Shown: in pieces, positions 1 through 64,000 of the stretch
How the letters are laid out: the number at the start of each line of letters is the position of its first letter
Position numbering within the stretch: the first letter of the stretch is position 1
From: an uncultured Dehalococcoidales bacterium
GTDB lineage: Bacteria > Chloroflexota > Dehalococcoidia > GIF9 > UBA5629
Assembly (NCBI GenBank): GCA_964413085.1
Contig: CAYPRI010000001.1
Span: forward strand, 719 to 64,718
Direction: 5' to 3'
DNA: 64,000 nucleotides
Position numbers and translations under genes: made by a program
Notes under the pieces: generated by a model
What the model was told of the DNA's origin: nothing
Database searches by the model: none
The model's input: only the letters and a program-made list of their open reading frames with translations

Positions 1-1287
1 TGCCCTCGCTGGCTACGAAAATAGCCTCAGGCGACAACTCAACCAGAGCACGATATCGGGCTTCGCTTTCTTGAAGTCTATCTTCAGCCCGTTTACGCTC
101 GGTGACATCGTTGCATATTGTTTGAACGAACTCCTTATCGCCGATTTTTGTCAATCTCGCGGTTAATAACGCATCATAAGTAGTGCCGTCATTACGCCTG
201 AGTTTAACCGGGTAATCCGTAATCCCACCATGTTGTCTTAGCGCCTGTAATAATGGCTCTCTGTCGTCCTTATTAACGTAAGTATCCGCCAGGTTGACCT
301 TAGCGAAGTCTTCAGCCGAGTATCCGGTAATTGTCTCCATTGCCTTGTTAAGGGTCACAACCTTTCCATCGATAGAGGAAAAACCGATTCCAAATGGGGC
401 ACTATCGAATATATGGCGATAATACTGTTCACTTTCCTGTAGCGCCTTTTCCAGTTTCCTGCGCTCGGTCATATCTTTAACATAAACACAGAGCCCGCTG
501 GCTGTTGGATAGGCACTGATATCAAAAACGTATTCCCTGTCACCTAGAGAATAATCATTAAAGAAATGTTGCGGCTCTTTGGTTGCCAGAGCCCTTCGAT
601 ACATATTTATAGCCATCCTCGTAGCTTCATTGTCTGAGAAAAGGTCATTTATGTTCTTGCCCAGTGCGTCTTTGGCTGCGATACCTGTAAGTTTCTCGTT
701 GGCCTTATTCCAGTATGTATACGTTAAATTTTCATCCAGGGCGAAGAAGACGTCCGTTATGCTCTCAGCAAGGTCCCTATATTTGGCTTCGCTTGCTACC
801 AAGGTCTGTTCCATCTTCTTCCACTCGGTAACATCGTTGACTAAATACATGAGAGCCGGTCTTCCTTCCCATATTAACTGAGACCATGAGAATTCAATCC
901 ACTTTACATTTCCACTTTTGTCTAAAATCCTCACGGGCAACATGGGGGTCGACTTATCTCCACTGAGCCTCTTAGAATAATTCTCCAATACAGTTTTACG
1001 ATCATCCAGGTGGACAAATTCAACGAAAGGCCTCGAAGTTAGCTCTTCTTCAGAATAACCGGTGATCTCCACGGCTCTGCGGTTACTGAATTTGGACATG
1101 TTATCTTGGACTACAACAATAATTTCGTTGGCATTATCTACTAGTGCCCTATATTTACTTTCTGATAACTGTAACTGTTCCTGGATATTTCTGCGTTCGG
1201 TCTCCGACGCTTCCAGTTCGGCGATTTTGTGTCGTAATTGTTCAATCTCCCTAACAAGCTGTCCGGTACCCTTGTCCACGTCCTTCA
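1..1287 (-). CDS. Multi-PAS-domain sensor protein, partial; C-terminus runs off the window start. ATG is the complement of 1285-1287, with RBS GGAGGTGG at 1291-1298.
   Basis: My own minus-strand translation gives MKDVDKGTGQLVREIEQLRHKIAELEAS... followed by repeated PAS-like blocks. It is not in the ORF track because it is truncated by the window edge. The + strand ORFs 579-881 and 1062-1304 are antisense to it. Confidence 0.7.
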
Positions 1288-1401
1288 TCTTCCACCTCCT
1301 ATAAATAGACTCACACTATTGTGATTACAGATGGAACTTACCTCTTGCTTCATTTCTACTCTATTCAATCCAATATGTCAACCGATAGAATTGAATGAAA
1401 C

Positions 1402-1430
1402 TTGACAAATCTCAGATAAACACTTAGAAT
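1402..1430 (+). promoter_or_regulatory. Sigma-70-type promoter: TTGACA (1402-1407), 17 nt spacer, TAGAAT (1425-1430).
   Basis: Near-consensus hexamers with 17-nt spacing directly upstream of the T-box leader. Confidence 0.5.
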
Positions 1431-1439
1431 ACTTGCCAA

Positions 1440-1725
1440 TTTAATAAGGTAAAGGCGAAGAACAGGACTAGTAAGCCTTTAAGCGAAGCTAAAGAGAGTC
1501 AGGCCAGGTGAAAGCTGACGTCGGCGCAAAGGCTGAATGGACCGGGGAGCTGCAAACCGAAAGGCTGAATCAGCACAAGTAGGCTTTGACGCAGAGGGTA
1601 GCGTTACTAAAACCCAGGGTATCGCTATAATACGTAGTGGTACCTGATGAGATGGTCGAAAGACCAATAAGGGTGGCACCGCGAAAATTGAGCCTCTCGC
1701 CCCTTAGGCGAGAGGCTTTATATTT
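1440..1725 (+). promoter_or_regulatory. T-box leader (tRNA-sensing transcription-attenuation riboswitch), probably Trp-specific.
   Basis: Conserved T-box sequence AAUAAGGGUGGCACCGCG at about 1666-1684. Terminator hairpin AGCCUCUCGCC-CCUUA-GGCGAGAGGCU at 1691-1716 followed by UUUAUAUUUU. The 5' arm of the terminator can alternatively pair with the T-box sequence to form the antiterminator. AGAGAG motif at about 1484. The downstream gene is trpB2. Confidence 0.75.
1691..1725 (+). terminator. Intrinsic terminator of the T-box leader (11-bp stem, 5-nt loop, U-tract).
   Basis: Perfect inverted repeat gcctctcgcc/ggcgagaggc followed by tttatatttt. Confidence 0.75.
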
Positions 1726-1830
1726 TGAAGGAGGTTATATATATGGCAATAAAAGGATGGATGTGGCCCGCTGAGGGCCAGTAATTATGTTTAAGATAAC
1801 AAAATTAATTACAAATCTGAAAGGAGAGAA

Positions 1831-3204
1831 ATGAAAGGTAAAGAGACCAAAATTATTTTAACCGAAAAGGAAATGCCAACAACTTGGTACAACGTCCTGC
1901 CGGACCTGCCTAAACCTCTGCCGCCATTGCTACATCCGGGGACAGGCCAGCCTACTCCATTGCCTCCTCCACTCTTCTCCAAAGGTATGCAGGAGCAGGA
2001 GTTCAGCACAGAGCATGATATCGAAATTCCGGATGAGGTGCTGGATATCTACAAACTGTGGAGGCCAACACCAGTAATCCGTGCCTATCGGCTGGAGAAG
2101 GCACTCGATACACCAGCTAAAATCTTCTACAAATATGAAGGCGTCAGCCCAGCCGGCAGCCACAAGCTGAACACGGCTGTGGCCCAGGCTTATTACGCCA
2201 GGCAAGATGGAATTAAGCGCTTTGCCACCGAGACCGGTGCCGGCCAGTGGGGCAGCGCCCTATCAATGGGCTGCGCTTTCTTCGGCTTAGAGTGCAAAGT
2301 CTATATGGTCAGGGTGAGCTACAACCAGAAGCCGTATCGTCGCATTCTGATGGAGACCTGGGGAGCCAAGTGTGTGGCCAGTCCTAGCCAGGATACCCAA
2401 ATAGGGCGCAAAATTCTAGAGGAAGACCCCAACTCACCTGGTAGTCTTGGTATCGCCATCAGCGAGGCAATTGAGGATGCTGGTCCCCGCGATGACACTT
2501 ATTATTCCATAGGCAGCGTCATCAACTCTGTTCTGCTCCATCAAACGATTATCGGCGAAGAAGCTAAAAAGCAGATGGAGAAGGCCGGCCTCTATCCCGA
2601 TATCATCGTAGGCTGTATCGGTGGCGGCAGCAACTTTGCGGGTATGTACCTGCCATTCGTCAAGGATAAAATAACGGGTAAAAAGCCAAACTTGCGCATC
2701 ATCAACGTAGAACCGCAAGCCTGTCCCAGCGTGACTAAAGGTCCTTATACATGGGATTACGGTGATGTAGCTGGAATGGCGCCAATTGCTAAAATGTATA
2801 CGCTAGGCCACACCTTCATACCACCAGGAATCCATGCTGGCGGTCTACGTTACCACGGCATGGCACCGATAATCTGCCATCTTCACAAGCTGGGATTTGT
2901 CGAAGCCAAGGCAGTACCACAGGTGGCAACCTTCCAGGCCGGCGTGCAGTTCGCTAGAACCGAGGGAATCATTCCCGCGCCGGAGCCGAACCACGGCATT
3001 AGAGTAGCCATAGACGAGGCACTGGCCTGCAAGAAGTCCGGAGAATCCAAGACCATACTCATCGCACTCAGCGGGCATGGACACTTCGACCTGGCCGCAT
3101 ACGATGAGTTTCTTAGCGGTAAGCTACAGGACTACGACTATCCTGAGGAGAAGGTGAAAGAGGCTTTAACCCATTTGCCTAAGGTAGAGTACGTAGAGAA
3201 ATAA
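1831..3204 (+). CDS. trpB: Tryptophan synthase beta chain, TrpB2 (long) type.
   Basis: 457 aa. Motifs [60 protein letters not shown] at 1818-1826. Confidence 0.9.
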
Positions 3205-3221
3205 TCATCGAACCACGAAGC

Positions 3222-3273
3222 TATATAATTATCCTTCCCCCTCACCCAGTCTGGGGGGAAGGATAATTATATA
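3222..3273. terminator. Bidirectional intrinsic terminator: perfect 20-bp inverted repeat with a 12-nt loop between convergent trpB2 and the MBL hydrolase gene.
   Basis: tatataattatccttccccc (3222-3241) pairs with gggggaaggataattatata (3254-3273). GC-rich top of the stem with an A/U-rich base on both strands. Confidence 0.6.
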
Positions 3274-4040
3274 TTAACCTTCATGTCTTCATGGCTTATA
3301 TCTATATTAGTTTTAAGCTCCCGGGCCACTTTTTTAATTTCATCCCGTATTTCTTTTTGGAACGCCGGTGGAACGTGATTAACTATTACCCTCGGCAAAT
3401 ATCCCTTAATCCGCCTAAACCTGGCAAGCTCTTCCATAAGTAGCTCTGGCGATAGATGCCCAACGCTTTTTAAAAAATCCTGAGTTTTATTGGGTCCTGA
3501 AACCTCAATTATCAGCAATTGAGGAGAAATACGTTCCCAGCACTCATCCAGTCCGGGACCCGTATCTCCCGTATAGAACAGACTCTTACCCTCCTTGGAC
3601 CTGACCAGAAAGCCTACTGCAGGCACTGAATGTTGTACCGGCACCGGTAACACCTCATAGCCCTCTATATTTCTTTGCTTTAGCGGCTTAATGACTTTAA
3701 GATTCAGAAATGGCCTGTCCGTTGAGGGCCATTTTGAGAAATCTGCATACATTTTACCGTCAAGAAGACAATCGTTAAGGATTTCAAGAGTATCACTCAA
3801 ACCAAAAATCTCAACCTGAGCCTGAAAATGGTAGCCGTTCGCTCCCAGAGTAACCAGGTCACGACTATGGTCAAAGTGGTGATGCGTTAACAAAACAACC
3901 CTTACTTTCTCCTGTTCGGAGAGTGAAAGGCTTGAAGTCAAACCACCGGCATCCAATGCCAGGACACTATCTATAAGTACGGACGCCATTCGCAATCCTT
4001 TGCCTTCACCACTGTGCGCACCCAGTATTCGTATTTCCAT
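3267..4040 (-). CDS. MBL-fold metallo-hydrolase.
   Basis: 257 aa with an HxHxDH motif (LLTHHHFDHSRD). Confidence 0.75.
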   Translation of the reverse strand: MEIRILGAHSGEGKGLRMASVLIDSVLALDAGGLTSSLSLSEQEKVRVVLLTHHHFDHSRDLVTLGANGYHFQAQVEIFGLSDTLEILNDCLLDGKMYADFSKWPSTDRPFLNLKVIKPLKQRNIEGYEVLPVPVQHSVPAVGFLVRSKEGKSLFYTGDTGPGLDECWERISPQLLIIEVSGPNKTQDFLKSVGHLSPELLMEELARFRRIKGYLPRVIVNHVPPAFQKEIRDEIKKVARELKTNIDISHEDMKVNI

Positions 4041-4211
4041 TTGCGTGACTCCGGCCAGAAAAGAAAATTGCTAATGGTAAATTCAGCGACAATGTATTCG
4101 TCTCATCAGTATATCATACATTAACTATGTGCCAAGTCTCAGGAGGCAAAGATTTCTTGTTGACAGATAACGTTTGTGCTAAAATTCCCGCACTTTAATC
4201 AGGAAGGGAAA

Positions 4212-5336
4212 ATGAAACGAGTTTTTATAGTTTTCTTACTATTGTGCTTAGTATTAATCATGGCGAGCTGCATTATTACGGTACCGAGGACGGTGCCGAC
4301 ACTTCCACAAAATCAGGCGCCGGCAACAACCACACCCAAGCAGCCACTAGATACAGGGTGGTTACCACCCCAACCACAGACCGAAGCACTTCTATTACCC
4401 AGCATTGCCGATGTGGTAGAAAAGGTCTATCCGTCGGTAGTTGCCATAAATACCGAGGTAGTTACGCTGGACATATTTCACACACCGTTGACTCAGAAAG
4501 GAGCCGGCTCGGGCTGGATTGTAGACAAAGACGGCATTATAGTGACCAATAACCATGTTGTTGAGGGAGCAAAAAAGGTCACCGTCGAACTCAGCGACGG
4601 CAGGACATTCGAGGCGAATCCCAACAACATACATACAGACGCTTTAACAGATCTGGCCGTTATTAAAATCAACGCTACAGACTTGCCGGCCGCCGGTATC
4701 GGTGACTCGACCAAGCTAAGAGTTGGGGACTGGGTAGTAGCCCTGGGCAATCCTTTGGGTGAAGGAATTAGGGCAAAGGAAGGTACAGTAAGCGGTCTGA
4801 AGGTGTCTCTCGACGTAGAACAGGGACAGACTCTGGACGACTTAATAGAAACGTCGGCAGCTATCAACCCTGGTAATAGCGGTGGCCCTCTGGTTAATAT
4901 GAAAGGTGAGGTCATCGGAATTACAAGTGCCAAAGTAGCTGCAGTTGGAGTTGAAGGTTTGGGCTATGCTATAAGCAGCAAAACGGCATTACCAATTATC
5001 GAACAACTAATCACGCAGGGCTTCATAGTCCGTCCCTGGCTTGGAGTCACTCTGTACACCGTCGACCAGTATGTGGCTATGATTAACCACTTGCCCGTTG
5101 ATAAGGGTGTAGTTGTAGCTTACGTGAGACCGGGCTCGCCAGCAGCCGAGGCCGGCCTACAGGAGCTTGATGTTATCACTAAATTCAAGGGCAAGGACGT
5201 TACTACAGCAGAAGAATTAATAAATGCCATTCACGACTCTAATATTGGTGATGAGGTATCTATAACTTTTGTCAGGGGCAATATCACTAAGACAATCACC
5301 GCCCGTTTAATCCAAAGCCCTGCTCCAGGTAGCTAA
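4212..5336 (+). CDS. htrA: HtrA/DegP-family trypsin-like serine protease with a C-terminal PDZ domain.
   Basis: GNSGGPLVN serine motif, TNNHVV His motif, N-terminal signal/TM segment. Start chosen at ATG 4212 behind RBS GGAAGGG; the track ORF starts at 4176. Confidence 0.85.
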   Translation: MKRVFIVFLLLCLVLIMASCIITVPRTVPTLPQNQAPATTTPKQPLDTGWLPPQPQTEALLLPSIADVVEKVYPSVVAINTEVVTLDIFHTPLTQKGAGSGWIVDKDGIIVTNNHVVEGAKKVTVELSDGRTFEANPNNIHTDALTDLAVIKINATDLPAAGIGDSTKLRVGDWVVALGNPLGEGIRAKEGTVSGLKVSLDVEQGQTLDDLIETSAAINPGNSGGPLVNMKGEVIGITSAKVAAVGVEGLGYAISSKTALPIIEQLITQGFIVRPWLGVTLYTVDQYVAMINHLPVDKGVVVAYVRPGSPAAEAGLQELDVITKFKGKDVTTAEELINAIHDSNIGDEVSITFVRGNITKTITARLIQSPAPGS

Positions 5337-5368
5337 AAAGGTGGTGGACGGCCGCACATGCTGGCACC

Positions 5369-8300
5369 TTAACCCGCCTTCTTGATACCGAGGGATATAT
5401 TGTAACCGGAAATACGAAACTTCTCAGTATAACTGCCGTCCGGGGACTCAGCGGAAACCAACTCCAGCGTCAAAGTTTCTTGCTTGATATAGTCGGCAAA
5501 CATTGCTACGACCCGCTCCAGTGCATCTCCGCCTTGATAATAGGTAACTATGTGGTCAGTTATATCCAGACCAGCTGAACGTCGCATAGTCTGCACTCGC
5601 CTCACCAGCTCACGGGCTATGCCCTCAGCTTCCAATTCAGGAGATAACTCGGTTGCCACAGCCACTGCATAATCGCCTTCAGTTGCAGAAACATAACCTG
5701 GTCTGTCAGTGCTTTCTAAAGCTCCCTGGAAATCAACCTCTTTCACGTTGAGTTCGTCCAATATCTGATGATTTAGTTTTTTCAGCGCTTTTATTTCACT
5801 CGCTGACCTGACCTTGACCAATGCCTTGGCCAAAGGCTGCCTCACTTTTATATTTGCTTTAGCTCTGGCAGCGCGACCAAGACTGCAAACGGTCATAACG
5901 GCATTAGTAGCTTCGACAAGTTTCTCGTCTATTTGAGCGGGATCTGAAACAGGGAAATCCGTTAAATGTACGCTTTCCACGGCTTCGGTTTCGACTGACC
6001 CAACCAGATTGCCATAAATCTCTTCGGCAACAAAAGGCATAAAAGGGGCTAGCAATTTTGACAGGGTAACCAGACATTGGTACAAAGTTGAATACGCTGC
6101 CAGCTTGTCAGCATCGCTCTGGCTTTTCCAAAAACGTCGACGGCTACGTCTCACGTACCAATTAGAAAGCTCGTCAATAAATACTTCAAGCTTTCGGCCG
6201 GCCAGGGTAGGGTCATAATTTTCCAGCGCTACATCTACATCGGCCACCAGTTGATTAAGCCTGGAAAGCACCCACCTGTCTAAATCGGAAAGCGATAGCT
6301 TACCAGCCGATTTCGGGTTGAACTGGTCTATGTTTGCGTAGACAACAAAAAATGAATATATATTCCATAAGGTAAGCAGTAGATTGCGTAATACTTCGCC
6401 TACGGCCTCTCCGGAAAAACGTCGGACATTGCCGGCGGGCGCTGATGTGAATAGATACCATCTCAAAGCATCAGCGCCGTATTTGTTAATAATGGACCAC
6501 GGGTCGACCACATTCCCCTTAGCTTTGCTCATCTTCTCGCCCTCGGCATCCAGAATATGTCCCAGGCAGATTACATTTTTAAAGCAGGACTGTTCAAAAA
6601 GTAAAGTCGATATAGCATGCAGGCTATAAAACCATCCTCGTGTCTGGTCAACCGCTTCAGATATAAAGTCCGCCGGAAAGCTACGTTTAAAGGTGTCCTG
6701 ATTTTCGAACGGATAATGCCATTGCGCGAAAGGCATGGCACCTGAGTCGAACCAGCAGTCGATTACTTCTGTTTGCCGAACCATCTTACCTTTGCATTTA
6801 TTGCAGGAAAAAGTAATTCCGTCTGCATAAGGCCGGTGCAGGTCCAGCGGTTCTACCATGCCCATAACATCCGGTTTTTGTTTCAGCTCGTCAATGCTGC
6901 CAACACATTCATAATTACCGCATTTTGAGCAATGCCATATATTAAGCGGAGTTCCCCAGTAACGCTCCCTGGAGAAAGCCCAATCGACGTTGTTCTCCAA
7001 CCAATTGCCGAATCGACCGTATTTTATGTGCGCCGGGTACCAGCTGATCTCATCATTTCCCGAAAGAAGCGCCTCTTTCTTGACAGATGTCCTTATATAC
7101 CAGGTTCTTTTCGCGTAATAGAGAAGAGGTGCCTCACAGCGCCAGCAAAAGGGGTAGGTATGAACAATTTTTCCACTTCGATACAGAAGGCCCCTCTCTT
7201 TTAGATCTTCCAGAACAAGAGGGTCAGCATCCTTAACAAACTTGCCGGCAAAAGAAAAAGTCCCGGTTACTTTCCCATCCAGGTCTATGGGCTGTACAAA
7301 ATCCAAACCTTCGTTTTTCCCGGCCTCGAAATCGATTTCACCAAAGGCAGGTGCGATATGGACGATACCCGTACCCTCTTCCATAGATACAAAATCCCCT
7401 GAGATTACGCGGTATGTCAGATTTTCGTCCGCTGGTTCCAAGGTCAACATTTCATAGGAGAGATTTTCATCCGCGGCACGAGCACCAAACCGCCTTCTTT
7501 CAACACTGAACCTGTGCGGATTATATAACGGCTCGTACCGCAGCCCTACCAGTTCCTTGCCGGGTACAATAGTTTTCGATTCACATCCCTCCAGACCAAC
7601 CTTTTCTGCCAGTGCTGTGGCTAAAATAAGGTAGTCATCATCGCCTTCCATTATGCTGTACTGAGCATCCGGAGCCACAGCCAGAGCAGTATTTCCAGGT
7701 AACGTCCATGGCGTGGTCGTCCAGGCTAATAAAAATACTGGTTTATCCGCCGGATGGATGGCCATAAAACTCTTTAAACCATGAATCGAACCAGGAACAA
7801 CTTTAAACTTTATGTAAACCGAGGGATCTTCGGCATCATCCCTGTAGCCCAGAGCCACCTCGTGTGAGCTTAAAGACGTTCCGCATCGCGGGCAATGCGG
7901 TGTGACTCTATAACCCTGATATATTAAGTTTTTATCCCAGAGTTGCTTCAACGCCCACCAGCAGGACTCGATGTAAGTATTGTCCAGAGTCTTGTAGGCA
8001 TGTTCCAAGTCAAGCCAGAATGCTATCCGTTCCGTCATAGAGTCCCATTCCTTAAGATAGCTGAAAACACTCTCACGGCACAGTGCGTTAAATTTGGCTA
8101 TGCCGTATTTTTCGATCTGTCCCTTGGCGGTAAAACCCAACCTCTTTTCAATTTCCAGCTCTACAGGAAGCCCGTGCGTGTCCCAACCTGCCTTACGAGG
8201 AACATAGTAGTTTTTCATCGTTTTGTATCTGGGGATGACATCTTTAAATACGCGTGACAGTACATGATGAATACCAGGACTGCCGTTAGCTGTAGGTGGA

Positions 8301-8437
8301 CCCTCGTAAAACGTAAACTGCGGACGGCCGAGCCGATTCTTAAGGCTTTTATGGAAGATTTGGTGTGTTTTCCAGAAATCGAGGACGGTCTTTTCTAACT
8401 CGGGAAAATTAACTTTAGCGTCTACCGGTTGGAACAT
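5369..8437 (-). CDS. ileS: Isoleucyl-tRNA synthetase, type 2 (eukaryote-like).
   Basis: 1022 aa with an HIGH-class motif (PGIHHVLSR), KMSKS (KMSKAKGN), and the editing and anticodon-binding regions. Confidence 0.9.
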   Translation of the reverse strand: MFQPVDAKVNFPELEKTVLDFWKTHQIFHKSLKNRLGRPQFTFYEGPPTANGSPGIHHVLSRVFKDVIPRYKTMKNYYVPRKAGWDTHGLPVELEIEKRLGFTAKGQIEKYGIAKFNALCRESVFSYLKEWDSMTERIAFWLDLEHAYKTLDNTYIESCWWALKQLWDKNLIYQGYRVTPHCPRCGTSLSSHEVALGYRDDAEDPSVYIKFKVVPGSIHGLKSFMAIHPADKPVFLLAWTTTPWTLPGNTALAVAPDAQYSIMEGDDDYLILATALAEKVGLEGCESKTIVPGKELVGLRYEPLYNPHRFSVERRRFGARAADENLSYEMLTLEPADENLTYRVISGDFVSMEEGTGIVHIAPAFGEIDFEAGKNEGLDFVQPIDLDGKVTGTFSFAGKFVKDADPLVLEDLKERGLLYRSGKIVHTYPFCWRCEAPLLYYAKRTWYIRTSVKKEALLSGNDEISWYPAHIKYGRFGNWLENNVDWAFSRERYWGTPLNIWHCSKCGNYECVGSIDELKQKPDVMGMVEPLDLHRPYADGITFSCNKCKGKMVRQTEVIDCWFDSGAMPFAQWHYPFENQDTFKRSFPADFISEAVDQTRGWFYSLHAISTLLFEQSCFKNVICLGHILDAEGEKMSKAKGNVVDPWSIINKYGADALRWYLFTSAPAGNVRRFSGEAVGEVLRNLLLTLWNIYSFFVVYANIDQFNPKSAGKLSLSDLDRWVLSRLNQLVADVDVALENYDPTLAGRKLEVFIDELSNWYVRRSRRRFWKSQSDADKLAAYSTLYQCLVTLSKLLAPFMPFVAEEIYGNLVGSVETEAVESVHLTDFPVSDPAQIDEKLVEATNAVMTVCSLGRAARAKANIKVRQPLAKALVKVRSASEIKALKKLNHQILDELNVKEVDFQGALESTDRPGYVSATEGDYAVAVATELSPELEAEGIARELVRRVQTMRRSAGLDITDHIVTYYQGGDALERVVAMFADYIKQETLTLELVSAESPDGSYTEKFRISGYNISLGIKKAG

Positions 8438-8439
8438 GC

Positions 8440-9099
8440 TTAGTGTTTCTTTAATAGAATGGCAACTTTCCGCATCTCACCTTCGCCCATGCTTTGTGTA
8501 ATAACATCCGGATGATCAGTTAACGTTAAATGAATAATGCGCCGCTCGTCTGCGGGCATGGGTTCAAGCATAATCAAACGCCGGTTCCTCTTGACCTGAT
8601 CCGCCAGGCGCAGGGCTAGATTCCGCAATGATTCGTACCGGCGTTTCTTATACCCGGCTATATCTATGTTGATCGGTACCCAGACCTTTAATTTCTCAGC
8701 AACTATCAACCTTATGACGTACTGAAGCGATGCCAGGGTTTGACCACGGCGACCAATTAGTACGCCAAGGTCCTCGCCTTCGATATTTAGTGCCACTGGT
8801 AGTTCACCTGCATTTCCCTGAACCACAGAGACTTCTGCCGTCAGCTTCATCATATTAATTAGAGTCTCCAAAACTTCCCGGGCCACCTCTACCGCATTAA
8901 CTTTTTCCCCGTCTTCCATTTTCAATCTGACTTTAATTTTAGCTTCCTCGACACCCATACCAAGGACCCCCGACCTGCCTTTTTTCAACACCGTTACTTC
9001 CACCTTATCCTCGCTGACACCCAATTGCTCCAGTGCCATCTGAATCGCTTCATCAACAGTTTTTCCGGTTACTTCCAACTCTTTCATCTTCCGAACCAA
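8440..9099 (-). CDS. jag: Jag/KhpB RNA-binding protein (KH plus R3H domains).
   Basis: 219 aa immediately downstream of yidC, in the conserved rnpA-yidC-jag order. Confidence 0.8.
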   Translation of the reverse strand: MVRKMKELEVTGKTVDEAIQMALEQLGVSEDKVEVTVLKKGRSGVLGMGVEEAKIKVRLKMEDGEKVNAVEVAREVLETLINMMKLTAEVSVVQGNAGELPVALNIEGEDLGVLIGRRGQTLASLQYVIRLIVAEKLKVWVPINIDIAGYKKRRYESLRNLALRLADQVKRNRRLIMLEPMPADERRIIHLTLTDHPDVITQSMGEGEMRKVAILLKKH

Positions 9100-9968
9100 C
9101 CTCGCTTCTTCTCTTCTGACGCTTTCTTTATAGACTTCGATTCTTCCGTAGCCTGTTGCAGCATCTTCGATGGCTGTGCTGTAGGTGCTTTTTGAGGTGG
9201 CAGTTCTTTTTGAACTGGTGCCGGCGCTGTTACAGGTTTAGGGGCCGATGGAGTTCTAAGATAGCCCCAGCCATGCCCAATAAAATACTGGATTACAATC
9301 CCAATAATATTTGAAACCACCCAGTATAAAGCCAGACCACTGGGGAAAGACAGGGTAAATAATCCAAACATAAGTGGCATCATCGTCGTAGTAAGACTGG
9401 TCATTTGCCTCTGCCTAGGGTCGGTAGCCGGCGGCGTCACCATCTTCTGCTGCACCCACATGGTACCGCCAACCAATATGGCCAGTATCAGATTTGGATC
9501 CGGTTTGGACAGATGCAACCACAGAAACTGGTCATTCAACGGTATGGTGTGGCCAATTGCTGCCCAGGAATATAGGTGCTGTGATAAATTCAATAAGCTC
9601 TCGGGGGTAGCGCCCAACGCTTGCATGATGGACTGATACAGAGCTATCCATATAGGTAATTGTATCAGCAAAGGCCAGATACAACCCAGAGGATTAATCC
9701 CGGCCTCACGATATATCTTCATCATTTCTTGCTGCAGTTTCTGCTGGTTCTTGGCATATTTCTTCTGTAGCTCTTGAATCTTTGGCTGCAACGTCTGCAT
9801 TGCCATAGTCGATTTAGTTTGTCGTACAGTAAGTGGGAATAGTATCAAACGCACAACAACCGTAAGCACGATAATCGATAATCCGAAGCTGCCGCCCAGC
9901 AAATTGGTCAGTGCAATCAGACTATTGAGCACCGGCTCAAGGATTATAGTATTCCAAATAGCAGTCAT
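9084..9968 (-). CDS. yidC: Membrane protein insertase YidC (short form).
   Basis: 294 aa polytopic membrane protein in the conserved position downstream of rnpA/yidD. Confidence 0.85.
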   Translation of the reverse strand: MTAIWNTIILEPVLNSLIALTNLLGGSFGLSIIVLTVVVRLILFPLTVRQTKSTMAMQTLQPKIQELQKKYAKNQQKLQQEMMKIYREAGINPLGCIWPLLIQLPIWIALYQSIMQALGATPESLLNLSQHLYSWAAIGHTIPLNDQFLWLHLSKPDPNLILAILVGGTMWVQQKMVTPPATDPRQRQMTSLTTTMMPLMFGLFTLSFPSGLALYWVVSNIIGIVIQYFIGHGWGYLRTPSAPKPVTAPAPVQKELPPQKAPTAQPSKMLQQATEESKSIKKASEEKKRGWFGR

Positions 9969-9976
9969 AACTTACT

Positions 9977-11185
9977 TTACTCGATGGTCGAATAACAGAA
10001 TTCCCAGGTTTTCTCTCCTGTTTTCACATTTATGCTGTATACACAGAAGTTGCCAGTGTGCACGAAAACAGTATCGCCATCAGCCAAGAGGGGAGCCCTC
10101 GATTGATAACCCAAATGAATAGATCGGACGAGTTCTCCGTTATCAGCGTCAATAACGTATATATCACCGATTTCTGAAGCTACCGCCAAAAGATTATCTG
10201 CCAGTACGGGTGTTGATACAATTGGTCCGTTGGCAGTAAATTGCCACTTCTGTTCACCGGTATTTGCGCTTATCGCATATACTTTATCATCCAAACAGCC
10301 CGCATAAACTGTATCATCCTTAACCACTGGAGTCGACCAGAACCAGTTACCCCCCTCAAAATTCCATCTCTCCTTACCGGTCGTTCGGTCGATTGCGTAC
10401 AAATGATTGTTAAAAGCGCCAACAAAAATACTGTCAGGCGAAAGCGCTGGCGATGAAGCAATGCTAGCCTGTAATTCTGTACTCCAAATCTGGCTCCCGT
10501 CGGTGCTCGATACAGCAAAAAGCTTTTTCTCGTAGTTACTGATATAAACAACATCACCATCAACCACAGGTGAAGTCCATATTTTTCCGCCTGTGTTAAA
10601 ATCCCATTTTTTCTCGCCATAGACTGCGTCTATAGCATAGAGTTTGCCGTCGGAACTACCAACAAACAGCGTGTTGCCAATCACCACAGGACTGCCCACA
10701 ATCGCGCCCATTTTATTGGCACCGCTTGGATACATCCATTCGCCTTTGGAGCGTTGTGGAACACCTTCATTATAGCCTGGAGCTAATCTATTTAAGGCCA
10801 CCAGCCTCCCAGTGTCTCCTGAGTAAATACCGACACAGAGCAGGTCACCGGTTATCACCGGCGTCGCATAAATACTTCCTACTGGCGCTGCTGGTGCACA
10901 GGCCGGGCCACATATCGTACCCGGAGTTCCCGTGCGAGGAAGTGTAAACACCCACTCCTTGGGGCCGGGGAAGGTCGCATTTTGACCTCGGGCTGCAATA
11001 TCGATGGCATAAACCTCACCATTTATGCCTCCGAAGTAAAGGATCCCATCACGTTCGGCAAAACCTGACCATCCCTGAAAAGTCGGGCCAGCACAGCCAA
11101 CAACCAGCAGGCTCAAAATAAGAAGACACGGTACAAGCTTTAGGAGTCTCTTGTTTTTTCCAAAAAATTTAATCACCAAATTCAT
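9977..11185 (-). CDS. PQQ/BamB-like beta-propeller repeat lipoprotein.
   Basis: Repeated 'LYAID/LFAVS ... DG..W' blades. Start chosen at ATG 11185 (MNLVIKFF...LLVVGC), which gives a lipobox-type signal peptide and avoids overlap with yidD. The track ORF starts at 11245. Confidence 0.7.
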   Translation of the reverse strand: MNLVIKFFGKNKRLLKLVPCLLILSLLVVGCAGPTFQGWSGFAERDGILYFGGINGEVYAIDIAARGQNATFPGPKEWVFTLPRTGTPGTICGPACAPAAPVGSIYATPVITGDLLCVGIYSGDTGRLVALNRLAPGYNEGVPQRSKGEWMYPSGANKMGAIVGSPVVIGNTLFVGSSDGKLYAIDAVYGEKKWDFNTGGKIWTSPVVDGDVVYISNYEKKLFAVSSTDGSQIWSTELQASIASSPALSPDSIFVGAFNNHLYAIDRTTGKERWNFEGGNWFWSTPVVKDDTVYAGCLDDKVYAISANTGEQKWQFTANGPIVSTPVLADNLLAVASEIGDIYVIDADNGELVRSIHLGYQSRAPLLADGDTVFVHTGNFCVYSINVKTGEKTWEFCYSTIE

Positions 11186-11202
11186 ATCAACACGTTCAGT
11201 TA

Positions 11203-11412
11203 TCATGGTACCGGGTCCAATCCACCTGCGGACCAGGGATGACAACGCCCAATACGTTTAGCTGCGAGCATACCCCCTTTTACGATACCATATTTCTGAA
11301 TTGCCTCATAGGCATAATGGGAACAGGTAGGTTGAAATCGACAGGCAGGTGGTAGAACCTGTGATATCGTGGATTGATACAGCTTAATTAATTCCAGCGC
11401 AAACTGCTTCAT
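11203..11412 (-). CDS. yidD: Membrane protein insertion efficiency factor YidD.
   Basis: 69 aa with the conserved CRFxPTCSxY and GRCHPW motifs. Confidence 0.8.
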
Positions 11413-11743
11413 CTTTATTCATCAAATTAGCTCTACGTAAGAGCATTTCTACAGATTTCTTAAGTTCGTGATAATCGGCATTAACCGCTTCGGATCGTGC
11501 AATTAATACAATATCCCAGCCGGGTTTAACAGGTAATATGCGGCAAATTTCTTTCAGCAATCGCTTAATCCGATTGCGCACAACTGCCTTACCGATATTC
11601 TTGGTGATAGAAAAGCCATAACGGCTATATTCGCATTCGTTGGGCAATGCTTTCATAACAAGACGATTATCTACCCATGCCCTACCTGATTTATAAACAG
11701 CTAAATACTGGGCTCTTTTAGTCAAAGCCCATCTCTTTGTCAT
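11384..11743 (-). CDS. rnpA: RNase P protein component.
   Basis: 119 aa basic protein between rpmH and yidD. Confidence 0.8.
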
Positions 11744-11747
11744 ACCG

Positions 11748-11888
11748 CTAAACTGGCGTCAATCGCCACCGCCCCTTAAGCCGCCTTGATTTTAAGACCT
11801 TCAGTCCTCCGGACGTCGCAGTCCTGGCCCGGAAGCCATGCTTTCTTTTTCTTGCCCTTTTCTTCGGCTGGTAAGTTCTTTTAGGCAC
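11748..11888 (-). CDS. rpmH: 50S ribosomal protein L34.
   Basis: My own translation (GTG start) gives [46 protein letters not shown]. It is under 60 aa, so it is absent from the ORF track. Confidence 0.75.
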
Positions 11889-11907
11889 TCCATTCTCTCC
11901 AGAAAAT

Positions 11908-12201
11908 TTAAACTTTAGTTTCCGCTACTCTCTTTGGGCTGATGTGGTCGGGAGTATAAGGTAGCAACGCTAAATAGCGCGCTCTTTTTATGGCCAGGGC
12001 CAATCGTCGTTGGTGCTTGGCACAAACACCCGTTCTCCGGCGTGGCTCAATTCTGGCTCTGTCGGATATATAGCGACGCAGCTTGAAAGCGTCTTTATAA
12101 TCTATTTCACTTTTGTCGGCACAAAATGGGCACACTTTAGGCTTGAAAACAAAACGCCGCCCCTTCTCTCTTACGTCTTTGGTGCCCTCACCTTCCTCCA
12201 T
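11908..12201 (-). CDS. rpsR: 30S ribosomal protein S18.
   Basis: VCPFCADK...DYKD...[10 protein letters not shown] motif. Confidence 0.85.
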
Positions 12202-12238
12202 TATTTAATCTAAGCCTCCTTTTTATATTTAACACAAT

Positions 12239-12661
12239 TTAAAATGGCAAATCTTCAGGTTCGACTTCTTCCTCTGGTGCCTCTGTAGGAGCTTCTACAG
12301 GAGCTTCCTCGCCTGGCAACGGAGCCACAGTCTGTCTATCTAGAAATAGCACTCTATTGGCTATCACCTCCGCAGTAACACGCTTCTGGCCATCCCGCCC
12401 CTCCCAGGAGCGAGTCCGTAAGCTGCCCTCAACATAAACTCGCTGACCCTTATTTAGAAACTGATTGCAGCTTTCAGCCTGCTTTTTCCAGGCTACAATG
12501 GTGAACCACTCTGTTTCCTGTCTGCGTTCTCCCTCGGAAGTTGTATAGGTTCTGCTTGTTGCTACACGAAAAGAAGTTACCGGATTTCCATTCGCCGTAA
12601 AACGCATTTCCGGGTCAGTCCCAACGTTCCCGATAAGCATAATCTTATTTAAGCTCACCAT
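12239..12661 (-). CDS. ssb: Single-stranded DNA-binding protein.
   Basis: OB fold with an acidic C-terminal tail ending DLPF. Confidence 0.9.
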   Translation of the reverse strand: MVSLNKIMLIGNVGTDPEMRFTANGNPVTSFRVATSRTYTTSEGERRQETEWFTIVAWKKQAESCNQFLNKGQRVYVEGSLRTRSWEGRDGQKRVTAEVIANRVLFLDRQTVAPLPGEEAPVEAPTEAPEEEVEPEDLPF

Positions 12662-12677
12662 AACCCCCTCCTTACAC

Positions 12678-12965
12678 CTAGTCCGTTAATTTTACGAGCA
12701 GATGACGTAGGATTTTCCCGGAAAGCCTGAAACTGGCATCAAGGTCTTTGGTTACGTTGGGCTTAAGGTTGACCTTGCTGAGTACGTAGTTCCCTTCTGC
12801 AAACCTCTTTATTGGATAAGCCAGCTGCCTCTTGCCCCACTGATTGACTTCATCTACGGTTCCGCCGACCTTACCAATTAAATCACCAACCTTAGCGATG
12901 AAATCGGGCATTTCTTCATCGGTTACCTCAGGACTTATTATGAGTACTAGTTCATAGTTAGACAC
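12678..12965 (-). CDS. rpsF: 30S ribosomal protein S6.
   Basis: MSNYELVLIISPEV... with a GTG start. It sits in the rpsF-ssb-rpsR order. Confidence 0.85.
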   Translation of the reverse strand: MSNYELVLIISPEVTDEEMPDFIAKVGDLIGKVGGTVDEVNQWGKRQLAYPIKRFAEGNYVLSKVNLKPNVTKDLDASFRLSGKILRHLLVKLTD

Positions 12966-13100
12966 CTACATTACCCTCGAAGTTCAAAGTTTCGACATTA
13001 TAGCATATGGAACTGAACACTCACAAGTTCGTTGCCGAAGCTGAGGGTCTCTTGCAATTTGACCTCGTCTGGCTTATATTTTGCTTGTGAGGGAACCGAT

Positions 13101-14201
13101 TTGGAAATCTGCATCATCGGTCTGCCAAAAAGCGGTAAGACAACCATTTTTAACGTCTTAACCAAGGGAAAAGCTGATACTACTACCTTCGCCACAACCA
13201 GCCTCACCCCTAATATTGGCATATCCAAGGTACCGGAACCAAGACTTCAGGCGTTGGAAAAAATATTTCACCCGAAAAAAGTAATACCTGCGGAAGTCAA
13301 ATACGTAGATATCGTTGGCATAGCCAAGGAATTCGGTAAAGGGGAAGGAATAGGAGGTCAGTTCCTGAACTATCTAAGCAACGCGGATGCACTGATACAT
13401 GTTGTCCGTTCTTTCCCCGATGACAATGTGCCGCACATCCAGGGCGATATCAGTCCCAAGCGAGATATAGCAACAATGAACCTGGAACTCGTTTTCTCAG
13501 ACCTGGCTATAATTGAGAGGAGGCTAAAGCGGCTGGAGGATTCATTAAAAGGAGCCAAACAAGCAGAACGCGACCCGCTACTAAAAGAGCAATCTTTACT
13601 TCAAAGAATTAAGTCGGAATTAGAAAAAGAAGTCCCAATCTGGCATCAAAGCTTAACCGACGAAGAAATGAAAAGTTTGACTAATTACCAGTTTCTCACC
13701 GCGAAACCCATGCTTATCGTTATTAACATCGGAGAAAACCAGCTCGGGCAAGATAAGACTATGGAGGCGGAGATACGCTCAGCCTATTCTCATTCCTTAT
13801 TCGAAGTGGTCGCTATTTGCGGCAAGCTGGAAATGGAACTAACACAGTTGAGCGATAGCGATAGTATAGAATTTAGAAAAGCCCTAGGGCTGGTAGAACC
13901 CGCCGTCGATCGCATCATCGGACTTTCGTATCAACTGCTGGGATTAATCTCCTTTTTTACTACCGTCTCAGAGGAATTAAAAGCATGGACAATTACCAGA
14001 GGAACATCGGCAGTGAAGGCTGCAGGAAAAATCCATACTGATATGGAGAAGGGATTTATCCGAGCAGAAGTAGTAAATTTCAATGACCTCAATAAATGCG
14101 GCAGCCTAGCCGAGGCGCGGAAACACGGGGTCCTCAGACTCGAAGGTAAGAATTATACAGTGCAGGACGGAGACATAATAACTTTTCTTTTCAATGTTTA
14201 G
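13101..14201 (+). CDS. ychF: Ribosome-binding ATPase YchF (Obg-family GTPase with a TGS domain).
   Basis: P-loop GLPKSGKTT and a C-terminal TGS domain. Start proposed at in-frame TTG 13101 behind GAGGGA; the track ORF starts at 13032. Confidence 0.8.
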   Translation: MEICIIGLPKSGKTTIFNVLTKGKADTTTFATTSLTPNIGISKVPEPRLQALEKIFHPKKVIPAEVKYVDIVGIAKEFGKGEGIGGQFLNYLSNADALIHVVRSFPDDNVPHIQGDISPKRDIATMNLELVFSDLAIIERRLKRLEDSLKGAKQAERDPLLKEQSLLQRIKSELEKEVPIWHQSLTDEEMKSLTNYQFLTAKPMLIVINIGENQLGQDKTMEAEIRSAYSHSLFEVVAICGKLEMELTQLSDSDSIEFRKALGLVEPAVDRIIGLSYQLLGLISFFTTVSEELKAWTITRGTSAVKAAGKIHTDMEKGFIRAEVVNFNDLNKCGSLAEARKHGVLRLEGKNYTVQDGDIITFLFNV

Positions 14202-14326
14202 GGCAATCCTTCCGGCTCTGAAAAAAGTGGTTTTTATGAAGACTAAGTCACCGCAATTCCTATCTTAAATATCACTATTTTCTGGTATAATATGACAACG
14301 TGGCCAATCTACAAACAAGGAGAGGT

Positions 14327-16594
14327 ATGCAGCAAGGGACAAAAAATATTGTTTGGTTCCATGAAGTAACCAAGGTTGACATCCCACTGGTCGGAGGTAA
14401 AGGAGCTAATCTGGGGGAGATGGCAAATGCTCAAATCCCCGTACCTCCAGGTTTCATTGTAACAGCGCGAGCATATTTTAAATTTCTGCGAGACGCTGGC
14501 TTGACAGAGGAAATCCGCCGCTGTCTGGAAAATTTAGATGTAAACGATAGCAGGAAGCTCCAGGAGGTAGCTGATCTTGTAAAAGAAAAAATCTCCAACG
14601 CGCCAATACCTGCTGATATGGTAAAGGAGATGAAGGAAGCTTACCACGAACTGGGTGAGGGATTGGTGGCAGTGCGCTCATCGGCTACAGCTGAGGATTT
14701 ACCGGATGCTTCTTTCGCTGGACAGCAACGCACTTTTCTTAATATCCAGGGAGAGGACGATGTAGTGGCAGCGATACAGGGTTGCTGGGGTTCCCTGTTT
14801 GAACCAAGAGCCATATTTTACAGGCAAGAGCAGGGCTTCGACCATTTCAAGGTCGGTATCGCCGTGCCCGTACAGAAGATGATTCAGTCGGAAGCATCCG
14901 GTGTTATGTTCACTGTCGAGCCATTGAGTAACGATTCTAGCAAGATACTTATAGAAGCCATCTTCGGACTTGGTGAGTCCATCGTGTCAGGCGACGTAAC
15001 ACCTGACCAATATTTATTAAATAAAAATGACATAACAATTATCGATAAGAAAGTTCACAGGCAGGAGTGGCAACTGGTTATTAATCCCAAAGCAGCCTCG
15101 GGCGACCTCGAATCAAACGTCAAAATACCCGTCCCCGCGGCCAAACAGGACAGGCAAAAGCTGTCCGATAAAGACATCGTCGCCATGGCCAAACTTGGGA
15201 AGATGATAGAAGACCATTATCAGTTCCCACAAGATATCGAGTGGGCAAAGCAGGGAACGCAGCTCTTTATTCTTCAGACCAGACCGATTACAACCTTAAA
15301 ACCTAAACTGGACATCAAGGTTCTCCCCAAGATAGAGGCCCGCGCTATATTGACCGGCGTTGCTGCTAGCCCGGGCATAGCTGTTGGTCCCGTAAAAATT
15401 GTACCTCTGGCCTCGGAGATAGATAAGGTCAAGAATGGTGATGTTCTGGTCGCAGAAATGACGACTCCTGATTTCGTGCCGGCAATGAAGCGGGCATCGG
15501 CCATAGTTACAGATAGAGGCGGTAGGACAGCCCATGCTGCCATTGTCAGCCGAGAGTTAGGCATCCCCTGTGTGGTCGGTACGGAGGTAGCCACAAAAAC
15601 GCTTAAAGACGGCCAGGAGATTACGGTGGATGGCTCCGAAGGCAGGGTATACTCCGGTAAAGTATCAGAGCCCACAAAGTCTGCACCTGCTACTATCTCT
15701 TCGGAACGGCTTAAGACTAAAACCAGGGTCTACGTAAATCTCGCGGAACCAGAACTGGCAGAGGGTATAGCCGCCCGGCACGTAGACGGCGTTGGCCTCC
15801 TTAGAGCTGAGTTTATGATTGCGCAGATTGGAGGGCATCCCCGATACATGTTACACGAAGGTAAAGGCGAACAATTCATGGAAATGCTGGCTAGAGGCAT
15901 TTCTACGTTTACCAAAGCCTTCTACCCCAGGCCTGTCGTTTACCGGACAACCGATTTCAAAACCAATGAATATAGAAACTTAAAGGGCGGTGACAGGTAC
16001 GAGGACTTTGAAGAAAATCCGATGATTGGCTTTAGAGGCTGTTCACGGTACAACAGAGAAACTGAGGTTTTTAGACTTGAGGTGGACACGATTAAGAAGG
16101 TATGCCAGTCCTACGACAATTTATACGTGATGATCCCATTTGTCCGCTTCGTGGAGGAACTAGCCCGGATAAAAAGGTTCTTCGTAGCCGAGGGATTGTA
16201 CCAATTTCCGAATTTCAAGTTGTGGATGATGGCTGAGGTGCCATCCAATGTCTTCCTTATAGACAAGTTCTTAGATGTTGGTATCGATGGTATATCTATC
16301 GGTTCCAACGACCTGACACAGCTGATTCTGGGTATAGACCGCGACAATCCCAAGCTAGCCCCTGAATTCGATGAAAGAAACGAAGCGGTACTTATTGCCT
16401 TAGAAAAACTTATTAAAGCTGCTGTCAGTAAAGGCACAACGGCCTCAATTTGCGGCCAGGCACCTTCGGTTTATCCGGAACTAACCGAGAAACTGGTAAA
16501 GTGGGGCATCACCTCAGTTTCGGTGAGCCCCGATATGATTGATGAAACAAGACGAATAATTGCTGCTGTTGAAGCCAAACTTGGCCAATCATAG
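14327..16594 (+). CDS. ppsA: Phosphoenolpyruvate synthase (pyruvate, water dikinase).
   Basis: GGKGANLGEM, the swivelling His domain (TDRGGRTAHAAIVSRELGIPCVVG) and a PEP-utilising C-terminal domain. ATG 14327 follows RBS AAGGAGAGG, and TGGTATAAT (extended -10) lies at 14283-14291. Confidence 0.85.
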   Translation: MQQGTKNIVWFHEVTKVDIPLVGGKGANLGEMANAQIPVPPGFIVTARAYFKFLRDAGLTEEIRRCLENLDVNDSRKLQEVADLVKEKISNAPIPADMVKEMKEAYHELGEGLVAVRSSATAEDLPDASFAGQQRTFLNIQGEDDVVAAIQGCWGSLFEPRAIFYRQEQGFDHFKVGIAVPVQKMIQSEASGVMFTVEPLSNDSSKILIEAIFGLGESIVSGDVTPDQYLLNKNDITIIDKKVHRQEWQLVINPKAASGDLESNVKIPVPAAKQDRQKLSDKDIVAMAKLGKMIEDHYQFPQDIEWAKQGTQLFILQTRPITTLKPKLDIKVLPKIEARAILTGVAASPGIAVGPVKIVPLASEIDKVKNGDVLVAEMTTPDFVPAMKRASAIVTDRGGRTAHAAIVSRELGIPCVVGTEVATKTLKDGQEITVDGSEGRVYSGKVSEPTKSAPATISSERLKTKTRVYVNLAEPELAEGIAARHVDGVGLLRAEFMIAQIGGHPRYMLHEGKGEQFMEMLARGISTFTKAFYPRPVVYRTTDFKTNEYRNLKGGDRYEDFEENPMIGFRGCSRYNRETEVFRLEVDTIKKVCQSYDNLYVMIPFVRFVEELARIKRFFVAEGLYQFPNFKLWMMAEVPSNVFLIDKFLDVGIDGISIGSNDLTQLILGIDRDNPKLAPEFDERNEAVLIALEKLIKAAVSKGTTASICGQAPSVYPELTEKLVKWGITSVSVSPDMIDETRRIIAAVEAKLGQS

Positions 16595-16627
16595 CCTCGC
16601 CTCATGGCGTAAAGCAAGAACTTAGTT

Positions 16628-17707
16628 TTGATGGTCAACTTAAACATTCGGCAGCGTATAGAGGAATCTGAAAACAGGCTTTCTCCCTATGCATGTAAAA
16701 GCAAGCTCACTCGTGGCAGACTCCGGTGGGAGGAGCCTTCGTCACTTCGAACAGATTTCCAGCGGGATCGCGACCGGATAATTTACTCCAACGCATTCCG
16801 CCGCCTTAAACATAAAACTCAGGTCTTCATTGCTCCCCTGGGCGACCATTATGTGACCAGGCTGACACATACCTTGGAGGTATCACAGATTGCCCGGACT
16901 ATATCTCGGGCTCTTAACCTCAACGAAGATTTGACCGAGGCGATAGCTTTAGGACACGATTTGGGCCATACGCCTTTCGGCCACATTGGTGAGCAGGTAT
17001 TAAACGAACTTAATCCCGGCGGATTCAAGCACAATGAGCAAAGCCTCAGAGTCGTAGATTTACTGGAAAAAGATGGGAAAGGACTGAATCTAACCTGGGA
17101 GGTTAGAGACGGCATCCTCAATCATTCCAAAGGGGGAATTCAGGTACTCGGACAAGGATGGGCCGAAGTCGGGACTGTCGAGGGGCAGGTGGTTAAGATG
17201 GCTGATATCGTTGCTTATGTCAATCATGACATTGAGGATGCGATCCGGGCGGGAGTTATTCTGGAAAATGAGCTGCCGGCGTCAGCAGTAGAACTACTGG
17301 GCAAGACCACGAGCCAGAGGATAAACACGCTAGTTTGTGACATCGTGGGCTATTCTTTGTCTTCGATGGAAACTGGATCCAAAGGGCCGATTATTGGGAT
17401 GAGTGAAAATATACTGAAGGCAACTAATGAACTGCGTGAGTTTCTCTTTGACAAGGTGTATAATCCAAGCCTGGCCGGCAAGGACACGGCCAAAGCGAGA
17501 AGAATAATACATCTCCTCTATTCGTACTTTCTGAAAAACCAGAGGCAATTACCGGCAGAATATGCTTACAGAGATGATTCGGTGGAGAGGAAGGTTACCG
17601 ATTACATTGCCGGCATGACCGATCAATACGCATTGAGGACATCCAGGGAAATTAAGCGAGAAAACAAAAATCATAAACCATCAAAACTTCAAAACGTTCC
17701 ATTTTAA
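16628..17707 (+). CDS. dgt: dGTP triphosphohydrolase-like HD-domain phosphohydrolase.
   Basis: HD motif (HTLEVSQIARTI...GHDLGHTPFGH); conserved dgt-dnaG-rpoD order. Confidence 0.75.
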   Translation: MMVNLNIRQRIEESENRLSPYACKSKLTRGRLRWEEPSSLRTDFQRDRDRIIYSNAFRRLKHKTQVFIAPLGDHYVTRLTHTLEVSQIARTISRALNLNEDLTEAIALGHDLGHTPFGHIGEQVLNELNPGGFKHNEQSLRVVDLLEKDGKGLNLTWEVRDGILNHSKGGIQVLGQGWAEVGTVEGQVVKMADIVAYVNHDIEDAIRAGVILENELPASAVELLGKTTSQRINTLVCDIVGYSLSSMETGSKGPIIGMSENILKATNELREFLFDKVYNPSLAGKDTAKARRIIHLLYSYFLKNQRQLPAEYAYRDDSVERKVTDYIAGMTDQYALRTSREIKRENKNHKPSKLQNVPF

Positions 17708-17712
17708 ATAAA

Positions 17713-19575
17713 ATGAGTGCAATTGACGAGGTCAAGCAGAGACTGGACATTGTTCAGGTTGTCTCTGAGTATGTGAAATTACAGAAATCAGGTAAAAACT
17801 ATAAATCGGCATGCCCATTTCACTCCGAGAAGAATCCTTCATTCTTTGTCTTCCCTGACCGTCAGAGTTGGCATTGCTTTGGCGCGTGTGGCACCGGAGG
17901 CGATATTTTTTCATTTGTCATGAAAAAAGAGGACGTCGACTTCCCACAGGCGCTTCGACTTCTAGCCAACAAAGCAGGCGTACCCCTGGATGACCAGACC
18001 AGCTCACAACGTCAGTCCCAGAATAAAGAACGCGAAATTTTATTTGAAATTAACGAAGCTGCCGCTGGATATTATCATCACCTGCTACTGAATGCCTCTT
18101 CAGCAAAAGCAGCGAGGAATTATATAGGCGGACGCGGCCTATCCAATGAGACAATCAAAGACTTTCAAATAGGCTTTGCTCCCGAGGGCTGGGAAACTAT
18201 CAAGCAATACTTGAAAAACAAAGGATATGAAGAAAAAGAGCTACTCGCCGCTGGTCTGCTGGTTCAGCGAGAGGATGGCAGTAATTACGATCGATTTAGA
18301 AACCGTTTGATGTTCCCTATTAGAAACATCCAGGGCCAGGTAACGGGATTTGGCGGTAGAGCTTTAGACGATTCGTTACCTAAGTACCTCAACTCTCCCC
18401 AAACATTAGTTTTCGACAAGAGCGGCAGCCTTTACGGGATAGACCGCGCTAAAACGACAATCCGTCAAAATAACCAAGCTGTAATAGTAGAAGGCTATAT
18501 GGATGTCCTGATAGCCCAGCAATACGGATACGGAAACGTCATAGCTTCTATGGGGACAGCCATGACCGATAAACAGCTTACTATTCTCAAGAGCTTGACC
18601 CGAAATTTAATTCTGGCTCTGGACGCCGATGCCGCCGGAGAAGAAGCCGTATCACGGAGCGGCGAGATGGTAGATAAGATGCTGCCCGTACCCCCTTCAT
18701 TCTACGGCTGGGTTAAGTATGAAGACGCTCACAAAGCCGAAGTTAGGATTATGATATTACCCTCAGGCAAAGATCCTGACGAAGTAATTATAGCCGACAC
18801 GAAACACTGGCAAAAGATGATAACCGATGCCAAACCTATGGTCGACTTCATTTTCGAGAGCGCAGCTGCAAAAATAGATACCACCAGCGCTAGAGATAAG
18901 TCCACAATTGTTGAGAAGCTCCTACCACTGCTTAACGAGATGAAAGATCCGATTCGACAGGCGCATTATCTGGAAAGGCTCGCCAGGTTACTGAAAGTCG
19001 ATGAACACTTTTTAAGCGATACAATGAGGAAATTCAAAGCCTTGGACAAGAAACGAAGATGGACAGCAGGTACAAGACCTTTGGCACCTGTCTCTACCCC
19101 AATCTCCTCATCGAGCCCCCTGGAACAATATTGTCTGGCATTATTACTTCAATATCCTGAGCTTAAATTAGAATGCACAGCCCTATCACCAGACCATTTC
19201 GAAAATACGGAAAATCGGGAGCTATTTAGCAAGTGGCAGAATTCCGAAGATGTTGATGGCTTTATCCAAAGCCTGGACAGCGCTCTTGTAGAATACGCAA
19301 ATAACCTTATGTCAAGAGCGTTTCCAGCAATTATAACGGAAAACGAGTCCGTCAGACGTCAAACGATTGAAGACTGTGCTATCCGTCTTCAGGAGAGAAG
19401 GTTAAGGAGCCTGGAGGCACAGAGGCAGGAGCTACTATCTATCGAGGCGGAAACTGGCGGAACAGCAGCGCAATTAGCTAAACTTGAGGAACAAGGATTG
19501 GAAATAGCGAAACAACTTCAAGAGATATTCGTTAAGCAAAATCAACGGCATCGGCGGGTAAAGAGTGATGCGTAA
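17713..19575 (+). CDS. dnaG: DNA primase.
   Basis: Zinc-ribbon [11 protein letters not shown] and a TOPRIM domain (EGYMDV). Confidence 0.9.
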
Positions 19576-21146
19576 TGGGTGCTAGTACAGAAGACGAGCT
19601 ATTATCTTACTTTCCCAAAAAGGGGAAAAATGATTCGAGTGCAAAGAACACCCGGGCTGCGGGTTCTCGTAGCGCAACTGAGGACGAAACTGCACGGGGT
19701 AATCTGGTTAAATTCGGGACGGCAAAGGACAGTGCCGGCCTGACTTTTCCGTGGGAGAATGAAGAAACTCCTGAACTTGAATATGAACTGGCAGCAGGCA
19801 AAGAGGAAAAAGAAGATATCGGCCAGCTTGACCTGGAAATAGAACCGGTTGAACATGAAACCATAGATGATCCAGTTCGTATGTATCTTCACGAAATAGG
19901 CAAGGTTCCACTGCTTACCGCGGACGATGAGAAGACATTAGCCAGCAAAATAGAGGAAGCCAAATACCTCGAGAGAATCGAGGAGTTGTATCTTGAGCGT
20001 AACGGCGAGTATCCCTCCCTAGTTGATACGATAATATATATGCTCCGACACTTACTGGCAACTCGAACACTGGTGAAAGCTCTGGTAAGGGCACTCAAGA
20101 TAACGCCTACGGACAGTTTCTTTAAGAGCCTGAGCGATCCAAAATTACGAGACGCCATTGACGCTAACCTGAATCAAGAACTTGTAGAAGCTGTTGCCAG
20201 GTCCACACGTAAAAATGCCGCTCTGGTCGAGCAGGGGCTGGTAGTCCTTTCCACATTAAGCCGATTGCTACCGGCAGAATTACACAAAATCATGTCGGAT
20301 AAAACCACGTGGAAGCAGTTAGAATCCATAATCGGCAATCGCGTAAGTCGCAAATTACTATCACAGCTTCATGAACATAGTCAGCAATTTAGAAGTCACT
20401 TTAATAGAGTCAAGAGAACTGCCAGGAAAGCGGAGAGACATCTTACAGAAGCTAATTTACGCCTCGTTGTCAGCGTTGCCAAGAAGTACGTGGGACACGG
20501 AATGCCGCTTCTTGATCTTATTCAGGAAGGAAACATAGGATTAGTACGCGCCGTCGAGAAATTTGAATACAGAAAAGGATATAAATTTAGCACTTATGCC
20601 ACCTGGTGGATCAGACAGGCAATTACTCGAGCCATAGCCGATCAGGCTCGTACCATCCGTATACCGGTGCACATGGTGGAGACAATTAATAGATTACTCA
20701 AAGTAAATCGTCGTTTGGCTCAGGAGTACGGTCGGGAACCTAGCTATGAAGAAATAGGCAAGGGCATGGAAATATCCTCTGATAGAGTGAGAGAAATCTT
20801 GAAGCTGTCACAAATGCCCATATCCCTGGAAATGCCCATAGGTGAGGAGGAAGACAGTCACCTGGGGGATTTCATTGAAGATAAGGCCACTCCACCACCG
20901 GCGGATGCCGCCTCACAAGAATTACTAAAAGCACAGCTAAATAAGATACTATCCGAGCTCACAGACCGAGAAAGAAGAGTTATTTTACTAAGATTCGGGC
21001 TTGAGGACGGGCGAGCTCGCACCTTGGAAGAAGTCGGTAAGGAGTTTAATGTGACGCGAGAACGAATCCGTCAAATAGAAGCCAAAGCGCTCAGAAAATT
21101 ACGCCATCCCAGCCGCAGCCGTAAGTTAAAAGACTATCTGGAATAA
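19575..21146 (+). CDS. rpoD: RNA polymerase sigma-70 factor RpoD (primary sigma).
   Basis: Regions 2-4 ([27 protein letters not shown]; region 4 HTH). Its ATG overlaps the dnaG stop codon. Confidence 0.9.
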
Positions 21147-21182
21147 TTCAGTAGTTATCTGAATATAACCAGGAGGAATCAA

Positions 21183-21785
21183 GTGAGACTGATAAAAGGA
21201 ATAGTCATGGCTATAGGTGTGATAGGCATTTTGGTTATTTTTGTCCTTCTCATCGGCCTGTACCTTTATACACTTTCTCCCGCAATTCTAGGTAGAGCTA
21301 CACCGGTTAGCTTATCTGCAGATGCGGCTGAAAGCTACGACGAAAAGATCGAGACGGCAGATGCTCAAATAAAGGCAGCCTTCGATGCCAGACAAAAAAG
21401 AGAGATAAGCCTTACGATCACCGAATCGGAGGCCAACTCCAAGTTAAGACAAATGCTGGCAGAGGGCGAGCTGCCATTGAAAGCGATACTCATTAATTTT
21501 GGTGACGGTAACTTTCTGATTTATGGTGTGGTGGATGCACCCGTAATCGATGCTAAGATTGGAATGATCGGGAGCGTTGAGATTGCCGACGGTAAACCAA
21601 AAGTGGTTGTGGACGAGTTCAACCTGGGTAAGCTGCCTTTGCCTCAATCGGCCAAGGTAAGAGCCGAACAAGTAGCAAATATCATATTGAACCTACAAAT
21701 AGCCGGCGTCCCTCTTGATATAACTAGTGTTCAAATTGCGGATCAGGAGATTACTGTTAACGGAACCACACGAACCGGGGAGTGA
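21183..21785 (+). CDS. Hypothetical membrane-anchored protein (N-terminal TM helix).
   Basis: GTG start behind AGGAGG. No recognisable domain. Confidence 0.45.
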   Translation: MRLIKGIVMAIGVIGILVIFVLLIGLYLYTLSPAILGRATPVSLSADAAESYDEKIETADAQIKAAFDARQKREISLTITESEANSKLRQMLAEGELPLKAILINFGDGNFLIYGVVDAPVIDAKIGMIGSVEIADGKPKVVVDEFNLGKLPLPQSAKVRAEQVANIILNLQIAGVPLDITSVQIADQEITVNGTTRTGE

Positions 21786-21793
21786 CGAGCCTT

Positions 21794-23125
21794 TTACTGC
21801 CTGAATGTACCCATCAGATTTTTCGGCAACTTGCCGGAAGCCGCCATTTTAACCAGTTTTTTCATCTGGGAAAACTGATTTAACAATTGATTTACATCAC
21901 CTGAGGAAGTGCCGCTACCCTTGGCAATGCGTCTCCGACGGCTGCCACCGATAATCGTCGGATTTCGACGTTCTTCCGCCGTCATGGAAAGTATTATGGA
22001 TTCAATCTTCTTTAACCGTTCCTCGCTACCGGCCTCAGGGATATCGGGTGCCAGCTTGGAAAAACCAGGGAGCAACTCAACGAGTTGGTTAAGCGATCCC
22101 ATCTTCTTTATCTGCCGCAATTGAAGTAGGAAATCCTCAAGATCCAGCTCGGCCTTCCGCATTTTTTTCTCGAGCTTCTTCACCTGCTCTTTGTCAAAAG
22201 CATCTTCCGCCCTCTCGATTAAAGTGAGGACGTCACCCATACCCAAAATTCGTGAAGCCATCCTATCAGGATAAAAAGGTTCAAGTGCGTTTGCCTTCTC
22301 TCCCGTCCCGATGAATTTTATCGGTACCCCTGTCACCGATTTGATTGAGAGCGCTGCCCCACCCCTGGCATCGCCATCCATTTTCGTCAATATAAGGCCG
22401 GTTAAACCCACCGTCTTATTGAATACTTCAGCCGTATTTACAGCATCCTGACCCGTCATGGCATCAACAACCAGCAAAACTTCCGATGGTTTTAGTTCTG
22501 CCTTCAGCTTAGCGAGTTCTTTCATCATTTCTTCATCAACATGCAATCGGCCCTGAGTATCGACAATGACCCAGTTGGATGCCATCTCACTAGCCTGTTT
22601 TAGTGCACGACGACAAATCGCCAAGGGCCCGGTCTTCTCATCGCCACTGGAAACCGGAATATCAAGCTGTTTGCCCAGGGTCACCAGCTGTTCTATAGCA
22701 GCCGGTCGCCTGGTATCGGCTGCAACCAGCAATGGGCGCTGTCCAGTGCTTTTAAAATGTAGCGCCAATTTGGCTGCAGTAGTTGTTTTTCCCGAACCCT
22801 GCAAGCCAACAAGCATTGCCACCGTGGGAGAATGAGCCGCCACAATAAGAGAATTCCTTTCTTTCCCTAATATGGCTATAAGCTCTTCATTGACAATTTT
22901 TACGATTTGTTGAGCTGGAGTCAGGCTTTCCAGTACCTCGGCCGTCAAAGCCTTATCTTTTACGTTAGCTAAAAAACTTTTTACGACTTTAAAGTTAACG
23001 TCGGCTTCGAGTAGAGCCAGGCGTATTTGGCGCAAAGCCTCATCAATGTCTTTCTCGCCCAGCCTGCCTTTGTTGCCCAGTGCGCTGAATATCTTGCTCA
23101 GCTTCTGAGTTAAAACTTCAAACAT
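21794..23125 (-). CDS. ffh: Signal recognition particle protein Ffh.
   Basis: N, G and M domains (GLQGSGKTTTAAKLA, DTQGR, M-domain methionine-rich tail). Start placed at MFEVLTQKL (23125) rather than the track start at 23167. Confidence 0.9.
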   Translation of the reverse strand: MFEVLTQKLSKIFSALGNKGRLGEKDIDEALRQIRLALLEADVNFKVVKSFLANVKDKALTAEVLESLTPAQQIVKIVNEELIAILGKERNSLIVAAHSPTVAMLVGLQGSGKTTTAAKLALHFKSTGQRPLLVAADTRRPAAIEQLVTLGKQLDIPVSSGDEKTGPLAICRRALKQASEMASNWVIVDTQGRLHVDEEMMKELAKLKAELKPSEVLLVVDAMTGQDAVNTAEVFNKTVGLTGLILTKMDGDARGGAALSIKSVTGVPIKFIGTGEKANALEPFYPDRMASRILGMGDVLTLIERAEDAFDKEQVKKLEKKMRKAELDLEDFLLQLRQIKKMGSLNQLVELLPGFSKLAPDIPEAGSEERLKKIESIILSMTAEERRNPTIIGGSRRRRIAKGSGTSSGDVNQLLNQFSQMKKLVKMAASGKLPKNLMGTFRQ

Positions 23126-23222
23126 GACTTTCCATAGAATTCTACCTACGACTGTCAACGCCGTCAATTGTGATAAAATAAAGCCAGCCTGAAATCGAAT
23201 TAATTGAGTCTACTAAAATAAA

Positions 23223-23987
23223 ATGTTTGAAGCTTCAGCGTTTAGCTTAAATATGTTTCAGCAGTGCCCCAGACAGTATAAATTTCAGTATATCGACCAT
23301 TTAGGAGATATTTACCGAAAAGCACGACCCTATTTCACCATGGGCGACCACATTCATGCCACGCTTAAGGATTTCTTGTCTGTGGTGCCTGTTGGCGAGC
23401 GTAATCTGGTGAAACTAGAAAGCTTACTAAGAGAAAAATGGCGGCGTAACCGTAAAGGATTCAATGATAAAGAGGATGAAAAAAGATGGGGTGAAAAAGC
23501 GCTTAACCAGCTGCGTTGGTTCGCTCAAAATCATGACATGTCTGTTACTCCGTTAATGATAGAAAATAATCACCGCGTCGAACTTACCAGCGATATACTG
23601 CTTAAAGGTAGAATCGACAGGGTGGACCGGGAATCCGATGGCAGCCTTCATATTATTGATTACAAGACGGGTAAGATGCCGGCGGAAATAAATCAGCTTC
23701 AACTAAATATCTACGCGCTTATTCTGTCCAGAAAGCAGCACACTTATCTTAAAAAGGCGTCCTACCTGTATCTAGATGCCGGGAAATGGCAATCCATCGA
23801 GTTAACATCTGAAGGCCTCGAGCAGGCGACTGCCTACGTGGTGGAGATGGTTGACAGGATATGCCAGGAGAAGGAATACCCTGCCACTCCAAATATTTAT
23901 TGCTTCAACTGCGACTTCCTGGAAATATGTCCCCGTAAGGAAGAGGCAGCCAAATTCGGCGCTAAAGAAGATAATCTGGATTTTTAA
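23223..23987 (+). CDS. PD-(D/E)XK-family nuclease, Cas4/AddB-like with a four-Cys (Fe-S) arrangement.
   Basis: N-terminal QQCPRQYKFQY; core IIDYKTGK; C-terminal YCFNCDFLEICPR. Confidence 0.6.
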   Translation: MFEASAFSLNMFQQCPRQYKFQYIDHLGDIYRKARPYFTMGDHIHATLKDFLSVVPVGERNLVKLESLLREKWRRNRKGFNDKEDEKRWGEKALNQLRWFAQNHDMSVTPLMIENNHRVELTSDILLKGRIDRVDRESDGSLHIIDYKTGKMPAEINQLQLNIYALILSRKQHTYLKKASYLYLDAGKWQSIELTSEGLEQATAYVVEMVDRICQEKEYPATPNIYCFNCDFLEICPRKEEAAKFGAKEDNLDF

Positions 23988-24003
23988 ACGGGAATTACCA
24001 GCC

Positions 24004-26577
24004 GTGGTTCCAATCAGGTTAACGTTAAAAAACTTTATGTGCTATAGGGACAATGTGCCTCCGTTGTCCTTCGAGGACATACACGTTGCTTGCCTTTGTG
24101 GTGATAACGGCAACGGCAAATCAGCACTTTTCGATGCCATTACCTGGGCACTATGGGGAAGATCACGGGCAGGTAAAAATCGTGACGATGAACTTATCCA
24201 CCTTGGGCAATCGGAAATGCAGGTTGAACTGGAGTTTAGTTCCGGCGAACGGCGCTACCGTGTTCTTCGTAAACATGCCAGAAAACCAAGCAAGGCACGT
24301 GCGGGACAGACCGTCCTGGAACTTCAAATTGCCAGCAACGGCACTTTTAAATCAGTCTCAGGTAATTCAATACAGGAAACTCAACAGAAAATCATCGACA
24401 TTCTTAATTTGGACTACGAGACATTTAAAAACAGCGCCTTCCTGAGGCAGGGGCACTCAGATGAGTTCAGCGTCAAGGCTCCTGGAGAACGAAAGGAGGT
24501 GCTGGCCAACATTCTTGGATTATCTCACTACGAGGAGCTGGAAAGTATTGCCAAGGAGCGGTCAGCCAATAAGAAGACAGAAGCCGATAGACTCCAGAGT
24601 GGTATTATCGAAATTGACCTGCAACTGGCCGACAGAACAACGATTAAAGATGAGATGGTCAAAATACAGAGTGACATCAAGCAATTGGAAGATAAACGAA
24701 AAACCGAAGAGGCCACAATCGAGAACCTGAATAGCCAAAAAACAGTGTTAGAAATTAAAGGGGAGCAGCTGTTGGATATCGAGAATCGTCTGGATGAAAC
24801 TAAAAAAGAACTAGAGCGTCTTTGGGCAAAAGCCAAGGAGCAGCAGGCTAAGATATCGCAGTACGAAAAAACTATCGTAGAAAAATTAGATATCGAAAAG
24901 AGGTATTTAGAACTGACATCTGTCAAAAAGTTGGACGACGAATTAAATCGAAACCTGAGTCGATTACTTAATTTGAGGGAACGTACAGCTCATCTTGACG
25001 ATGAGATAAAAAAGGCTGTACAGGCAATCATAATCGAACACAAGGTAACACAAGACAGGTTTGTTCAGAATGAGGTTAAATTTGCTACTGTGGCCAATCT
25101 CGAAGAAACGCTCACCCAGGCTCGCAAGGAAGTGCTGGAACTATCAAAGCAGGAACAAGTGCTCTCTAAAAAACGTAAGCAAATACAGCAGGCCGCTTCT
25201 AAAATCAGCCATCTTGAATCTACAAATATAAAACTGCTCGAAGAAATTGCAGATTTGAATGAGATGTTGAAGCTTCTGACTGGAGACGATGTTCGCTGCC
25301 CGCTATGTTTGACCGAACTCGGAACAGAAGGCCGGCGTCAGCTTAAGGCTAAACTCAACTCAGACCTTCAGCAAAAAGAGAAAATCCAGCTAGAAACCAC
25401 TCAGGAAATCGACCGAAGTCGGACAAAGCTGGAGGCGTTGGAGAAAGAATTAGCTGAATGGGAATCAGACCTGAACCGGGAGCGGGCTGAACGACATAGC
25501 CGAGTGAGTATTGTTGGAAAAGAGCTTGCCCTAGCCAGACAGGCTGGCCAGCAGATGATCCAGGAAAAAGAAAAATTGGAAGAACTCGAGCAGTGCCTGG
25601 CAAAAAAAGATTACGCTATTATGGAGCAGCGCACAATGGCGGAACTGGAAAATGAGGTGCAAAGGCTGGAATACAATAAAGAAGAACACGAGCAGCTTAG
25701 ACAACGGCTATTGGAACTGCAAAAATACGAAGATCTGAAGCGAGAACTGGATGAGGCCATAAGAAATATCGATTTGGATAAGTCTATACTGGCCGAAGCG
25801 AAGGAGCTTATTTCCAGACAGCAAGTAAAAATGGAAGCGGACTTGAAGAAGCAAGAGAAGTTGGTAACTGAGCTTTCATCGCTTCCAAGCCTCGGTGAAG
25901 CTTTAGCGAAGGCGGAAGAAGGCCTCCAGGTCTTGCTCCAGAATGAGCGGTCGGTGAGAGATAACATAGCGGCTCTACAGGAAAGGTTGAGGCAACTATC
26001 TGCACTGGAAACGAAAAAGGGAGAGAAATCAGGGCAGTTACAAAAAAGTTTAATTGAAGAAAGCATTTACAGGGAATTGGCTGAGGCTTTTAGTAAAAAA
26101 GGGATTCAGGCGCTACTCATCGAGCAGGCGCTTCCCGAAATCGAGATGGAGGCTAATCGACTTCTGGCTAAGATAACTGATAACAGGATGTCGCTGAAGC
26201 TTGAAAGTCAGAGGGAAACAAAAAAAGGCGAAACTATTGAAACCCTGGATATTAAAATCGCTGATGAACTGGGAACGCGAAACTACGAGATGTATAGCGG
26301 CGGCGAAGCCTTCCGTATAGACCTCGCCCTGCGCATCGCGCTTTCCATGTTGCTGGTCAGAAGAGCCGGCGCTTCCCTCCCGATACTGATCATCGACGAA
26401 GGCTTTGGTACCCAGGACAGCTCGGCCAGGGAAAAATTAATCGATGCCATAAACTCGATTCAGGACGATTTCGAAAAGATAATCATTATTACCCACTTGG
26501 AAGAAATGAAGGACAAGTTCGAGACGCTAATCACCGTGACCAAGACGGCCGATGGTTCCATGATATCGTTAAGCTGA
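24004..26577 (+). CDS. SbcC/Rad50-like SMC-type ATPase with a zinc hook.
   Basis: Walker A GDNGNGKSALFDAI; a long coiled coil with a central CPLC hook; C-terminal signature/Walker B (YSGGEAFRIDLAL...ILIIDEGFG). Start tentatively placed at GTG 24004; the track ORF begins at 23851 inside the upstream gene. Confidence 0.7.
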   Translation: MVPIRLTLKNFMCYRDNVPPLSFEDIHVACLCGDNGNGKSALFDAITWALWGRSRAGKNRDDELIHLGQSEMQVELEFSSGERRYRVLRKHARKPSKARAGQTVLELQIASNGTFKSVSGNSIQETQQKIIDILNLDYETFKNSAFLRQGHSDEFSVKAPGERKEVLANILGLSHYEELESIAKERSANKKTEADRLQSGIIEIDLQLADRTTIKDEMVKIQSDIKQLEDKRKTEEATIENLNSQKTVLEIKGEQLLDIENRLDETKKELERLWAKAKEQQAKISQYEKTIVEKLDIEKRYLELTSVKKLDDELNRNLSRLLNLRERTAHLDDEIKKAVQAIIIEHKVTQDRFVQNEVKFATVANLEETLTQARKEVLELSKQEQVLSKKRKQIQQAASKISHLESTNIKLLEEIADLNEMLKLLTGDDVRCPLCLTELGTEGRRQLKAKLNSDLQQKEKIQLETTQEIDRSRTKLEALEKELAEWESDLNRERAERHSRVSIVGKELALARQAGQQMIQEKEKLEELEQCLAKKDYAIMEQRTMAELENEVQRLEYNKEEHEQLRQRLLELQKYEDLKRELDEAIRNIDLDKSILAEAKELISRQQVKMEADLKKQEKLVTELSSLPSLGEALAKAEEGLQVLLQNERSVRDNIAALQERLRQLSALETKKGEKSGQLQKSLIEESIYRELAEAFSKKGIQALLIEQALPEIEMEANRLLAKITDNRMSLKLESQRETKKGETIETLDIKIADELGTRNYEMYSGGEAFRIDLALRIALSMLLVRRAGASLPILIIDEGFGTQDSSAREKLIDAINSIQDDFEKIIIITHLEEMKDKFETLITVTKTADGSMISLS

Positions 26578-26756
26578 TATCCTAAGTATACAGAAGTCTT
26601 ATTTACTTACGTAACTTTATCTTATCGGGTATTTTGGCCAAAAGTACTACGCCAATCCGCATCAATTCGCTTGATTTAAGCGGAACCAACCACGATAATT
26701 ATGAATCGGTTGCACCACTGAGTAAAACATAACAATCTATCTAAGGAGACCATCAA

Positions 26757-27767
26757 ATGGATGTATTAAAGGAGGGCAAAGGAAAACTGCTTGGCTGGCA
26801 CGACCCGGACGAAGCCCGGGACTGGGTGCTCCAAAATAAGTCCAGGGAACTGAAAGACAAAACCATGTCAGTCAGCGAAGCCGTATCCAGATTCGTTCAT
26901 GACGGAGATTTCATCGCCTCGGGCGGTTTCGGGCATGTCAGAGTTTCTATGGCCATTGTCTATGAAATAATACGACAGAAGAAGCGCAACCTGGCCATGG
27001 CCGGTAAAACCGCGGTTCACGACTTCGACATTCTGGTCGGTTCCGGCTGTGTGAATAAAGCCGAAGTCGCCTATTGCTTCGGCCACGAGTTGAGAGGCCT
27101 ATCTACCGCCTCACGGAGAATGGTTGAAAGCGGGCAATGTAAAGTACTTGCCGAAACCAGCAACGCCGGATATCAGTGGCGATTTCTAGCCGGTATGATG
27201 GGTATACCTTTCATACCTAGCCGCAATTTGCTGGGAACTGATACCGGTGCTTATAGCTCCTGCAAGGTGGTAAAGGACCCCTTCAGTGGCAAGCCGGTTA
27301 ATCTAATTCCGGCAGCTTATCCCGATGTGGCGTTTATCCATGTACACCGCTGTGATATATATGGGAATGCTCAAATAGATGCCATTCTCGTGGAAGACTT
27401 CGAACTTTCTCGATGTGCTCGAAGGCTAATACTTACCACGGAAGAAATCATCAATAATGAAGCCATTAGAGGAGAGCCGTGGCGAACTGCGATTCCGTTT
27501 CTGGTTACAGACGCTGTCGTCAAAGTTCCCTATGGTTCGCACCCATGTGAAATGCCTGGTATGTATTATTACGATGAGGAGCATATTGCCGAATGGCTGG
27601 CCCTGTCCAAAACTCAGGAAGGCGTAGACAAATACTTTGATAAATACGTATTCGGTGTGAATTCTTTCGATGACTATCTTGAGCTTTGCGGTGGTAAAAA
27701 GAAGCTAAACTACCTGAGACGGAGAGAATTGCTACAGGAGCCGATGGTGGCGCCGTGGCGAAAATAG
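26757..27767 (+). CDS. CoA-transferase subunit A (glutaconate/3-oxoacid CoA-transferase family).
   Basis: 336 aa; family assignment from overall similarity. Confidence 0.7.
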   Translation: MDVLKEGKGKLLGWHDPDEARDWVLQNKSRELKDKTMSVSEAVSRFVHDGDFIASGGFGHVRVSMAIVYEIIRQKKRNLAMAGKTAVHDFDILVGSGCVNKAEVAYCFGHELRGLSTASRRMVESGQCKVLAETSNAGYQWRFLAGMMGIPFIPSRNLLGTDTGAYSSCKVVKDPFSGKPVNLIPAAYPDVAFIHVHRCDIYGNAQIDAILVEDFELSRCARRLILTTEEIINNEAIRGEPWRTAIPFLVTDAVVKVPYGSHPCEMPGMYYYDEEHIAEWLALSKTQEGVDKYFDKYVFGVNSFDDYLELCGGKKKLNYLRRRELLQEPMVAPWRK

Positions 27768-27801
27768 CTGTAATGTCAATGCTCAAGGAGGCCAACACGC
27801 C

Positions 27802-28581
27802 ATGCTAACAGAAGGTAGATACAATACCCGGGAATTCTTGGCTTTTACAGGTGCCAGCTTACTCGAAGACAAGAAAACGGTCTTCGTTGGCACCGGCTTC
27901 CCCATCATAGCTGCCATGCTCGCCCAAAAAACACACGCTCCGAAACTGGTCATCGTATTTGAAGCCGGCGGGCTGGGACCCCTTCTGCCTGAATTACCCG
28001 TCTCCGTAGGTGAATCCAGGACGTTTTATAAGGCTATCTCCGCATCAAGTATGCACGATACCATGTCGCTTTCACAGGCCGGATATATCGATTTTGGATT
28101 TCTGGGGGCAGCACAGATGGATATGTATGGTAACATCAACACTACCGTTATCGGCGACCACGACTCCCCTAAAACGCGGCTACCCGGCAGTGGCGGCGCC
28201 AACGACGTGGCTTCTTTCTCTCATAAACTTATTATTATTATCGCCAAGCAATCAAAACGGACATTTGTGGAGAAGCTCGATTTCCTGACCACTCCCGGCT
28301 TCTTAAACGGGCCAATAGCACGGGAGAAGGCCGGTCTACCTCAGGGTACCGGACCATACAGAGTTATCACCCAGCTGGGTTTATACGGATTCGATGACAA
28401 AACTGGTCGGCTCAAGTTAGTCTCGTTGCATCCTGGAGTCAGTATCGATGAGGTACAAGACAACAGTTCATTTGATATCGAGCTACCCCCGACTATTATA
28501 ACAAGCTCTGAACCGAGTGACCGAGACCTGAAAATATTACGGCAGGAAATAGACCCCGCCGGCATCGTTTTGGGAAAGTAG
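27802..28581 (+). CDS. CoA-transferase subunit B.
   Basis: 259 aa; pairs with the upstream A subunit. Confidence 0.7.
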   Translation: MLTEGRYNTREFLAFTGASLLEDKKTVFVGTGFPIIAAMLAQKTHAPKLVIVFEAGGLGPLLPELPVSVGESRTFYKAISASSMHDTMSLSQAGYIDFGFLGAAQMDMYGNINTTVIGDHDSPKTRLPGSGGANDVASFSHKLIIIIAKQSKRTFVEKLDFLTTPGFLNGPIAREKAGLPQGTGPYRVITQLGLYGFDDKTGRLKLVSLHPGVSIDEVQDNSSFDIELPPTIITSSEPSDRDLKILRQEIDPAGIVLGK

Positions 28582-28689
28582 TGACCTCACACCAAGTTAT
28601 CATCCGTTTGACACACAACTGCTTTCAGAGCTAACATATACCCTTGTTCGCCTCAAAAAATGCTGACCAGAAAGGCCTAAGAATTCCCT

Positions 28690-29268
28690 GTGACCGCAAA
28701 GCTATATGAGATTAGATGGCACGGCCGGGGTGGACAGGGAGCTGTAACAGCAGCCAAAATAACTGCTCAAGCTGCGCACTTCAAAGGTTACCGTGGTGTA
28801 ACTGCAGCGCCGTCTTTTGGCGCCGAAAGAAGAGGAGTACCCGTAAGCGCTCTCACCCGCATTTCGACACAGCCTATAGCCGTAGTCTCCCAAGTCGAAA
28901 ATCCAAGCGCAGTTGTAATCCTCGACCAATCGCTTCTTAAATACGAGGATGTAGTAAGCGGCTTAAACAAAGAAGGATGGCTAATAGTTAACTCCTATCT
29001 ACACCCGAAGGAGCTGAAAATCAAAGGCAGCTTCAATATCGCCACTGCCGATGCCACCAAAATATGTCGGGAACTTGGGCTTATGGTAGGCGGGCTGCCG
29101 ATGGTTAATACGGCGATGTTGGGTGCTCTGGCTTGCGCTACCCAAATTGTAGACCTGCCCAATATTGAAAAAGTAATAAGAGAGAGATTCTCAAATAGCG
29201 CAGTAGAAGTTAACGTCGCCGCTATCGAAAAGACATACGAAATAACCAAGCTGGACAGAAAAATATAG
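28690..29268 (+). CDS. 2-Oxoacid:ferredoxin oxidoreductase gamma subunit.
   Basis: 192 aa; gamma-delta-alpha-beta gene order typical of four-subunit POR/VOR/KOR. Confidence 0.8.
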   Translation: MTAKLYEIRWHGRGGQGAVTAAKITAQAAHFKGYRGVTAAPSFGAERRGVPVSALTRISTQPIAVVSQVENPSAVVILDQSLLKYEDVVSGLNKEGWLIVNSYLHPKELKIKGSFNIATADATKICRELGLMVGGLPMVNTAMLGALACATQIVDLPNIEKVIRERFSNSAVEVNVAAIEKTYEITKLDRKI

Positions 29269-29271
29269 AAG

Positions 29272-29547
29272 ATGGGAACCAGAGATTGCAAACATATTTG
29301 CGACGAGTCGTCCCCGGCTATTGGTGAAGCCGGGAAGACGGGCGAGTGGCGCAGCCTGATGCCCGTGATAAACAATAGCAGATGCACGCCAGCCAGACAG
29401 AAGAAACCGTCATGCTTCCTTTGCTGGATGTACTGTCCGGACGCGGTTATCCAAAAGACCATACCTATTAAGATCAATATGGACTACTGCAAGGGTTGTG
29501 GAATATGCAGTCAGGTTTGCCCAGTTCAGGCAATAACTATGGTTTAA
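29272..29547 (+). CDS. 2-Oxoacid:ferredoxin oxidoreductase delta subunit (2x[4Fe-4S] ferredoxin).
   Basis: CxxCxxCxxxCP motif (CKGCGICSQVCP). Confidence 0.8.
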   Translation: MGTRDCKHICDESSPAIGEAGKTGEWRSLMPVINNSRCTPARQKKPSCFLCWMYCPDAVIQKTIPIKINMDYCKGCGICSQVCPVQAITMV

Positions 29548-29551
29548 CAAT

Positions 29552-30775
29552 ATGGCAAAGAAAAACAGTAAAGATGGTATTCGATTGCTGGATGGAAACC
29601 AGGCAGCGGCCGAAGGTGCCAGATTGAGCCGTGTCCAGGTTATTGCCGCATACCCCATAACACCCCAGACGCCACTCACTGAAGAACTCTCAGAATTTGT
29701 GGAAAGGGGGGAGCTTAAGGCTGAATATATAGCGGTCGAGAGCGAACATAGCGCAATGGCAGTATGCACCTCGGCATCTCTGGTCGGTGCCAGAACTTTC
29801 ACTGCCACCAGCGCGCATGGTTTAGCTTATATGCACGAAATGCTTCACTGGGCGGCAGGAGCACGTCTTCCAGTGGTGCTTGCCTGCGTTAACCGCGCAC
29901 TCGGCGCACCCTGGAACATACTAAACGATCAGCAGGACTCCATATCCCAGCGTGACACCGGCTGGATACAACTATACGCCCGCAACAACCAGGAAATCCT
30001 GGATACTATTATCCAGGCGTACAAAATTGCGGAGACTGTGTACATACCGGTTATGGTCTGCTACGACGGATATGTCCTGTCGCACACCGAGATGCCAGTT
30101 GAAATTCCGTCCCAGGCAGTTGTGGACAAATTTCTGCCCCCCTATAAACCCCACACGACACTTGACCCAGCCAATCCTAAGAATTATAACTTGGTTACTT
30201 TGGCTGACCCCAGGATAAACGCTGAGGGAGTTCTTTGCCACGGATATATGGAACTAAGATATTTACTTCAAGAAGCATTGCAGAATTCGACAAAGACAAT
30301 AACCGATGCAGGAAAAGAATTCGGTAAGTTATTTGGCAGGGATTATTCCAGTTTATTTTGGGAAGACGGTGTGGATGGTGCGGATATTGTCATCGTGGCC
30401 ATGGGCAGCCTCGCCATGGAAGCCACGATGACCGCAGACATGCTCAGAGATGAAGGACATAAGGTCGGAGTGCTTGGTTTGAGGGTATTTCGGCCGTTCC
30501 CTAAAGCGGCTCTAGCGAAAGCGCTCCAGAAGGCAGGACTTGTGACAGTCTTCGATAAAAACATCAGTTACGGTTCGGAGGGAGCCACCTGCTCAGAAAT
30601 AAAAGCGGCTTTATATGGAAGTAAATCAAAGGCAGCAATACGAAATTTCATTGTCGGCTTGGGTGGACGAGACGTCAAAGCCAGGGAACTCGCAGATGCC
30701 ATAAGAAACACGCTGCCTTCAATAGAATCAGATGCTTTGAACACCGAGTATCCGGAATGGGTATGTTATATCTGA
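29552..30775 (+). CDS. 2-Oxoacid:ferredoxin oxidoreductase alpha subunit.
   Basis: 407 aa. Confidence 0.8.
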   Translation: MAKKNSKDGIRLLDGNQAAAEGARLSRVQVIAAYPITPQTPLTEELSEFVERGELKAEYIAVESEHSAMAVCTSASLVGARTFTATSAHGLAYMHEMLHWAAGARLPVVLACVNRALGAPWNILNDQQDSISQRDTGWIQLYARNNQEILDTIIQAYKIAETVYIPVMVCYDGYVLSHTEMPVEIPSQAVVDKFLPPYKPHTTLDPANPKNYNLVTLADPRINAEGVLCHGYMELRYLLQEALQNSTKTITDAGKEFGKLFGRDYSSLFWEDGVDGADIVIVAMGSLAMEATMTADMLRDEGHKVGVLGLRVFRPFPKAALAKALQKAGLVTVFDKNISYGSEGATCSEIKAALYGSKSKAAIRNFIVGLGGRDVKARELADAIRNTLPSIESDALNTEYPEWVCYI

Positions 30776-30788
30776 ATGAGGTTAAATC

Positions 30789-31730
30789 TTGAAAATAAAT
30801 GCGGTCAACCTGACTGAGACAGAATATGCGCTACCGGGCAACAGGACCTGCCCTGGCTGTGCACTGGCTTTAGCCTACCGCCATATACTAAAGGCACTGG
30901 ACGGACAGGTTATCGTTACTGTGCCGGCGAGTTGCCTCACTGTGCTACATGGTATGTATCCTATCAGTTCGGTCACCGTACCGTGTGTCAATACGCCGTT
31001 TGCTACCACGGGTGCCTCCGCTACCGGACTGCTGGCCGGACTCAGGGCGACGGGCAGGAAAGGTTTAACCGTTCTAGGTATCGCTGGAGATGGCGGCACC
31101 CATGATATCGGCATTCAATCTCTCAGCGGGGCTGCTGAGCGGCAGGAGGATTTCATCTATATTTGCTATGACAACGAAGGCTATATGAATACCGGCAATC
31201 AGCGGTCAGGTTCGACTCCTTTAGGCGCCATCACAGGAACAACGCCAGTACTGGGTAAGAGACAGAACGCCAAGGACATAGCTGCTATTATGGAGGCACA
31301 TCACCTACCATATATCGCCACTGCCAATGCCTCCTATCCACTGGACCTGTACGAAAAAGTCAGGAAGGCCAAGGATATCAAGGGTACCCGGTTCATACAT
31401 GTTTTTACACCCTGCGCTCCTGGATGGCAATATCCTTACAGCGACACTGTAAAAATCGGGCAGCTGGCAGTAAAGACCGGCCTGGTTGTGCTGTATGAAA
31501 TTCATGACGGCGCATTTCGTCTGACCTCGGCCAGCGCCTCCCTGGCCAGCAAAGGCAAACTGAAGCCGGTTAAAGAATACCTGGCAACACAGGGCAGGTT
31601 CGAAGGTATAACAGAAACGCAGATCTCACAGCTGCAGAACTGGGTAAACACTCGATGGCAGTGTTACCTGGAGAGGCAACGTAACTCCCAGACTGCTACG
31701 AGTGGCACAGAGTCGGAACCTGATATTTAA
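30789..31730 (+). CDS. 2-Oxoacid:ferredoxin oxidoreductase beta subunit (TPP-binding).
   Basis: GDG...N TPP motif (GIAGDGGTHDIG). Confidence 0.8.
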   Translation: MKINAVNLTETEYALPGNRTCPGCALALAYRHILKALDGQVIVTVPASCLTVLHGMYPISSVTVPCVNTPFATTGASATGLLAGLRATGRKGLTVLGIAGDGGTHDIGIQSLSGAAERQEDFIYICYDNEGYMNTGNQRSGSTPLGAITGTTPVLGKRQNAKDIAAIMEAHHLPYIATANASYPLDLYEKVRKAKDIKGTRFIHVFTPCAPGWQYPYSDTVKIGQLAVKTGLVVLYEIHDGAFRLTSASASLASKGKLKPVKEYLATQGRFEGITETQISQLQNWVNTRWQCYLERQRNSQTATSGTESEPDI

Positions 31731-31880
31731 GTATCTGGTTACACGACTCCCGAGTGGCAGCGGTAACCTTCTGCATTAACACCGTTAAAAATTCCCCCCA
31801 ATATTAACCATTATGGCAGTTTAGCTACTAGAATAGTATAATGCCCATAGTCATGTTTGTAGATAAACGGTTGAATATAA

Positions 31881-33206
31881 ATGCGCCAGGACGATATATC
31901 CAAGCTATGCTTGTTTCCATTAACGACGAAAGTTGACGCTCGGGACCGCCTTCATATCGGCGGCTGCGACTGCGTTGCGCTATGTAAGAAATTCGGCACC
32001 CCTCTCTATGTCTTCGATGAAGATACCATCCGTTCCCGGTGCCGGGAGTTCAAGGTTGAGTTCACCAAGCGCTATTCAGACACAGCAGTTCTATACGCCT
32101 CAAAGGCATTCCTGAACAAGACTCTGGCTAATATCCTAATGGAAGAAAGCTTGGGACTCGATGTCGTCTCAGGCGGAGAGTTGAGCCTGGCACAATCGGT
32201 TAACTTCCCCCAGGAAAGCGTATATTTCCATGGAAATAATAAGACCGCAGATGAGTTAAAACTGGCTTTGGATTGGGGGATTGGTCGGATAGTAGTCGAT
32301 AACTTACATGAGCTGGAACTGCTCAATTCGCTGGCCGGAGGCAGGAGTGTAAGAAAAAATATACTGCTCCGTGTCAATCCGGGAGTCGACCCGCACACTC
32401 ACCGCTATACCACTACCGGTATCGTAGACAGCAAGTTTGGCCTTCAGCTAGCCAACGGCCAGGCTGAGGAGGCCGCAGCCACTGCTATTGCGGCCTCCAA
32501 TCTCAACCTTATTGGCCTTCATTGTCACCTGGGCTCGCCAATAGCTGAGACTTCCCCCTACGAAGCGGCCATAGACCTGATATTTAAGCTAGCCGCGGAC
32601 TTAAAGGCCAGGCACGGTTTTATCATGAAGGAATTCAGCTGTGGCGGCGGCTTCGCCGTAAGGTATACCAAGGAACAGCAGGTGCCAGACACGGCCGTTT
32701 ACGCTGAAGCTATAACCGCCCGTATTGCCGCTCTGGTAAAAAAGCTCGGCTTGTTCCAACCTAAATTAATCATAGAGCCTGGTAGGGCCATTGTGGCGCA
32801 GGCCGGTGTTGCATTATATACGGTTGGTTCCACAAAAGAGATACCGGGAGTGCGGAAATACGTTTGTGTTGATGGGGGGATGGGAGATAACATCCGTCCT
32901 GCCCTGTACGAAGCCAGGTATGAAGCTCTGGTGGCCAATAAGGCCAGCCACGAGGAGTCGGCAAAGGTTACCATTGCTGGCAAATATTGCGAGTCAGGCG
33001 ATATTCTGGCCAGAGACGTCATTTTGGCCCCTGTATCCACAGGCGATATAATAGCCATCCCTGTAAACGGTGCTTACTCCATCCCCATGTCGAGTAACTA
33101 CAACTTGGTCCCCAGGCCGGCTATTGTTATGGTCAAGGACGGCAAGGCACACCTCATACGAAAGCGCGAGTCATACAGGGACCTGATGAGATTGGACGTA
33201 ACTTAA
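31881..33206 (+). CDS. lysA: Diaminopimelate decarboxylase (PLP-dependent, fold III).
   Basis: GTPLYVFDE N-terminal motif, HCHLGS and the CESGD C-terminal motif. Confidence 0.8.
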   Translation: MRQDDISKLCLFPLTTKVDARDRLHIGGCDCVALCKKFGTPLYVFDEDTIRSRCREFKVEFTKRYSDTAVLYASKAFLNKTLANILMEESLGLDVVSGGELSLAQSVNFPQESVYFHGNNKTADELKLALDWGIGRIVVDNLHELELLNSLAGGRSVRKNILLRVNPGVDPHTHRYTTTGIVDSKFGLQLANGQAEEAAATAIAASNLNLIGLHCHLGSPIAETSPYEAAIDLIFKLAADLKARHGFIMKEFSCGGGFAVRYTKEQQVPDTAVYAEAITARIAALVKKLGLFQPKLIIEPGRAIVAQAGVALYTVGSTKEIPGVRKYVCVDGGMGDNIRPALYEARYEALVANKASHEESAKVTIAGKYCESGDILARDVILAPVSTGDIIAIPVNGAYSIPMSSNYNLVPRPAIVMVKDGKAHLIRKRESYRDLMRLDVT

Positions 33207-33212
33207 GAATAT

Positions 33213-34247
33213 ATGTGGAAAACTATTGGGCAACCCGAAGCTTTAGCATTAATTAAACACAGTTGCCGGGCCGGCAATCTGGCTCATGCATACCTGTTGG
33301 TGGGAGCACCGCACATAGGTAAGATGACCCTGGCTCTCGACATCGCCCGTGCCTTGAACTGTGAAGTAAAGGACGCACCGTGCGGGGAATGCCAGTCGTG
33401 CAGGAGAATTTTTGAGGGCAAGCACGCGGATATTAGAGTCGTCAGCTTGAACTCGGTCAGAGATTCAGCAGACATGAAGGCACGGGTTGAGATCGGTATC
33501 GATGACATCAGGGACCTGCAGCATAATGCCAGCCTGCCGCCTTTCGAAGGTAAATACAAGGTATTCATCATTGATGGGGCTGAGTATATGTCTACCGAGG
33601 CCGCAAATTGCTTACTCAAAACAATTGAAGAGCCGCCACCACAGGTCATCATACTAATTTTAACGGCAGAAGAGTCACGACTACTGCCCACCGTGGTATC
33701 ACGGTGCCAGCGCCTGGAATTGAAGCCGATGCTGGCCAAGGAAATAGAAAAAATACTTACAGAATCGTACGGAGTTGACGCCCATAAAGCCGACCTGCTC
33801 GCTCGATTATCTCAAGGCTGCTTAGGTTGCGCTTTGACCTTTTCTGCAGATAATAGTTATTTATCTCAGCGAAACCAAAGACTTGATGAGATGATTGCCT
33901 TGCTAACCGCAGGCTGGCAAGAACGTTTCACACATGCTGCGAAGCTAAGTAGTGAGCGTAGATCGGCAGAAGACATAATTAGACTGTGGCTGATGTGGTG
34001 GCGTGACGTGATGCTGATTAAATGCAGGTGCAAACAATCTATCATAAATATTGATTATATACCTGTACTTGAACAGTGGGGCGAGTTGCTGAGTTTGTCT
34101 GAGATCAGGAATTTCATCGATTCACTACAAAGGTCGTTAAATCAAATAGCTCTAAATGCTAACCTGCGTTTAATTTTCGAGATACTGATGCTCGATATAC
34201 CTAGAAAGGAGAAGGCAACGGAAATTGCGTCCGTGCCTATTAAATAA
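33213..34247 (+). CDS. holB: DNA polymerase III delta' subunit.
   Basis: AAA+ clamp-loader fold with a zinc module (CGECQSCRR); followed by yaaT. Confidence 0.8.
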   Translation: MWKTIGQPEALALIKHSCRAGNLAHAYLLVGAPHIGKMTLALDIARALNCEVKDAPCGECQSCRRIFEGKHADIRVVSLNSVRDSADMKARVEIGIDDIRDLQHNASLPPFEGKYKVFIIDGAEYMSTEAANCLLKTIEEPPPQVIILILTAEESRLLPTVVSRCQRLELKPMLAKEIEKILTESYGVDAHKADLLARLSQGCLGCALTFSADNSYLSQRNQRLDEMIALLTAGWQERFTHAAKLSSERRSAEDIIRLWLMWWRDVMLIKCRCKQSIINIDYIPVLEQWGELLSLSEIRNFIDSLQRSLNQIALNANLRLIFEILMLDIPRKEKATEIASVPIK

Positions 34248-34249
34248 TT

Positions 34250-35092
34250 ATGTCACAAACATTGGGAATTCGCCTGCAGTCTGTTGGCAAAGTCTACTAC
34301 TATGACGATGCAGATATTCCTCTTAAAGTAGACGATGATGTCGTGGTTGAGACCAGCCGCGGTCATGAACTGGGTAAGGTGGTAATTGCTCCGAAACAGG
34401 TCATACACGATGAAATAACGGAGCCTCTGAAACCAATCATCCGCAAAGCGCTTCCCGAGGATATAGAAAGAGCCAGTCGGCAGCATGAGCGGGCAAAAAA
34501 CGCCTTAGCTAAATCCCGAGAGTTGATTGAAAATCTCAATCTGCCGATGAAGCCGATATCAGCTCAATATAATCTTGATGGGAGCCACCTAACTATTTTC
34601 TTCAGTGCCGAAAAAAGAGTCGATTTCCGTGAGCTTGTTCGCGAGTTAAGCCGGAGCCTTAAGACACGCGTCGAACTGAGACAGGTCGGAGCCAGAGATG
34701 AGGCAAAGCTAGTCGGTGGCCTGGGTAAATGTGGTTGTGCACTCTGCTGTACCACCTTTCTGAACGAATTCGCCCCGGTCTCAATTAAAATGGCAAAGGA
34801 ACAGGATATTACACTCAACCCCATGAAGACATCAGGTATCTGCGGACGGCTACTTTGCTGTCTCGGCTACGAATACGAGCAATACCGGTCGACCAAAGAA
34901 AAAATGCCGGCATTGAGGCAAGAAGTGTCTACCGCGCTTGGCAATGCGAAAGTTGTGAGCTGTAATCCGATTAAAGAGACCGTCACCGTAGAACTGGAAA
35001 CGGGAGTGACGGTAGAACTATCTTTGAACCAGATAAAGTGGCAACCAAAGTCAGAGGGTGACAGCCAGCCGACAACAGCCCAGGTTCACTGA
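34250..35092 (+). CDS. ricT: PSP1 C-terminal-domain protein (YaaT/RicT family).
   Basis: Cys-rich PSP1 domain (GKCGCALCC...CGRLLCC); conserved holB-yaaT pairing. Confidence 0.8.
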   Translation: MSQTLGIRLQSVGKVYYYDDADIPLKVDDDVVVETSRGHELGKVVIAPKQVIHDEITEPLKPIIRKALPEDIERASRQHERAKNALAKSRELIENLNLPMKPISAQYNLDGSHLTIFFSAEKRVDFRELVRELSRSLKTRVELRQVGARDEAKLVGGLGKCGCALCCTTFLNEFAPVSIKMAKEQDITLNPMKTSGICGRLLCCLGYEYEQYRSTKEKMPALRQEVSTALGNAKVVSCNPIKETVTVELETGVTVELSLNQIKWQPKSEGDSQPTTAQVH

Positions 35093-35589
35093 GGCACATA
35101 TTTTTGCCACTCACTATGGACACGCAAGTACTGGAATGGCACGTAGAAACCATCACTGCGTGGTGGTTTTGGTGGACGGAGGAGAGGCATCCCAGCTTCA
35201 GTCGGTGTTCTCCCAGCTTTACGCCGGTTGCACGGTATACAGGCGCTTACTATATTTTCCCAGCTGTGCTGGCCCCCGCGTCTCCGCGGCGTGACATGGT
35301 CTAAAGTTAATTCCTTATCTTGCCTGCCGCAGTACTGGCAAATATACTGGTCACGATTAAACACCTCGAGCTTGGTCAATTTCCGCTGCTGTCTGGGTCT
35401 CTTGATGAAATAACCAAGTCTAATCACCGACGGGATATCAAAGATACCTTCCATGGAGTGAAGGCTTCCGCGCCCGTTTTCCAGTACCTCAGCTTTACCG
35501 CGAAATAGCAGTATTATGGCCCGGCGCACTCTGCATATATTCAGCGGCTCATAATTTTGGTTAAGCACTAATACTGGTGAATTTACCAC
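35086..35589 (-). CDS. HNH endonuclease.
   Basis: CQYCGR...LDHVTPRRRGG...NIVSACIPCNRRK. Its 3' end overlaps convergent yaaT by 7 bp. Confidence 0.75.
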   Translation of the reverse strand: MVNSPVLVLNQNYEPLNICRVRRAIILLFRGKAEVLENGRGSLHSMEGIFDIPSVIRLGYFIKRPRQQRKLTKLEVFNRDQYICQYCGRQDKELTLDHVTPRRRGGQHSWENIVSACIPCNRRKAGRTPTEAGMPLLRPPKPPRSDGFYVPFQYLRVHSEWQKYVPQ

Positions 35590-35654
35590 AATGCTTCCCC
35601 GGGTAATTTTGGTTATTTTAGCAAGAAAATGACTGGTCTACAAATACCGGGAGA

Positions 35655-37079
35655 TTAGCGATTTCGCCGCGGATAACGTGGCTGGGCCTTGGTTTCACGA
35701 GCTCTGGTAGCTTTTATGTCGCCTCTATAATCAGGAGCATTGATTCTCAAAACCAGGCTGAGGCTGGGATCGACCATGCGGGAACTGATACGGCTTTCAA
35801 TTTCATCCAACGACAGGCAGGTGGTAATTACGGTAGCCAATCTGGCATTATAACGATAGTTTATTAATTGATACAGCTTCTCTTGTGCCCAGGAAGTGGC
35901 CGACTGTTCACCAAAATCATCTAAAATGAGTACGGGGGTCTTTTTTATTTTTTCGAAGAGCTCATCGTATGATACCCGGCTCTCCGGATTAAACGTCGAG
36001 CGCAGATAATCCAGCAGGTCCGTAACCACAATGAACAGGACCGATTTGCCTTCTCGGCGTAAATAGTTGGCTATGGCGGCGGCCAGATGTGTTTTGCCAC
36101 AGCCGTTTATACCCATGAAAACCAACCAACCTTCCGGAGACTTGGCAAAATTGACGGCATTACGGTAAGCCTGTTCCAGGCTCTGTCGCTCCTCGGGCGA
36201 CACGTTAGATAACTTATAATCAAAATTAGTGAAAGCTTTCCTGCTTAACGCCTCTAACTCTATGCTGCCTAAATGCTCCAGCACCAGGGTTGACTTTCCC
36301 CTAATTACATAGATACTGCTAATTTCAGAATCCGCTAGATGGCCCCGCAAACTCTCGTCAAACTCTTCAACGGAGGTATCGGTTGTGATAACCGTAGGCA
36401 GGCGCATATTAAAACGATAGTCTAATAACTGCTCCAATTTACCTTTAGCCCAGGGCGTTGTAGCCGTCATGGTCAAATCGTCAAGAATCAGAAGAGGTGT
36501 ATTTCTCACCCGCTCAAATAATTCATCGTAAGCAATTTCACTGCTGGGACTGAAAGTGCTACGCAGGTGGTCCAGCAGGTCGGCCGCACCTATATAAAAT
36601 ACCGGATGGCCCAGATTCAGCCTTTGATTAGCTATGGCGCAAGCTAAATGTGTTTTGCCAGAACCATTCGGCCCTACTAATACCAACCACCCCTTTGGGT
36701 CACTGGCAAAAGCTTTGGCAGCTTCATAGGCTCGGTTGAAATTCTGTTGCAAGACAGCATCTTCGTACCTGCCAGTCGGAACCAGGTTGTCGAAGCTGAG
36801 GCGAGATAGAGCCCCAAGATTACTGAACTGTTGAAGCTGGCTAAGCTTTTCCTTTTTCAGTCCCTTGCGGCTGCACTGGCAGGGCACGACCTGACTGTAG
36901 TCAGGCTGGCCTGACACACCCAAAGGATGTATGAAACCAGCTCCCTTGCATATCGGGCAGGTAGAATCAGGTGAATTACTCTCCCCTGATTCACCCTTTG
37001 ACCATGTGTCCGTACTTGCCTCTGATGTACTTTTCCCGGTCTGTCTTCTTTTCAGTATCTCCCCTAAACTTTCCATCAC
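35655..37079 (-). CDS. Tandem-duplicated DnaC/DnaI-like AAA+ helicase-loader protein with an N-terminal Cys cluster.
   Basis: Two complete IstB/DnaC-like modules (GPNGSGKTHLACAIAN...LLILDDL and GINGCGKTHLAAAIAN...VLILDDF) plus an N-terminal CPICKGAGF...CQC. Its 5' end overlaps the DnaD-like ORF by 89 nt, so the true start is probably downstream. Confidence 0.65.
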   Translation of the reverse strand: MMESLGEILKRRQTGKSTSEASTDTWSKGESGESNSPDSTCPICKGAGFIHPLGVSGQPDYSQVVPCQCSRKGLKKEKLSQLQQFSNLGALSRLSFDNLVPTGRYEDAVLQQNFNRAYEAAKAFASDPKGWLVLVGPNGSGKTHLACAIANQRLNLGHPVFYIGAADLLDHLRSTFSPSSEIAYDELFERVRNTPLLILDDLTMTATTPWAKGKLEQLLDYRFNMRLPTVITTDTSVEEFDESLRGHLADSEISSIYVIRGKSTLVLEHLGSIELEALSRKAFTNFDYKLSNVSPEERQSLEQAYRNAVNFAKSPEGWLVFMGINGCGKTHLAAAIANYLRREGKSVLFIVVTDLLDYLRSTFNPESRVSYDELFEKIKKTPVLILDDFGEQSATSWAQEKLYQLINYRYNARLATVITTCLSLDEIESRISSRMVDPSLSLVLRINAPDYRGDIKATRARETKAQPRYPRRNR

Positions 37080-37710
37080 CTTTACCTTCGATAGACCATC
37101 GTTCCAAAATGCGCAGAATATACCTCCAGTTGCGCTTATTTAAAGATGCCGCCTCCTTAAATGCAGCTTCAATCCAATCTGGCGGATAAAGACGTTCGGC
37201 CTCTTGAAGCTGTTCGGCAATCAACGGTGTAAGCATACCAATATTCCGTTCATAGAGGCTAAAAATGTCTTTTAGCACGGTTGGTTTTATATCTCTCTCA
37301 GCAGGCGCTGGAGACAAGTGAGGTATTTGCCCCTGCTGGATTTTACGGATTGCCTCTCTGCTGGCTTCGTTATTAATGAAATAGACGTCCTCAGGTTGCC
37401 CGGCTTTGTCTATTTTTACAGACAACATTATGCCTTTCTGGACGGCCTGTTGCAGCGCTTGGCGGAGTGCCTCTTCTTTAGTGACACCCGAAGCTGCTAA
37501 ACCGGTAGCCAGTACCGGGTCAGCCAGTAACTCGGTTTCGGTTATGAACTGCGGGTAGCCACGCCTGCGGCTGAGCAGCCAGAAAATATGCAGCACCGTC
37601 TTAAGCTCTGCCGTACTGCTTATCTGCGGCATGACCTCGGTGAAGAATAGATTAGGCACGGGAGTAACCTCGGCTCCTGAAGGAAAACCAGTGAACTTTC
37701 TCTCGTTCAT
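36991..37710 (-). CDS. DnaD-domain replication initiation protein.
   Basis: C-terminal DDBH2-like motif (NWRYILRILERWSIEG). Confidence 0.6.
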   Translation of the reverse strand: MNERKFTGFPSGAEVTPVPNLFFTEVMPQISSTAELKTVLHIFWLLSRRRGYPQFITETELLADPVLATGLAASGVTKEEALRQALQQAVQKGIMLSVKIDKAGQPEDVYFINNEASREAIRKIQQGQIPHLSPAPAERDIKPTVLKDIFSLYERNIGMLTPLIAEQLQEAERLYPPDWIEAAFKEAASLNKRNWRYILRILERWSIEGKGDGKFRGDTEKKTDREKYIRGKYGHMVKG

Positions 37711-37730
37711 GATTGTTAGCTTGAGTGATT

Positions 37731-39101
37731 TTAAGCGGCGCTTAACTCAGATTCTAAATCTTCGAACTTTGCCGTTTTTGAAATAAATCGCAATTTAACT
37801 TCACCCGTCGGGCCATTTCTATGTTTAGCAATAATGACATCGGCAATACCTCTAGGATAAGGCTCAACCTCTATGTCATGCTCCTTCTTCCAGTCCTCCT
37901 CCTTAACGTGCATTTCCTCTCGATAAATGAAAATTACCACGTCTGCATCCTGTTCAATGCTGCCGCTTTCCCTGAGGTCGGATAGTTGTGGTCTGTGAGA
38001 TGCACGAAACTCGACTGCACGGCTAAGCTGAGAGATAGCCAGCACCGGTGCGTTTATCTCACGAGCCAGTGCTTTGAGAGAACGCGTTATTTCACTGACC
38101 TCCTGCACCCTGCTATCACTCCTGACCCCTCCCTGAATCAGTTGTAGATAATCAACAACAACCAGGTCAACGTTACGCTCGAAATGAAGACGCCGTGCCT
38201 TGCTCCTCATTTCCACAACACGCAGTTGCGGCGAATCGTCAATGTAGATCGGCAGTTCTGACAGAATGCCGCTCGCCTCCATAATCCTTCTCTCTTCTCT
38301 TTCCGTATACGTCCCAAGACGGACACTTCTGGAATCTACATTGGCCTCGTTGGACAGGAGACGCTGGACGACCGCCTGCCGGGACATTTCCAGACTAAAC
38401 AGAGCAACACAGGCTCGCTGATTAATAGCAGTATTTCTAACGATATTAAGTGCCAGGCTGGTCTTGCCTACACTTGGCCTCGCTGCTAAAACGACCAAGT
38501 CAGAACGCTGTAATCCGCCAAGAAAATCATCAACGGCAATAAAGTTAGTGAGAATATGTGGAATTGCCTCTCCTTTAGTCTCAGTTGGTCCGGCTTCTTC
38601 AAAATATTGTCCCAGGACCTGGCGTATAGGCACAAAATCCTGCCGACTGCGCCGTTGCCTCACCTTAAACAGGATATCTTCAGCCCTCCCCAGGGCACCG
38701 TCAACCTCAGCATCGGCTTCATAACCGATAGCTGTTATTTGACTGCCAGCGCTTATAAGACGCCTCATTATGGCCAGTCTGGACACTATTTGTGCGTAAT
38801 ACTCGATATGGAGAGACGTTGGCACAGTTGAAACCAGATGGCTTAAATATGCAGCGCCGCCAACTTCCTCCAATTTACCTTGTTGAGCCAACTCACGGGC
38901 CACGGTTATTTGATTTATGCCCTCATTACGCTCGTACAGGGTAAAACAGGCATCGTATACCGCCTGGTTTTCAGGATTGAAGAAATCCTCCGGCGCCAGG
39001 AAAGTGGCGACCTTAAATATACCCTCGCTATCAATGAGCATAGAGCCAAGGACTGCTTTTTCGGCTTCAATATCATGAGGCGGCAAATTCTCGCTAATCA
39101 T
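37731..39101 (-). CDS. dnaB: Replicative DNA helicase DnaB.
   Basis: Walker A ([13 protein letters not shown]) and a RecA-like C-terminal domain; N-terminal domain present. Confidence 0.9.
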
Positions 39102-39546
39102 CTGAGGTTTGTTCTTCTATAATTACCTTTATTTTTGCCTGAGTACCTGTGCCGATGTTAACTACCACTTCATGTTCACCAAGTTGGTGCAGTGGCTCCA
39201 TATCAACTTTTTTCTTATCAATTTCCAGACCGGTTATCCGGGAAAGCTCTTCCGCTATATTGGCGCTGGTAATAGAGCCATGAAGGCGGCCTTTAGCGCC
39301 CGCTTTGGCTTTGAAGCGCAGTTCTTTGCCTTCGAGCTCACCGGCTATTTGACTTTGCTCTTCTTGCTGACGAGCCTGATGCTCAACCTTCTTTTCTAAT
39401 AGTAGCTTGGCTTCTTTCTCAGCTGCAGGGGTGGCCGGTAAAGCCATGCCCTTTGGAAAGAGATAATTTCTGGCATATCCGTCAGCCACCTCTTTTATTT
39501 CGCCCTTCCTGCCTTTGGCTACGTCAGTTAGAAAAATGACCTTCAT
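39094..39546 (-). CDS. rplI: 50S ribosomal protein L9.
   Basis: [29 protein letters not shown]. Confidence 0.85.
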
Positions 39547-39720
39547 GCGGCATCCTCCGTTAAACCTGGGATTTTATCACCATTTTGATGTTTTCGTTCT
39601 GTACGGCCTATTCTATAATTTCTACAAAAATAATGCTCGTTACAACCAAAGGTAATTCAGGCCGGAAACCAAAAAATTTTTAATAATTGGCCGGAGGCAA
39701 GCCTGATAACATCGCCTCTA

Positions 39721-40905
39721 CTACGGCTTTTCGAATTCATCCTTTACTCTGTTAAGAACCTGGGAATCTCCGAGCAGGTCGGCGACCGTCATAGCTAGGG
39801 CCTTGGCCGCATCCATCATACCATTATGCCCAGATTCCGAGGCTGCAGCCGCGGCAAATTCAGCGGAATGCAGCAGTATGCTTGACGGAACTATAGCCAC
39901 GGAAGGATGAATAGCAGGCACAACCTGACTGACATTACCCATATCTGTGCTGCCGAAGTCGAAGTAAGTATTAAGAGGTTCGACCTTACGACCTAAATAT
40001 TCAAGATTCCGCGCAAACAATTCTGCCAGGACTAAATTATTTTTCATAGGTTGATATAAAACATCAGCCCATTTGTAATCGAGGCGCGCGCCGGTAGCCA
40101 GCGCAGCCCCTTCAAAACAGTTTAAGACCCTGCCCTTTAATTCTTCGAGATAAGCATTATCGACGGCGCGAATAAGGAAGCTGGCTGCAGAATGTGCAGG
40201 CACAACGTTGGCTGCGTCACCGCCGTGTGTAATTATGCCATGAATTCGTGCGCTATCTTTAATATGCTGTCGCAACGAATTTATGGCGCTAAACGATAGA
40301 ATCATAGCTTCGAGTGCGTTTATACCCTTGTCAGGATAAGCAGCAGCATGTACAGCCCTACCAAAAAATTGCACGTCTATCCCAATACACGCCAGAGCCT
40401 GGTTCGTAGCAGCATCCCGTAGTCCTGGATGTACTATCATTGCGGCATCCACCTCGTTGAAAACACCCGCCTTTGCCAATAAAATCTTACCTCCAAGCAG
40501 TTCTTCGGCAGGTGTCCCAAAAACGACAACTGTACCGCCAAAGTTGTCAACGGCTAATTTGCCAGCAACACCAGCCCCGGTTGAGGAAGCAGCGATTATG
40601 TTATGCCCGCAGGCGTGCCCCATTTCAGGCAGCGCGTCGTACTCAGCAAGCAGTGCAATTATAGGTTTTCTACTGCCGTAGATGGCTTTAAAAGCGGTAG
40701 TTAAACCACCGATGCACTTCTCAATACGAAAACTATTCTCTGAAAGGTAACTGGTAAGCAGGTTTAAAGCTTTTTCCTCCTTGAAACCGGGCTCAGGATT
40801 ACGATGTATATTAAGGCTCAGTTCAATGAGTTGCCGGCGCTGCTCTTCTACCCGTCTGATTATCTCAGCTTTAAGTTCCGTTTTATCCAGAGCTTGATTT
40901 GCCAC
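39721..40905 (-). CDS. M20-family amidohydrolase (aminoacylase/hippurate-hydrolase-like).
   Basis: 394 aa with metal-binding His/Asp/Glu arrangement typical of M20D. Confidence 0.75.
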   Translation of the reverse strand: MANQALDKTELKAEIIRRVEEQRRQLIELSLNIHRNPEPGFKEEKALNLLTSYLSENSFRIEKCIGGLTTAFKAIYGSRKPIIALLAEYDALPEMGHACGHNIIAASSTGAGVAGKLAVDNFGGTVVVFGTPAEELLGGKILLAKAGVFNEVDAAMIVHPGLRDAATNQALACIGIDVQFFGRAVHAAAYPDKGINALEAMILSFSAINSLRQHIKDSARIHGIITHGGDAANVVPAHSAASFLIRAVDNAYLEELKGRVLNCFEGAALATGARLDYKWADVLYQPMKNNLVLAELFARNLEYLGRKVEPLNTYFDFGSTDMGNVSQVVPAIHPSVAIVPSSILLHSAEFAAAAASESGHNGMMDAAKALAMTVADLLGDSQVLNRVKDEFEKP

Positions 40906-41002
40906 TGTTTATCCTGTAATTAGCCATTATACTCCAACCACAAATTGCATTTCACCATACTTAAAGTTGCTGAAAAGGCTTCATCTGGCACGATGCATTA
41001 TC

Positions 41003-41031
41003 TTGACTTGAAATATATCTCAACCTATAAT
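41003..41031 (+). promoter_or_regulatory. Sigma-70-type promoter: TTGACT, 17 nt spacer, TATAAT.
   Basis: Consensus hexamers with a 17-nt spacer, 10 nt upstream of yceD. Confidence 0.5.
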
Positions 41032-41041
41032 TAACCTTGCG

Positions 41042-41539
41042 ATGTCCATAGAAAAAATGCGAATCAATGTGGCCCAATTACTTAAAGAACCTACGGGAGC
41101 CAGCCGTCACTATCGCATAGAAGAATATGTAGGTAAAGACGACATAATCTCGATTGCTGGAGATGTAGTTTTGATCCGTGCCAAAAATGGCATCATTGTC
41201 AGAAGCGAAATGATTGCGTTGATGAACGTTGTTTGCAGTCGTTGCCTTAAACCGGTTAATTACGAGGTAAGCTTTGACTTTGAAGAAGAAGCTCTTCCCT
41301 ATTTACCTGAAGGCCCAGCTTCAGCTGTTCAATATGATAACCTTACTATTGATGAGAACCATATTCTGGACCTAAGTGAGGCGGTTCGCCAATATACTTG
41401 GCTTACCCTGCCCGCAAAACCACTCTGTCGCTCAGATTGCGCTGGTATTTGTCCAACTTGTGGCCGTGACCTTAACCAGGAGCCCTGTCAGTGTCTGTCA
41501 AATACCAAAGATCCACGCTGGTCCAAGCTACCCAGGTGA
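41042..41539 (+). CDS. yceD: YceD/DUF177 protein (large-subunit rRNA accumulation protein).
   Basis: C-terminal CxxC...CxxC; conserved position upstream of rpmF. Confidence 0.75.
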   Translation: MSIEKMRINVAQLLKEPTGASRHYRIEEYVGKDDIISIAGDVVLIRAKNGIIVRSEMIALMNVVCSRCLKPVNYEVSFDFEEEALPYLPEGPASAVQYDNLTIDENHILDLSEAVRQYTWLTLPAKPLCRSDCAGICPTCGRDLNQEPCQCLSNTKDPRWSKLPR

Positions 41540-41557
41540 AAGGAGAATATAAACCAA

Positions 41558-41761
41558 ATGGCGCTACCAAAAAGAAAATATGCCAAAGCGAGACAAGGAA
41601 AAAGGCGGAGTCACCTGGCTTTAAGCCTACCTAAACTGGTAGACTGCCCTCAGTGCCACACTCCCAAATTACCGCACCATGCCTGCCCAACCTGCGGTAC
41701 TTACGACGGTAGGGAAGTAATTGAGATTAAGACCTCGAAGAAGTCTCCTGGCAAGCCGTAA
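41558..41761 (+). CDS. rpmF: 50S ribosomal protein L32.
   Basis: MALPKRKYAKARQGKRRSH with a zinc ribbon (CPQC...CPTCG). Confidence 0.85.
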   Translation: MALPKRKYAKARQGKRRSHLALSLPKLVDCPQCHTPKLPHHACPTCGTYDGREVIEIKTSKKSPGKP

Positions 41762-41833
41762 TTATTTTAAAATAGCTTAAAGAGCTAAACTATAGAAAAT
41801 AGTCTCAAATAGCTGAATGATTAAGGAGGATTC

Positions 41834-42778
41834 ATGGTAGAAGCAATTAAAGTCGCATACGTTTTCCCAGGACAGGAATCCCATTCAGTAGGCATGGGTT
41901 TAGACCTCTACGTACACTATGCTTCCGCCCGTGAAGTTTTTGATGAAGTTGATAAAAGCCTTGGTTTCTCCCTATCTCGACTATGCTTTGAGGGTCCTGA
42001 AGATGACCTTAAGCAGACAATCAATGTTCAACCGGCACTTTTGGCTACCAGTGTAGCCTGTTTGAGGGCAGCGCAAGAGGTGAGTAATAACGGCATACCT
42101 GAGCCAACTTTCGTTGCCGGACACGATGTAGGCATATATGCGGCTTTGGTGGCCTCCGGTGTACTTAACCTGGTTGATGCCGCGAGGTTAATTCGGGAAA
42201 GAGGCAGGTTAATGAACGAGGCCGGGCAGAGAGCAGGCGGGGGGATGGTATCAATGACCGGTCTGGATATAGAGGTCTTCAAGAATATCTGCTTTTCTAC
42301 GGGGGTTGAAATAGCATATATTGACGCCCCTGACCAGGTCACGCTCAGCGGTACACAGGAAAACCTGACAAAAGCCCGGAGATTAGCCCAAATAAAAGGC
42401 GCCCGCCGCATTGTCCCGCTGCGTGTGAACGGTCCCTTTAATTCCATCTTGATGGAGCCAGCTATTGAAAGACTCAGAAATGCCATCTCGGAATTCACCT
42501 TCAATAAGCCAGCTGTTCCCGTTGTGGCCAATGTAACTGCCCAGCCTCTTACCGACCTTGAAGCTATAAAAGAAGAACTAGTCAGTCAGATTGTCCGCCC
42601 TGTTCAATGGCAACAATCCGTTGAGAACATGATAGCCAGAGGTGTCACCACTTTCTTCGAAATGGGGCCAGGTGAGATGCTGACACGGCTGATCAAACGC
42701 ATTAGCCCCGGAGCACAGGCCTTTAACATCAGTAATGCGCAAACGGTAAGTGAAATAACCAGATGGCGAAGAGGTTAA
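41834..42778 (+). CDS. fabD: Malonyl-CoA:ACP transacylase.
   Basis: GHDVG active-site motif and VFPGQESHSVGMG. Confidence 0.85.
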   Translation: MVEAIKVAYVFPGQESHSVGMGLDLYVHYASAREVFDEVDKSLGFSLSRLCFEGPEDDLKQTINVQPALLATSVACLRAAQEVSNNGIPEPTFVAGHDVGIYAALVASGVLNLVDAARLIRERGRLMNEAGQRAGGGMVSMTGLDIEVFKNICFSTGVEIAYIDAPDQVTLSGTQENLTKARRLAQIKGARRIVPLRVNGPFNSILMEPAIERLRNAISEFTFNKPAVPVVANVTAQPLTDLEAIKEELVSQIVRPVQWQQSVENMIARGVTTFFEMGPGEMLTRLIKRISPGAQAFNISNAQTVSEITRWRRG

Positions 42779-42976
42779 GCACTGCGTACCACAATGCGAA
42801 CAGCGCTTGAAGCGACTGATTAGCGCAGATAGCCTATACTGAACCATAGCTTGTCCATCGTCTTGCTACTTGCAGCATTTGACCCGTGGCTTTATTATTA
42901 GTTTAGTACCCTTAAGTCAATATCAGGTTTAACCCCAAAGTTCTATTAACAGACTGACGCTAACACGAGCATTATA

Positions 42977-43429
42977 ATGGTTGGAATTAGACGGAAGGCT
43001 AGAATTATTGCATTGCAGGCTCTTTATGAACTCGACTGTTCATCTCATCAACCAGATGAGGCACTGGCGCGCTTGCTTGATGAGAAACCTCTTCCCGACG
43101 ACGCAGCAGCATTCGCCAGAAGCCTGATGAACGGAGTCTTGAAGAACAGAAAAGATATCGATGATATTATTCGAAGATTCGCTCCGGCTTTCCCAGTCGA
43201 GCAAATTGCTTCTATAGACAGGAATATCCTCCGCCTTGCCATTTTTGAGATTTTATTCGATAATAGAGTTCCAGTGAAAGCAGCTATTAATGAAGCGGTT
43301 GAACTCGCTAAAAGCTTCGGCAGTGACACTTCTCAAAGATTTGTAAACGGCGTTTTGGGTTCTGTGGCTTCAAATTATGTTGACCAAGCAAGACAACAGC
43401 AATCTGCTGAAAAATCTAAACCAGCGTAG
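42977..43429 (+). CDS. nusB: Transcription antitermination factor NusB.
   Basis: ARIIALQALYEL...DRNILRLAIFEI. Confidence 0.8.
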   Translation: MVGIRRKARIIALQALYELDCSSHQPDEALARLLDEKPLPDDAAAFARSLMNGVLKNRKDIDDIIRRFAPAFPVEQIASIDRNILRLAIFEILFDNRVPVKAAINEAVELAKSFGSDTSQRFVNGVLGSVASNYVDQARQQQSAEKSKPA

Positions 43430-43447
43430 TTCTGTTTAAGGGAACAA

Positions 43448-43705
43448 ATGACAGACATCTCGGAAAAACTGAAGAAAATGCTCGCCGACCAACTCGGGGT
43501 GGACGAAGACCTTATAGTACCTTCGGCGTCGTTTGTTGATGACTTGAACGTCGACGCTTCGGACCTGGCTGAACTAATCACCACGCTGGAGCAAGAATTC
43601 AGCACACCGAAACGCAAACTGGAAATATCAGACGAAGATATCGAAAAAATCGCTACCGTCCAGGATTTAGTTGACTGTCTTCACGACTACGGTATAGAAA
43701 TATAG
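43448..43705 (+). CDS. acpP: Acyl carrier protein.
   Basis: 85 aa with an LGVDE...DLNVDASDLAELI phosphopantetheine-attachment region. Confidence 0.8.
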   Translation: MTDISEKLKKMLADQLGVDEDLIVPSASFVDDLNVDASDLAELITTLEQEFSTPKRKLEISDEDIEKIATVQDLVDCLHDYGIEI

Positions 43706-43733
43706 ATTCCTGGCACGGCCGCACTAGTGTTAC

Positions 43734-46700
43734 CTAAACTGCCTGTACCGACAACAGACTTCTCACCAGTTCCATAAGTATATCTTCCCATCTTCTGCCT
43801 AATATCTTTATGTCAAGTTTTATTCTATCCCTGCCCACTCTGACACCAGCTTTAGTATCAGGTGACAGGGCCAGCCTGCTCAAATCCCTTCCGGGGTAGA
43901 AATTAAGGACAATCTGTTTATTTTCCGTGGAAATAGACTCGATATTAGCTTCGGTTGCCAGCTGCTTTAATTCGACGATATAAAGAAGATTTGCCAGCTC
44001 TTCCGGAGGTGAGCCGAATCTATCATTGAGCTCCCGCTTAATATCATCAATTTCCTGAGGCTTCTTTATTACGGCTAGACGCTGATAGAAACCGAGTCTG
44101 GCAGTTAAGTCCGGCATATATTCTTCCGAAATAAAGGCAGGTAAAGGCAGGTTTACGGATATGGCTGAAGGATATATACCCTCCTCCTTTTTTACAGCAC
44201 CACCTTGTTTGAGTTCTTCTACAGCCTCGCTTAATAGCCGGCTGTAAAGGTCGAAGCCCACTGCAGCAATATAGCCGCTTTGTTCCACGCCGAGCAGATT
44301 CCCAGCACCGCGAATCTCGAGGTCCTTCATGGCAATGGCAAATCCAGCCCCGAGCTCGGTTGCCTCCGAAATAGTCTTTAAACGCTTGCGGGCCTCTGGT
44401 GTTAAGCGCTTCCACCTATTATAGAAGAAATACGCGTAAGCACTGCTGGTACCACGACCCACACGACCTCGCAGTTGATAAAGCTGTGTCAGCCCCAACC
44501 TGTCTGCCTGATCCACAACCAGCGTATTGGCGTTAGGTATATCCAACCCTGATTCAATAATTGTTGTCGTAACCAAAATATCGGTTTGATGATTGATAAA
44601 CTCTGCCATTATTTTTTCCAGTTCCTCCTCATGCATGCGGCCATGAGCGATTGAAATCCGACCTTCTGGCACAAGCCTGCTTACCCTACCACTCACCATG
44701 GAAATACTATGGACACGGTTATGAACAAAAAACACCTGACCGTTTCTTTCAATCTCACGTAGTAAAGCTTCACGCAGCAGCCTGTCATCGTAAGCGCCTA
44801 CATAAGTTTTTATCGGCAAGCGTTCTTCAGGAGGAGTCTCAATTGTGCTCATATCCCTTACTCCGGCGAGAGACATATGCAGAGTACGGGGTATTGGTGT
44901 GGCGCTCAAGGTCAAAACGTCTATTTCTCGCCTTAGCTTTTTAAAGTGTTCTTTATGTGCCACTCCGAAACGCTGCTCTTCATCAATAATGACAAGCCCG
45001 AGGTCCTTAAACAGGACGTCTTTTTGCAGCAAACGATGTGTGCCGATACATATATCGACAGTCCCGGCTGCTATACCGGCAACTATATCCGCCTGCTCCT
45101 TTTCTGTACGGAATCGGCTCAACATCTCCACTTTCACGGGAAACGCCTGTAGTCTTTCCTGGAAGGTAACATAGTGCTGCTGCGCTAAAATAGTTGTTGG
45201 CACAAGTAGGGCTACCTGCTTGCCATCCATCACCGCTTTAAAAGCAGCCCGAAGCGCCACCTCTGTCTTACCATAACCTACATCTCCACAGACAAGTCGG
45301 TCCATAGGCTTCGGCTTCTCCATATCCTCCTTTACCGCCGCAACCGCCTCCAATTGGTCCGCGGTTTCCACATAAGGGAAAGATGATTCAAGTTCCTGCT
45401 GCCACAGTGTATCAGGCGAATACGCAAATCCTGGTATTACTTCTCTGGCTGCGTATAGATCGAGCAACTCTCGGGCTATTTTAGTTACAGATTCCTTGAT
45501 TCGCTGCTTGGTACGGGCCCACTCTTGAGTTCCCAGTCGACTTAAAGTCGGTGTTCTGTCACTGGCTCCAACGTAGCGGCTGACGCAATCAACCTGGTCT
45601 GTAGGTACGTAAAGCCTGTCACCGGCAGCGTATTCCAGAATCAGATATTCCCTCTCAACGCCCTCGGTAATTATCTTGGTTAAACCACCGAACCTGGCAA
45701 TACCATGATCAATGTGAACTACGAATTCACCAGGTGTTAATTCGGGAATAAATAGATGATAGCGCACCGGTCTTTTACTTGATAAACGTCGCTTTTTTAC
45801 AAAACCAAAAACTTCGTTATCTGTAAATATGGTAAGTGTGTTCTTCATTAACCAGCCTTCGGTTAAAGAACCGTGTACTAATGTAATTGATTTAACCAGT
45901 GGCACCTGTTGAATTTCCAAAACCGAACTGGCCGTGATATCTTGTTCCTGCAGTAGTTCTGCCAGACGATTGGTTTGCTGACTAACCACAACGATGCGAT
46001 TTTCTTCTTGTAGCAACTGCTTCAATCCCTTACAGAAGGCATCAAGCCTACCGCCATAGCTAGGCACCGGTAATAAAGGTAACTGAACGGAAGACATACC
46101 AGTATTGTCCACGTTCCAGGGATAAAGCATTAAACGTCTCCGTACACGATTTATCTTCGGTTCGAATTGAGACCAGGACAGAACAGGCAAAGGCGAAATT
46201 TTCATTGTCCCGCGCCCTGCTTGCTTAACTTCTTCAGCTTCTGCGTATAGCTTATCTATTACCAGCTTTAGCTCATCATAGTCATCTGTAACTAAAAGCG
46301 CGTTTTCACCTATATAATCCAAAATCGTGCCTTTGGCGATAATTTGTGGGAATTCTTTAGCCGGTACAATGTTTACAGATGGTGCCAGCTTTAACGACCG
46401 CTGTGTCGATGGACCAAACAGTCTGATGCTTTCAACCTTGTTGCCTACAAGCTCTATTCTCGAGGGAAACTCACTATCCGGGGGAAAAATGTCTACTATG
46501 CCTCCACGACGGCTGACCGTTCCTGGTATCTCCACCACATTTTCAAATTCATAACCCATGTCCCGCCATTTTGCCATTGTCTTTAGTAGGTCGATTTGCA
46601 TGCCAATTTCTAATCTATGACAGGATGCCCGGAATGTATCAGGTAACATAGTTATCCCTGCTGCCGCCAAAGCGGAACTGACAATTATGGGACATGGTCG

Positions 46701-47069
46701 GTTTTTTATATCAGTATCGCAAAAAGTCAGGGCTGAGAGAGTCTTCAATCTTTCCACCGTGGTTGCTACATCAGATGCCGATTCCTCTAATAAGAAGTCT
46801 TTTTCCGGGAAAAAGTGAAGAGACGCCAAATCGCGGGACCAGGATTGTAACTCATCACAAAGCCGCCTGGCATTTTCTGGCTGAGCCGAGACCACTAAAA
46901 TGGGCAAGTTTAGACGTTCACGCAGAGCAGCTATCAGAAAAGGCCTGACCGCATCGACTGCTACAAGTTTGGTCATCCCATGCTTTATTAATGTGTCTTC
47001 AAGTCGTCTATACGACGGGATGTTTTCAATTAAATTAATTAGAATCGATAGGTCCATTCCAAACACCAA
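43734..47069 (-). CDS. mfd: Transcription-repair coupling factor Mfd.
   Basis: 1111 aa with the RNAP-interacting domain and SF2 helicase motifs ([18 protein letters not shown]) and the TRCF C-terminal domain. Confidence 0.9.
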
Positions 47070-47217
47070 TAGGGCTAGCGACTTCCAAATGGGTAGTCAA
47101 GACTAGCCCTGGTGGAATTTTAACATAGGTTAATTCGACCAAACAAAATACTGAGACATTGCCTTAAGGGCCATGTACAGCTATAATTTGCAGGCATGTC
47201 AAAGCTAAGGAGTAACC

Positions 47218-48099
47218 ATGGCATACAGAAAACTACTTGTTCCCCTTGATGGTTCTGAACTTGCGGAAAGGGCTATTCCGTACGCTAAGGCAATTGCCCA
47301 GGTAAGGGACAGTGAAGTCATACTCTTCACTTCGAGTATCGCTTCCGCTGAGCAGTTAGACCGGCCCATGAAGGCTTACCTGGAGCTGAAGACAAAAGAA
47401 CTGCGATCCCAAGGCATCAAAGCATCGTCCGCAGTAGCCTATGGAATTGTGGCGGATTCAATCGTCAATTTCGCCGACAAGAACAAAATTGACCTTATAA
47501 TTATTTCGACTCATGGATACTCCGGAATAAAGCGATGGGTTTTGGGGAGCGTCGCCAGAAAGGTGCTTTATGGCACCAGCGTTCAGGTCCTGCTAATAAA
47601 ATCTAAGGCGCCGCAGGTGTCTGAGGTAACGCTTGGGAAAATATTACTTCCTCTGGACGGCTCACCTTTCTCTGAAAGCCCCATATACTTCATCAAGCAG
47701 CTCACGAAAGGCACTGATGCCGAGATTTTTTTAACTCTGGTGTGCGAGCCTCCTTTAGTACCTTCCTATGGAGACCATCCAATCAATCCGACGTGGGAAA
47801 AACATAGGGATGCCGTGTGGGCGGAAGAAAAACAGCAGGCTTCGGAATATTTAGAAAAGATGGAAGCAAAACTTCGAAAAGATGGAATGAAGGTCAAGTC
47901 GCGAGTCATTCCCGGTGAACTTGGGCGCGTAGCTGAGGCAATTTTACGGGAAGGCCAAAAAGAAACTATAGATTTAATAACTATGGCAACGCACGGCCGC
48001 TCTGCGGTCAGCCGATGGGTCTATGGGGGTACAGCTAATCGAATTGTGGAGCAATCGCTTCAACCGGTCTTACTTATCCGCCCAGCGGTGCCAAAATAG
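47218..48099 (+). CDS. Tandem universal stress protein (two UspA domains).
   Basis: Two USP repeats, each ending in a G-rich ATP-binding loop (THGYSGIKRWVLGSVA / THGRSAVSRWVYGGTA). Confidence 0.8.
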   Translation: MAYRKLLVPLDGSELAERAIPYAKAIAQVRDSEVILFTSSIASAEQLDRPMKAYLELKTKELRSQGIKASSAVAYGIVADSIVNFADKNKIDLIIISTHGYSGIKRWVLGSVARKVLYGTSVQVLLIKSKAPQVSEVTLGKILLPLDGSPFSESPIYFIKQLTKGTDAEIFLTLVCEPPLVPSYGDHPINPTWEKHRDAVWAEEKQQASEYLEKMEAKLRKDGMKVKSRVIPGELGRVAEAILREGQKETIDLITMATHGRSAVSRWVYGGTANRIVEQSLQPVLLIRPAVPK

Positions 48100-48138
48100 T
48101 TGTAGAGATCTTTTACCACGCTACAACCTTACCTGATT

Positions 48139-49710
48139 TCATATAGCCGGTGCCTCAATGGTTACTATTGTGCCCTTGTCAGGCCCGGAGTTCACCTTCA
48201 ATTTGCCACCTATTAACTGGACCCGTTCTTGCATTCCAGCTAAACCCAACCTACCCTGTTTGACCAAGTCGCCAGTTGTCTCTGGAATACAAAATCCCTT
48301 TCCGTCGTCTCTAATAGTTATTCTAATCAACTCTTCACTGAATTCGACAGCAACTTCGGCATTAGTCGCCCTGGAATGCCTTAAGGTATTCATTAAGGAC
48401 TCTTGAGCGATACGGAAAAGGCATAGTTCTACCTCGGGAGAAAATCGTCGACTAACACCTCGCATTGTTACCTCAATATTAATCTTTGAGCGCCTGCTGA
48501 GATCTGAAGCAAGCCATTCCAGTGCCGGTAACAAGCCAAGCCGGTCTAATGTTGGGGGCCGCAGATCCTGGCTCAGTCGTCTTACGTTTGCCATAATGTC
48601 ATCAGCTTGTTTACGTAAATTATCAAGCAGGCGCCTCTTGTCAAACGGCAGATCGCCACTAACTGAAATAATGTCATCCAGCTGCCGAGCCAGTACAACT
48701 AACGACTGAATCGTCTCATCATGAAGCTCGCGTGCAATACGTTTGCGTTCTTCTTCCTGAGCCAATGTAATTTGGCCAAGGTAAAAACGTAAGCTTTCCT
48801 GCATATGCTTCTCTTCCGTAACATCTCTGGCAATATGTTGAAATCCGACAGCTTTGCCGTTAACCTCCACTACATCTGTGGTCAATTTTAGAATCGCTTC
48901 AACCCTGTCCTTAGTAATTAACCTCTGCTCATAAGGTTGCGAGACAGCTCTTTTGTTTAGAAGTCGGTTTCGTATTTCCTTCGCCAGGTGTAAGCTATCC
49001 TCGGACAGAAAGGATTTAACGTTCATTCGGCATAATTCTTCCACTTCATAGCCTGTAAGTTTGGAGGCAGCAATATTGGCGGAACTGATATTTCCATCCA
49101 TATCATGCACCCATATCGCGTCATGGGCATTCTGAAATAAAGTCCGATACCTCTTTTCAGATAGACGCAATTTCGATACGTTTTTCCGCTCTACATCGTA
49201 CAGAATTGCATTCTCAATCGCTATGCCAATTTGATTCCCCAGGTTACATAGCAGCTCGATATCATCTTGGTTAAATCGGCGCCGATTATGCGTGGCAACA
49301 CAAAGAGCCCCTGTTACCTTTCGGTTAGCTTTCAGCGGTACTAAAACCAGGGACTGTAATCCTTCGTTTTCAAATGCCATTTTGGGCAGGTTAACGTTAT
49401 TCGAGCTGTCTTCAACAATTCCGGAGAGTCCAGCTTCAGTAACCGGTTGTCTTATATCCTCCAACTTAATATCTCCAACACTGTCCACAAATGATTTCGT
49501 AACTCCTCTGTGGGCACGAAGAGCAAGGTGGCCAATCTCTTGACTAGGAAGGAAAATTAGAGCAGCATCGACATCCATTATCTCTGAGACATTGTCAACA
49601 CTGCTGCTTAGAATGTGTTTTAACTCAAGGGACTGTGAGATGGTGCTTGAGATACGTCCCAAGCTTTCCAGTTGAAGAAAATGACTGCTTTCCCGTTTAG
49701 ATAGTCTCAA
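48139..49710 (-). CDS. Sensor histidine kinase (GAF-PAS-GAF sensor, HisKA_3/NarL-type transmitter).
   Basis: H-box ARELHDETIQSL followed by HATPase_c. Confidence 0.8.
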   Translation of the reverse strand: MRLSKRESSHFLQLESLGRISSTISQSLELKHILSSSVDNVSEIMDVDAALIFLPSQEIGHLALRAHRGVTKSFVDSVGDIKLEDIRQPVTEAGLSGIVEDSSNNVNLPKMAFENEGLQSLVLVPLKANRKVTGALCVATHNRRRFNQDDIELLCNLGNQIGIAIENAILYDVERKNVSKLRLSEKRYRTLFQNAHDAIWVHDMDGNISSANIAASKLTGYEVEELCRMNVKSFLSEDSLHLAKEIRNRLLNKRAVSQPYEQRLITKDRVEAILKLTTDVVEVNGKAVGFQHIARDVTEEKHMQESLRFYLGQITLAQEEERKRIARELHDETIQSLVVLARQLDDIISVSGDLPFDKRRLLDNLRKQADDIMANVRRLSQDLRPPTLDRLGLLPALEWLASDLSRRSKINIEVTMRGVSRRFSPEVELCLFRIAQESLMNTLRHSRATNAEVAVEFSEELIRITIRDDGKGFCIPETTGDLVKQGRLGLAGMQERVQLIGGKLKVNSGPDKGTIVTIEAPAI

Positions 49711-49792
49711 AATATCTTTATGAATATATTTTTTCGCGACACGGTTTTATACATTCCACGAAGCTACATTCTGATGCTGTGTGGTAAGATTC

Positions 49793-50458
49793 TCAAGACA
49801 TATTATCGAGAGTGACCCAACCTTCTTTTAGAGCATGTACCACAGCCTCGGTCCTAGAGCTTACCCTGAGTTTATTAAATATGTTCGCCAGGTGTCCCTG
49901 GATAGTGCGCACGCTTAAACAAAGACCGTCGGCAATGTCTTTATTGCTCAAACCCTTGGTTACCATTCTTAATACTTCCATTTCTCGTTCAGTAAGCAGG
50001 TCTAATGACTTCTTATCGCGCTGCTTGCCAGAAACACCAGCAAATCGATTTAAAACCTTGCGAGCTACCGAAGGATGAAGCACCGACTCTCCGGCATGAA
50101 CTGCTCTAATAGCATCGACTATCTCTAGGCCACGGACACTCTTCAATAGGTATCCTGCAGCACCTGCTTCCAACAGGCCGAATATAAATTGGTCATCATC
50201 ATAGGCACTCAATACTAGTACCGCTACGGCAGGACATTGGGCCTTTATACGCCGGGTGGCTTCAATACCATCCAATCGAGGCATGGCCACATCCACCAGC
50301 ACTACATCCGGCTTTAAATCACAGGAAAGTTTCACTGCTTCCTCACCATCGCCAGCCTCCGCCACTACCTCTAAATCAGGTTCTTGTTCTAATATTCGAC
50401 GTGTTCCCTCACGTACGAATGCGTGATCGTCTGCTATCAATATCCTGATGTTGTCCAT
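49793..50458 (-). CDS. NarL/LuxR-family response regulator.
   Basis: REC domain (ILIADDH) and a C-terminal LuxR HTH. Start at MDNIRIL (50458) rather than the longer track ORF at 50554. Confidence 0.8.
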   Translation of the reverse strand: MDNIRILIADDHAFVREGTRRILEQEPDLEVVAEAGDGEEAVKLSCDLKPDVVLVDVAMPRLDGIEATRRIKAQCPAVAVLVLSAYDDDQFIFGLLEAGAAGYLLKSVRGLEIVDAIRAVHAGESVLHPSVARKVLNRFAGVSGKQRDKKSLDLLTEREMEVLRMVTKGLSNKDIADGLCLSVRTIQGHLANIFNKLRVSSRTEAVVHALKEGWVTLDNMS

Positions 50459-50811
50459 ACAGTCGATTCTACCGAGGCTCATTATAGCAGAATTGCCCAT
50501 AAAAGCAGTAAAAATTGGATTCATGGTAGGCATAATTACGTGCTCCAGCTTCACTCGCTAAGCTTTAACTACAAAATAAAATAAGCATTGTAACGGACGT
50601 TAATAGCCTCTTACGTATGTTACACTTACGCTGGGGGAAAATAAGGCAGTTCCACACATAGGGTGAATCCACCTGAGTGTGAGTCATCCTTTTATTTGCT
50701 CAATGGCAGGAAACAGGATTCTAAGCCTAAAAACCAGAGAAAAATAGACCTTTTGTTCATTTTATATAAAATACTAAAAGCAGTATAATTTGCGGCGAAA
50801 GTAGGTGCAGG

Positions 50812-51390
50812 ATGGAAATAAAGGTACACGGCAGCAACGACTTCATCCAAGAAATCTCTTCCATGCCCGGCGGCGAAAAAATAAACCTTTGTATCCAATG
50901 CGGTACCTGTTCGGCATCGTGTCCTAATGCCAATAAAATGGACTACACTCCCCGCGCGTTAATTGCCATGGCACGAGCTGGCATGAGAGACGAGGTCCTA
51001 TCCAGCAACTCCATGTGGCTATGCTTATCCTGTTACATGTGCACCGTGCGCTGCCCCAGAGGCATCGTGCCGACATATATTATGCATGCCCTAGAAAATT
51101 TGGCCATGCGTCATCACGCAACCAGCCCAAAAACACGCACTCCCACACTATATAAGGTGTTCAGCAATACTGTATACAATGTGGGGCATATACCGCGATT
51201 CGGCTGCATGGGCCGGTTTTATCTCAGGGTAAATCCATTTGGCGCATTGAAAAACATCCCAGTGGCACTATCACTGTTCAAGCACGGGCGTATGCCTATT
51301 AATATGCGTAGGAAATTAAAGCCCGAGGCACTAAGTCAGTTTAAAGCTATTTTGGACAAAGCCACGATGCTGGAGGAACATCCCAAATAG
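50812..51390 (+). CDS. hdrC: Heterodisulfide reductase subunit C-like (2x[4Fe-4S]).
   Basis: CIQCGTCSASCP and CLSCYMCTVRCP. Confidence 0.8.
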   Translation: MEIKVHGSNDFIQEISSMPGGEKINLCIQCGTCSASCPNANKMDYTPRALIAMARAGMRDEVLSSNSMWLCLSCYMCTVRCPRGIVPTYIMHALENLAMRHHATSPKTRTPTLYKVFSNTVYNVGHIPRFGCMGRFYLRVNPFGALKNIPVALSLFKHGRMPINMRRKLKPEALSQFKAILDKATMLEEHPK

Positions 51391-51464
51391 AAGTAGCTGA
51401 AAATATATATAGAATGTCGAATGTAAACAAATGAAGATATGGCTAGCTCATCGGGAGGCAAGTA

Positions 51465-52343
51465 ATGAAATATTATAGTTATTTCCCAGGCTGCTGTATG
51501 TATGAAGATAGTCAGGCATATGACCTGTCGGCGCGAGCCGTTTCTAAGCTCCTAGACATCGAGCTTATCGAGCTTGAGGACTGGAATTGCTGCGGTTCTA
51601 CCCCTTATACAGTTGTTGACGAACTGTCTGCTTTTTGTTGCTGTGCCCGAAACTTGGCATTAGCTGAAAAACGAGGGCTTGATTTGGTGGCAGCCTGTAG
51701 CGATTGCTATCTCATACTCAGCCGGACAAATCAACACTTTAAGGAATATCCCGAGGTAAAGAAAAAACTAAGCGAGTCTCTGGCTGCAGGTGGGCTGGAG
51801 TATAACGGCACAATTAAAGTGCGACATATACTAGATGTCTTTGCCAACGATGTGAGCAGTGAAGATATCAAAGCCACGGTCAAAGTTGACCTTGGCAGCC
51901 TGAAAGTTGCTCCCTATTATGGCTGTCAGGCAGTGAGGCCGACACCGAACTTCGATGACCCCGAATATCCTGAGTCAATGGACAGGATGGTGGTAAGCAT
52001 CGGAGCCCAGGTTGTGCCGTATCCGCTCAAAACCCGCTGCTGTGGCGGTTCCCTAATTTTATCTGAACAAGATGTTGCTTTAGGACTTATATATAAACTT
52101 CTAGATAACGCTATAAGCAACGGAGCAGATTGCATTGTTACCGTGTGCCCATTTTGTCACCTAAATTTAGATGCCTACCAGAGTGTGGTGAACAAAAAGT
52201 ACAAAACTAACTTCAATATACCGATTCTATTCTTTACACAACTGATGGGAATGGCTTTTGGCATTGAGAGTAAAGCGCTGGGTTTACGAGAAAATATTGT
52301 TCCTATAGGTAAAACATTAGCGAGATACATAACCCAACAATAA
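51465..52343 (+). CDS. hdrB: Heterodisulfide reductase subunit B-like (two CCG domains).
   Basis: CCG motifs (WNCCGS, TRCCGGS). Confidence 0.8.
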
Positions 52344-52353
52344 GGAGGAGCGA

Positions 52354-54315
52354 ATGGAACCAAAAATAGGTGTTTATATATGTCACTGCGGTGCCAATAT
52401 CGCTGCCACGGTCAACGTCGAGCAGGTAACCGAGTTTGCTAAAGGGCTGCCTTCTGTAGCTGTTGCCCGGGACTACAAGTTTGTTTGCTCAGATCCCGGC
52501 CAAGAACTTATAAAGAAAGATATCAAAGAACTGGGCATTGACCGCGTTGTGGTGGCCTCATGCTCGCCTCGATTGCATGAGCAAACCTTCAGGCGAACTC
52601 TAGTCAGTGCCGGCTTAAATCCTTATCTATTCGAGATGGCAAATATACGTGAACATTGCTCGTGGGTACATGAGGATCAAGGCAAAGCTACTGACAAAGC
52701 TAAGGCACTTGTAAGCGCTGCAGTACGACGCGTTTTCTACCACCTACCGTTGGAAACCAAAGAGGTTCCATTTAATCCTAACACACTCGTTGTGGGTGGC
52801 GGTATTGCCGGCATACAGGCGGCACTTGAAATCGCAGACTCAGGTCACAAAGTCTATCTGGTAGAGAGGGAGCCATCAATCGGCGGCCACATGGCCCAAT
52901 TGGATAAAACCTTTCCAACATTAGATTGTTCCGCCTGAATACTGACACCGAAGATGGCCTCGGTGAGGTCACACGAAAACATCGAGATGATGACTTATAG
53001 CGAAGTCATCGGTGTTTCGGGGTATGTAGGCAACTTCAAGGTTAAAATCAGGAAAAAACCGCGCTTTGTGGATGCAGCTAAGTGTACCGGTTGCGGCACC
53101 TGCCAAGATAAATGTCCCATCAAAACGGACAGCGAATTTGATTTTGGCGTCGGTAAAAGGAAGGCAATCTACACACCTTTCCCCCAGGCAGTGCCAAACG
53201 TACCCGTCATAGACAAAGAACGATGCACCTATTTCCTTAAGGGCAAATGCCGTGCCTGCGAGAAATTGTGTGAGGCTAAAGCAATAGATTTCGAGCAGAC
53301 AGAAAAAATGGTAGATTTGGATGTAGGTTCCATTATAGTAGCCACCGGTTTCGATTCCTTTGACCCGTCTCCTATGTCACAATTCGGATATGGTAGATAT
53401 GATAATGTGATTACGGGCTTTCAGTTCGAGAGAATGAGCAGCGCTTCAGGGCCAACCAGCGGCAAAATACTATTGAAAGATGGTTCCCAGCCACGAAGCG
53501 TAGCCATCCTGCACTGTATCGGCAGCCGCGACCTCAACTACCACGAATATTGTTCCCGAGTATGCTGCATGTACTCCCTGAAGTTCTCTCACTTGATACG
53601 AGAAAAAATTCCGGAAGCTGAAATATATCAGCTTTACATCGACCTGCGCTGCTTCGGTAAGGGATATGAGGAATTCTATAATCGTCTCCAAGAAGAAGGG
53701 GTCAACTTCATACGTGGGCGTGCAGGAGAGATTACAAATGTCGCCGAAACACCTGAAGAGCAAGGCAGACTGGTCGTGGTTTGTGAAGATACCTTAATAG
53801 GACGGCAGAGACGCCTGCCGGTGGATTTAGTAGTTCTTAGCACAGCGCTGGAGCCCAGGGCTGATGCCGCTGAAACAGCCAAGCTATTCTCAATTAGCCG
53901 TAGCCGTGACGGTTTCTTCATGGAAAAGCATCCCAAGCTTGACCCCGTTGCCACAACCACAGATGGTATTTTTGTTGCCGGCTGCAGCCAGGGACCAAAG
54001 GATATACCTGATACGGTGGCTCAGGCATCGGCAGCTGCAGCTCGCGTCATGGCTATGATAAGCAAGGGCCATGTGGAAATTGAGGCAGCAACAGCGGTAA
54101 TCGATGAAGAGCTCTGCTCCGGATGCAAGACATGTATTTCACTTTGTCCTTACACGGCCATATCCTTTGATGAAGAAAAGAAGATATCTTCTATCAATGA
54201 GGCCCTGTGTAAGGGTTGTGGAACCTGTGCTGCAGCCTGCCCAAGCGGAGCAATTACCAGCCGACATTTTACCGTCGAACAAATCATGGCAGAGCTAGAA
54301 GGAGTGATGGTATGA
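52354..54315 (+). CDS. hdrA: Heterodisulfide reductase subunit A-like FAD/Fe-S protein, selenocysteine-containing; UGA at 52936-52938 read as Sec.
   Basis: Track ORFs 52354-52938 and 52954-54315 are in the same frame and together align end-to-end with the 670-aa Cys paralog at 56081-58093. The UGA aligns with Cys in the paralog (TLDCSA[U/C]ILTPKM). Confidence 0.8.
52946..52965 (+). promoter_or_regulatory. Candidate bacterial SECIS hairpin for hdrA (CACCGAAG-AUGG-CCUCGGUG).
   Basis: Starts 8 nt after the UGA. 8-bp stem with one mismatch, extendable by UGA/UCA outer pairs. Absent from the Cys paralog at the equivalent position. Confidence 0.5.
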
Positions 54316-54719
54316 GCTACGAGCCCAAAATAATAGGATTCCTATGCAACTGGTGTTCATATGCCGCAGCCGATCTGGCGGGTACTTCCAGGAAAAAATA
54401 CGCGCCTAACGTACGAGTAATTCGTGTCATGTGCAGCGGCCGGGTGGAGCCTACGTTCATCCTCAAGGCCTTTCAGTTGGGGGCTGATGGAGTTCTGGTC
54501 TGTGGCTGACATCCCGGTGAGTGCCATTACCTGGAAGGTAATGTAAAAGCAGCCCGGAGAATTCCTTTACTGAAAAAAATGCTCTCACAGTTCGGCATAG
54601 AGGAAGAGCGTCTCAAACTGGACTGGGTCTCTGCCTCAGAAGGTGAACGCTTTGCTTCTATTATTAATGATATGACTGAACAAATGAGAAAGCTCGGACC
54701 TTTCAACCAAAATAGCTGA
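54312..54719 (+). CDS. mvhD: MvhD/VhuD-like hydrogenase delta subunit ([2Fe-2S]), selenocysteine-containing; UGA at 54507-54509 read as Sec.
   Basis: ATG 54312 overlaps the hdrA stop codon (ATGA). The reading frame continues through the UGA to a stop at 54717-54719. It aligns over its whole length with the Cys paralog at 58090-58518 (LVCG[U]HPGECHY vs LILG[C]HPGDCHY). Confidence 0.75.
54525..54543 (+). promoter_or_regulatory. Candidate bacterial SECIS hairpin for mvhD (CAUUACC-UGGAA-GGUAAUG).
   Basis: Perfect 7-bp stem with a 5-nt loop containing GG, 15 nt downstream of the UGA. The Cys paralog encodes the same peptide (CHYVEGNY) with synonymous codons that cannot form the hairpin. Confidence 0.55.
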
Positions 54720-54932
54720 CATTTCCTATCGGCGCTCAATTTGTAATAATTCTCTTCGTGCTAAAAGCATTACTTGTAATCTTCTGAGTATGTATACTAG
54801 AAGGCATCAAGTATAATTACCTGAAATCTGTCATTTATCCCCGTAAAATACTCAATAATAATCTTGCATAGAATAGCCTTTTTATAGTATCATTGTGCGG
54901 TTTAGCTAAAATCTGTAGAAAGGAAGATTTAT

Positions 54933-56081
54933 ATGGAAGTATTCACCCCTCTTAAAGAAACCACAGAAATCCTATTAGGCAACGGTGGTAATCCACTTGA
55001 ATCGTGTTATCAGTGTGGTATATGTACAGGAGTCTGCCCTTGGAACCGGTTGGTAAGTTTCCCGGTACGTAAGTTGATTCATAAAAGTCAACTCGGGGTA
55101 GTCGACTTTGAGAACGAAGAGGTCTGGCAATGCGTGGGCTGTAACGCCTGTGTCGACCGATGTCCTCGTGGAGTGGAAATACCTCATATCATGCGATCTA
55201 TCCGCCGCGTTATCATGGAACTGGGTGCCGGCATCGTGCCGCACTCGCTGAGGGTAACGGAAAAGAACATCTCTGCCGTTGGTAATCCGCTAGGTGAACC
55301 ACCGGAAAGACGCATGGACTGGGCAAAAGACCTCGGAGTGAAAACATTCACAAAGGGAACAGAGTTACTATACTTCCCCTGCTGCTACCAGACTTACGAT
55401 CCTCCCACTAAAAAAACTGCTGTCGCTACTGTAAATATCCTGAAAAAGGCAAATGTGGACTTCGGCATTCCGGATAATAACGTGGTCTGCTGCGGAGAGA
55501 GCATACGAAAAGCAGGTTCCGAAAGCCTTTTTCAACGTCTGGCCAGAACCAACATCGATATCTTTTCTGAACTCGGCGTTAAAAAAATACTGGTAACCTC
55601 ACCCCACTGTTATCACACCTTCAAAGATGAATATCCCGAACTCGGAGCCAATTACGAGGTGATACATCTATCCCAATATATAGCTGAACTTATAAAAGAT
55701 GGCAGGCTAAAACCAACCAAGGAATTCAAACAGAAAGTAACCTATCACGATTCCTGTTGTCTGGGGCGTTACCAGGGGATCTACGATGAACACAGACAGA
55801 TATTAAACAGCATTCCCGGTCTCGAGTTTGTTGAGATGCCAGACAACCGTGAATATTCGCTCTGTTGTGGTGGGTGCGCCGGCAGACTATGGATGGAAAC
55901 AAAGAAGGGAGAACGGCTGTCCGAGCTCAGACTTGAGCAGGTACTTGATGTAGGAGCAAATACACTGGCCGTAAGCTGCCCTTATTGTATGGCCAATTTC
56001 AACGATGGCGTGCTGTCGATGGGTAAGACTGAGGATATAGAGGTCAAGGATATTTCAGAACTTGTTTCGGAGGCACTATAA
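54933..56081 (+). CDS. HdrD/GlcF-like Fe-S oxidoreductase (fused HdrC plus HdrB-type domains).
   Basis: N-terminal 2x[4Fe-4S] (CYQCGICTGVCP, CVGCNACVDRCP) and two CCG domains (CCGES, CCGGC). Confidence 0.75.
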   Translation: MEVFTPLKETTEILLGNGGNPLESCYQCGICTGVCPWNRLVSFPVRKLIHKSQLGVVDFENEEVWQCVGCNACVDRCPRGVEIPHIMRSIRRVIMELGAGIVPHSLRVTEKNISAVGNPLGEPPERRMDWAKDLGVKTFTKGTELLYFPCCYQTYDPPTKKTAVATVNILKKANVDFGIPDNNVVCCGESIRKAGSESLFQRLARTNIDIFSELGVKKILVTSPHCYHTFKDEYPELGANYEVIHLSQYIAELIKDGRLKPTKEFKQKVTYHDSCCLGRYQGIYDEHRQILNSIPGLEFVEMPDNREYSLCCGGCAGRLWMETKKGERLSELRLEQVLDVGANTLAVSCPYCMANFNDGVLSMGKTEDIEVKDISELVSEAL

Positions 56082-58093
56082 TGGCACAAAAAAAGGCTGC
56101 TAAAAAGGCAACACAAAAAGTAGTGCTTAAGGATACGGAGCCCAAAATAGGTGTCTATGTCTGTCACTGCGGGTCCAATATCGCTGGCACCGTTGATGTC
56201 CCGCAAGTAGTAGAGTTTGTTAAAGGGCTGCCAGCGGTAGTGGTTGCCCGTGAATATAAATTTATGTGCTCAGACCCGGGACAGAGCATGATTAAAGACG
56301 ATATCAAGAATTTAAAGCTTAACCGAGTTGTAGTAGCTTCTTGTTCTCCACTACTGCACGAACCTACGTTTCGCCGCGCTGTCCAGGAAGCTGGCATTAA
56401 TCCTTACCTGTTCGAGATGGCAAACATCAGAGAGCACTGTGCTTGGACCACAGAGGACCATGGAGAGGCCACAGAAAAAGCTAAAGCCCTGGTAAGTGCT
56501 GCCGTAAAGCGAGTCTATTATCATCAGCCGCTTGAGACAAGAGAAGTACCGGTTAACGCCAATACCTTAATCGTCGGTGGTGGTATCGCCGGTATTCAGG
56601 CGGCTTTAGAGATTGCTGATGCGGGGCACAAAGTCTACCTCGTTGAACGGGAGCCAAGCATCGGCGGGCACATGATTCAATTCGACAAAACCTTCCCCAC
56701 CTTAGACTGCTCGGCCTGCATTCTCACACCTAAAATGACCTCGGCAGGATCACACCCTAACATCGAATTGATGACCTACAGTGAAGTCGAAGAAATCTCC
56801 GGTTTTATCGGCAACTTCAAAGCCAGGATTCGAAAGAAAGCACGCTTTGTAGACGAGTCTAAATGCAACGGATGTGGCATGTGCATCGAGAAATGCCCAT
56901 GGAAAGCAGATAGCGAGTTTGACCTTGGCTTAAGCCAGCGTAAAGCCATTTACACCCCATTCGCACAAGCAGTACCTAATATTCCTGTCATAGACAAGGA
57001 AAGCTGCGCCTATTTCCTCAAAGGTAAATGCCGCGCTTGCGAAAAGTTCTGCGAGAGAGAAGCTATCGATTTCGAGCAGCAAGATAAAGTTGTTGAAGTG
57101 GATGTGGGTAATATAATTCTCACCACAGGCTATGACCCGTTCGACCCGACTCCGATGGTAAAGTACGGCTATGGTAAATTCCCAAATGTTGTTACCGGGC
57201 TCGAATTCGAGAGAATCTGTAACTCGGTTGGACCGACGGGCGGCAAAATTGTCCTCAAAGACGGTTCCGAGCCGAAGAGCATCGCTATAATACATTGCGT
57301 CGGTAGCCGTGATGAAAATTACCACGAATACTGTTCTCGAGTCTGCTGCATGTATGCTCTCAAATATTCCCACCTAATTAAAGAAAAGACCAAGGCAGAT
57401 GTCTATCAGATGTACATTGATATGCGCTGCTTTGGCAAAGGTTATGAGGAATTCTATAAGAGGCTTTGTAAAGAAGGTGTTACTTTTATTAGAGGCAAAC
57501 CGGCTGAAGTCACAGACAGGGCCATAAACGACGAGGAAAAAGGGAAATTGATTGTCGTTGGCGAGGACAGCCTACTCGGAAATGTTATCCGCGTTCCGGT
57601 AGACATGGTCGTCCTCTGCATAGGTCTGGAAGCTCGTGCTGACGCTAAACAGGTTGCTCAAAAATTTGGCATCAGCCAGGGCGCCGACGGTTTCTTTATC
57701 GAGAGACATCCTAAATTGGACCCTGTAGCAACCATGACTGAAGGAGTCTTCATCGCAGGCTGCTGTCAGGGACCAAAGGATATACCTGACACGGTGGTGC
57801 AGGCATCAGCGGCTGCAACCCGTGTCTTGGCTACAATCAACAAAGGGAACGTTGAGCTGGAAGCAGCCGTGGCTGTTATCAACGAAGAAAAATGCTCAGG
57901 CTGTCGTATTTGTAACATGCTTTGCCCTTACAATGCCATTTCGTTCATCGAAGAGGAAGAGGTTTCGCGAATCAATGAGGCATTGTGCAAAGGTTGCGGG
58001 ACATGCGTTGCCGCCTGCCCCAGTGCAGCCATAACACACAAGCATTTCACAACTGAAGAGATAATCGCAGAAATAGAGGGGGTACTGGTATGA
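56081..58093 (+). CDS. hdrA: Heterodisulfide reductase subunit A-like FAD/Fe-S protein, cysteine paralog.
   Basis: 670 aa paralogous to 52354-54315 throughout; Cys at the Sec-aligned position. Confidence 0.85.
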
Positions 58094-58518
58094 AAGACTT
58101 CGAACCTATAATCGTAGGCTTCTGTTGCAATTGGTGTTCCTACAGGGGTGCTGATTTGGCCGGCACAGCCAGGATGAAATGCTCGCCAAACGTCCGTATT
58201 ATCAGGGTAATGTGCAGTGGCCGGGTAGAACCTACATTCGTGGCCAAAGCCTTCGAACTCGGAGCCGACGGCGTCTTGATTTTGGGGTGCCATCCAGGTG
58301 ATTGCCATTACGTGGAGGGCAACTATAAGACAATGCGGCGTATGCCCCTCTTAAAGAAGATGCTACAGCAACTTGGCATCGAAGAAGAACGAGTTCGACT
58401 GGACTGGGTATCGGCTTCTGAAGGCGACAAATTCGTATCCGTAGTAGATGATATGACAGAAAAGGTCAGAGCTCTGGGACCGCTTAATAAGAACTCCAAG
58501 GAGGCGAAACATGGCTAA
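58090..58518 (+). CDS. mvhD: MvhD-like hydrogenase delta subunit, cysteine paralog.
   Basis: 142 aa; ATGA overlap with the hdrA stop, the same architecture as the Sec copy. Confidence 0.8.
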
Positions 58519-59470
58519 ACTTAAATTAGCGCTGTACTGGGCATCAAGTTGCGGCGGCTGTGAAATCGCCCAGCTTCAGATTGGCGACAAAATCCTAAAG
58601 CTGGCCGAGGTTGCAGATATCGTATTCTGGCCGGTAGCCATCGATGCCAAATACAAGGATGTCGAAGCCATGCCAGCAAAGAGTATAGACGTCTGCCTGT
58701 TCAATGGAGCTGTTAGAACATCAGAACAGGAGCATATGGCTAAGATGCTCCGTGAAAAGTCAAAGGTAATGATTGCCTATGGTGCCTGCGCCTATGGGGG
58801 AGGTATTCCTGGTCTGGGCAACATGTTCAACCGCCAGTTGATTTTCGAACGAGCTTACCTAGAAACGCAATCAACAGATAATAAAGACAAGGTCTTACCA
58901 CAAACAAAATACAAGGTTCCGGAAGGCGAACTTACTATTCCAGAATTCTATGACACGGTAAAAACTCTGGCGCAGACAGTGGACGTAGATTATACAGTCC
59001 CCGGTTGTCCTCCGGAAGCCAGAACAACCTGGCTTGCCTTAGAAGCGCTTATATCGGGCAAATTACCGCCCAAGGGCACCGTGATTACGCACAATACTAA
59101 GGCGGTATGTGATGATTGTCCGCGTAAGAGAGACGTGAAAAAGGTTAAAAAGTTCTACCGGACTTTCGAGAAGGTTCCCGAACCGGAAATATGCCTTCTG
59201 GAGCAGGGTTTCCTGTGCGCCGGCATCGCCACCCGCGGCGGCTGTGAGGCACCGTGTCCCCAGGCCAATATGCCATGCACCGGCTGTTACGGCCCTGTGG
59301 ACGGAGTAGTAGATCAGGGCGCTCACTTCCTAAGCGCAGTGGCCTCTGTGATTGATTCAAATGACCCCGAGGAAATACAGAGAATTATAGATGGTATACG
59401 AGACCCGGTAGGTACATTCTACCGCTACAGTCTGCCTGATTCGCTACTAAGGAGGGCGAGAATAAAATGA
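58511..59470 (+). CDS. mvhG: [NiFe] hydrogenase small subunit (MvhG/VhuG-type, cytoplasmic, no Tat signal).
   Basis: N-terminal [12 protein letters not shown]. Confidence 0.85.
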
Positions 59471-60927
59471 AAAGGATAACAATTGATCCCATAACCAGGC
59501 TGGAAGGCCACGGTAAGATAGAGATCTTCCTTAATGATGCCGGTGAGGTCAAAAACAGCTATTTTCAAGTCCCTGAACTGAGGGGCTTTGAAAAGTTCTC
59601 TGAAGGACGTCTGGCCGAGGATATGCCCCAGATTACACAGAGAATCTGCGGCGTATGTCCTGAAGCTCACCACATGGCATCAACTAAATGTTTAGATGAC
59701 CTTTTCCACGTTGACCCGCCAAGCCCCGCTAAAAAGCTTCGCGAGCTCTTCTATAGCACTTTCTATGTTACGGACCATACCACTCATTTCTATATACTAG
59801 CCGGCCCCGATTTCGTCATGGGGCCGGATGCTCCCGTGGCCGAGCGAAATATTCTGGGAGTAATTGCTAAAGTCGGCTTAGAATTAGGCGGAGCTGTTAT
59901 CAACACCCGAATGAAAAATCACCATATCATACATATGCTTGGTGGCAGAGCCGTGCATCCTGTATTCGGTCTGCCCGGTGGAGTCAGCAAGGGACTTAAC
60001 GAAGATGAGAGAAAAGAAGTCGAGCAGATAGCTAAGGACTCCATTGAATTTGCCAAGCTATCTTTGAAAGTATTCGACGATATCGTCCTCAAGAACAAAG
60101 CATACGTCGATATGATTGTCAGCGACGCTTTCACACACCGCACTTATTACATGGGTCTGGTTGACGATAAAAACAGGGTTAACTTCTATGACGGCAAGGT
60201 CCGAGTGGTGGACCCCGACGGAAAGGAATTTGCTAAGTACGCACCGAGAGAATACCTCAACAACGTCGCCGAACATGTTGAGCCCTGGAGCTACATGAAA
60301 TTCCCCTTCCTCAAGAATGTCGGCTGGAAAGGATTTGTCGACGGCAAAGATAGCGGCGTTTTCAGAGCAACCCCTCTATCAAGGCTCAATGCTTCCGATG
60401 GTATGGCAACACCATTAGCCCAAGAAGCTTACGAGAAGTTCTACTCTACATTGGGCGGTAAGCCGGTGCATCATACCCTGGCTACTCACTGGGCTCGCCT
60501 TGTCGAGCTCCTCTATGCTGCCGAAAGATTACTGGAGCTGAGTAAGGACCCTGAGATAACTAGCCCAAACATCCGCACTATCCCCACAGCCAAGCCGGAT
60601 GAAGGTGTAGGCATTGTTGAAGCGCCCAGAGGTACTCTAACGCATCATTACATCACCGATGAGAACGGTATTATCAAGAAAGCTAACCTAATCGTGGCTA
60701 CAGTGAACAACGCTGCAGCAGTAAATATGTCAGTCAATAAAGCAGCAAGGGCACTTATTCAACCGGGTAAGGAAATCACCGAAGGACTTCTTAATCGCAT
60801 AGAAATGGCGTGGCGACCCTATGACCTTTGCCTTGCCTGCGCTACGCATACGCTACCGGGTCAAGCACCGATGGAAGTGGTCATATACAATAGCAAGAGG
60901 GAGATAATAAAAAGGCTCAAACGCTAA
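59467..60927 (+). CDS. mvhA: [NiFe] hydrogenase large subunit (MvhA-type).
   Basis: N-terminal RICGVCPEAHH and C-terminal DLCLACATH Ni-binding motifs, both with Cys, so this is a NiFe rather than a NiFeSe enzyme. Confidence 0.85.
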   Translation: MKRITIDPITRLEGHGKIEIFLNDAGEVKNSYFQVPELRGFEKFSEGRLAEDMPQITQRICGVCPEAHHMASTKCLDDLFHVDPPSPAKKLRELFYSTFYVTDHTTHFYILAGPDFVMGPDAPVAERNILGVIAKVGLELGGAVINTRMKNHHIIHMLGGRAVHPVFGLPGGVSKGLNEDERKEVEQIAKDSIEFAKLSLKVFDDIVLKNKAYVDMIVSDAFTHRTYYMGLVDDKNRVNFYDGKVRVVDPDGKEFAKYAPREYLNNVAEHVEPWSYMKFPFLKNVGWKGFVDGKDSGVFRATPLSRLNASDGMATPLAQEAYEKFYSTLGGKPVHHTLATHWARLVELLYAAERLLELSKDPEITSPNIRTIPTAKPDEGVGIVEAPRGTLTHHYITDENGIIKKANLIVATVNNAAAVNMSVNKAARALIQPGKEITEGLLNRIEMAWRPYDLCLACATHTLPGQAPMEVVIYNSKREIIKRLKR

Positions 60928-60933
60928 TTTGCG

Positions 60934-61425
60934 TTGACAGCAATAAGGGAGTTTTCTCACAAGGCTAGTAGTACGAAAACACTGATTTTAGGACTGGGAA
61001 ACACACTTCTTTGCGATGACGGGGTTGGACTCTACGTTGCCGCTAAACTAAGAGAAAAGATAAACCAACCCAATATAACAATTATTGAGACCGGCGTTGC
61101 CGGTCTCAGTCTTTTAGACCTCCTAGTTGGATATGATAAAGCTATTATCGTTGACGCTATTCAAACTGAGGGCGGGAAAATAGGTCAGATATACAGGTTA
61201 GCCCCGGAAGCTTTCAACACAGCCGTACGAACGGCATCTGCTCATGGAATCGACTTCCCCACTGCCCTGGAGTTCGGGAAAAAACTGGGCCTTCACTTGC
61301 CTCAGCAAATAACAATCTTCGCCATTGAAGTATCCGATATAACTACTTTCCGGGAAGAATGTACACCTGAAGTGCAGAAAGCTATTCCTAAATGTGTCGA
61401 AATGATACTAAAAGAGCTAAATTAA
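60934..61425 (+). CDS. Hydrogenase maturation endopeptidase (HycI/FrhD-like).
   Basis: LILGLGNTLLCDDGVGLYVA. Confidence 0.75.
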   Translation: MTAIREFSHKASSTKTLILGLGNTLLCDDGVGLYVAAKLREKINQPNITIIETGVAGLSLLDLLVGYDKAIIVDAIQTEGGKIGQIYRLAPEAFNTAVRTASAHGIDFPTALEFGKKLGLHLPQQITIFAIEVSDITTFREECTPEVQKAIPKCVEMILKELN

Positions 61426-61536
61426 ATTCTCCACATAAATTGACTTGCCATACGACAAAATACGGCTACTCAATAATCGCCCAAATGAGACTGGGCTATC
61501 AAATTGAGCAACTCGCCCTCAAGATATATAGCTTTA

Positions 61537-62568
61537 CTATTTGGAGTCTTCTGGCCAAGCCTTTTCACCGATTGCAATACGACACAGGTCGGTAATGAAT
61601 ATCTTTGGCAGGCCGAACTGCGCACTGGGACGGCGGAGCACTCGGTCACATATGGGACAGGAAGTTATGATGGCATCAGCACCGCAGGCGATGGCATCCT
61701 CGAAATTCTTCTTCTGTATATCAACGGCAAGCTCTCTGTTAATGTAAATAATAGGGGCAGAGCAGCAGAGAGCGTTCAATCGTTCGTATTGCCTGGGTGG
61801 CCGTTCCACGCCGACAAGCTGGAAGATCTCTTCCAAGAAGATATCATATTCATGCATCCATCTGGTGGCACAATTCGCCTGGTAAGCGATCTTCTTATTA
61901 AGTTTGGTGACCCTGTCTTTATGGTCTCTTAAATAGTTGCGCAGATATTCGAAAAGGTGCATGTATTTGAAGTCAACTTTGAACCCGCACTCCTTAGCTT
62001 TGACCGCTGGCAGGACAAAACCCTCATTATGTATGAAAACGATGTCCTTACCCAATTTAGCCAGATTGGCAAGAATACGCTGGCCATACCTTTTTACGAA
62101 GCTTTCCCCGCCCATGTGTACATTGCCGGCGAGGTTTGCGTATGGGTAGCCTTTAATCACCGTCATACCCTTGAATAGCTGGCTGTCGAGTGTGCCTTCG
62201 GGGAACTGTTCGAATTGGAAGGAGTCGAACGACAGCACCGGCTTATCAGGGTCGCCTAGTATCACCTGCCCGGAGTCTCCATTTCCTTCAAGTGCCGTGG
62301 TCAACGCCTCAATCACTGATTTGCCGACTGTCACTATGGGGGCAGTGCCTGTCTTCTCCTGCATCTGGAATATTAGATTAGCAGGGTCGGCGCCGGTAGG
62401 GCAGTAGTCGATACACGCGATGCATGTAGTACATTTGCTCAGTATTTCGGCATCCTTGCCCTCCATTAGCAGCTTAATCTCAGCTACAGCCTTATCCTTG
62501 TCATAATTTACATAGCGGCATTTCACCAGGCAGTCGCCGCACAGGTTACACTTTGAAGCATCCCACAT
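61537..62568 (-). CDS. Fe-S oxidoreductase with N-terminal 2x[4Fe-4S] and two CCG domains (HdrD/GlpC/LutA-like).
   Basis: CNLCGDCLVKC, CTTCIACIDYCP and CCSAP / CPICD motifs. Confidence 0.7.
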   Translation of the reverse strand: MWDASKCNLCGDCLVKCRYVNYDKDKAVAEIKLLMEGKDAEILSKCTTCIACIDYCPTGADPANLIFQMQEKTGTAPIVTVGKSVIEALTTALEGNGDSGQVILGDPDKPVLSFDSFQFEQFPEGTLDSQLFKGMTVIKGYPYANLAGNVHMGGESFVKRYGQRILANLAKLGKDIVFIHNEGFVLPAVKAKECGFKVDFKYMHLFEYLRNYLRDHKDRVTKLNKKIAYQANCATRWMHEYDIFLEEIFQLVGVERPPRQYERLNALCCSAPIIYINRELAVDIQKKNFEDAIACGADAIITSCPICDRVLRRPSAQFGLPKIFITDLCRIAIGEKAWPEDSK

Positions 62569-62884
62569 TTTTACCTCTCTTCCTGTTTAGTTCATCGCGG
62601 CTGAACTTTGTTTTGAAGATAGTTTGGATATTTAGTACCCATTAAATCTGCTGGCAGTGCGCGCTGGATATGATATTATTAATATTTCATGCAGGCTATG
62701 GTAATGTTATAACTATTTTCACACCCGATGCCGGGCATCGCCCAGACAGATGTTTAGGGTTAGTGTGGGACGGGATTTTAACGTCACGCCATCCAATTGG
62801 CAATCTTTGCTTGCATAGTGGACAAGGTACTACACGTCGCACTTTATGTCTATCTTCCATCTAGCACCTCCACCGTAATCGATT

Positions 62885-63169
62885 CTAGTCCCGCAGCATA
62901 TCAAATGTCAAATTGCCGCTATCAAACCTCAGTACGAACTTGACCTTGCGCCCCTCAGTAAGAAGCGCTTCAGACTCCGCACGAAGTTTCTTGAAATTCG
63001 CAGTTTCTAGGAAATTCTTTAGAAGTGCAGCAGTCTCGAGCAACCTTCGATTATTCTTCTCGGATGTCAGCAGTCGCCTTACAGTTTCTTCATGCCGCTT
63101 TTTGGCCACCGTCTGGATACATTGAGACAAGGTGGGGACTAATTCAAGTTCGAGCATTTCTTTATTCAT
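62885..63169 (-). CDS. Small hypothetical protein of about 94 aa.
   Basis: ATG at 63169 lies 4 nt downstream of the MBL hydrolase stop codon. No recognisable domain. The longer track ORF (start 63373) overlaps the hydrolase. Confidence 0.35.
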   Translation of the reverse strand: MNKEMLELELVPTLSQCIQTVAKKRHEETVRRLLTSEKNNRRLLETAALLKNFLETANFKKLRAESEALLTEGRKVKFVLRFDSGNLTFDMLRD

Positions 63170-63173
63170 CGTA

Positions 63174-64000
63174 CTACGGCAGGATAGTCCTTGTTCCTGA
63201 GTTATTGAGAAAGAACGCCTCTCCGAACTCTTGAAACAATCGTGACTCGGCAGGAAAGCCGGTACAATGAGATGTTCCCAATTTCTTAATACCGATATAT
63301 TTAAGGTCATCGACAGTTTTCTCAAGCCTTTCCTCGGAAGCCCGAATAAGGTGAGTCCCGCCGATGGCAGCATAGATCGAATTTTTACCGGTTAGCTTTT
63401 GGGCATGGCGCAGTGTGTTAATGATTCCATGATGTGCGCAGCCCAATATGACAACCAGACCAAATTCGGCGTCAATCACAAGGGCGAGGTCATCAGCTAA
63501 CAAGTCCTGCCGGAAATGGCCGTCTTCCCTTACAAAGAGATTATCTTCCACCTGTTCGTATCCAGAAACCATCGGGATTTCTCCGGTAGTGATGGTGTGC
63601 TCACTTATTCGGACAGACTCTTTGGTCAACTTGAACCGTGCACCGAAGCTTTCCAGTTCTTCGCGTGAAAATGGAATACCGATATAATGTTCCCTTGCCT
63701 GTTTGTCACGTCTGGTGTATTTGGAGGACCAGATATCAGGATGAGCGATTACCTCGACCTCCCTCTTCAGTCTCAGCACATCGCGCAACCCGCCGGTGTG
63801 GTCAGCATGACCGTGGCTCAACACTATTTTATCAATGGTAGACAGGTCGATACCCAGCAGTTGGGCGTTATGCGCTGCCGTGGAACTAAGTCCCGTGTCC
63901 ATCAGGATATTCATCCCATCCACTTTAACCAGGATGCTCAGTCCCCACTCGGCCAGAAAACCATAGTTCGCCGTATTTTCACTTAAAGTAATTATCTGAA
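63174..64000 (-). CDS. MBL-fold metallo-hydrolase, partial; N-terminus runs off the window end.
   Basis: HGHADHTGG motif. The frame stays open upstream of the track's GTG start through to the window end (...ENTANYGFLAEWGLSILVKVDGMNILMDTG). Confidence 0.7.
   Translation of the reverse strand, partial: QIITLSENTANYGFLAEWGLSILVKVDGMNILMDTGLSSTAAHNAQLLGIDLSTIDKIVLSHGHADHTGGLRDVLRLKREVEVIAHPDIWSSKYTRRDKQAREHYIGIPFSREELESFGARFKLTKESVRISEHTITTGEIPMVSGYEQVEDNLFVREDGHFRQDLLADDLALVIDAEFGLVVILGCAHHGIINTLRHAQKLTGKNSIYAAIGGTHLIRASEERLEKTVDDLKYIGIKKLGTSHCTGFPAESRLFQEFGEAFFLNNSGTRTILP

Follow-up and report, generated by a model that had tools for sequence, protein, structure and literature searches.

Two Hdr/Mvh modules in a Dehalococcoidales locus

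Do adjacent genes for selenocysteine (Sec) and cysteine (Cys) forms of HdrA and MvhD serve one function at two levels of selenium supply, or do they belong to two different complexes? The question is raised by a locus within a stretch of 64,000 nucleotides, referred to here as the window, from an uncultured Dehalococcoidales (Chloroflexota) bacterium (GCA_964413085.1, CAYPRI010000001.1:719-64718). An origin in the Deltaproteobacteria, expected from the literature, was ruled out by genome matches. A first-pass annotation had described two clusters, paralogous gene for gene, and had proposed selenium-dependent isoform switching between them.

By Pfam architecture, module 1 reads hdrC-hdrB-hdrA-mvhD and has no hydrogenase; all genes of both modules lie on the plus strand. 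HdrC (50812-51390), a 4Fe-4S dicluster subunit hit by Fer4_8 and other Pfam models, reaches 91.6 bits against NCBIfam model CoB_CoM_SS_C, which is under the cut-off, and HdrB (51465-52343), with two CCG domains, reaches 213 bits against CoB_CoM_SS_B, for which the cut-off is 345. The next two genes, hdrA (52354-54315) and mvhD (54312-54719), each contain an in-frame TGA, and mvhD then terminates at an ordinary TGA stop. Module 2 reads hdrD-like-hdrA-mvhD-mvhG-mvhA-hycI, is all-cysteine, and carries the sole hydrogenase of the locus. Its first gene (54933-56081) encodes a fused ferredoxin and CCG protein (Pfam Fer4_8 plus two CCG domains), whose top NCBIfam matches, TfrB, LdhH, TmcB, GlpC and DsrK, are every one under cut-off. 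The Cys forms of hdrA (56081-58093) and mvhD (58090-58518) lie 3.7 kb downstream of the Sec genes; the Cys HdrA scores 855 bits against HdrA2 (NF040770), where the cut-off is 1100, which rules it out as an equivalog of the methanogen protein.

The hydrogenase small subunit, MvhG (58511-59470; Pfam Oxidored_q6), scores 240 bits against NCBIfam VhuG, and the large subunit, MvhA (59467-60927; Pfam NiFeSe_Hases), scores 399 bits against VhuA, both under the equivalog cut-offs. MvhA is all-Cys. Its nickel-binding motifs RICGVCPEAHH and DLCLACATH, the small subunit, the adjoining mvhD and hdrA genes, and a HycI-type maturation protease (60934-61425; Pfam HycI) together mark a group 3c [NiFe] hydrogenase of the Mvh/Vhu type.

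The description of the clusters as paralogous gene for gene therefore holds for hdrA and mvhD, and fails elsewhere. HdrC and HdrB stand opposite a fused HdrD-like protein that shows no real similarity to HdrB outside the CCG motifs and only 32% identity over 90 residues to HdrC, and the hydrogenase occurs once.

In-frame TGA codons at conserved cysteine positions

Translation of 52354-54315 gives a 653-codon HdrA with a single in-frame TGA (DCSA*ILTPKM; plus strand, 52936-52938), and translation of 54312-54719 gives a 135-codon MvhD, likewise with one (VCG*HPGECHY; plus strand, 54507-54509). As the first-pass annotation had claimed, each TGA aligns with a conserved Cys codon of the downstream copy, TGC in both pairs (56717-56719 and 58288-58290). 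The paralogs are 71% identical for HdrA and 72% for MvhD, and the residue at the Sec position is Cys in 67 HdrA and 61 MvhD homologs.

HdrA has the domain architecture of its family in Pfam, with an N-terminal Fe-S region, a FAD/thioredoxin-reductase-like domain, and inserted and C-terminal ferredoxin domains. The TGA, codon 195, falls on the second residue of the C-x-x-C/U pair adjacent to FAD (motif C192-x-x-U195), and it aligns with residue X197 (Sec197) of HdrA from Methanococcus maripaludis (PDB 9sfi_A), where DCAMX corresponds to DCSAU in the window. Sec195 would thus occupy the same C-x-x-U site beside FAD as Sec197 of Methanococcus; the role of this Cys-Sec pair is discussed in PMC13518236. 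Both MvhD proteins contain the FlpD domain (PF02662), whose conserved Cys ligands are present in the Sec form, scoring 190 bits for the Sec form and 194 bits for the Cys form against a cut-off of 22.3. The Sec form holds one Sec only, Sec66, in GUHPGECHY. Both TGA sites appear to match positions at which Sec is already known in these two selenoprotein families (PMC13188914).

The two TGAs recur in contigs from two other samples (L001 and L002, 99.99% identical), and in a third independent assembly (L167) the locus reappears, its Sec genes divided in the same way by the gene caller. Across the clade, 14 loci from genomes and 16 from metagenomes keep the TGA. Among about 30 orthologs of the locus, protein identity is 78-93% and HdrA alignments pass through the stop to cover residues 1-653. 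Elsewhere in the window UGA is an ordinary stop, ending 13 of 47 long ORFs, mvhD included, which rules out an alternative genetic code with UGA read as Gly or Trp. The prediction that automated annotation would mishandle the Sec copies was borne out: gene callers divide HdrA into 194 and 453 residues and MvhD into 65 and 46.

SECIS hairpins and selenocysteine machinery

The first-pass annotation had suggested a search for SECIS elements after both UGAs, and a hairpin was found to begin 16 nt past each: UGGCCUC-GGU-GAGGUCA in hdrA (plus strand, 52955-52971) and AUUACCU-GGA-AGGUAAU in mvhD (plus strand, 54526-54542). The two are alike, each a 7-bp stem closed by a GGN triloop (GGU in hdrA, GGA in mvhD) with the loop 23 nt after the UGA. 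Both agree with the bSECIS model, which requires a stem-loop close behind the UGA and a G at loop position 1 or 2 (PMC13188914, PMC13582414), and UGA195 and UGA66 are predicted to be recoded to selenocysteine by these elements.

Conservation of the hairpins is restricted to the genes with TGA. The same geometry follows both UGAs in about 30 orthologs. In RNAalifold consensus structures, all 7 pairs of the hdrA hairpin are retained in 14 of 14 sequences and the 7 pairs of the mvhD hairpin in 14-15 of 15 sequences. The hdrA hairpin has a folding energy of -8.0 kcal/mol, whereas the median for 67 Cys homologs is +5.9; for mvhD the hairpin is at -4.5 kcal/mol and the median for 61 Cys homologs is +3.1. 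Entropy at third codon positions reaches its minimum for the gene at the hairpin (HdrA, n=23: 0.25 versus 1.19 bits; MvhD, n=29: 0.42 versus 1.18 bits), and the Cys paralogs show no such dip. Among 35 in-frame TGAs of the window with open frames on either side, only those of hdrA and mvhD are followed by the hairpin.

Other structural measures are less informative. The hairpins are invariant in the RNAalifold alignments, with no compensatory covariation; in one metagenome locus (L084) a G.U pair of the hdrA hairpin becomes A-U. Folding of single sequences gives weak z-scores (-1.6 and -2.3), with a similar result for the mvhD region of the Cys copy, and these values were set aside as evidence. 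Rfam, in which bacterial SECIS elements are poorly covered, returned no SECIS match at gathering or permissive thresholds. A first candidate in hdrA, CACCGA...UCGGUG, located 10 nt after the UGA, was rejected since orthologs disrupt it at synonymous sites (CCG to CCU, CCA or CCC), unlike the overlapping invariant hairpin.

No selA, selB, selD or tRNA-Sec gene occurs in the window or in flanks of about 10 kb beyond each end, the latter obtained by exact-protein look-ups; among all fetched loci, tRNA-Sec was present only in L035, from Bacillota. Use of Sec in Dehalococcoidales has been described (PMC4959059). The same contig, just outside the window, carries a peroxiredoxin gene with a TGA at the catalytic Cys codon (FYPGDFTFV*PTE); this Sec-type gene bears a frameshift.

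Because the TGAs recur in independent assemblies and in about 30 orthologs, and are accompanied by dedicated hairpins missing from Cys homologs, we conclude on sequence grounds that, as the first-pass annotation had supposed, hdrA and mvhD of module 1 encode true selenoproteins and are not pseudogenes.

Relatives of the locus

The tandem layout is retained in the window, in five other GTDB species genomes and in nine metagenome contigs. Across these loci, identity is 86-93% for the Sec HdrA and 89-94% for the Cys HdrA. All ten genes keep a fixed order and are co-conserved in about 15 loci, and purifying selection acts on both sets in at least 15, as would be expected if the Cys set served as a backup.

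Phylogeny does not support the claim that the Sec and Cys copies arose by duplication within the locus. In HdrA trees, which were constructed by neighbor-joining only, the Sec HdrA groups with Cys-type, hdrCB-linked HdrA proteins of other Dehalococcoidia, to the exclusion of its neighboring Cys copy, in 173 of 200 bootstraps. The two neighbors appear as exclusive sisters in just 1 of 200, so the Cys hdrA did not arise by copying of its Sec neighbor within the locus. The HdrA/MvhD pairs would rather belong to two long-separated paralogous lines, of which one goes with HdrBC and the other with HdrD-like proteins, and which were brought together.

Each type of operon also occurs alone, hdrCBA-mvhDGA in L008-L013, L026-27 and L052-54, and hdrD-hdrA-mvhDGA in L028-30 and L120. 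In sister lineages L007-L013, the Sec module is joined straight to mvhGA, with no Cys module at the locus; this result comes from a pattern-seeded scan and applies to the locus itself. In L007, sister to the tandem clade, the Sec module runs directly into mvhGA, and this mvhGA shares 88% identity with the one in the window. The possibility that L007 is a recombinant of two mvhD paralogs was ruled out, as its MvhD is of Sec type over the full length. Some relatives that have the Sec module alone at the locus (among L007-L013, L092 and L094) carry Sec in MvhA too. All-Cys tandem arrays of hdrA and mvhD also exist (L025, L109-L111 and L114), and tandem paralogy therefore requires no Sec/Cys rationale. 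One observation points the other way. Close relatives differ in whether HdrA is partnered by HdrBC or by an HdrD-like protein (L018, L019 and L058 versus L017, L020, L021 and L023), a sign of partner switching. The two kinds of CCG subunit could therefore replace each other more readily than sequence comparison suggests, which would favor a backup role.

Promoters and upstream regulators

A promoter-like site, P1 (TTTATA-17-TATAAT; plus strand, 50761-50789), precedes hdrC and scores 10/12 in a consensus scan. Its -10 element, GTATAAT, is conserved in the window and in two related genomes (L003 and L004). A second putative promoter, P2 (CTTGCA(T)-18 nt-TATCAT; plus strand, 54863-54893), precedes module 2. 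In 15 loci its -35 box CTTGCA and its -10 box, TGTATCAT, TATTAT or TATAAT, are kept while the remaining spacer diverges. About 40 nt ahead of the -35 box of P2, most of the 15 tandem loci contain a candidate regulator site, (G)TAAAATTACCT(A/G)AAA (plus strand, 54814-54826). The element is not enriched elsewhere in the window (5 matches versus 4.6 expected), and the sequence upstream of P1 differs. No terminator-like site was seen in the mvhD-hdrD interval. Module 2 thus appears to have its own sigma-70-like promoter, and differential expression of the modules is possible.

Divergent from hdrC lie genes, on the minus strand, for a GAF-PAS-HisKA_3-HATPase sensor histidine kinase (48139-49710; Pfam) and a NarL/LuxR-type response regulator (49793-50554; Pfam Response_reg plus GerE). 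The latter matches NCBIfam models of MadR/NarL-like regulators under their cut-offs, and is 81-92% identical across tandem loci. A tandem universal stress protein (plus strand, 47218-48099; two stretches of Pfam Usp) is encoded farther upstream, an arrangement found in close relatives only (L003, L004 and metagenome loci L084, L086-L088, L090, L091 and L145). The kinase and regulator had been put forward as candidates to control a Sec/Cys switch. An orthologous pair, however, occurs upstream of L007 and L012 and of the Cys-only hdrCBA loci L016 and L022; since the same pair flanks Cys-only loci and L007, it is not specific to such a switch.

Comparison with known systems

The precedent cited by the first-pass annotation, the Sec and Cys sets of M. 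maripaludis and M. voltae (HdrAu-VhuDGAU versus HdrAv-VhcDGA), is real (PMC13518236, PMC2702500). HdrA there has Sec at the same C-x-x-U site, and the systems further share a Sec MvhD/VhuD homolog, Cys paralogs of both proteins in the same genome, a hydrogenase of the group 3c type, and a promoter that serves the Cys set separately. They differ in that the present host is bacterial, belongs to the Chloroflexota and has no CoM/CoB metabolism; that only HdrA and MvhD are duplicated, with the hydrogenase in Cys form only; and that the Cys set directly adjoins the Sec set and has an HdrD-like protein as its partner in place of HdrBC. Two Sec residues are reported in archaeal VhuD, compared to one in the Dehalococcoidales MvhD, and the SECIS elements are inside the coding region, as in bacteria, where those of archaea are in the untranslated region.

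Closer in domain of life is Desulfobacterium autotrophicum HRM2, whose genome encodes Sec forms of HdrA (hdrA1, hdrA2) and MvhD (mvhD1, 2, 3, 5) plus Cys paralogs; Strittmatter et al. (2009, PMC2702500) already proposed that the Cys paralogs replace them at selenium limitation. The order hdrA then mvhD and the occurrence of HdrD-type partners are shared. D. autotrophicum belongs to a different phylum, however, and its paralogs are spread over nine loci, rather than a Sec module standing right before a Cys module and probably sharing its hydrogenase. The Deltaproteobacterial selenoprotein operon frhA/mvhA-mvhD-hdrA-glpC (reviewed in PMC13188914) likewise clusters HdrA and MvhD selenoprotein genes with an Fe-S/CCG (GlpC/HdrD-like) protein and a [NiFe] hydrogenase. 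In the window, by contrast, Sec is confined to module 1, and Cys forms are encoded for both the large hydrogenase subunit and the HdrD-like protein.

The MvhADG-HdrABC complex of Methanothermococcus thermolithotrophicus (PDB 5ODC and relatives) matches the window HdrA over the N-terminal 315 residues (5odc_A, E = 2.6e-126) and the window MvhD (5odc_D, E = 2e-50), and the locus encodes all of HdrA, HdrB, HdrC, MvhD, MvhG and MvhA. Unlike the window locus, that complex is all-Cys and reduces CoM-S-S-CoB, and the window proteins score under NCBIfam equivalog cut-offs for methanogen HdrA/B/C and VhuA/G/D.

Discussion

We lean, by a modest preference, toward the reading that the locus encodes two distinct Hdr/Mvh-type complexes with a hydrogenase in common, and not simply a Sec enzyme and its backup for low selenium. 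Domain architecture in Pfam and NCBIfam, the HdrD-like protein unrelated to HdrB, the HdrA tree, and the existence of each operon type alone elsewhere all argue for two distinct modules, and L007, with its Sec module fused to a closely similar mvhGA, argues for a shared hydrogenase. The modules, adjacent and probably separately promoted, are of the kind that performs flavin-based electron bifurcation. Gene order alone suggests that a single MvhGA could feed electrons from H2 to either MvhD/HdrA pair. High-potential electrons would then pass to HdrBC from one pair and to the HdrD-like protein from the other, two different acceptors of the CCG type, making the two complexes non-redundant. The Cys module may incidentally keep H2-dependent bifurcation possible at low selenium, as a by-product and not as the reason for the arrangement.

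Selenium-dependent isoform switching, in which the Cys HdrA and MvhD would act as backup under selenium limitation as Vhc/HdrAv do for Vhu/HdrAu, with the two-component system or some other factor in control, we regard as possible and on the unlikely side. It would explain why Sec and Cys forms of the same two subunits adjoin, with TGA versus TGC at the key residue, and why module 2 has a conserved promoter and upstream element of its own. UGA termination at selenium shortage would by itself leave module 2 alone functional, and both Methanococcus and the proposal for D. autotrophicum offer precedent. The conserved promoter of the Cys set, in 15 loci, suggests separate transcription as in Methanococcus. 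A backup of the Methanococcus type, however, consists of complete Sec and Cys sets for the same reaction, and only HdrA and MvhD are paired here; the sets are unequal, with no Sec hydrogenase in the window. The bootstrap result against local duplication, the relatives with the Sec module alone at the locus, some with a Sec MvhA, the all-Cys tandem arrays, and the kinase/regulator pair at Cys-only loci all weigh against it. Moreover, if module 1 needs the downstream mvhGA, the operon of module 2 could not simply be switched off at high selenium.

It is improbable, in our estimation, that selenium availability acts as a built-in routing switch, a regulator-free control of electron flow at the level of translation in a widespread clade. 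Were this so, electrons from H2 at the shared MvhGA could be bifurcated towards two different acceptors when selenium is present. If selenium were lacking, translation would end at both UGAs and module 1 would be lost, possibly with a polar effect on transcripts that read through, and the conserved internal promoter would leave the HdrD-linked route only.

Very unlikely is a single asymmetric super-complex built from the ten-gene stretch, with a core heterodimer of Sec and Cys HdrA, HdrBC as one arm, the HdrD-like protein as the other, and a single type of hydrogenase. Its attractions are the fixed order and co-conservation of the ten genes, the lack of a terminator-like site between modules, the one hydrogenase, and the HdrA dimer core known from solved MvhADG-HdrABC structures (5odc family); against it stand the conserved internal promoter, the occurrence of each module type alone in other genomes, and L007, which works without module 2.

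That the TGAs are true stops or errors, leaving pseudogenes or split genes with truncated products, is most improbable: split gene calls, Sec machinery genes not seen near the locus, and the frameshifted Sec-type peroxiredoxin weigh little against TGAs that are identical across independent assemblies and apparently exactly at known Sec positions, a frame and protein identity held on both sides in about 30 lineages, and hairpins conserved at synonymous sites only in TGA-bearing genes.

HdrA and MvhD are already known selenoprotein families, the selenium-backup idea has been published, and the locus is no new kind of system. What it adds is an extension of these families to an uncultured Dehalococcoidales clade of anoxic waters and sediments. 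Since gene calls split the Sec genes, metabolic reconstructions from these metagenome-assembled genomes probably miss or mis-score the Hdr-Mvh complex. The Sec/Cys tandem with its single hydrogenase is a compact natural system for asking why the HdrA flavin site keeps selenocysteine, a matter that a 2026 structure paper calls unresolved, and it may also be useful for asking what bacterial Hdr-Mvh complexes reduce.

Gene content of the tandem locus

Ten consecutive plus-strand genes, assigned by Pfam and NCBIfam, occupy positions 50812-61425. Module 1 consists of hdrC (50812-51390), hdrB (51465-52343), hdrA (52354-54315) and mvhD (54312-54719). After a 213-nt spacer (54720-54932), module 2 begins with an hdrD-like gene encoding fused ferredoxin and two CCG domains (54933-56081), and continues with a second hdrA (56081-58093), a second mvhD (58090-58518), mvhG (58511-59470), mvhA (59467-60927) and a HycI-type protease gene (60934-61425). 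The only hydrogenase of the locus is thus in module 2, and its large subunit, MvhA, is all-Cys (RICGVCPEAHH; DLCLACATH).

Several neighboring features were also recorded. A third ferredoxin plus CCG protein of 343 aa, encoded convergently with the hydrogenase operon (61537-62568, minus strand), shows just 22% identity to the HdrD-like protein; an identical protein occurs on contigs of three other samples (L167-L169), with no homologue detected among the other genome-derived loci. A T-box leader (Rfam RF00230, 97.3 bits) at 1449-1707 lies 5' of the gene for a TrpB-like PLP enzyme (1831-3204). Directly past the window's left end, contig L163 (1-9458) carries what by appearance are NuoF/HydB-like and Fe-S subunit genes, those of an NfnAB-like pair with lengths of 264 aa and 485 aa, and the gene of a multi-PAS protein of 1723 aa, a set that fits ferredoxin- and electron-bifurcation-based metabolism.

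Two in-frame TGA codons and their SECIS hairpins

The module 1 hdrA and mvhD each contain a single in-frame TGA, at 52936-52938 (DCSA*ILTPKM) and 54507-54509 (VCG*HPGECHY). The aligned codon in both module 2 copies is TGC, so the first-pass annotation was correct in describing Sec-type and Cys-type copies side by side; the paralogues share 71% (HdrA) and 72% (MvhD) identity. Both TGAs recur in contigs from other samples that are 99.99% identical to the window, L001 (JGI 3300025136) and L002 (ENA ERZ27245470), which argues against assembly error, and L167 (JGI 3300022556) shows the same split gene calls. TGA is a usual stop here, terminating 13 of 47 long ORFs, mvhD among them. The hdrA TGA is retained in 14 orthologues from genomes and 16 from metagenomes, and that of mvhD in a similar number, with 78-93% protein similarity running on both sides of the codon. 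The HdrA residue in question, U195, pairs in alignment with Sec197 of M. maripaludis HdrA (PDB 9sfi), where a Cys-Sec pair, its role given as unresolved, has the bifurcating FAD on one side and a [4Fe-4S] cluster on the other (PMC13518236).

As a selenocysteine reading calls for, conserved hairpins of identical geometry (16-nt spacing, 7-bp stem, GGN triloop) follow both TGAs on the plus strand, UGGCCUC-GGU-GAGGUCA at 52955-52971 and AUUACCU-GGA-AGGUAAU at 54526-54542. Of 35 in-frame TGAs in the window with open flanking frames, just these two have the hairpin. Folding energy at the fixed position is -8.0 kcal/mol for hdrA versus a median of +5.9 in 67 Cys homologues, and -4.5 kcal/mol for mvhD versus +3.1 in 61. 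Third-codon-position entropy reaches its gene-wide minimum at the hairpin in both HdrA (0.25 versus a gene mean of 1.19 bits, n=23) and MvhD (0.42 versus 1.18, n=29), a dip that the Cys paralogues lack. The hairpins are essentially invariant in the clade, one sequence, L084, changing the G.U pair to A-U. Such invariance leaves no room for compensatory covariation, and their support is constraint.

Neither the window nor its flanks of ~10 kb contain selA, selB, selD or tRNA-Sec; Sec use is on record for Dehalococcoidales (PMC4959059). Judged from sequence, both TGAs are real and are predicted selenocysteine codons, and it is very improbable that pseudogenes or sequencing errors explain them.

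A third Sec-type gene lies on the same contig ~4-5 kb past the window's right end. It encodes a peroxiredoxin in which the codon of the peroxidatic Cys reads TGA (FYPGDFTFV*PTE; L167 5317-6013, likewise in L168 and L169), and a GCAA-loop hairpin comes after it. A 1-nt frameshift (CCGGCT; expected VPFPLSDGGGKIG) is common to three assemblies of different samples, so this gene may be in decay.

Arrangements among relatives

The best genome matches, at 78-91% HdrA identity, are MAGs labeled Dehalococcoidales, Dehalococcoidia or Chloroflexi, the sole exception being a short contig binned as Planctomycetota. These matches rule out a Deltaproteobacteria lineage. Isolate names refer to deep anoxic lake and Black Sea water.

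Four layouts are seen. Layout A, the window's tandem, is shared by five further GTDB species (L003, L004, L006, L051, L060) and by nine contigs from metagenomes (L083, L084, L086, L087, L089, L091, L137, L140, L145), without exception with module 1 Sec and module 2 Cys, and with Mfd-USP-kinase-regulator genes upstream in every contig long enough. In layout B the Cys module is missing, and hdrCBA(Sec)-mvhD(Sec) runs straight into mvhG-mvhA-hycI (L007-L013, L092, L094, L113). Layout C is hdrCBA with Cys (L014, L016, L019, L022, L024, L058, L095-L100). Layout D comprises hdrD-hdrA(Cys) units, including arrays of at least three all-Cys hdrA/mvhD modules; such arrays in other Dehalococcoidia (L025, L109-L111, L114) contain HdrD-like genes. 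The arrays of L109 (7820-19950) and L111 lie directly 3' of a FabD-orf150 pair, found in the window at 41834-43429.

The canonical Sec site of hydrogenases is a C-terminal UxxC. Related loci outside the window have Sec-type mvhA genes (L008 13543, L011 5289, L012 13542, L013 3394, L092, L094) in which the C-terminal motif is all-Cys and TGA falls in an N-terminal CxxU. A hairpin, UGGCCU-CGUGUA-AGGCCA, begins 16 nt past this TGA, the spacing of the hdrA and mvhD elements; it is absent from sister loci L009 and L010, which encode Cys. N-terminal CxxU is described as a rare exception for Groups 1 and 3, and lately for Group 4 (PMC13582414), and the present genes would add to the Group 3 cases.

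Origin and partners of the two modules

In a neighbor-joining HdrA tree with 200 bootstraps, the Sec clade (175/200) and the tandem Cys clade (200/200) were each monophyletic, and the Sec clade grouped with Cys-type hdrCB-linked HdrAs (L014/L016) to the exclusion of the neighboring Cys copy (173/200). The window copies were exclusive sisters in just 1/200. The local Sec/Cys duplication proposed earlier is therefore not upheld; by this tree, the genes are two older paralogous lineages set side by side.

The HdrD-like protein has only CCG motifs in common with HdrB and is 32% identical to HdrC over 90 residues; its best NCBIfam matches (TfrB, LdhH, TmcB, GlpC, DsrK) all fall below cut-off. The acceptor-side subunits are thus deeply different, which tells against treating the modules as isoforms, with the caveat that in more distant Dehalococcoidia HdrAs closely related to one another are linked to either HdrBC or HdrD-like partners. 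HdrD-like proteins of tandem loci form two classes, 57-68% or 80-93% identical to the window's, dividing the window, L003, L083, L084, L086, L087, L091, L137 and L145 from L004, L006, L051, L060, L089 and L140; the adjoining HdrA(Cys) holds at 89-94%. The HdrD-like subunit may thus have been replaced like a cassette or have evolved far faster.

In L007, sister of the tandem clade, a Sec module, with MvhD Sec-type over its entire length, lies directly 5' of mvhGA genes 88% identical to the window's. A hydrogenase of this lineage would thus work with Sec HdrA/MvhD, and we infer that the window's single MvhGA serves both modules.

Transcription and regulators

The 213-nt spacer lacks terminator-like sites. 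It contains a predicted promoter (-35 CTTGCA, -10 TGTATCAT or variants) whose boxes are conserved in 15 loci amid diverged surroundings, with a conserved GTAAAATTACCT element ~40 nt upstream, so module 2 can probably be transcribed alone. This upstream element, at 54814-54826 (TAATTACCTGAAA in the window and ATTACCTGGAAG in L003), is similar to the 5' arm and loop of the mvhD SECIS (ATTACCTGGAAGGTAAT), and the rest of the window shows no enrichment of it. It may serve as a regulator site or be a relic of the junction event, or the likeness may be coincidence.

Tandem loci conserve, in divergent orientation to hdrC, a GAF-PAS kinase and a NarL/LuxR-type regulator. The pair had been proposed as candidate regulators of a Sec/Cys switch; L007 and the Cys-only loci L016 and L022 have it upstream as well, and its members look like regulators of hdr operons generally, not of such a switch.

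Interpretation

We consider it on balance probable that both modules are genuine Hdr-Mvh-type units, which differ in their acceptor subunits and have one hydrogenase in common. Module 1 would require selenium and module 2 would not, tolerance of selenium shortage being a side benefit of the arrangement and not its purpose. The selenium-dependent isoform switch of the first-pass annotation has in its favor that module 2 has a separate promoter and that both sets are maintained, but we regard it as rather unlikely given the divergent acceptor side and the kinase/regulator pair at Cys-only loci. We think it quite unlikely that an HdrA heterodimer forms the core of one asymmetric complex.

Both HdrA (C-x-x-U) and MvhD/VhuD appear in a published list of archaeal and bacterial selenoprotein families (PMC13188914). 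As here, Desulfobacterium autotrophicum HRM2 accompanies Sec HdrA and MvhD with Cys paralogues, for which Cys replacement under selenium limitation was proposed in 2009 (PMC2702500). What is new is the host lineage, represented by an uncultured member of the Dehalococcoidales, the defined SECIS geometry, and the conserved layout in which a Sec module lacking a hydrogenase lies directly beside a Cys module carrying the only one.

Follow-up and report, generated by a model that had tools for sequence, protein, structure and literature searches.

We analyzed a window of 64 kb (64,000 nucleotides) from an uncultured Dehalococcoidales bacterium, which carries two gene clusters related to heterodisulfide-reductase-type complexes, both on the forward strand. 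The first, hdrCBA-mvhD, has an in-frame TGA in hdrA and another in mvhD. Its upstream part consists of hdrC and hdrB, which match the NCBIfam families HdrC and HdrB, respectively, with Pfam Fer4 and CCG domains across the two genes. The second cluster is paralogous and has Cys codons throughout. The relevant features, among which the selenocysteine (Sec) codons and SECIS elements are predictions, are as follows:

50812-51390, + strand: hdrC
51465-52343, + strand: hdrB
52354-54315, + strand: hdrA, predicted Sec form, giving by read-through a 653-residue protein, the flavin/FeS subunit A of a heterodisulfide-reductase-type complex
52936-52938, + strand: UGA, putative Sec codon, residue 195, motif C192-S-A-U195
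52946-52965, + strand: competing hairpin, CACCGA/UCGGUG (52946-51 with 52960-65), not conserved
52955-52971, + strand: putative SECIS hairpin of hdrA, in which 52955-52961 pairs with 52965-52971 (UGGCCUC/GAGGUCA)
54312-54719, + strand: mvhD (FlpD/FrhD/VhuD family), predicted Sec form, 135 residues
54507-54509, + strand: second UGA, putative Sec codon, MvhD residue 66, in VLVCG-U-HPGECHY
54525-54543, + strand: putative SECIS hairpin of mvhD, CAUUACCU-GGA-AGGUAAUG, loop GGA at 54533-54535
54933-61425, + strand: all-Cys paralogous cluster, with the six genes below
54933-56081, + strand: fused HdrCB/GlpC-like gene
56081-58093, + strand: hdrA-Cys, with TGC at 56717-56719
58090-58518, + strand: mvhD-Cys
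58511-59470, + strand: mvhG
59467-60927, + strand: mvhA
60934-61425, + strand: hydrogenase maturation protease

A two-component system, divergently oriented, is found at 48139-50554. The contig that carries the window is 99.98% identical to JGI Ga0212121_10000914.

As proposed in the first-pass annotation, the hdrA gene is split into two open reading frames that share a common frame, 52354-52938 (194 aa) and 52954-54315 (453 aa). Public gene callers report exactly these two ORFs. The continuous translation contains only one stop, between TLDCSA and ILTPKM, and both halves match HdrA/HdrA2 in NCBIfam. The read-through protein matches the HdrA chains of the PDB with E-values of 1e-211 to 1e-241, and the best match covers residues 2-651. 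It is 71% identical to the product of the downstream paralog hdrA-Cys, and the earlier alignment of the TGA with a Cys of this paralog was confirmed, the corresponding codon being the TGC listed above. Residue 195 also aligns with X (Sec) 197 of 9sfi_A (Methanococcus maripaludis) and with Cys197 of 5odc_A (Methanothermococcus thermolithotrophicus). In the HdrA of M. maripaludis, Sec197 forms a bond to a Cys close to the FAD (PMC13518236). TGA is the normal terminator of 12 of the 42 long ORFs of the window, including hdrA and mvhD themselves. Hence, the code is not reassigned, and the recoding of hdrA hinges on the local context.

The TGA is conserved among relatives. All 13 nearest orthologs of hdrA (78-91% identity), which come from Dehalococcoidales/Chloroflexota MAGs, have it and keep an open frame to the same C-terminus. 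A pattern search in metagenomes, which itself selected for TGA, provided 128 unique TGA-hdrA sequences, and a scan of a genome collection provided loci with 63 homologous hdrA genes that have Cys at this position. Among the 120 best database proteins of a full-length protein search, 110 have Cys at the position and the other 10 fall outside the motif pattern. This search revealed no annotated Sec ortholog of HdrA, only Cys forms with at most 76% identity. The constraint on this part of the gene extends to synonymous sites: when codon entropy is computed in windows of 9 codons, the lowest value in the whole of hdrA is that of 52948-52974 (0.046, for a gene mean of 1.18).

This region of lowest synonymous variation includes the hairpin 52955-52971, which has a 7-bp stem and an apical loop GGU at 52962-52964, placed 23 nt past the UGA (52939-52961). 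Its energy is -8.6 kcal/mol in context, and the 17 nt alone fold at -8.0 kcal/mol (z = -3.1). Over 38 distinct relatives, the pairing is 100%, with three compensated pairs, and none of 500 shuffles equals it; within the SECIS type of the window itself, the compensatory changes come from just two or three sequences (L095, L100, L183). The RNAalifold consensus, obtained independently, is the same hairpin. Hairpins with 6 or more bp are present in 126 of the 128 unique sequences of the TGA-selected metagenome set, and in 116 of these 126 the loop starts 19-26 nt past the UGA. The loops in these hairpin-bearing relatives are GGU, GUG, GUU, GGA, GUC, or GGC, and the same place in Sec-hdrA relatives is filled by at least four unrelated stem sequences. 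In contrast, only 12 of 67 Cys-form hdrA have a comparable hairpin, and its position is scattered.

These traits can be compared with the published model of bacterial SECIS elements (bSECISearch), in which the hairpin lies in the coding region directly past the UGA, with a loop of 3-9 nt and an upper stem of 4-16 bp (PMC13188914, Fig. 2). The model has a G at loop position 1 or 2, typically with a G or U after it, a distance of 16-37 nt from the UGA to the apical loop, and a minimum free energy of at most -7.5 kcal/mol (PMC13188914). The hdrA element fits it in all four respects (loop and stem size, loop G, spacing, and energy), is conserved with covariation, and is largely absent from Cys homologs. 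Like the consensus, it combines a 3-nt loop, a 7-bp stem, a loop that starts with G-G, and a 23-nt spacing, although a triloop is the smallest loop size allowed. Its sequence does not resemble the fdhF element of E. coli, and no Rfam family covers it. Rfam gave no SECIS-like match at the hdrA and mvhD sites, either at the gathering threshold or at E <= 10, where only chance snoRNA and TLS matches were found at the two sites.

The first-pass annotation had placed the SECIS about nine bases further upstream, in the overlapping hairpin 52946-52965, and the comparative support, with all pairs kept, moves it to 52955-52971. The complementarity noticed earlier is real: in single-sequence folding, 52946-52965, and not 52955-52971, is the minimum free energy structure by RNAfold, and it accounts for around 92% of the ensemble, with pair probabilities of 0.81-0.94. 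One could thus think that the Sec codon is correctly identified but that the functional SECIS is 52946-52965, or that the two hairpins, which are mutually exclusive, act as a switch. Their energies are equal, so that folding a single sequence cannot choose between them, and the core pairs 52948-49 with 52962-63 do not vary in the 38 sequences. However, these invariant bases double as loop and stem of 52955-52971. The pairing of 52946-52965 over the 38 distinct relatives (88.6%) is at the level of shuffles, 133 of 500 being as good, and it is broken at the pair 52947-52964 in 15 of the 38 and at the pair 52950-52961 in 7 of the 38. In L095 and L100 this hairpin is destroyed while 52955-52971 is preserved by compensatory changes, and SECIS types B, C, and D have no counterpart of it. 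Furthermore, its loop starts 13-15 nt past the UGA, closer than the model allows (16-37 nt). A role of 52946-52965 as the SECIS, alone or within a switch, is therefore quite unlikely.

Other elements of the earlier proposal had mixed outcomes. The Cys paralog indeed lacks a comparable fold, since 40 nt of it fold at -2.9 kcal/mol in RNAfold against -10.5 kcal/mol for hdrA. Yet, the stability of the 40-nt hdrA fold is not beyond chance relative to shuffled controls (z = -1.6, with 13 of 200 as stable), and segments of 40-55 nt around the site gave z-scores of -0.4 to -1.6. The additional G53-C58 pair lies past an A-C mismatch and carries an energetic cost (-8.0 vs -8.5). The flanking UGA/UCA pairs that had been suggested (52943-45 with 52969-71) found no support in the relatives, where position 52944 is free to vary. 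The orthologs also use all four codons for the Thr at 52945-47.

The second in-frame TGA is in mvhD, whose start overlaps the stop of hdrA (ATGA). Pfam FlpD and NCBIfam VhuD match mvhD as far as the TGA, and the read-through protein matches the MvhD chains of the PDB over residues 1-132 (E = 1e-50). Public gene callers give this gene as ORFs of 65 aa and 46 aa. Residue 66 is a Cys in the paralog, and the TGA is retained in 15 related loci. The loop of the mvhD hairpin lies 23 nt past the UGA, as in hdrA, and the hairpin alone has an energy of -7.1 kcal/mol (z = -3.7). The RNAalifold consensus of mvhD pairs columns 20-26 with columns 30-36, which match the columns of the hdrA element. The 18 nt CAUUACCUGGAAGGUAAU are invariant in 13 of 14 close relatives, and the exception, L007, has one change, at the loop-closing U-A pair. 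The gene thus combines an FlpD domain, a UGA opposite a conserved Cys, and a putative SECIS after it, as expected of a selenoprotein of the MvhD/FrhD/VhuD family. We also considered a fossil SECIS in the mvhD-Cys paralog (58288-58321; -17.2 kcal/mol, z = -3.3). This reading was dropped because Cys-form and Sec-form mvhD fold alike on average (-10.4 vs -10.5), likely as a result of the CH...GN peptide motif, which imposes UGCC/GGCA complementarity.

If the TGA were a true stop, hdrA would be either a pseudogene or a split gene whose 453-aa part starts anew at ATG 52954. The ORFs given by the public callers are precisely those of a split gene, and the ATG is in frame, 15 nt past the TGA. Still, a split would sever the FAD-binding domain exactly at the position of the catalytic Cys, and ATG 52954 lacks an upstream Shine-Dalgarno-like sequence, in contrast to the real start of hdrA, which follows AAGGAGGA. 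Between the TGA and this ATG, 15 nt encode ILTPK, a conserved peptide whose L, T, and K codons vary synonymously, which indicates that this stretch is read in frame. The TGA and the hairpin are also retained over the 128 unique sequences, with the pattern repeated in mvhD, and a synonymous-site footprint such as that of hdrA is not a pseudogene trait. We regard termination at this codon as very unlikely.

The available sequence contains no machinery for Sec decoding. We found no selA, selB, selD, or tRNA-Sec within the 64-kb window, where ARAGORN identified zero tRNAs and where the search of 43 ORFs against NCBIfam for such machinery returned housekeeping genes only. The fetched loci of related Dehalococcoidales MAGs lacked it too. 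Over all fetched loci, ARAGORN detected one tRNA-Sec, in an unrelated Bacillota MAG, and tblastn with SelA, SelB, and SelD of E. coli had hits in Bacillota and Geobacteraceae loci only. This would fit a selenium-free decoding of the UGA, through a suppressor or near-cognate tRNA or under a reassigned code, with Cys, Trp, or Gly at residue 195, but such a reading is very unlikely given the terminators mentioned above, the Sec at this position in a solved homolog, and the conserved downstream hairpin, whose G-[G/U]-N loop lies at a fixed distance from the UGA, a signature of SelB-dependent recoding. A third gene of the same genome, encoding a peroxiredoxin, has a TGA at the peroxidatic Cys, around 2.2 kb beyond the end of the window. 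In this genome, Sec decoding is thus deduced only from these three Sec-type genes, the machinery being missing from both the window and the Dehalococcoidales loci retrieved. In Chloroflexi, the trait has been documented, and a tRNA-Sec with an 8/4 acceptor/T-stem form has been reported. Scanning the window returned four more sites with a TGA, a hairpin, and open flanking frames, which we rejected, as they are antisense to genes with confident family matches.

Judging from the sequence, the TGA at 52936-52938 is almost certainly a Sec codon of a long-known selenoprotein family. The Sec reading is strongly supported by the conservation of the TGA, the read-through ORFs, the synonymous footprint, the alignment with Sec197, and the second and third Sec-type genes. 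The complete interpretation, i.e., that hdrA is a selenoprotein gene whose UGA195 is decoded via the SECIS at 52955-52971 and that UGA66 of mvhD is decoded likewise, is very probable. With the ribosome at UGA195, the 7-bp hairpin with the GGU triloop would form in the mRNA 17-35 nt further downstream. By the established bacterial mechanism, this hairpin would be captured by the elongation factor SelB carrying Sec-tRNA(Sec), leading to the insertion of Sec instead of termination and to an HdrA of 653 residues in which the redox pair C192-x-x-U195 lies beside the bifurcating FAD. The mvhD codon would be decoded in the same manner, with its hairpin in the register of that of hdrA. That SelB binds, that selenium is actually incorporated, and that the genome encodes selABCD are inferred.

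Selenoproteins of the HdrA and FrhD/MvhD families are well established in bacteria (Zhang et al. 2006, PMC1794560), and they rank with the most common ones of prokaryotes. Sec forms of both are found in Deltaproteobacteria and Clostridia, including Syntrophobacter fumaroxidans, Moorella thermoacetica, and Carboxydothermus hydrogenoformans (PMC1794560). As in those clades, the two families are here adjacent in one operon, with Cys paralogs in the same genome and a SECIS hairpin in the coding region. The differences are the lineage, Dehalococcoidales, and the arrangement: the five-gene glpC-hdrA-mvhD-mvhG-mvhA cluster is here all-Cys, and Sec is in a separate hdrCBA-mvhD cluster devoid of hydrogenase genes. 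The Sec-HdrA of M. maripaludis (9sfi chain A) and the Cys form of M. thermolithotrophicus (5odc chain A) share with the present protein the family over the full length and the Sec/Cys position in the motif D-C-x-x-[U/C]-I-L. In the methanogen system, as here, mvhD/vhuD comes next after hdrA. However, the present host is a bacterium of the Chloroflexota, and the hairpin is of the bacterial type, within the coding sequence right past the UGA, whereas archaeal Sec genes have their SECIS in the 3' untranslated region.

By analogy with Vhu/Vhc of Methanococcus, the Sec hdrCBA-mvhD and the all-Cys cluster might be a selenium-responsive pair of isoenzymes controlled by the two-component system at 48139-50554, with 52946-52965 additionally tuning the efficiency of Sec insertion. 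We consider this unlikely. The differing subunit compositions of the two clusters favor distinct complexes over simple isoforms, and the lack of conservation of the upstream hairpin counts against a tuning role.

These results leave the understanding of Sec decoding and of Hdr unchanged, and their chief value is in annotation, since gene callers fragment the Sec forms of hdrA and mvhD. Together with the lack of Sec in all 110 motif-bearing proteins among the best full-length database matches, the split calls suggest that the annotation of Dehalococcoidales and other Chloroflexota systematically misses Sec forms of Hdr/Mvh or takes them as fragments. This touches the metabolic reconstructions of subsurface bacteria. 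The results also imply that these uncultured organisms may require selenium for their flavin-based electron-bifurcating module. The SECIS type described here is well defined, with a stem of 7-8 bp and, at a distance of exactly 23 nt from the UGA, a triloop GG[U/A], and this definition could aid in finding more selenoprotein genes in the lineage.

The first-pass annotation had placed in hdrA an in-frame UGA aligned to a Cys of the downstream paralog and followed by a SECIS-like hairpin. The host lineage is Dehalococcoidales (Chloroflexota). In a one-genome-per-species collection, the nearest hdrA relatives are in Dehalococcoidales/Dehalococcoidia MAGs (78-91% identity), and several metagenome assemblies carry the same locus at 99.98-100% identity. 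The features of the locus are listed below; the other genes of the window are housekeeping (ileS, yidC, ssb, ppsA, dnaG, rpoD, ffh, sbcC, porCAB, lysA, holB, dnaB, mfd, and others).

Features of the hdr-mvh locus (window coordinates; genes without further comment were assigned by domain/family matches)
50812-51390, +, hdrC
51465-52343, +, hdrB
52354-54315, +, hdrA-Sec, 653-residue continuous translation with one internal stop
52955-61 with 52965-71, +, predicted hdrA SECIS hairpin, UGGCCUC-GGU-GAGGUCA, -8.6 kcal/mol
54312-54719, +, mvhD (Sec form), in-frame TGA at 54507-54509
54525-54543, +, mvhD hairpin, CAUUACCU-GGA-AGGUAAUG, -7.1 kcal/mol, z = -3.7
between 54719 (mvhD) and 54933 (next gene), AT-rich spacer of 213 nt
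54933-56081, +, fused HdrCB/GlpC-like gene
56081-58093, +, hdrA-Cys (paralog), TGC at 56717-56719
58090-58518, +, mvhD-Cys
58511-59470, +, mvhG
59467-60927, +, mvhA
60934-61425, +, hydrogenase maturation protease

The split of hdrA was confirmed: two ORFs of the same frame (52354-52938 and 52954-54315) are separated by a TGA at 52936-52938, the single stop within the continuous translation. This codon does align with the TGC of the paralog, the two proteins being 71% identical over their whole length. In solved HdrA structures, the counterpart of this codon is residue 197, a Cys in 5odc_A and an 'X' in 9sfi_A. In the Methanococcus maripaludis super-assembly (2026), HdrA Sec197 is bonded to a cysteine, between FAD and cluster A3 (PMC13518236). 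As the TGA aligns with Sec197, the C-x-x-U motif is also present in the HdrA of the window (C192, U195). In the 80 genome loci, 18 genes carry TGA at this position and 63 carry TGC or TGT. The codon is TGA in all 13 closest orthologs, which read through to full length (ending ...QI[ML]xxxEGV..) without any other stop. When these 13 genes and that of the window were used to compute a codon-entropy profile, synonymous variation was lowest, over the whole of hdrA, in the 9-codon stretch 52948-52974 (entropy of 0.046 vs a gene mean of 1.18), and the next eleven lowest all overlap it. This marks an RNA-level constraint directly 3' of the TGA.

The two ORFs might also reflect termination at the TGA and re-initiation at the ATG at 52954. 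However, across the 14 genes the five intervening codons (ILTPK) change synonymously (four Thr, two Leu, and two Lys codons) while the peptide remains constant, and are therefore translated in frame. Furthermore, no Shine-Dalgarno sequence precedes the ATG at 52954, whereas AAGGAGGA precedes the true hdrA start at 52354. Both points argue against re-initiation. A reassigned genetic code is ruled out because 12 of the 42 long ORFs in the window end with TGA as their ordinary stop, and so do hdrA and mvhD themselves. Hence, the selenocysteine (Sec) interpretation of the hdrA TGA, as predicted from sequence, holds.

The hairpin required relocation. The complementarity initially proposed, CACCGA (52946-51) with UCGGUG (52960-65), is present, and RNAfold gives it as the minimum-energy structure of the single sequence. 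Starting at the TGA, a 40-nt stretch folds more stably in hdrA-Sec than in the paralog (-10.5 vs -2.9 kcal/mol). Yet the stability relative to shuffled controls is weak and, by thermodynamics alone, not beyond chance (z = -1.6; 13 of 200 shuffles fold equally well). This hairpin (-8.5 kcal/mol) and the one at 52955-71 (-8.6) are mutually exclusive and equally stable. We scanned metagenome contigs for the pattern FPT.DC..-TGA-I.TP.M, which returned 120 contigs; combined with the genome loci, these gave 133 unique sequences from downstream of the hdrA TGA. Of the SECIS type found in the window, 38 distinct sequences were aligned. In this alignment, all cells (100%) of the 52955-71 hairpin are paired, and three pairs change on both sides (C-G to G-C, U-A to C-G, and C-G to A-U), although these compensatory events come from two or three sequences only. 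None of 500 shuffles and no slid register match its pairing, and the RNAalifold consensus is exactly this structure. In contrast, the upstream hairpin is 88.6% paired, which is indistinguishable from shuffles (133/500), the pairs 52947-52964 and 52950-52961 being broken in 15 and 7 of the 38 sequences. In two loci (L095 and L100) it is destroyed, while the 52955-71 hairpin is retained via compensatory changes.

In the published model, the bacterial SECIS has a loop of 3-9 nt with a G among its first two nucleotides (mostly G[G|U]), a stem of 4-16 bp, a spacing of 16-37 nt, and an energy of at most -7.5 kcal/mol (PMC13188914). The 52955-71 hairpin fits this model throughout, with GGU as the loop, a 7-bp stem, a spacing of 23 nt, and -8.0 to -8.6 kcal/mol. 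The upstream one has a UGA-to-loop spacing of 13-15 nt, and was rejected as a SECIS on this and on its pairing. Thus, a paralog-specific SECIS after the UGA is supported, but it had been placed around nine bases too far upstream: from conservation, covariation, and model fit, the predicted SECIS of hdrA is 52955-52971. Other Sec-hdrA lineages have unrelated stems at the same place (UGGUGUCC-GU[N]-GGACGCCA, GGAUGAC-GGA-GUCAUCC, and UGCUGC-GGC-GCAGCA), which provides independent support. Of 128 unique Sec forms of hdrA, 126 have a hairpin with 6 bp or more; in 116 of these 126, a G-[G/U]-N loop begins 19-26 nt downstream of the UGA. Among 67 Cys forms, such a hairpin occurs in only 12, where its position is scattered; mean energies are -11.3 (Sec) vs -7.1 kcal/mol (Cys).

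The next gene, mvhD, is a second candidate. Its TGA lies in VLVCG*HPGECHY, is Cys in the paralog, and is kept in 15 related loci. The RNAalifold consensus occupies the same alignment columns as the hdrA element (20-26 with 30-36), with the same UGA-to-loop distance of 23 nt. As folding energy does not set Sec forms of mvhD apart from Cys forms, the putative Sec assignment rests on conservation and on the register common with hdrA. A window-wide scan for TGA codons with open frames on both sides and a model-compliant hairpin gave no further sites within real genes. We also observed a very stable stem-loop from the TGC codon of mvhD-Cys (58288-58321, +; -17.2 kcal/mol, z = -3.3, 0/200 shuffles as good). 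Since Cys forms of mvhD generally fold as stably as Sec forms, it probably results from the CH...GN peptide motif and is unlikely to be a fossil SECIS.

A third gene lies around 2.2 kb past the right end of the window, on a metagenome contig of the same genome (L201; 99.98% identical over 14.5 kb). It encodes a peroxiredoxin (L201:16305-17001, - strand), an established selenoprotein family (PMC1794560), with a TGA at the peroxidatic Cys (FYPGDFTFV*PTE), and gene callers cut it into several small ORFs. A candidate CGG-loop hairpin follows this TGA by around 16 nt, and further downstream there seems to be a frameshift as well. The presence of three Sec-type genes within 15 kb argues that the host decodes Sec; selenium incorporation at the hdrA UGA and SelB binding of the hairpin are predicted. 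The annotation of the 64-kb window contains no selA, selB, selD, or tRNA, and Sec machinery was not found in the fetched Dehalococcoidales loci. According to the literature, the Sec trait and tRNA-Sec occur in Chloroflexi and dehydrogenases annotated with Sec in Dehalococcoidales. Elsewhere, selA, selB, or selD occur within a few kb 5' of hdrA homologs with Cys195 in Bacillota/Syntrophomonadaceae MAGs (L033, L034, L040) and Geobacteraceae (L070, L073, L078), L033 also having a tRNA-Sec.

FrhD/MvhD and HdrA rank third and fourth by number among bacterial selenoprotein families (Zhang et al. 2006, PMC1794560), and their genes are usually neighbours and found together with Cys paralogs (PMC1794560; PMC13188914). 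As both families are established, the locus is a further case of a well-known kind, although there seems to be no earlier description specific to Dehalococcoidales. On metagenome contigs L201 and L202, the public gene calls that correspond to window 52354-54719 split hdrA into ORFs of 194 and 453 aa and reduce mvhD to ORFs of 65 and 46 aa (L201) or 65 aa only (L202). Among the best 120 full-length database homologs of HdrA (identity of at most 76%), the 110 with the motif all have Cys and none has Sec. Hence, Sec orthologs are effectively unannotated; the finding is correct and useful for annotation, if unsurprising to a specialist.

Two TGA-containing hdrA copies lie around 2-3.7 kb apart in L036 (Anaerolineae) and L042 (Chloroflexia), both from Chloroflexota MAGs, and in L082, L088, L094, L106, L114, L121, L131, L152, L153, and L159, reminiscent of the hdrA-hdrA tandems reported in Deltaproteobacteria. 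In the window, a T-box leader (1449-1707, +; Rfam RF00230, 97 bits) precedes the gene of a TrpB-like pyridoxal-phosphate enzyme (1831-3204, +). A GAF/PAS sensor histidine kinase and a LuxR-type response regulator (48139-50554, -) are divergent from the Sec-containing hdrCBA-mvhD cluster, and from this orientation could be a regulatory link to it.

Follow-up and report, generated by a model that had tools for sequence, protein, structure and literature searches.

Two neighbouring Hdr gene clusters

The 64,000-nucleotide stretch of DNA analysed here, referred to as the window, belongs to a bacterium of the Dehalococcoidia. All of the nearest genomic relatives of its mvhD gene (80–91% identity) come from metagenome-assembled genomes of Dehalococcoidia/Dehalococcoidales. 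Two Hdr clusters lie in the window: the first reads hdrC-hdrB-hdrA-mvhD, with an in-frame UGA in each of the last two genes, and 213 nt later follows a second cluster that is all-Cys. Their features, all genes being on the plus strand, are these:

50761–50789: promoter-like site before the hdrC-like gene of the Sec cluster
50812–51390, plus strand: hdrC-like gene, upstream in the Sec cluster; with the next gene it forms an hdrC-like/hdrB-like pair with Pfam Fer4 dicluster and CCG domains
51465–52343, plus strand: hdrB-like gene, the other member of that pair, upstream in the Sec cluster
52354–54315, plus strand: hdrA, with an in-frame UGA at 52936–52938 (codon 195, motif D-C-S-A-U); predicted companion selenoprotein gene in the mvhD operon
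52955–52971, plus strand: predicted SECIS hairpin of hdrA, UGGCCUC / GGU / GAGGUCA
54312–54719, plus strand: mvhD (FlpD/MvhD), 135 codons, one in-frame UGA read through; predicted selenoprotein gene
54507–54509, plus strand: UGA codon 66 of mvhD, predicted Sec; faces the conserved Cys of G-C-H-x-G-[DE]-C-H-Y
54525–54543, plus strand: predicted bacterial SECIS hairpin of mvhD, CAUUACCU / GGA / AGGUAAUG
54933–61425, plus strand: second, all-Cys cluster, from Pfam, translation and gene calls on identical contigs
54933–56081, plus strand: hdrBC-like gene, all-Cys cluster
56081–58093, plus strand: hdrA, all-Cys cluster
58090–58518, plus strand: Cys-containing mvhD paralog, Cys codon TGC at 58288–58290; without a SECIS-type hairpin in register
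58511–59470, plus strand: mvhG, all-Cys cluster
59467–60927, plus strand: mvhA, all-Cys cluster
60934–61425, plus strand: hycI protease gene, all-Cys cluster

The tandem of a Sec and an all-Cys hdrA-mvhD pair also occurs in four related genomes. Within the window, the Sec-type and Cys-type MvhD are 72% identical, and mvhG and mvhA are absent from the Sec cluster. Public gene calls on identical contigs cut both UGA-containing genes at the UGA, mvhD into FlpD pieces of 65 and 46 aa and hdrA into pieces of 194 and 453 aa. The full-length relatives returned from a large protein collection were Cys forms only, at no more than 83% identity.

The reading frame across UGA-66

The mvhD start codon at 54312 overlaps the hdrA stop codon TGA (54313–54315) as ATGA. 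From there the frame crosses the TGA at 54507–54509 and terminates at a further TGA, 54717–54719; these coordinates agree in every respect with those given in an earlier note on this DNA. Translation through the TGA gives a PF02662 FlpD/MvhD domain of full length, which covers the whole model (E = 1.6e-56), carries the conserved Cys pattern of the family and is encoded next to hdrA. Over its entire length it can be aligned with solved MvhD chains such as 5odc_D (E = 2e-50), and the M. maripaludis VhuD chain 9sfi_K ranks sixth among its PDB matches. UGA-66 faces Cys67 of 5odc_D in the motif G-C-H-x-G-D-C-H-Y. At this position TGA is found in the window, in 19 Dehalococcoidia loci and in the Desulforudis locus L073; 61 homologues have TGC or TGT. 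The earlier note had aligned the UGA with a Cys of the paralog, rightly so, as the paralog carries TGC there.

Is the sequence downstream of the UGA still under selection as part of one protein? We compared the window with the 19 Dehalococcoidia loci that share the mvhD TGA, 20 sequences in all, designated the Sec clade. Among these orthologues the part 5' of the UGA has a dN/dS of 0.05 and the part 3' of it one of 0.08. Synonymous sites of the half after the UGA are saturated (pS 0.72), and the frame holds no further stop in any of the 20. In the stretch from the TGA to ATG 54579, Arg82, Arg83 and Leu86 are fixed as residues while their codons switch between synonymous families. The low dN/dS, the saturation, the uninterrupted frame and the Arg/Leu codon switching together rule out a truncated or split mvhD. 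A global reassignment of UGA was likewise rejected: TGA is an ordinary stop in the window, where it ends 12 of 41 long open frames, those of hdrA and mvhD included.

The companion gene shows the same arrangement. U195 of HdrA aligns exactly with the residue denoted X (Sec197) in the M. maripaludis HdrA chain 9sfi_A, within a C-x-x-U motif, and Sec197 has been observed experimentally (PMC13518236). The hdrA TGA is kept in 16/16 of the TGA-mvhD loci in which the site is visible. It is also kept in L019, a close relative whose mvhD has TGC.

A hairpin downstream of the UGA

At exactly 54525–54543, CAUUACC and GGUAAUG pair around the loop UGGAA, the perfect 7-bp hairpin that the earlier note had described. 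RNAfold adds a U-A pair, which gives 8 bp and a GGA triloop. The hairpin spans codons H72-Y-L-E-G-N77 plus the first base of codon 78, and its apical loop lies 22–23 nt from the UGA. It folds at −8.1 kcal/mol (z = −3.0) over 21 nt (54524–54544). The bare 19-nt hairpin reaches −7.1 kcal/mol, borderline against a threshold of −7.5, and the 60 nt from the UGA fold at −17.7 kcal/mol. The published bacterial SECIS (bSECIS) consensus has a loop of 3–9 nt of the form N1-G-[G/U]-N-N2 with N1 and N2 paired, a stem of 4–16 bp, a UGA-to-loop spacing of 16–37 nt and a minimum free energy (MFE) of −7.5 kcal/mol or lower (PMC13188914). The mvhD hairpin falls within these bounds in loop, stem, loop G and spacing (U-GGA-A, 8 bp, 22–23 nt) and, at 21 nt, in energy. 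Watson-Crick stems of at least 7 bp within this geometry follow 6 of the 2087 TGA trinucleotides of the window. With G-U pairs allowed, the TGAs of mvhD and hdrA are the only ones that have such a stem and are flanked by long open frames on either side.

The hdrA hairpin folds at −8.6 kcal/mol (z = −3.5) over the 19-nt stretch 52954–52972. It shares with that of mvhD an identical spacing of 23 nt after the UGA and a triloop that starts with GG. Across related loci it is near-invariant, and an A-to-G change preserves a U-G pair. Two elements of the same predicted geometry in one operon are what a single SelB would require. The earlier note had likened the mvhD hairpin to a SECIS element, a view borne out by its fit to the published constraints and by the geometry shared with hdrA.

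Signals elsewhere were looked for as well. Rfam gave no match to a SECIS family, either at the gathering threshold in the window or with E up to 10 in 52800–54800 and 54450–54950. The region 3' of mvhD (54717–54935) folds no better than shuffled sequence (z = +0.25), and the 3' intergenic region has no Rfam match with E up to 10; on these two results an archaeal or eukaryotic-type 3'-UTR SECIS was rejected for mvhD. Two extensions of the hairpin were also discarded. A lower stem present in the MFE structure of the 60 nt is no conserved part of the element, as codons 80–81 vary, and RNAalifold's suggestion of a mini-helix around the UGA does not hold in general, as codons upstream of it differ freely across the wider family.

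How does the Cys paralog compare? The earlier note had stated that its codons in this segment, cattacgtggagggcaac, cannot pair, and in the register of the mvhD hairpin pairing is indeed impossible. From its Cys codon onwards, the paralog forms a different hairpin at 58288–58321 (−17.2 kcal/mol, z = −3.5). For the Sec copy there is in turn a rival fold, CCGGUGA/UUACCUGG, which RNAfold slightly favours in a 38-nt context. A comparison of the folding of the two paralogs, put forward in the earlier note as a check, thus fails to separate them, the Cys copy being at least as stable, and we rejected it as a discriminator. The 5' arm of the rival fold is not conserved, since codon 69 (GGN) shows all four bases in the Sec clade. 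Its loop starts 11 nt after the UGA, below the 16-nt bSECIS minimum, and would by our reckoning sit within the ribosome footprint.

Within the window alone, the hairpin signal is modest and by itself unconvincing: when HYLEGN is encoded at random with local synonymous codon usage, the 6-bp core arises in 9% of encodings and the exact codons in 0.6%. The decisive signal is the comparative one: across the 20 sequences the codons of the predicted hairpin stay invariant while synonymous sites elsewhere have reached saturation. Of 98 degenerate, amino-acid-conserved codons, no more than 7 are invariant in the Sec clade. Five of the seven (codons 72, 73, 74, 76 and 77; CAU UAC CUG .. GGU AAU) lie within the six hairpin codons, a clustering with hypergeometric P = 1.8e-6; another is the GGC immediately 5' of the UGA. 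Codons 72–77 have a pS of 0.025, compared with 0.78 in the remaining C-terminal part. GGU76 and AAU77, which only the mvhD hairpin requires, are unchanged in 20/20 sequences, and the matching codons of the 61 Cys homologues use all synonymous alternatives. The residue after G-N, a conserved Tyr in the Cys forms, is V, M, E, I or K in the Sec clade; with the Tyr lost, the base following AAU is G or A. The constraint that the predicted hairpin imposes is therefore not purely synonymous and extends to the protein. Of the earlier proposal that the hairpin is selected at the RNA level only in the UGA-containing copy, the frozen synonymous sites uphold the core; the constraint is in part one on the protein, and the folding of the paralog lends the proposal little.

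Pairing was also assessed within the Sec clade, where 94% of cells are paired, as opposed to 25–63% when the partner is slid. Neither RNAalifold nor pair counting detected classical covariation in the Dehalococcoidia clade, where the stem is invariant. We set this test aside as uninformative for a stem that never varies.

Does the hairpin follow the UGA beyond this clade? Metagenomes were scanned for G-UGA-H-P-G-D-C-H-Y, and together with the genome loci this yielded 134 distinct UGA-bearing mvhD sequences, which fall into three groups:

Type A, 99 of 134: core AUUACC/GGUAAU, identical to that of the window
Type B, 29 of 134: stem GCCACU/AGUGGC, unlike that of type A and placed 3 nt upstream
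Other, 6 of 134: neither core; three with long alternative stems

One of the two hairpins is thus present in 128/134 UGA-bearing sequences, versus the 6-bp core in 3/61 Cys homologues, and the predicted hairpin of the window is the commonest of the UGA-mvhD family. In type A the triloop begins with G in 99/99 sequences. The loop is closed by a U-A pair in 74 sequences and by an A-U pair in 11 (Fisher P = 2.5e-8), a swap encoded by four codon pairs (CUG-GAA, CUG-UCA, CAG-GUU and CAG-UCU). Single-linkage clustering at 80% identity sorts the proteins into 28 clusters; type A occurs in 16 of them, and types A and B occur together in one. Beyond the Sec clade, the AUUACC/GGUAAU hairpin is carried by 79 distinct metagenomic UGA-mvhD sequences, which represent at least 15 protein clusters. 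The core is unchanged in every one of the 19 TGA-bearing Dehalococcoidia orthologues. L019, with its TGC, has a decayed hairpin (CAC UAC CUU GAA GGU AAC), and L073 has TGA with the non-homologous type-B stem GCCACUA/UAGUGGC. The comparison of orthologues that the earlier note had advised therefore comes out in favour of an association between hairpin and TGA; the exceptions it had named as damaging, TGA without hairpin or hairpin without TGA, amount to a few per cent at most.

A predicted selenoprotein and its meaning

Taken together, the fit of the UGA and its hairpin to the bSECIS consensus, purifying selection downstream, the frozen codons and the co-occurrence of UGA and hairpin argue that mvhD very probably encodes a selenoprotein made by standard bacterial Sec decoding, with the hairpin as its SECIS. 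With UGA-66 in the A site, the hairpin, which begins 15 nt downstream, would lie just outside the mRNA entry channel. Its stem (54525–54532 / 54536–54543) and GGA triloop would recruit SelB-GTP-Sec-tRNA(Sec); SelB would then deliver Sec, out-competing RF2, and translation would proceed to the stop at 54717. The base after UGA-66 is C, a weak termination context. The UGA of hdrA would be recoded likewise by its hairpin of identical geometry, so that one SelB could serve both genes. We infer the binding of SelB, the actual insertion of Sec and the presence of selA, selB, selC and selD in the genome.

ARAGORN found no tRNA-Sec in the window or in 22 related loci. Pfam and NCBIfam detected no selA, selB or selD among 30 window ORFs, a scan that took in every ORF of SelA-, SelB- or SelD-like length and left aside about 20 ORFs of at least 120 aa. 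The scanned ORFs encode a TrpB-like protein, DnaG, RpoD, Ffh, DnaB, HolB, a CCG-domain protein, an IstB-like ATPase and others. The flanks were also free of sel genes, both over about 16 kb on near-identical contigs (some 8 kb to either side) and at the related loci. Some 2 kb beyond the window, these near-identical contigs hold a peroxiredoxin gene with another Cys-aligned TGA, the third (DFTFV-U-PTE); this gene is also frameshifted. Dehalococcoidia metagenome-assembled genomes with 46–49 selenoproteins are listed in BSepDB (PMC13326102), which backs Sec use at the level of the class.

Could the TGA be a true stop after all, with mvhD a pseudogene or split into a 65-aa gene and a 46-aa ORF that starts at ATG 54579, and the hairpin incidental? 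UGA normally acts as a stop in this genome, FlpD fragments of 65 and 46 aa do appear in gene calls on identical contigs, and Sec machinery was not found among the window ORFs scanned. A dead or divided gene would nevertheless hardly keep its TGA and its frame in 20 synonymously saturated sequences, with a dN/dS of 0.08 after the TGA. The 23 codons from the TGA to ATG 54579 hold the conserved Cys71-His-Tyr motif and show synonymous Arg/Leu turnover; a split protein loses two conserved Cys; and the operon mate hdrA behaves alike, at a site where M. maripaludis has been proven to carry Sec. We hold this explanation to be highly improbable. Scarcely better placed, and very unlikely in our estimate, is read-through without selenium, in which the hairpin stimulates decoding and the residue is Cys, Trp or another, inserted by a near-cognate or suppressor tRNA or by a Cys-charged tRNA-Sec-like tRNA via SelB. 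tRNA-Sec-like Cys tRNAs have been reported, which is the basis of the SelB-dependent variant, and sequence does not identify the inserted residue. Yet UGA here replaces Cys in two families in which Sec is experimentally established, the hairpin matches the SelB-type bSECIS consensus, Dehalococcoidia are documented users of Sec, and the peroxiredoxin beyond the window adds a third Cys-aligned TGA.

The remaining alternative denies the hairpin its role in recoding: it would be a by-product of H-Y-L-E-G-N and codon bias, or would serve pausing or mRNA stability, with the true signal, if there is one, elsewhere, such as in the rival 5' hairpin or in a 3'-UTR element. The chance frequency of the 6-bp core, the rival fold, a Cys paralog that folds equally well or better and a stem without covariation in the clade all speak for caution. 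What makes this, too, exceedingly doubtful is that GGU76 and AAU77 never change in 20/20 sequences while codon 69 of the rival fold uses all four bases, and that the loop of the rival fold comes too soon after the UGA for a bSECIS. In addition, the 3' intergenic region is unstructured and has no Rfam match, and the hairpin tracks the UGA over many lineages and decays upon its loss. We thus retain Sec decoding directed by the mvhD hairpin as the favoured reading.

What might selenium do at this site? In M. marburgensis MvhD, Cys16 is an additional, non-ligand Cys, and His68 and Asp71 adjoin the Cys202/Cys205 pair of HdrA (PMC13580544). Sec66 would take the place of one of the [2Fe-2S] ligands in MvhD and sit where MvhD meets the Cys-Sec pair of HdrA, opposite U195; U66 is assigned as the ligand by elimination among five conserved Cys, since Cys16 is reported as a non-ligand. 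A wider proposal, which we consider possible though rather unlikely, joins both proteins: the selenolate of U66 would ligate the [2Fe-2S] cluster, U195 would belong to the Cys-Sec pair of HdrA, the two would occupy the two faces of one electron-transfer junction, and the all-Cys copy would be a selenium-independent back-up. U66 may then sit beside the equivalents of M. marburgensis His68 and Asp71, and U195 in the space separating this [2Fe-2S] cluster from the bifurcating FAD. If this were true, the locus would offer a natural bacterial pair of Sec and Cys isoenzymes and a test of the role of selenium in gating flavin-based electron bifurcation.

The arrangement itself is of an already known, textbook kind and is new only as an instance. 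Selenoproteins are well established, in bacteria and archaea alike, for both the FrhD/MvhD/VhuD and the HdrA family, the former experimentally verified in Methanococcus, and in 2006 FrhD was the third-largest bacterial selenoprotein family, often in an operon with Sec-HdrA (PMC1794560, PMC13188914). Sec-containing FrhD/VhuD is known from Methanococcus voltae and, among bacteria, from Syntrophobacter, Syntrophus, Moorella, Carboxydothermus and others (PMC1794560, PMC13188914). The mvhD product resembles these PF02662/COG1908 proteins in its domain, its pairing with hdrA and the predicted Sec in place of a conserved Cys. These hosts are deltaproteobacteria, clostridia or methanogens, whereas the host here belongs to the Dehalococcoidia; archaeal VhuD is listed with two Sec ('CxxU, 2 Sec'), whereas MvhD here would have one. 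Archaeal selenoprotein genes use a 3'-UTR SECIS, in contrast to the bacterial type predicted within the ORFs of mvhD and hdrA. Like the E. coli fdhF and fdnG elements, the mvhD hairpin is a stem-loop in the coding sequence immediately 3' of the predicted Sec-UGA; it has the small apical loop with initial G-G, the closing pair, the 22–23 nt spacing and the 7–8 bp upper stem of this bSECIS type. It differs from the E. coli SECIS in having neither sequence similarity nor a bulged U, and its loop lies about 5 nt further from the UGA than that of fdhF. The Sec and all-Cys HdrA-MvhD pairs of one genome, here side by side, recall the Sec/Cys isoenzyme sets vhu/vhc and fru/frc of Methanococcus; points of difference are that the Sec cluster is without its own mvhG and mvhA and that the two MvhD copies share only 72% identity.

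Current understanding of selenocysteine decoding is left unchanged by mvhD. The gene is a clean example of an RNA element that appears to freeze synonymous sites, and even to displace a conserved Tyr, within a coding region, and the family offers two interchangeable hairpin solutions. The chief value lies in the correct annotation of the UGA-split hdrA and mvhD. Because gene calls split such genes and only Cys forms are returned as full-length relatives, metabolic reconstructions count too few of the Sec-dependent Hdr-Mvh modules of Dehalococcoidia.

Gene calls and arrangement of the UGA-containing hdrA and mvhD

How do automated annotations treat the two UGA-containing genes? Public gene calls are available for 99.98% identical contigs, where the region is:

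L204:17065-19430 (a near-identical contig extending past the window), equivalent to window 52354-54719: hdrA-mvhD

In these calls both genes are broken at the TGA: hdrA appears as pieces of 194 and 453 aa, mvhD as pieces of 65 and 46 aa. The full-length relatives retrieved from a large protein collection are of the Cys type only, with at most 83% identity. The Sec hdrA-mvhD cluster lies directly upstream of an all-Cys hdrA-mvhD-mvhGA cluster (54933-61425), and this Sec-then-all-Cys tandem recurs in at least four related genomes (loci L002, L013, L015 and L018, positions ~5343-5442); other relatives carry no second hdrA within 3 kb.

Codons and folds around the UGA and Cys positions

Around the mvhD UGA (window 54498-54520), all sequences of the Dehalococcoidia Sec clade (the window and 19 loci with TGA in mvhD) have GGC directly before the UGA, 19 of 20 use GUC as codon 63, and codon 68 invariably has a pyrimidine in third position. 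In this stretch, the RNAalifold structure includes a weak mini-helix (YGG/YYG) that surrounds the UGA. Because the wider family of UGA-bearing mvhD lacks such codon constraint, we conclude that it is a lineage-specific or codon-context effect.

The Cys paralog of mvhD is itself able to fold:

58288-58321: strong imperfect hairpin starting at the Cys codon, -17.2 kcal/mol, z = -3.5

It is built from the stems UGCC/GGCA, UCCA/UGGA and GUGAU/AUUAC with a UGCC loop, and is apparently not conserved across Cys homologues. A competing fold of the same type exists in the Sec copy.

Other features within and beyond the window

The gene for a TrpB-like PLP enzyme (window 1831-3204) has a T-box leader upstream of it (1449-1707; Rfam RF00230, 97 bits). 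Past the window end, the near-identical contigs carry a further gene:

L204:5317-6013, ~2.2 kb past window position 64000, on the minus strand relative to the window: peroxiredoxin, also in L205 and L206

In all three, an in-frame TGA occupies the peroxidatic Cys position (DFTFV*PTE), and after it comes UGGCAA-CGG-UUGCUG, a weak hairpin. A 1-nt insertion ~160 nt downstream shifts the frame and is common to the three independent assemblies. Two readings fit this peroxiredoxin gene: a third selenoprotein gene, or one in decay.

Predicted Sec use and hairpin type among relatives

Sec use is not always shared between hdrA and mvhD: in some relatives the two genes are uncoupled in this respect. The related locus L019 combines a TGA-containing hdrA (1625) with an mvhD that has TGC and a decayed hairpin (3196), and in L075 (Anaerolineae; position 549) the hdrA TGA is followed by GGAUGCC-GGUC-GGCAUCC and mvhD has Cys.

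Across metagenome loci L081-L200, the C-H-Y-x-x-G-N codons of UGA-bearing mvhD accommodate two interchangeable hairpin solutions: type A, AUUACC/GGUAAU, and type B, GCCACU/AGUGGC, positioned 3 nt upstream of type A. Both occur inside a single protein cluster (80% identity), which implies that the hairpin type has switched with the UGA retained.
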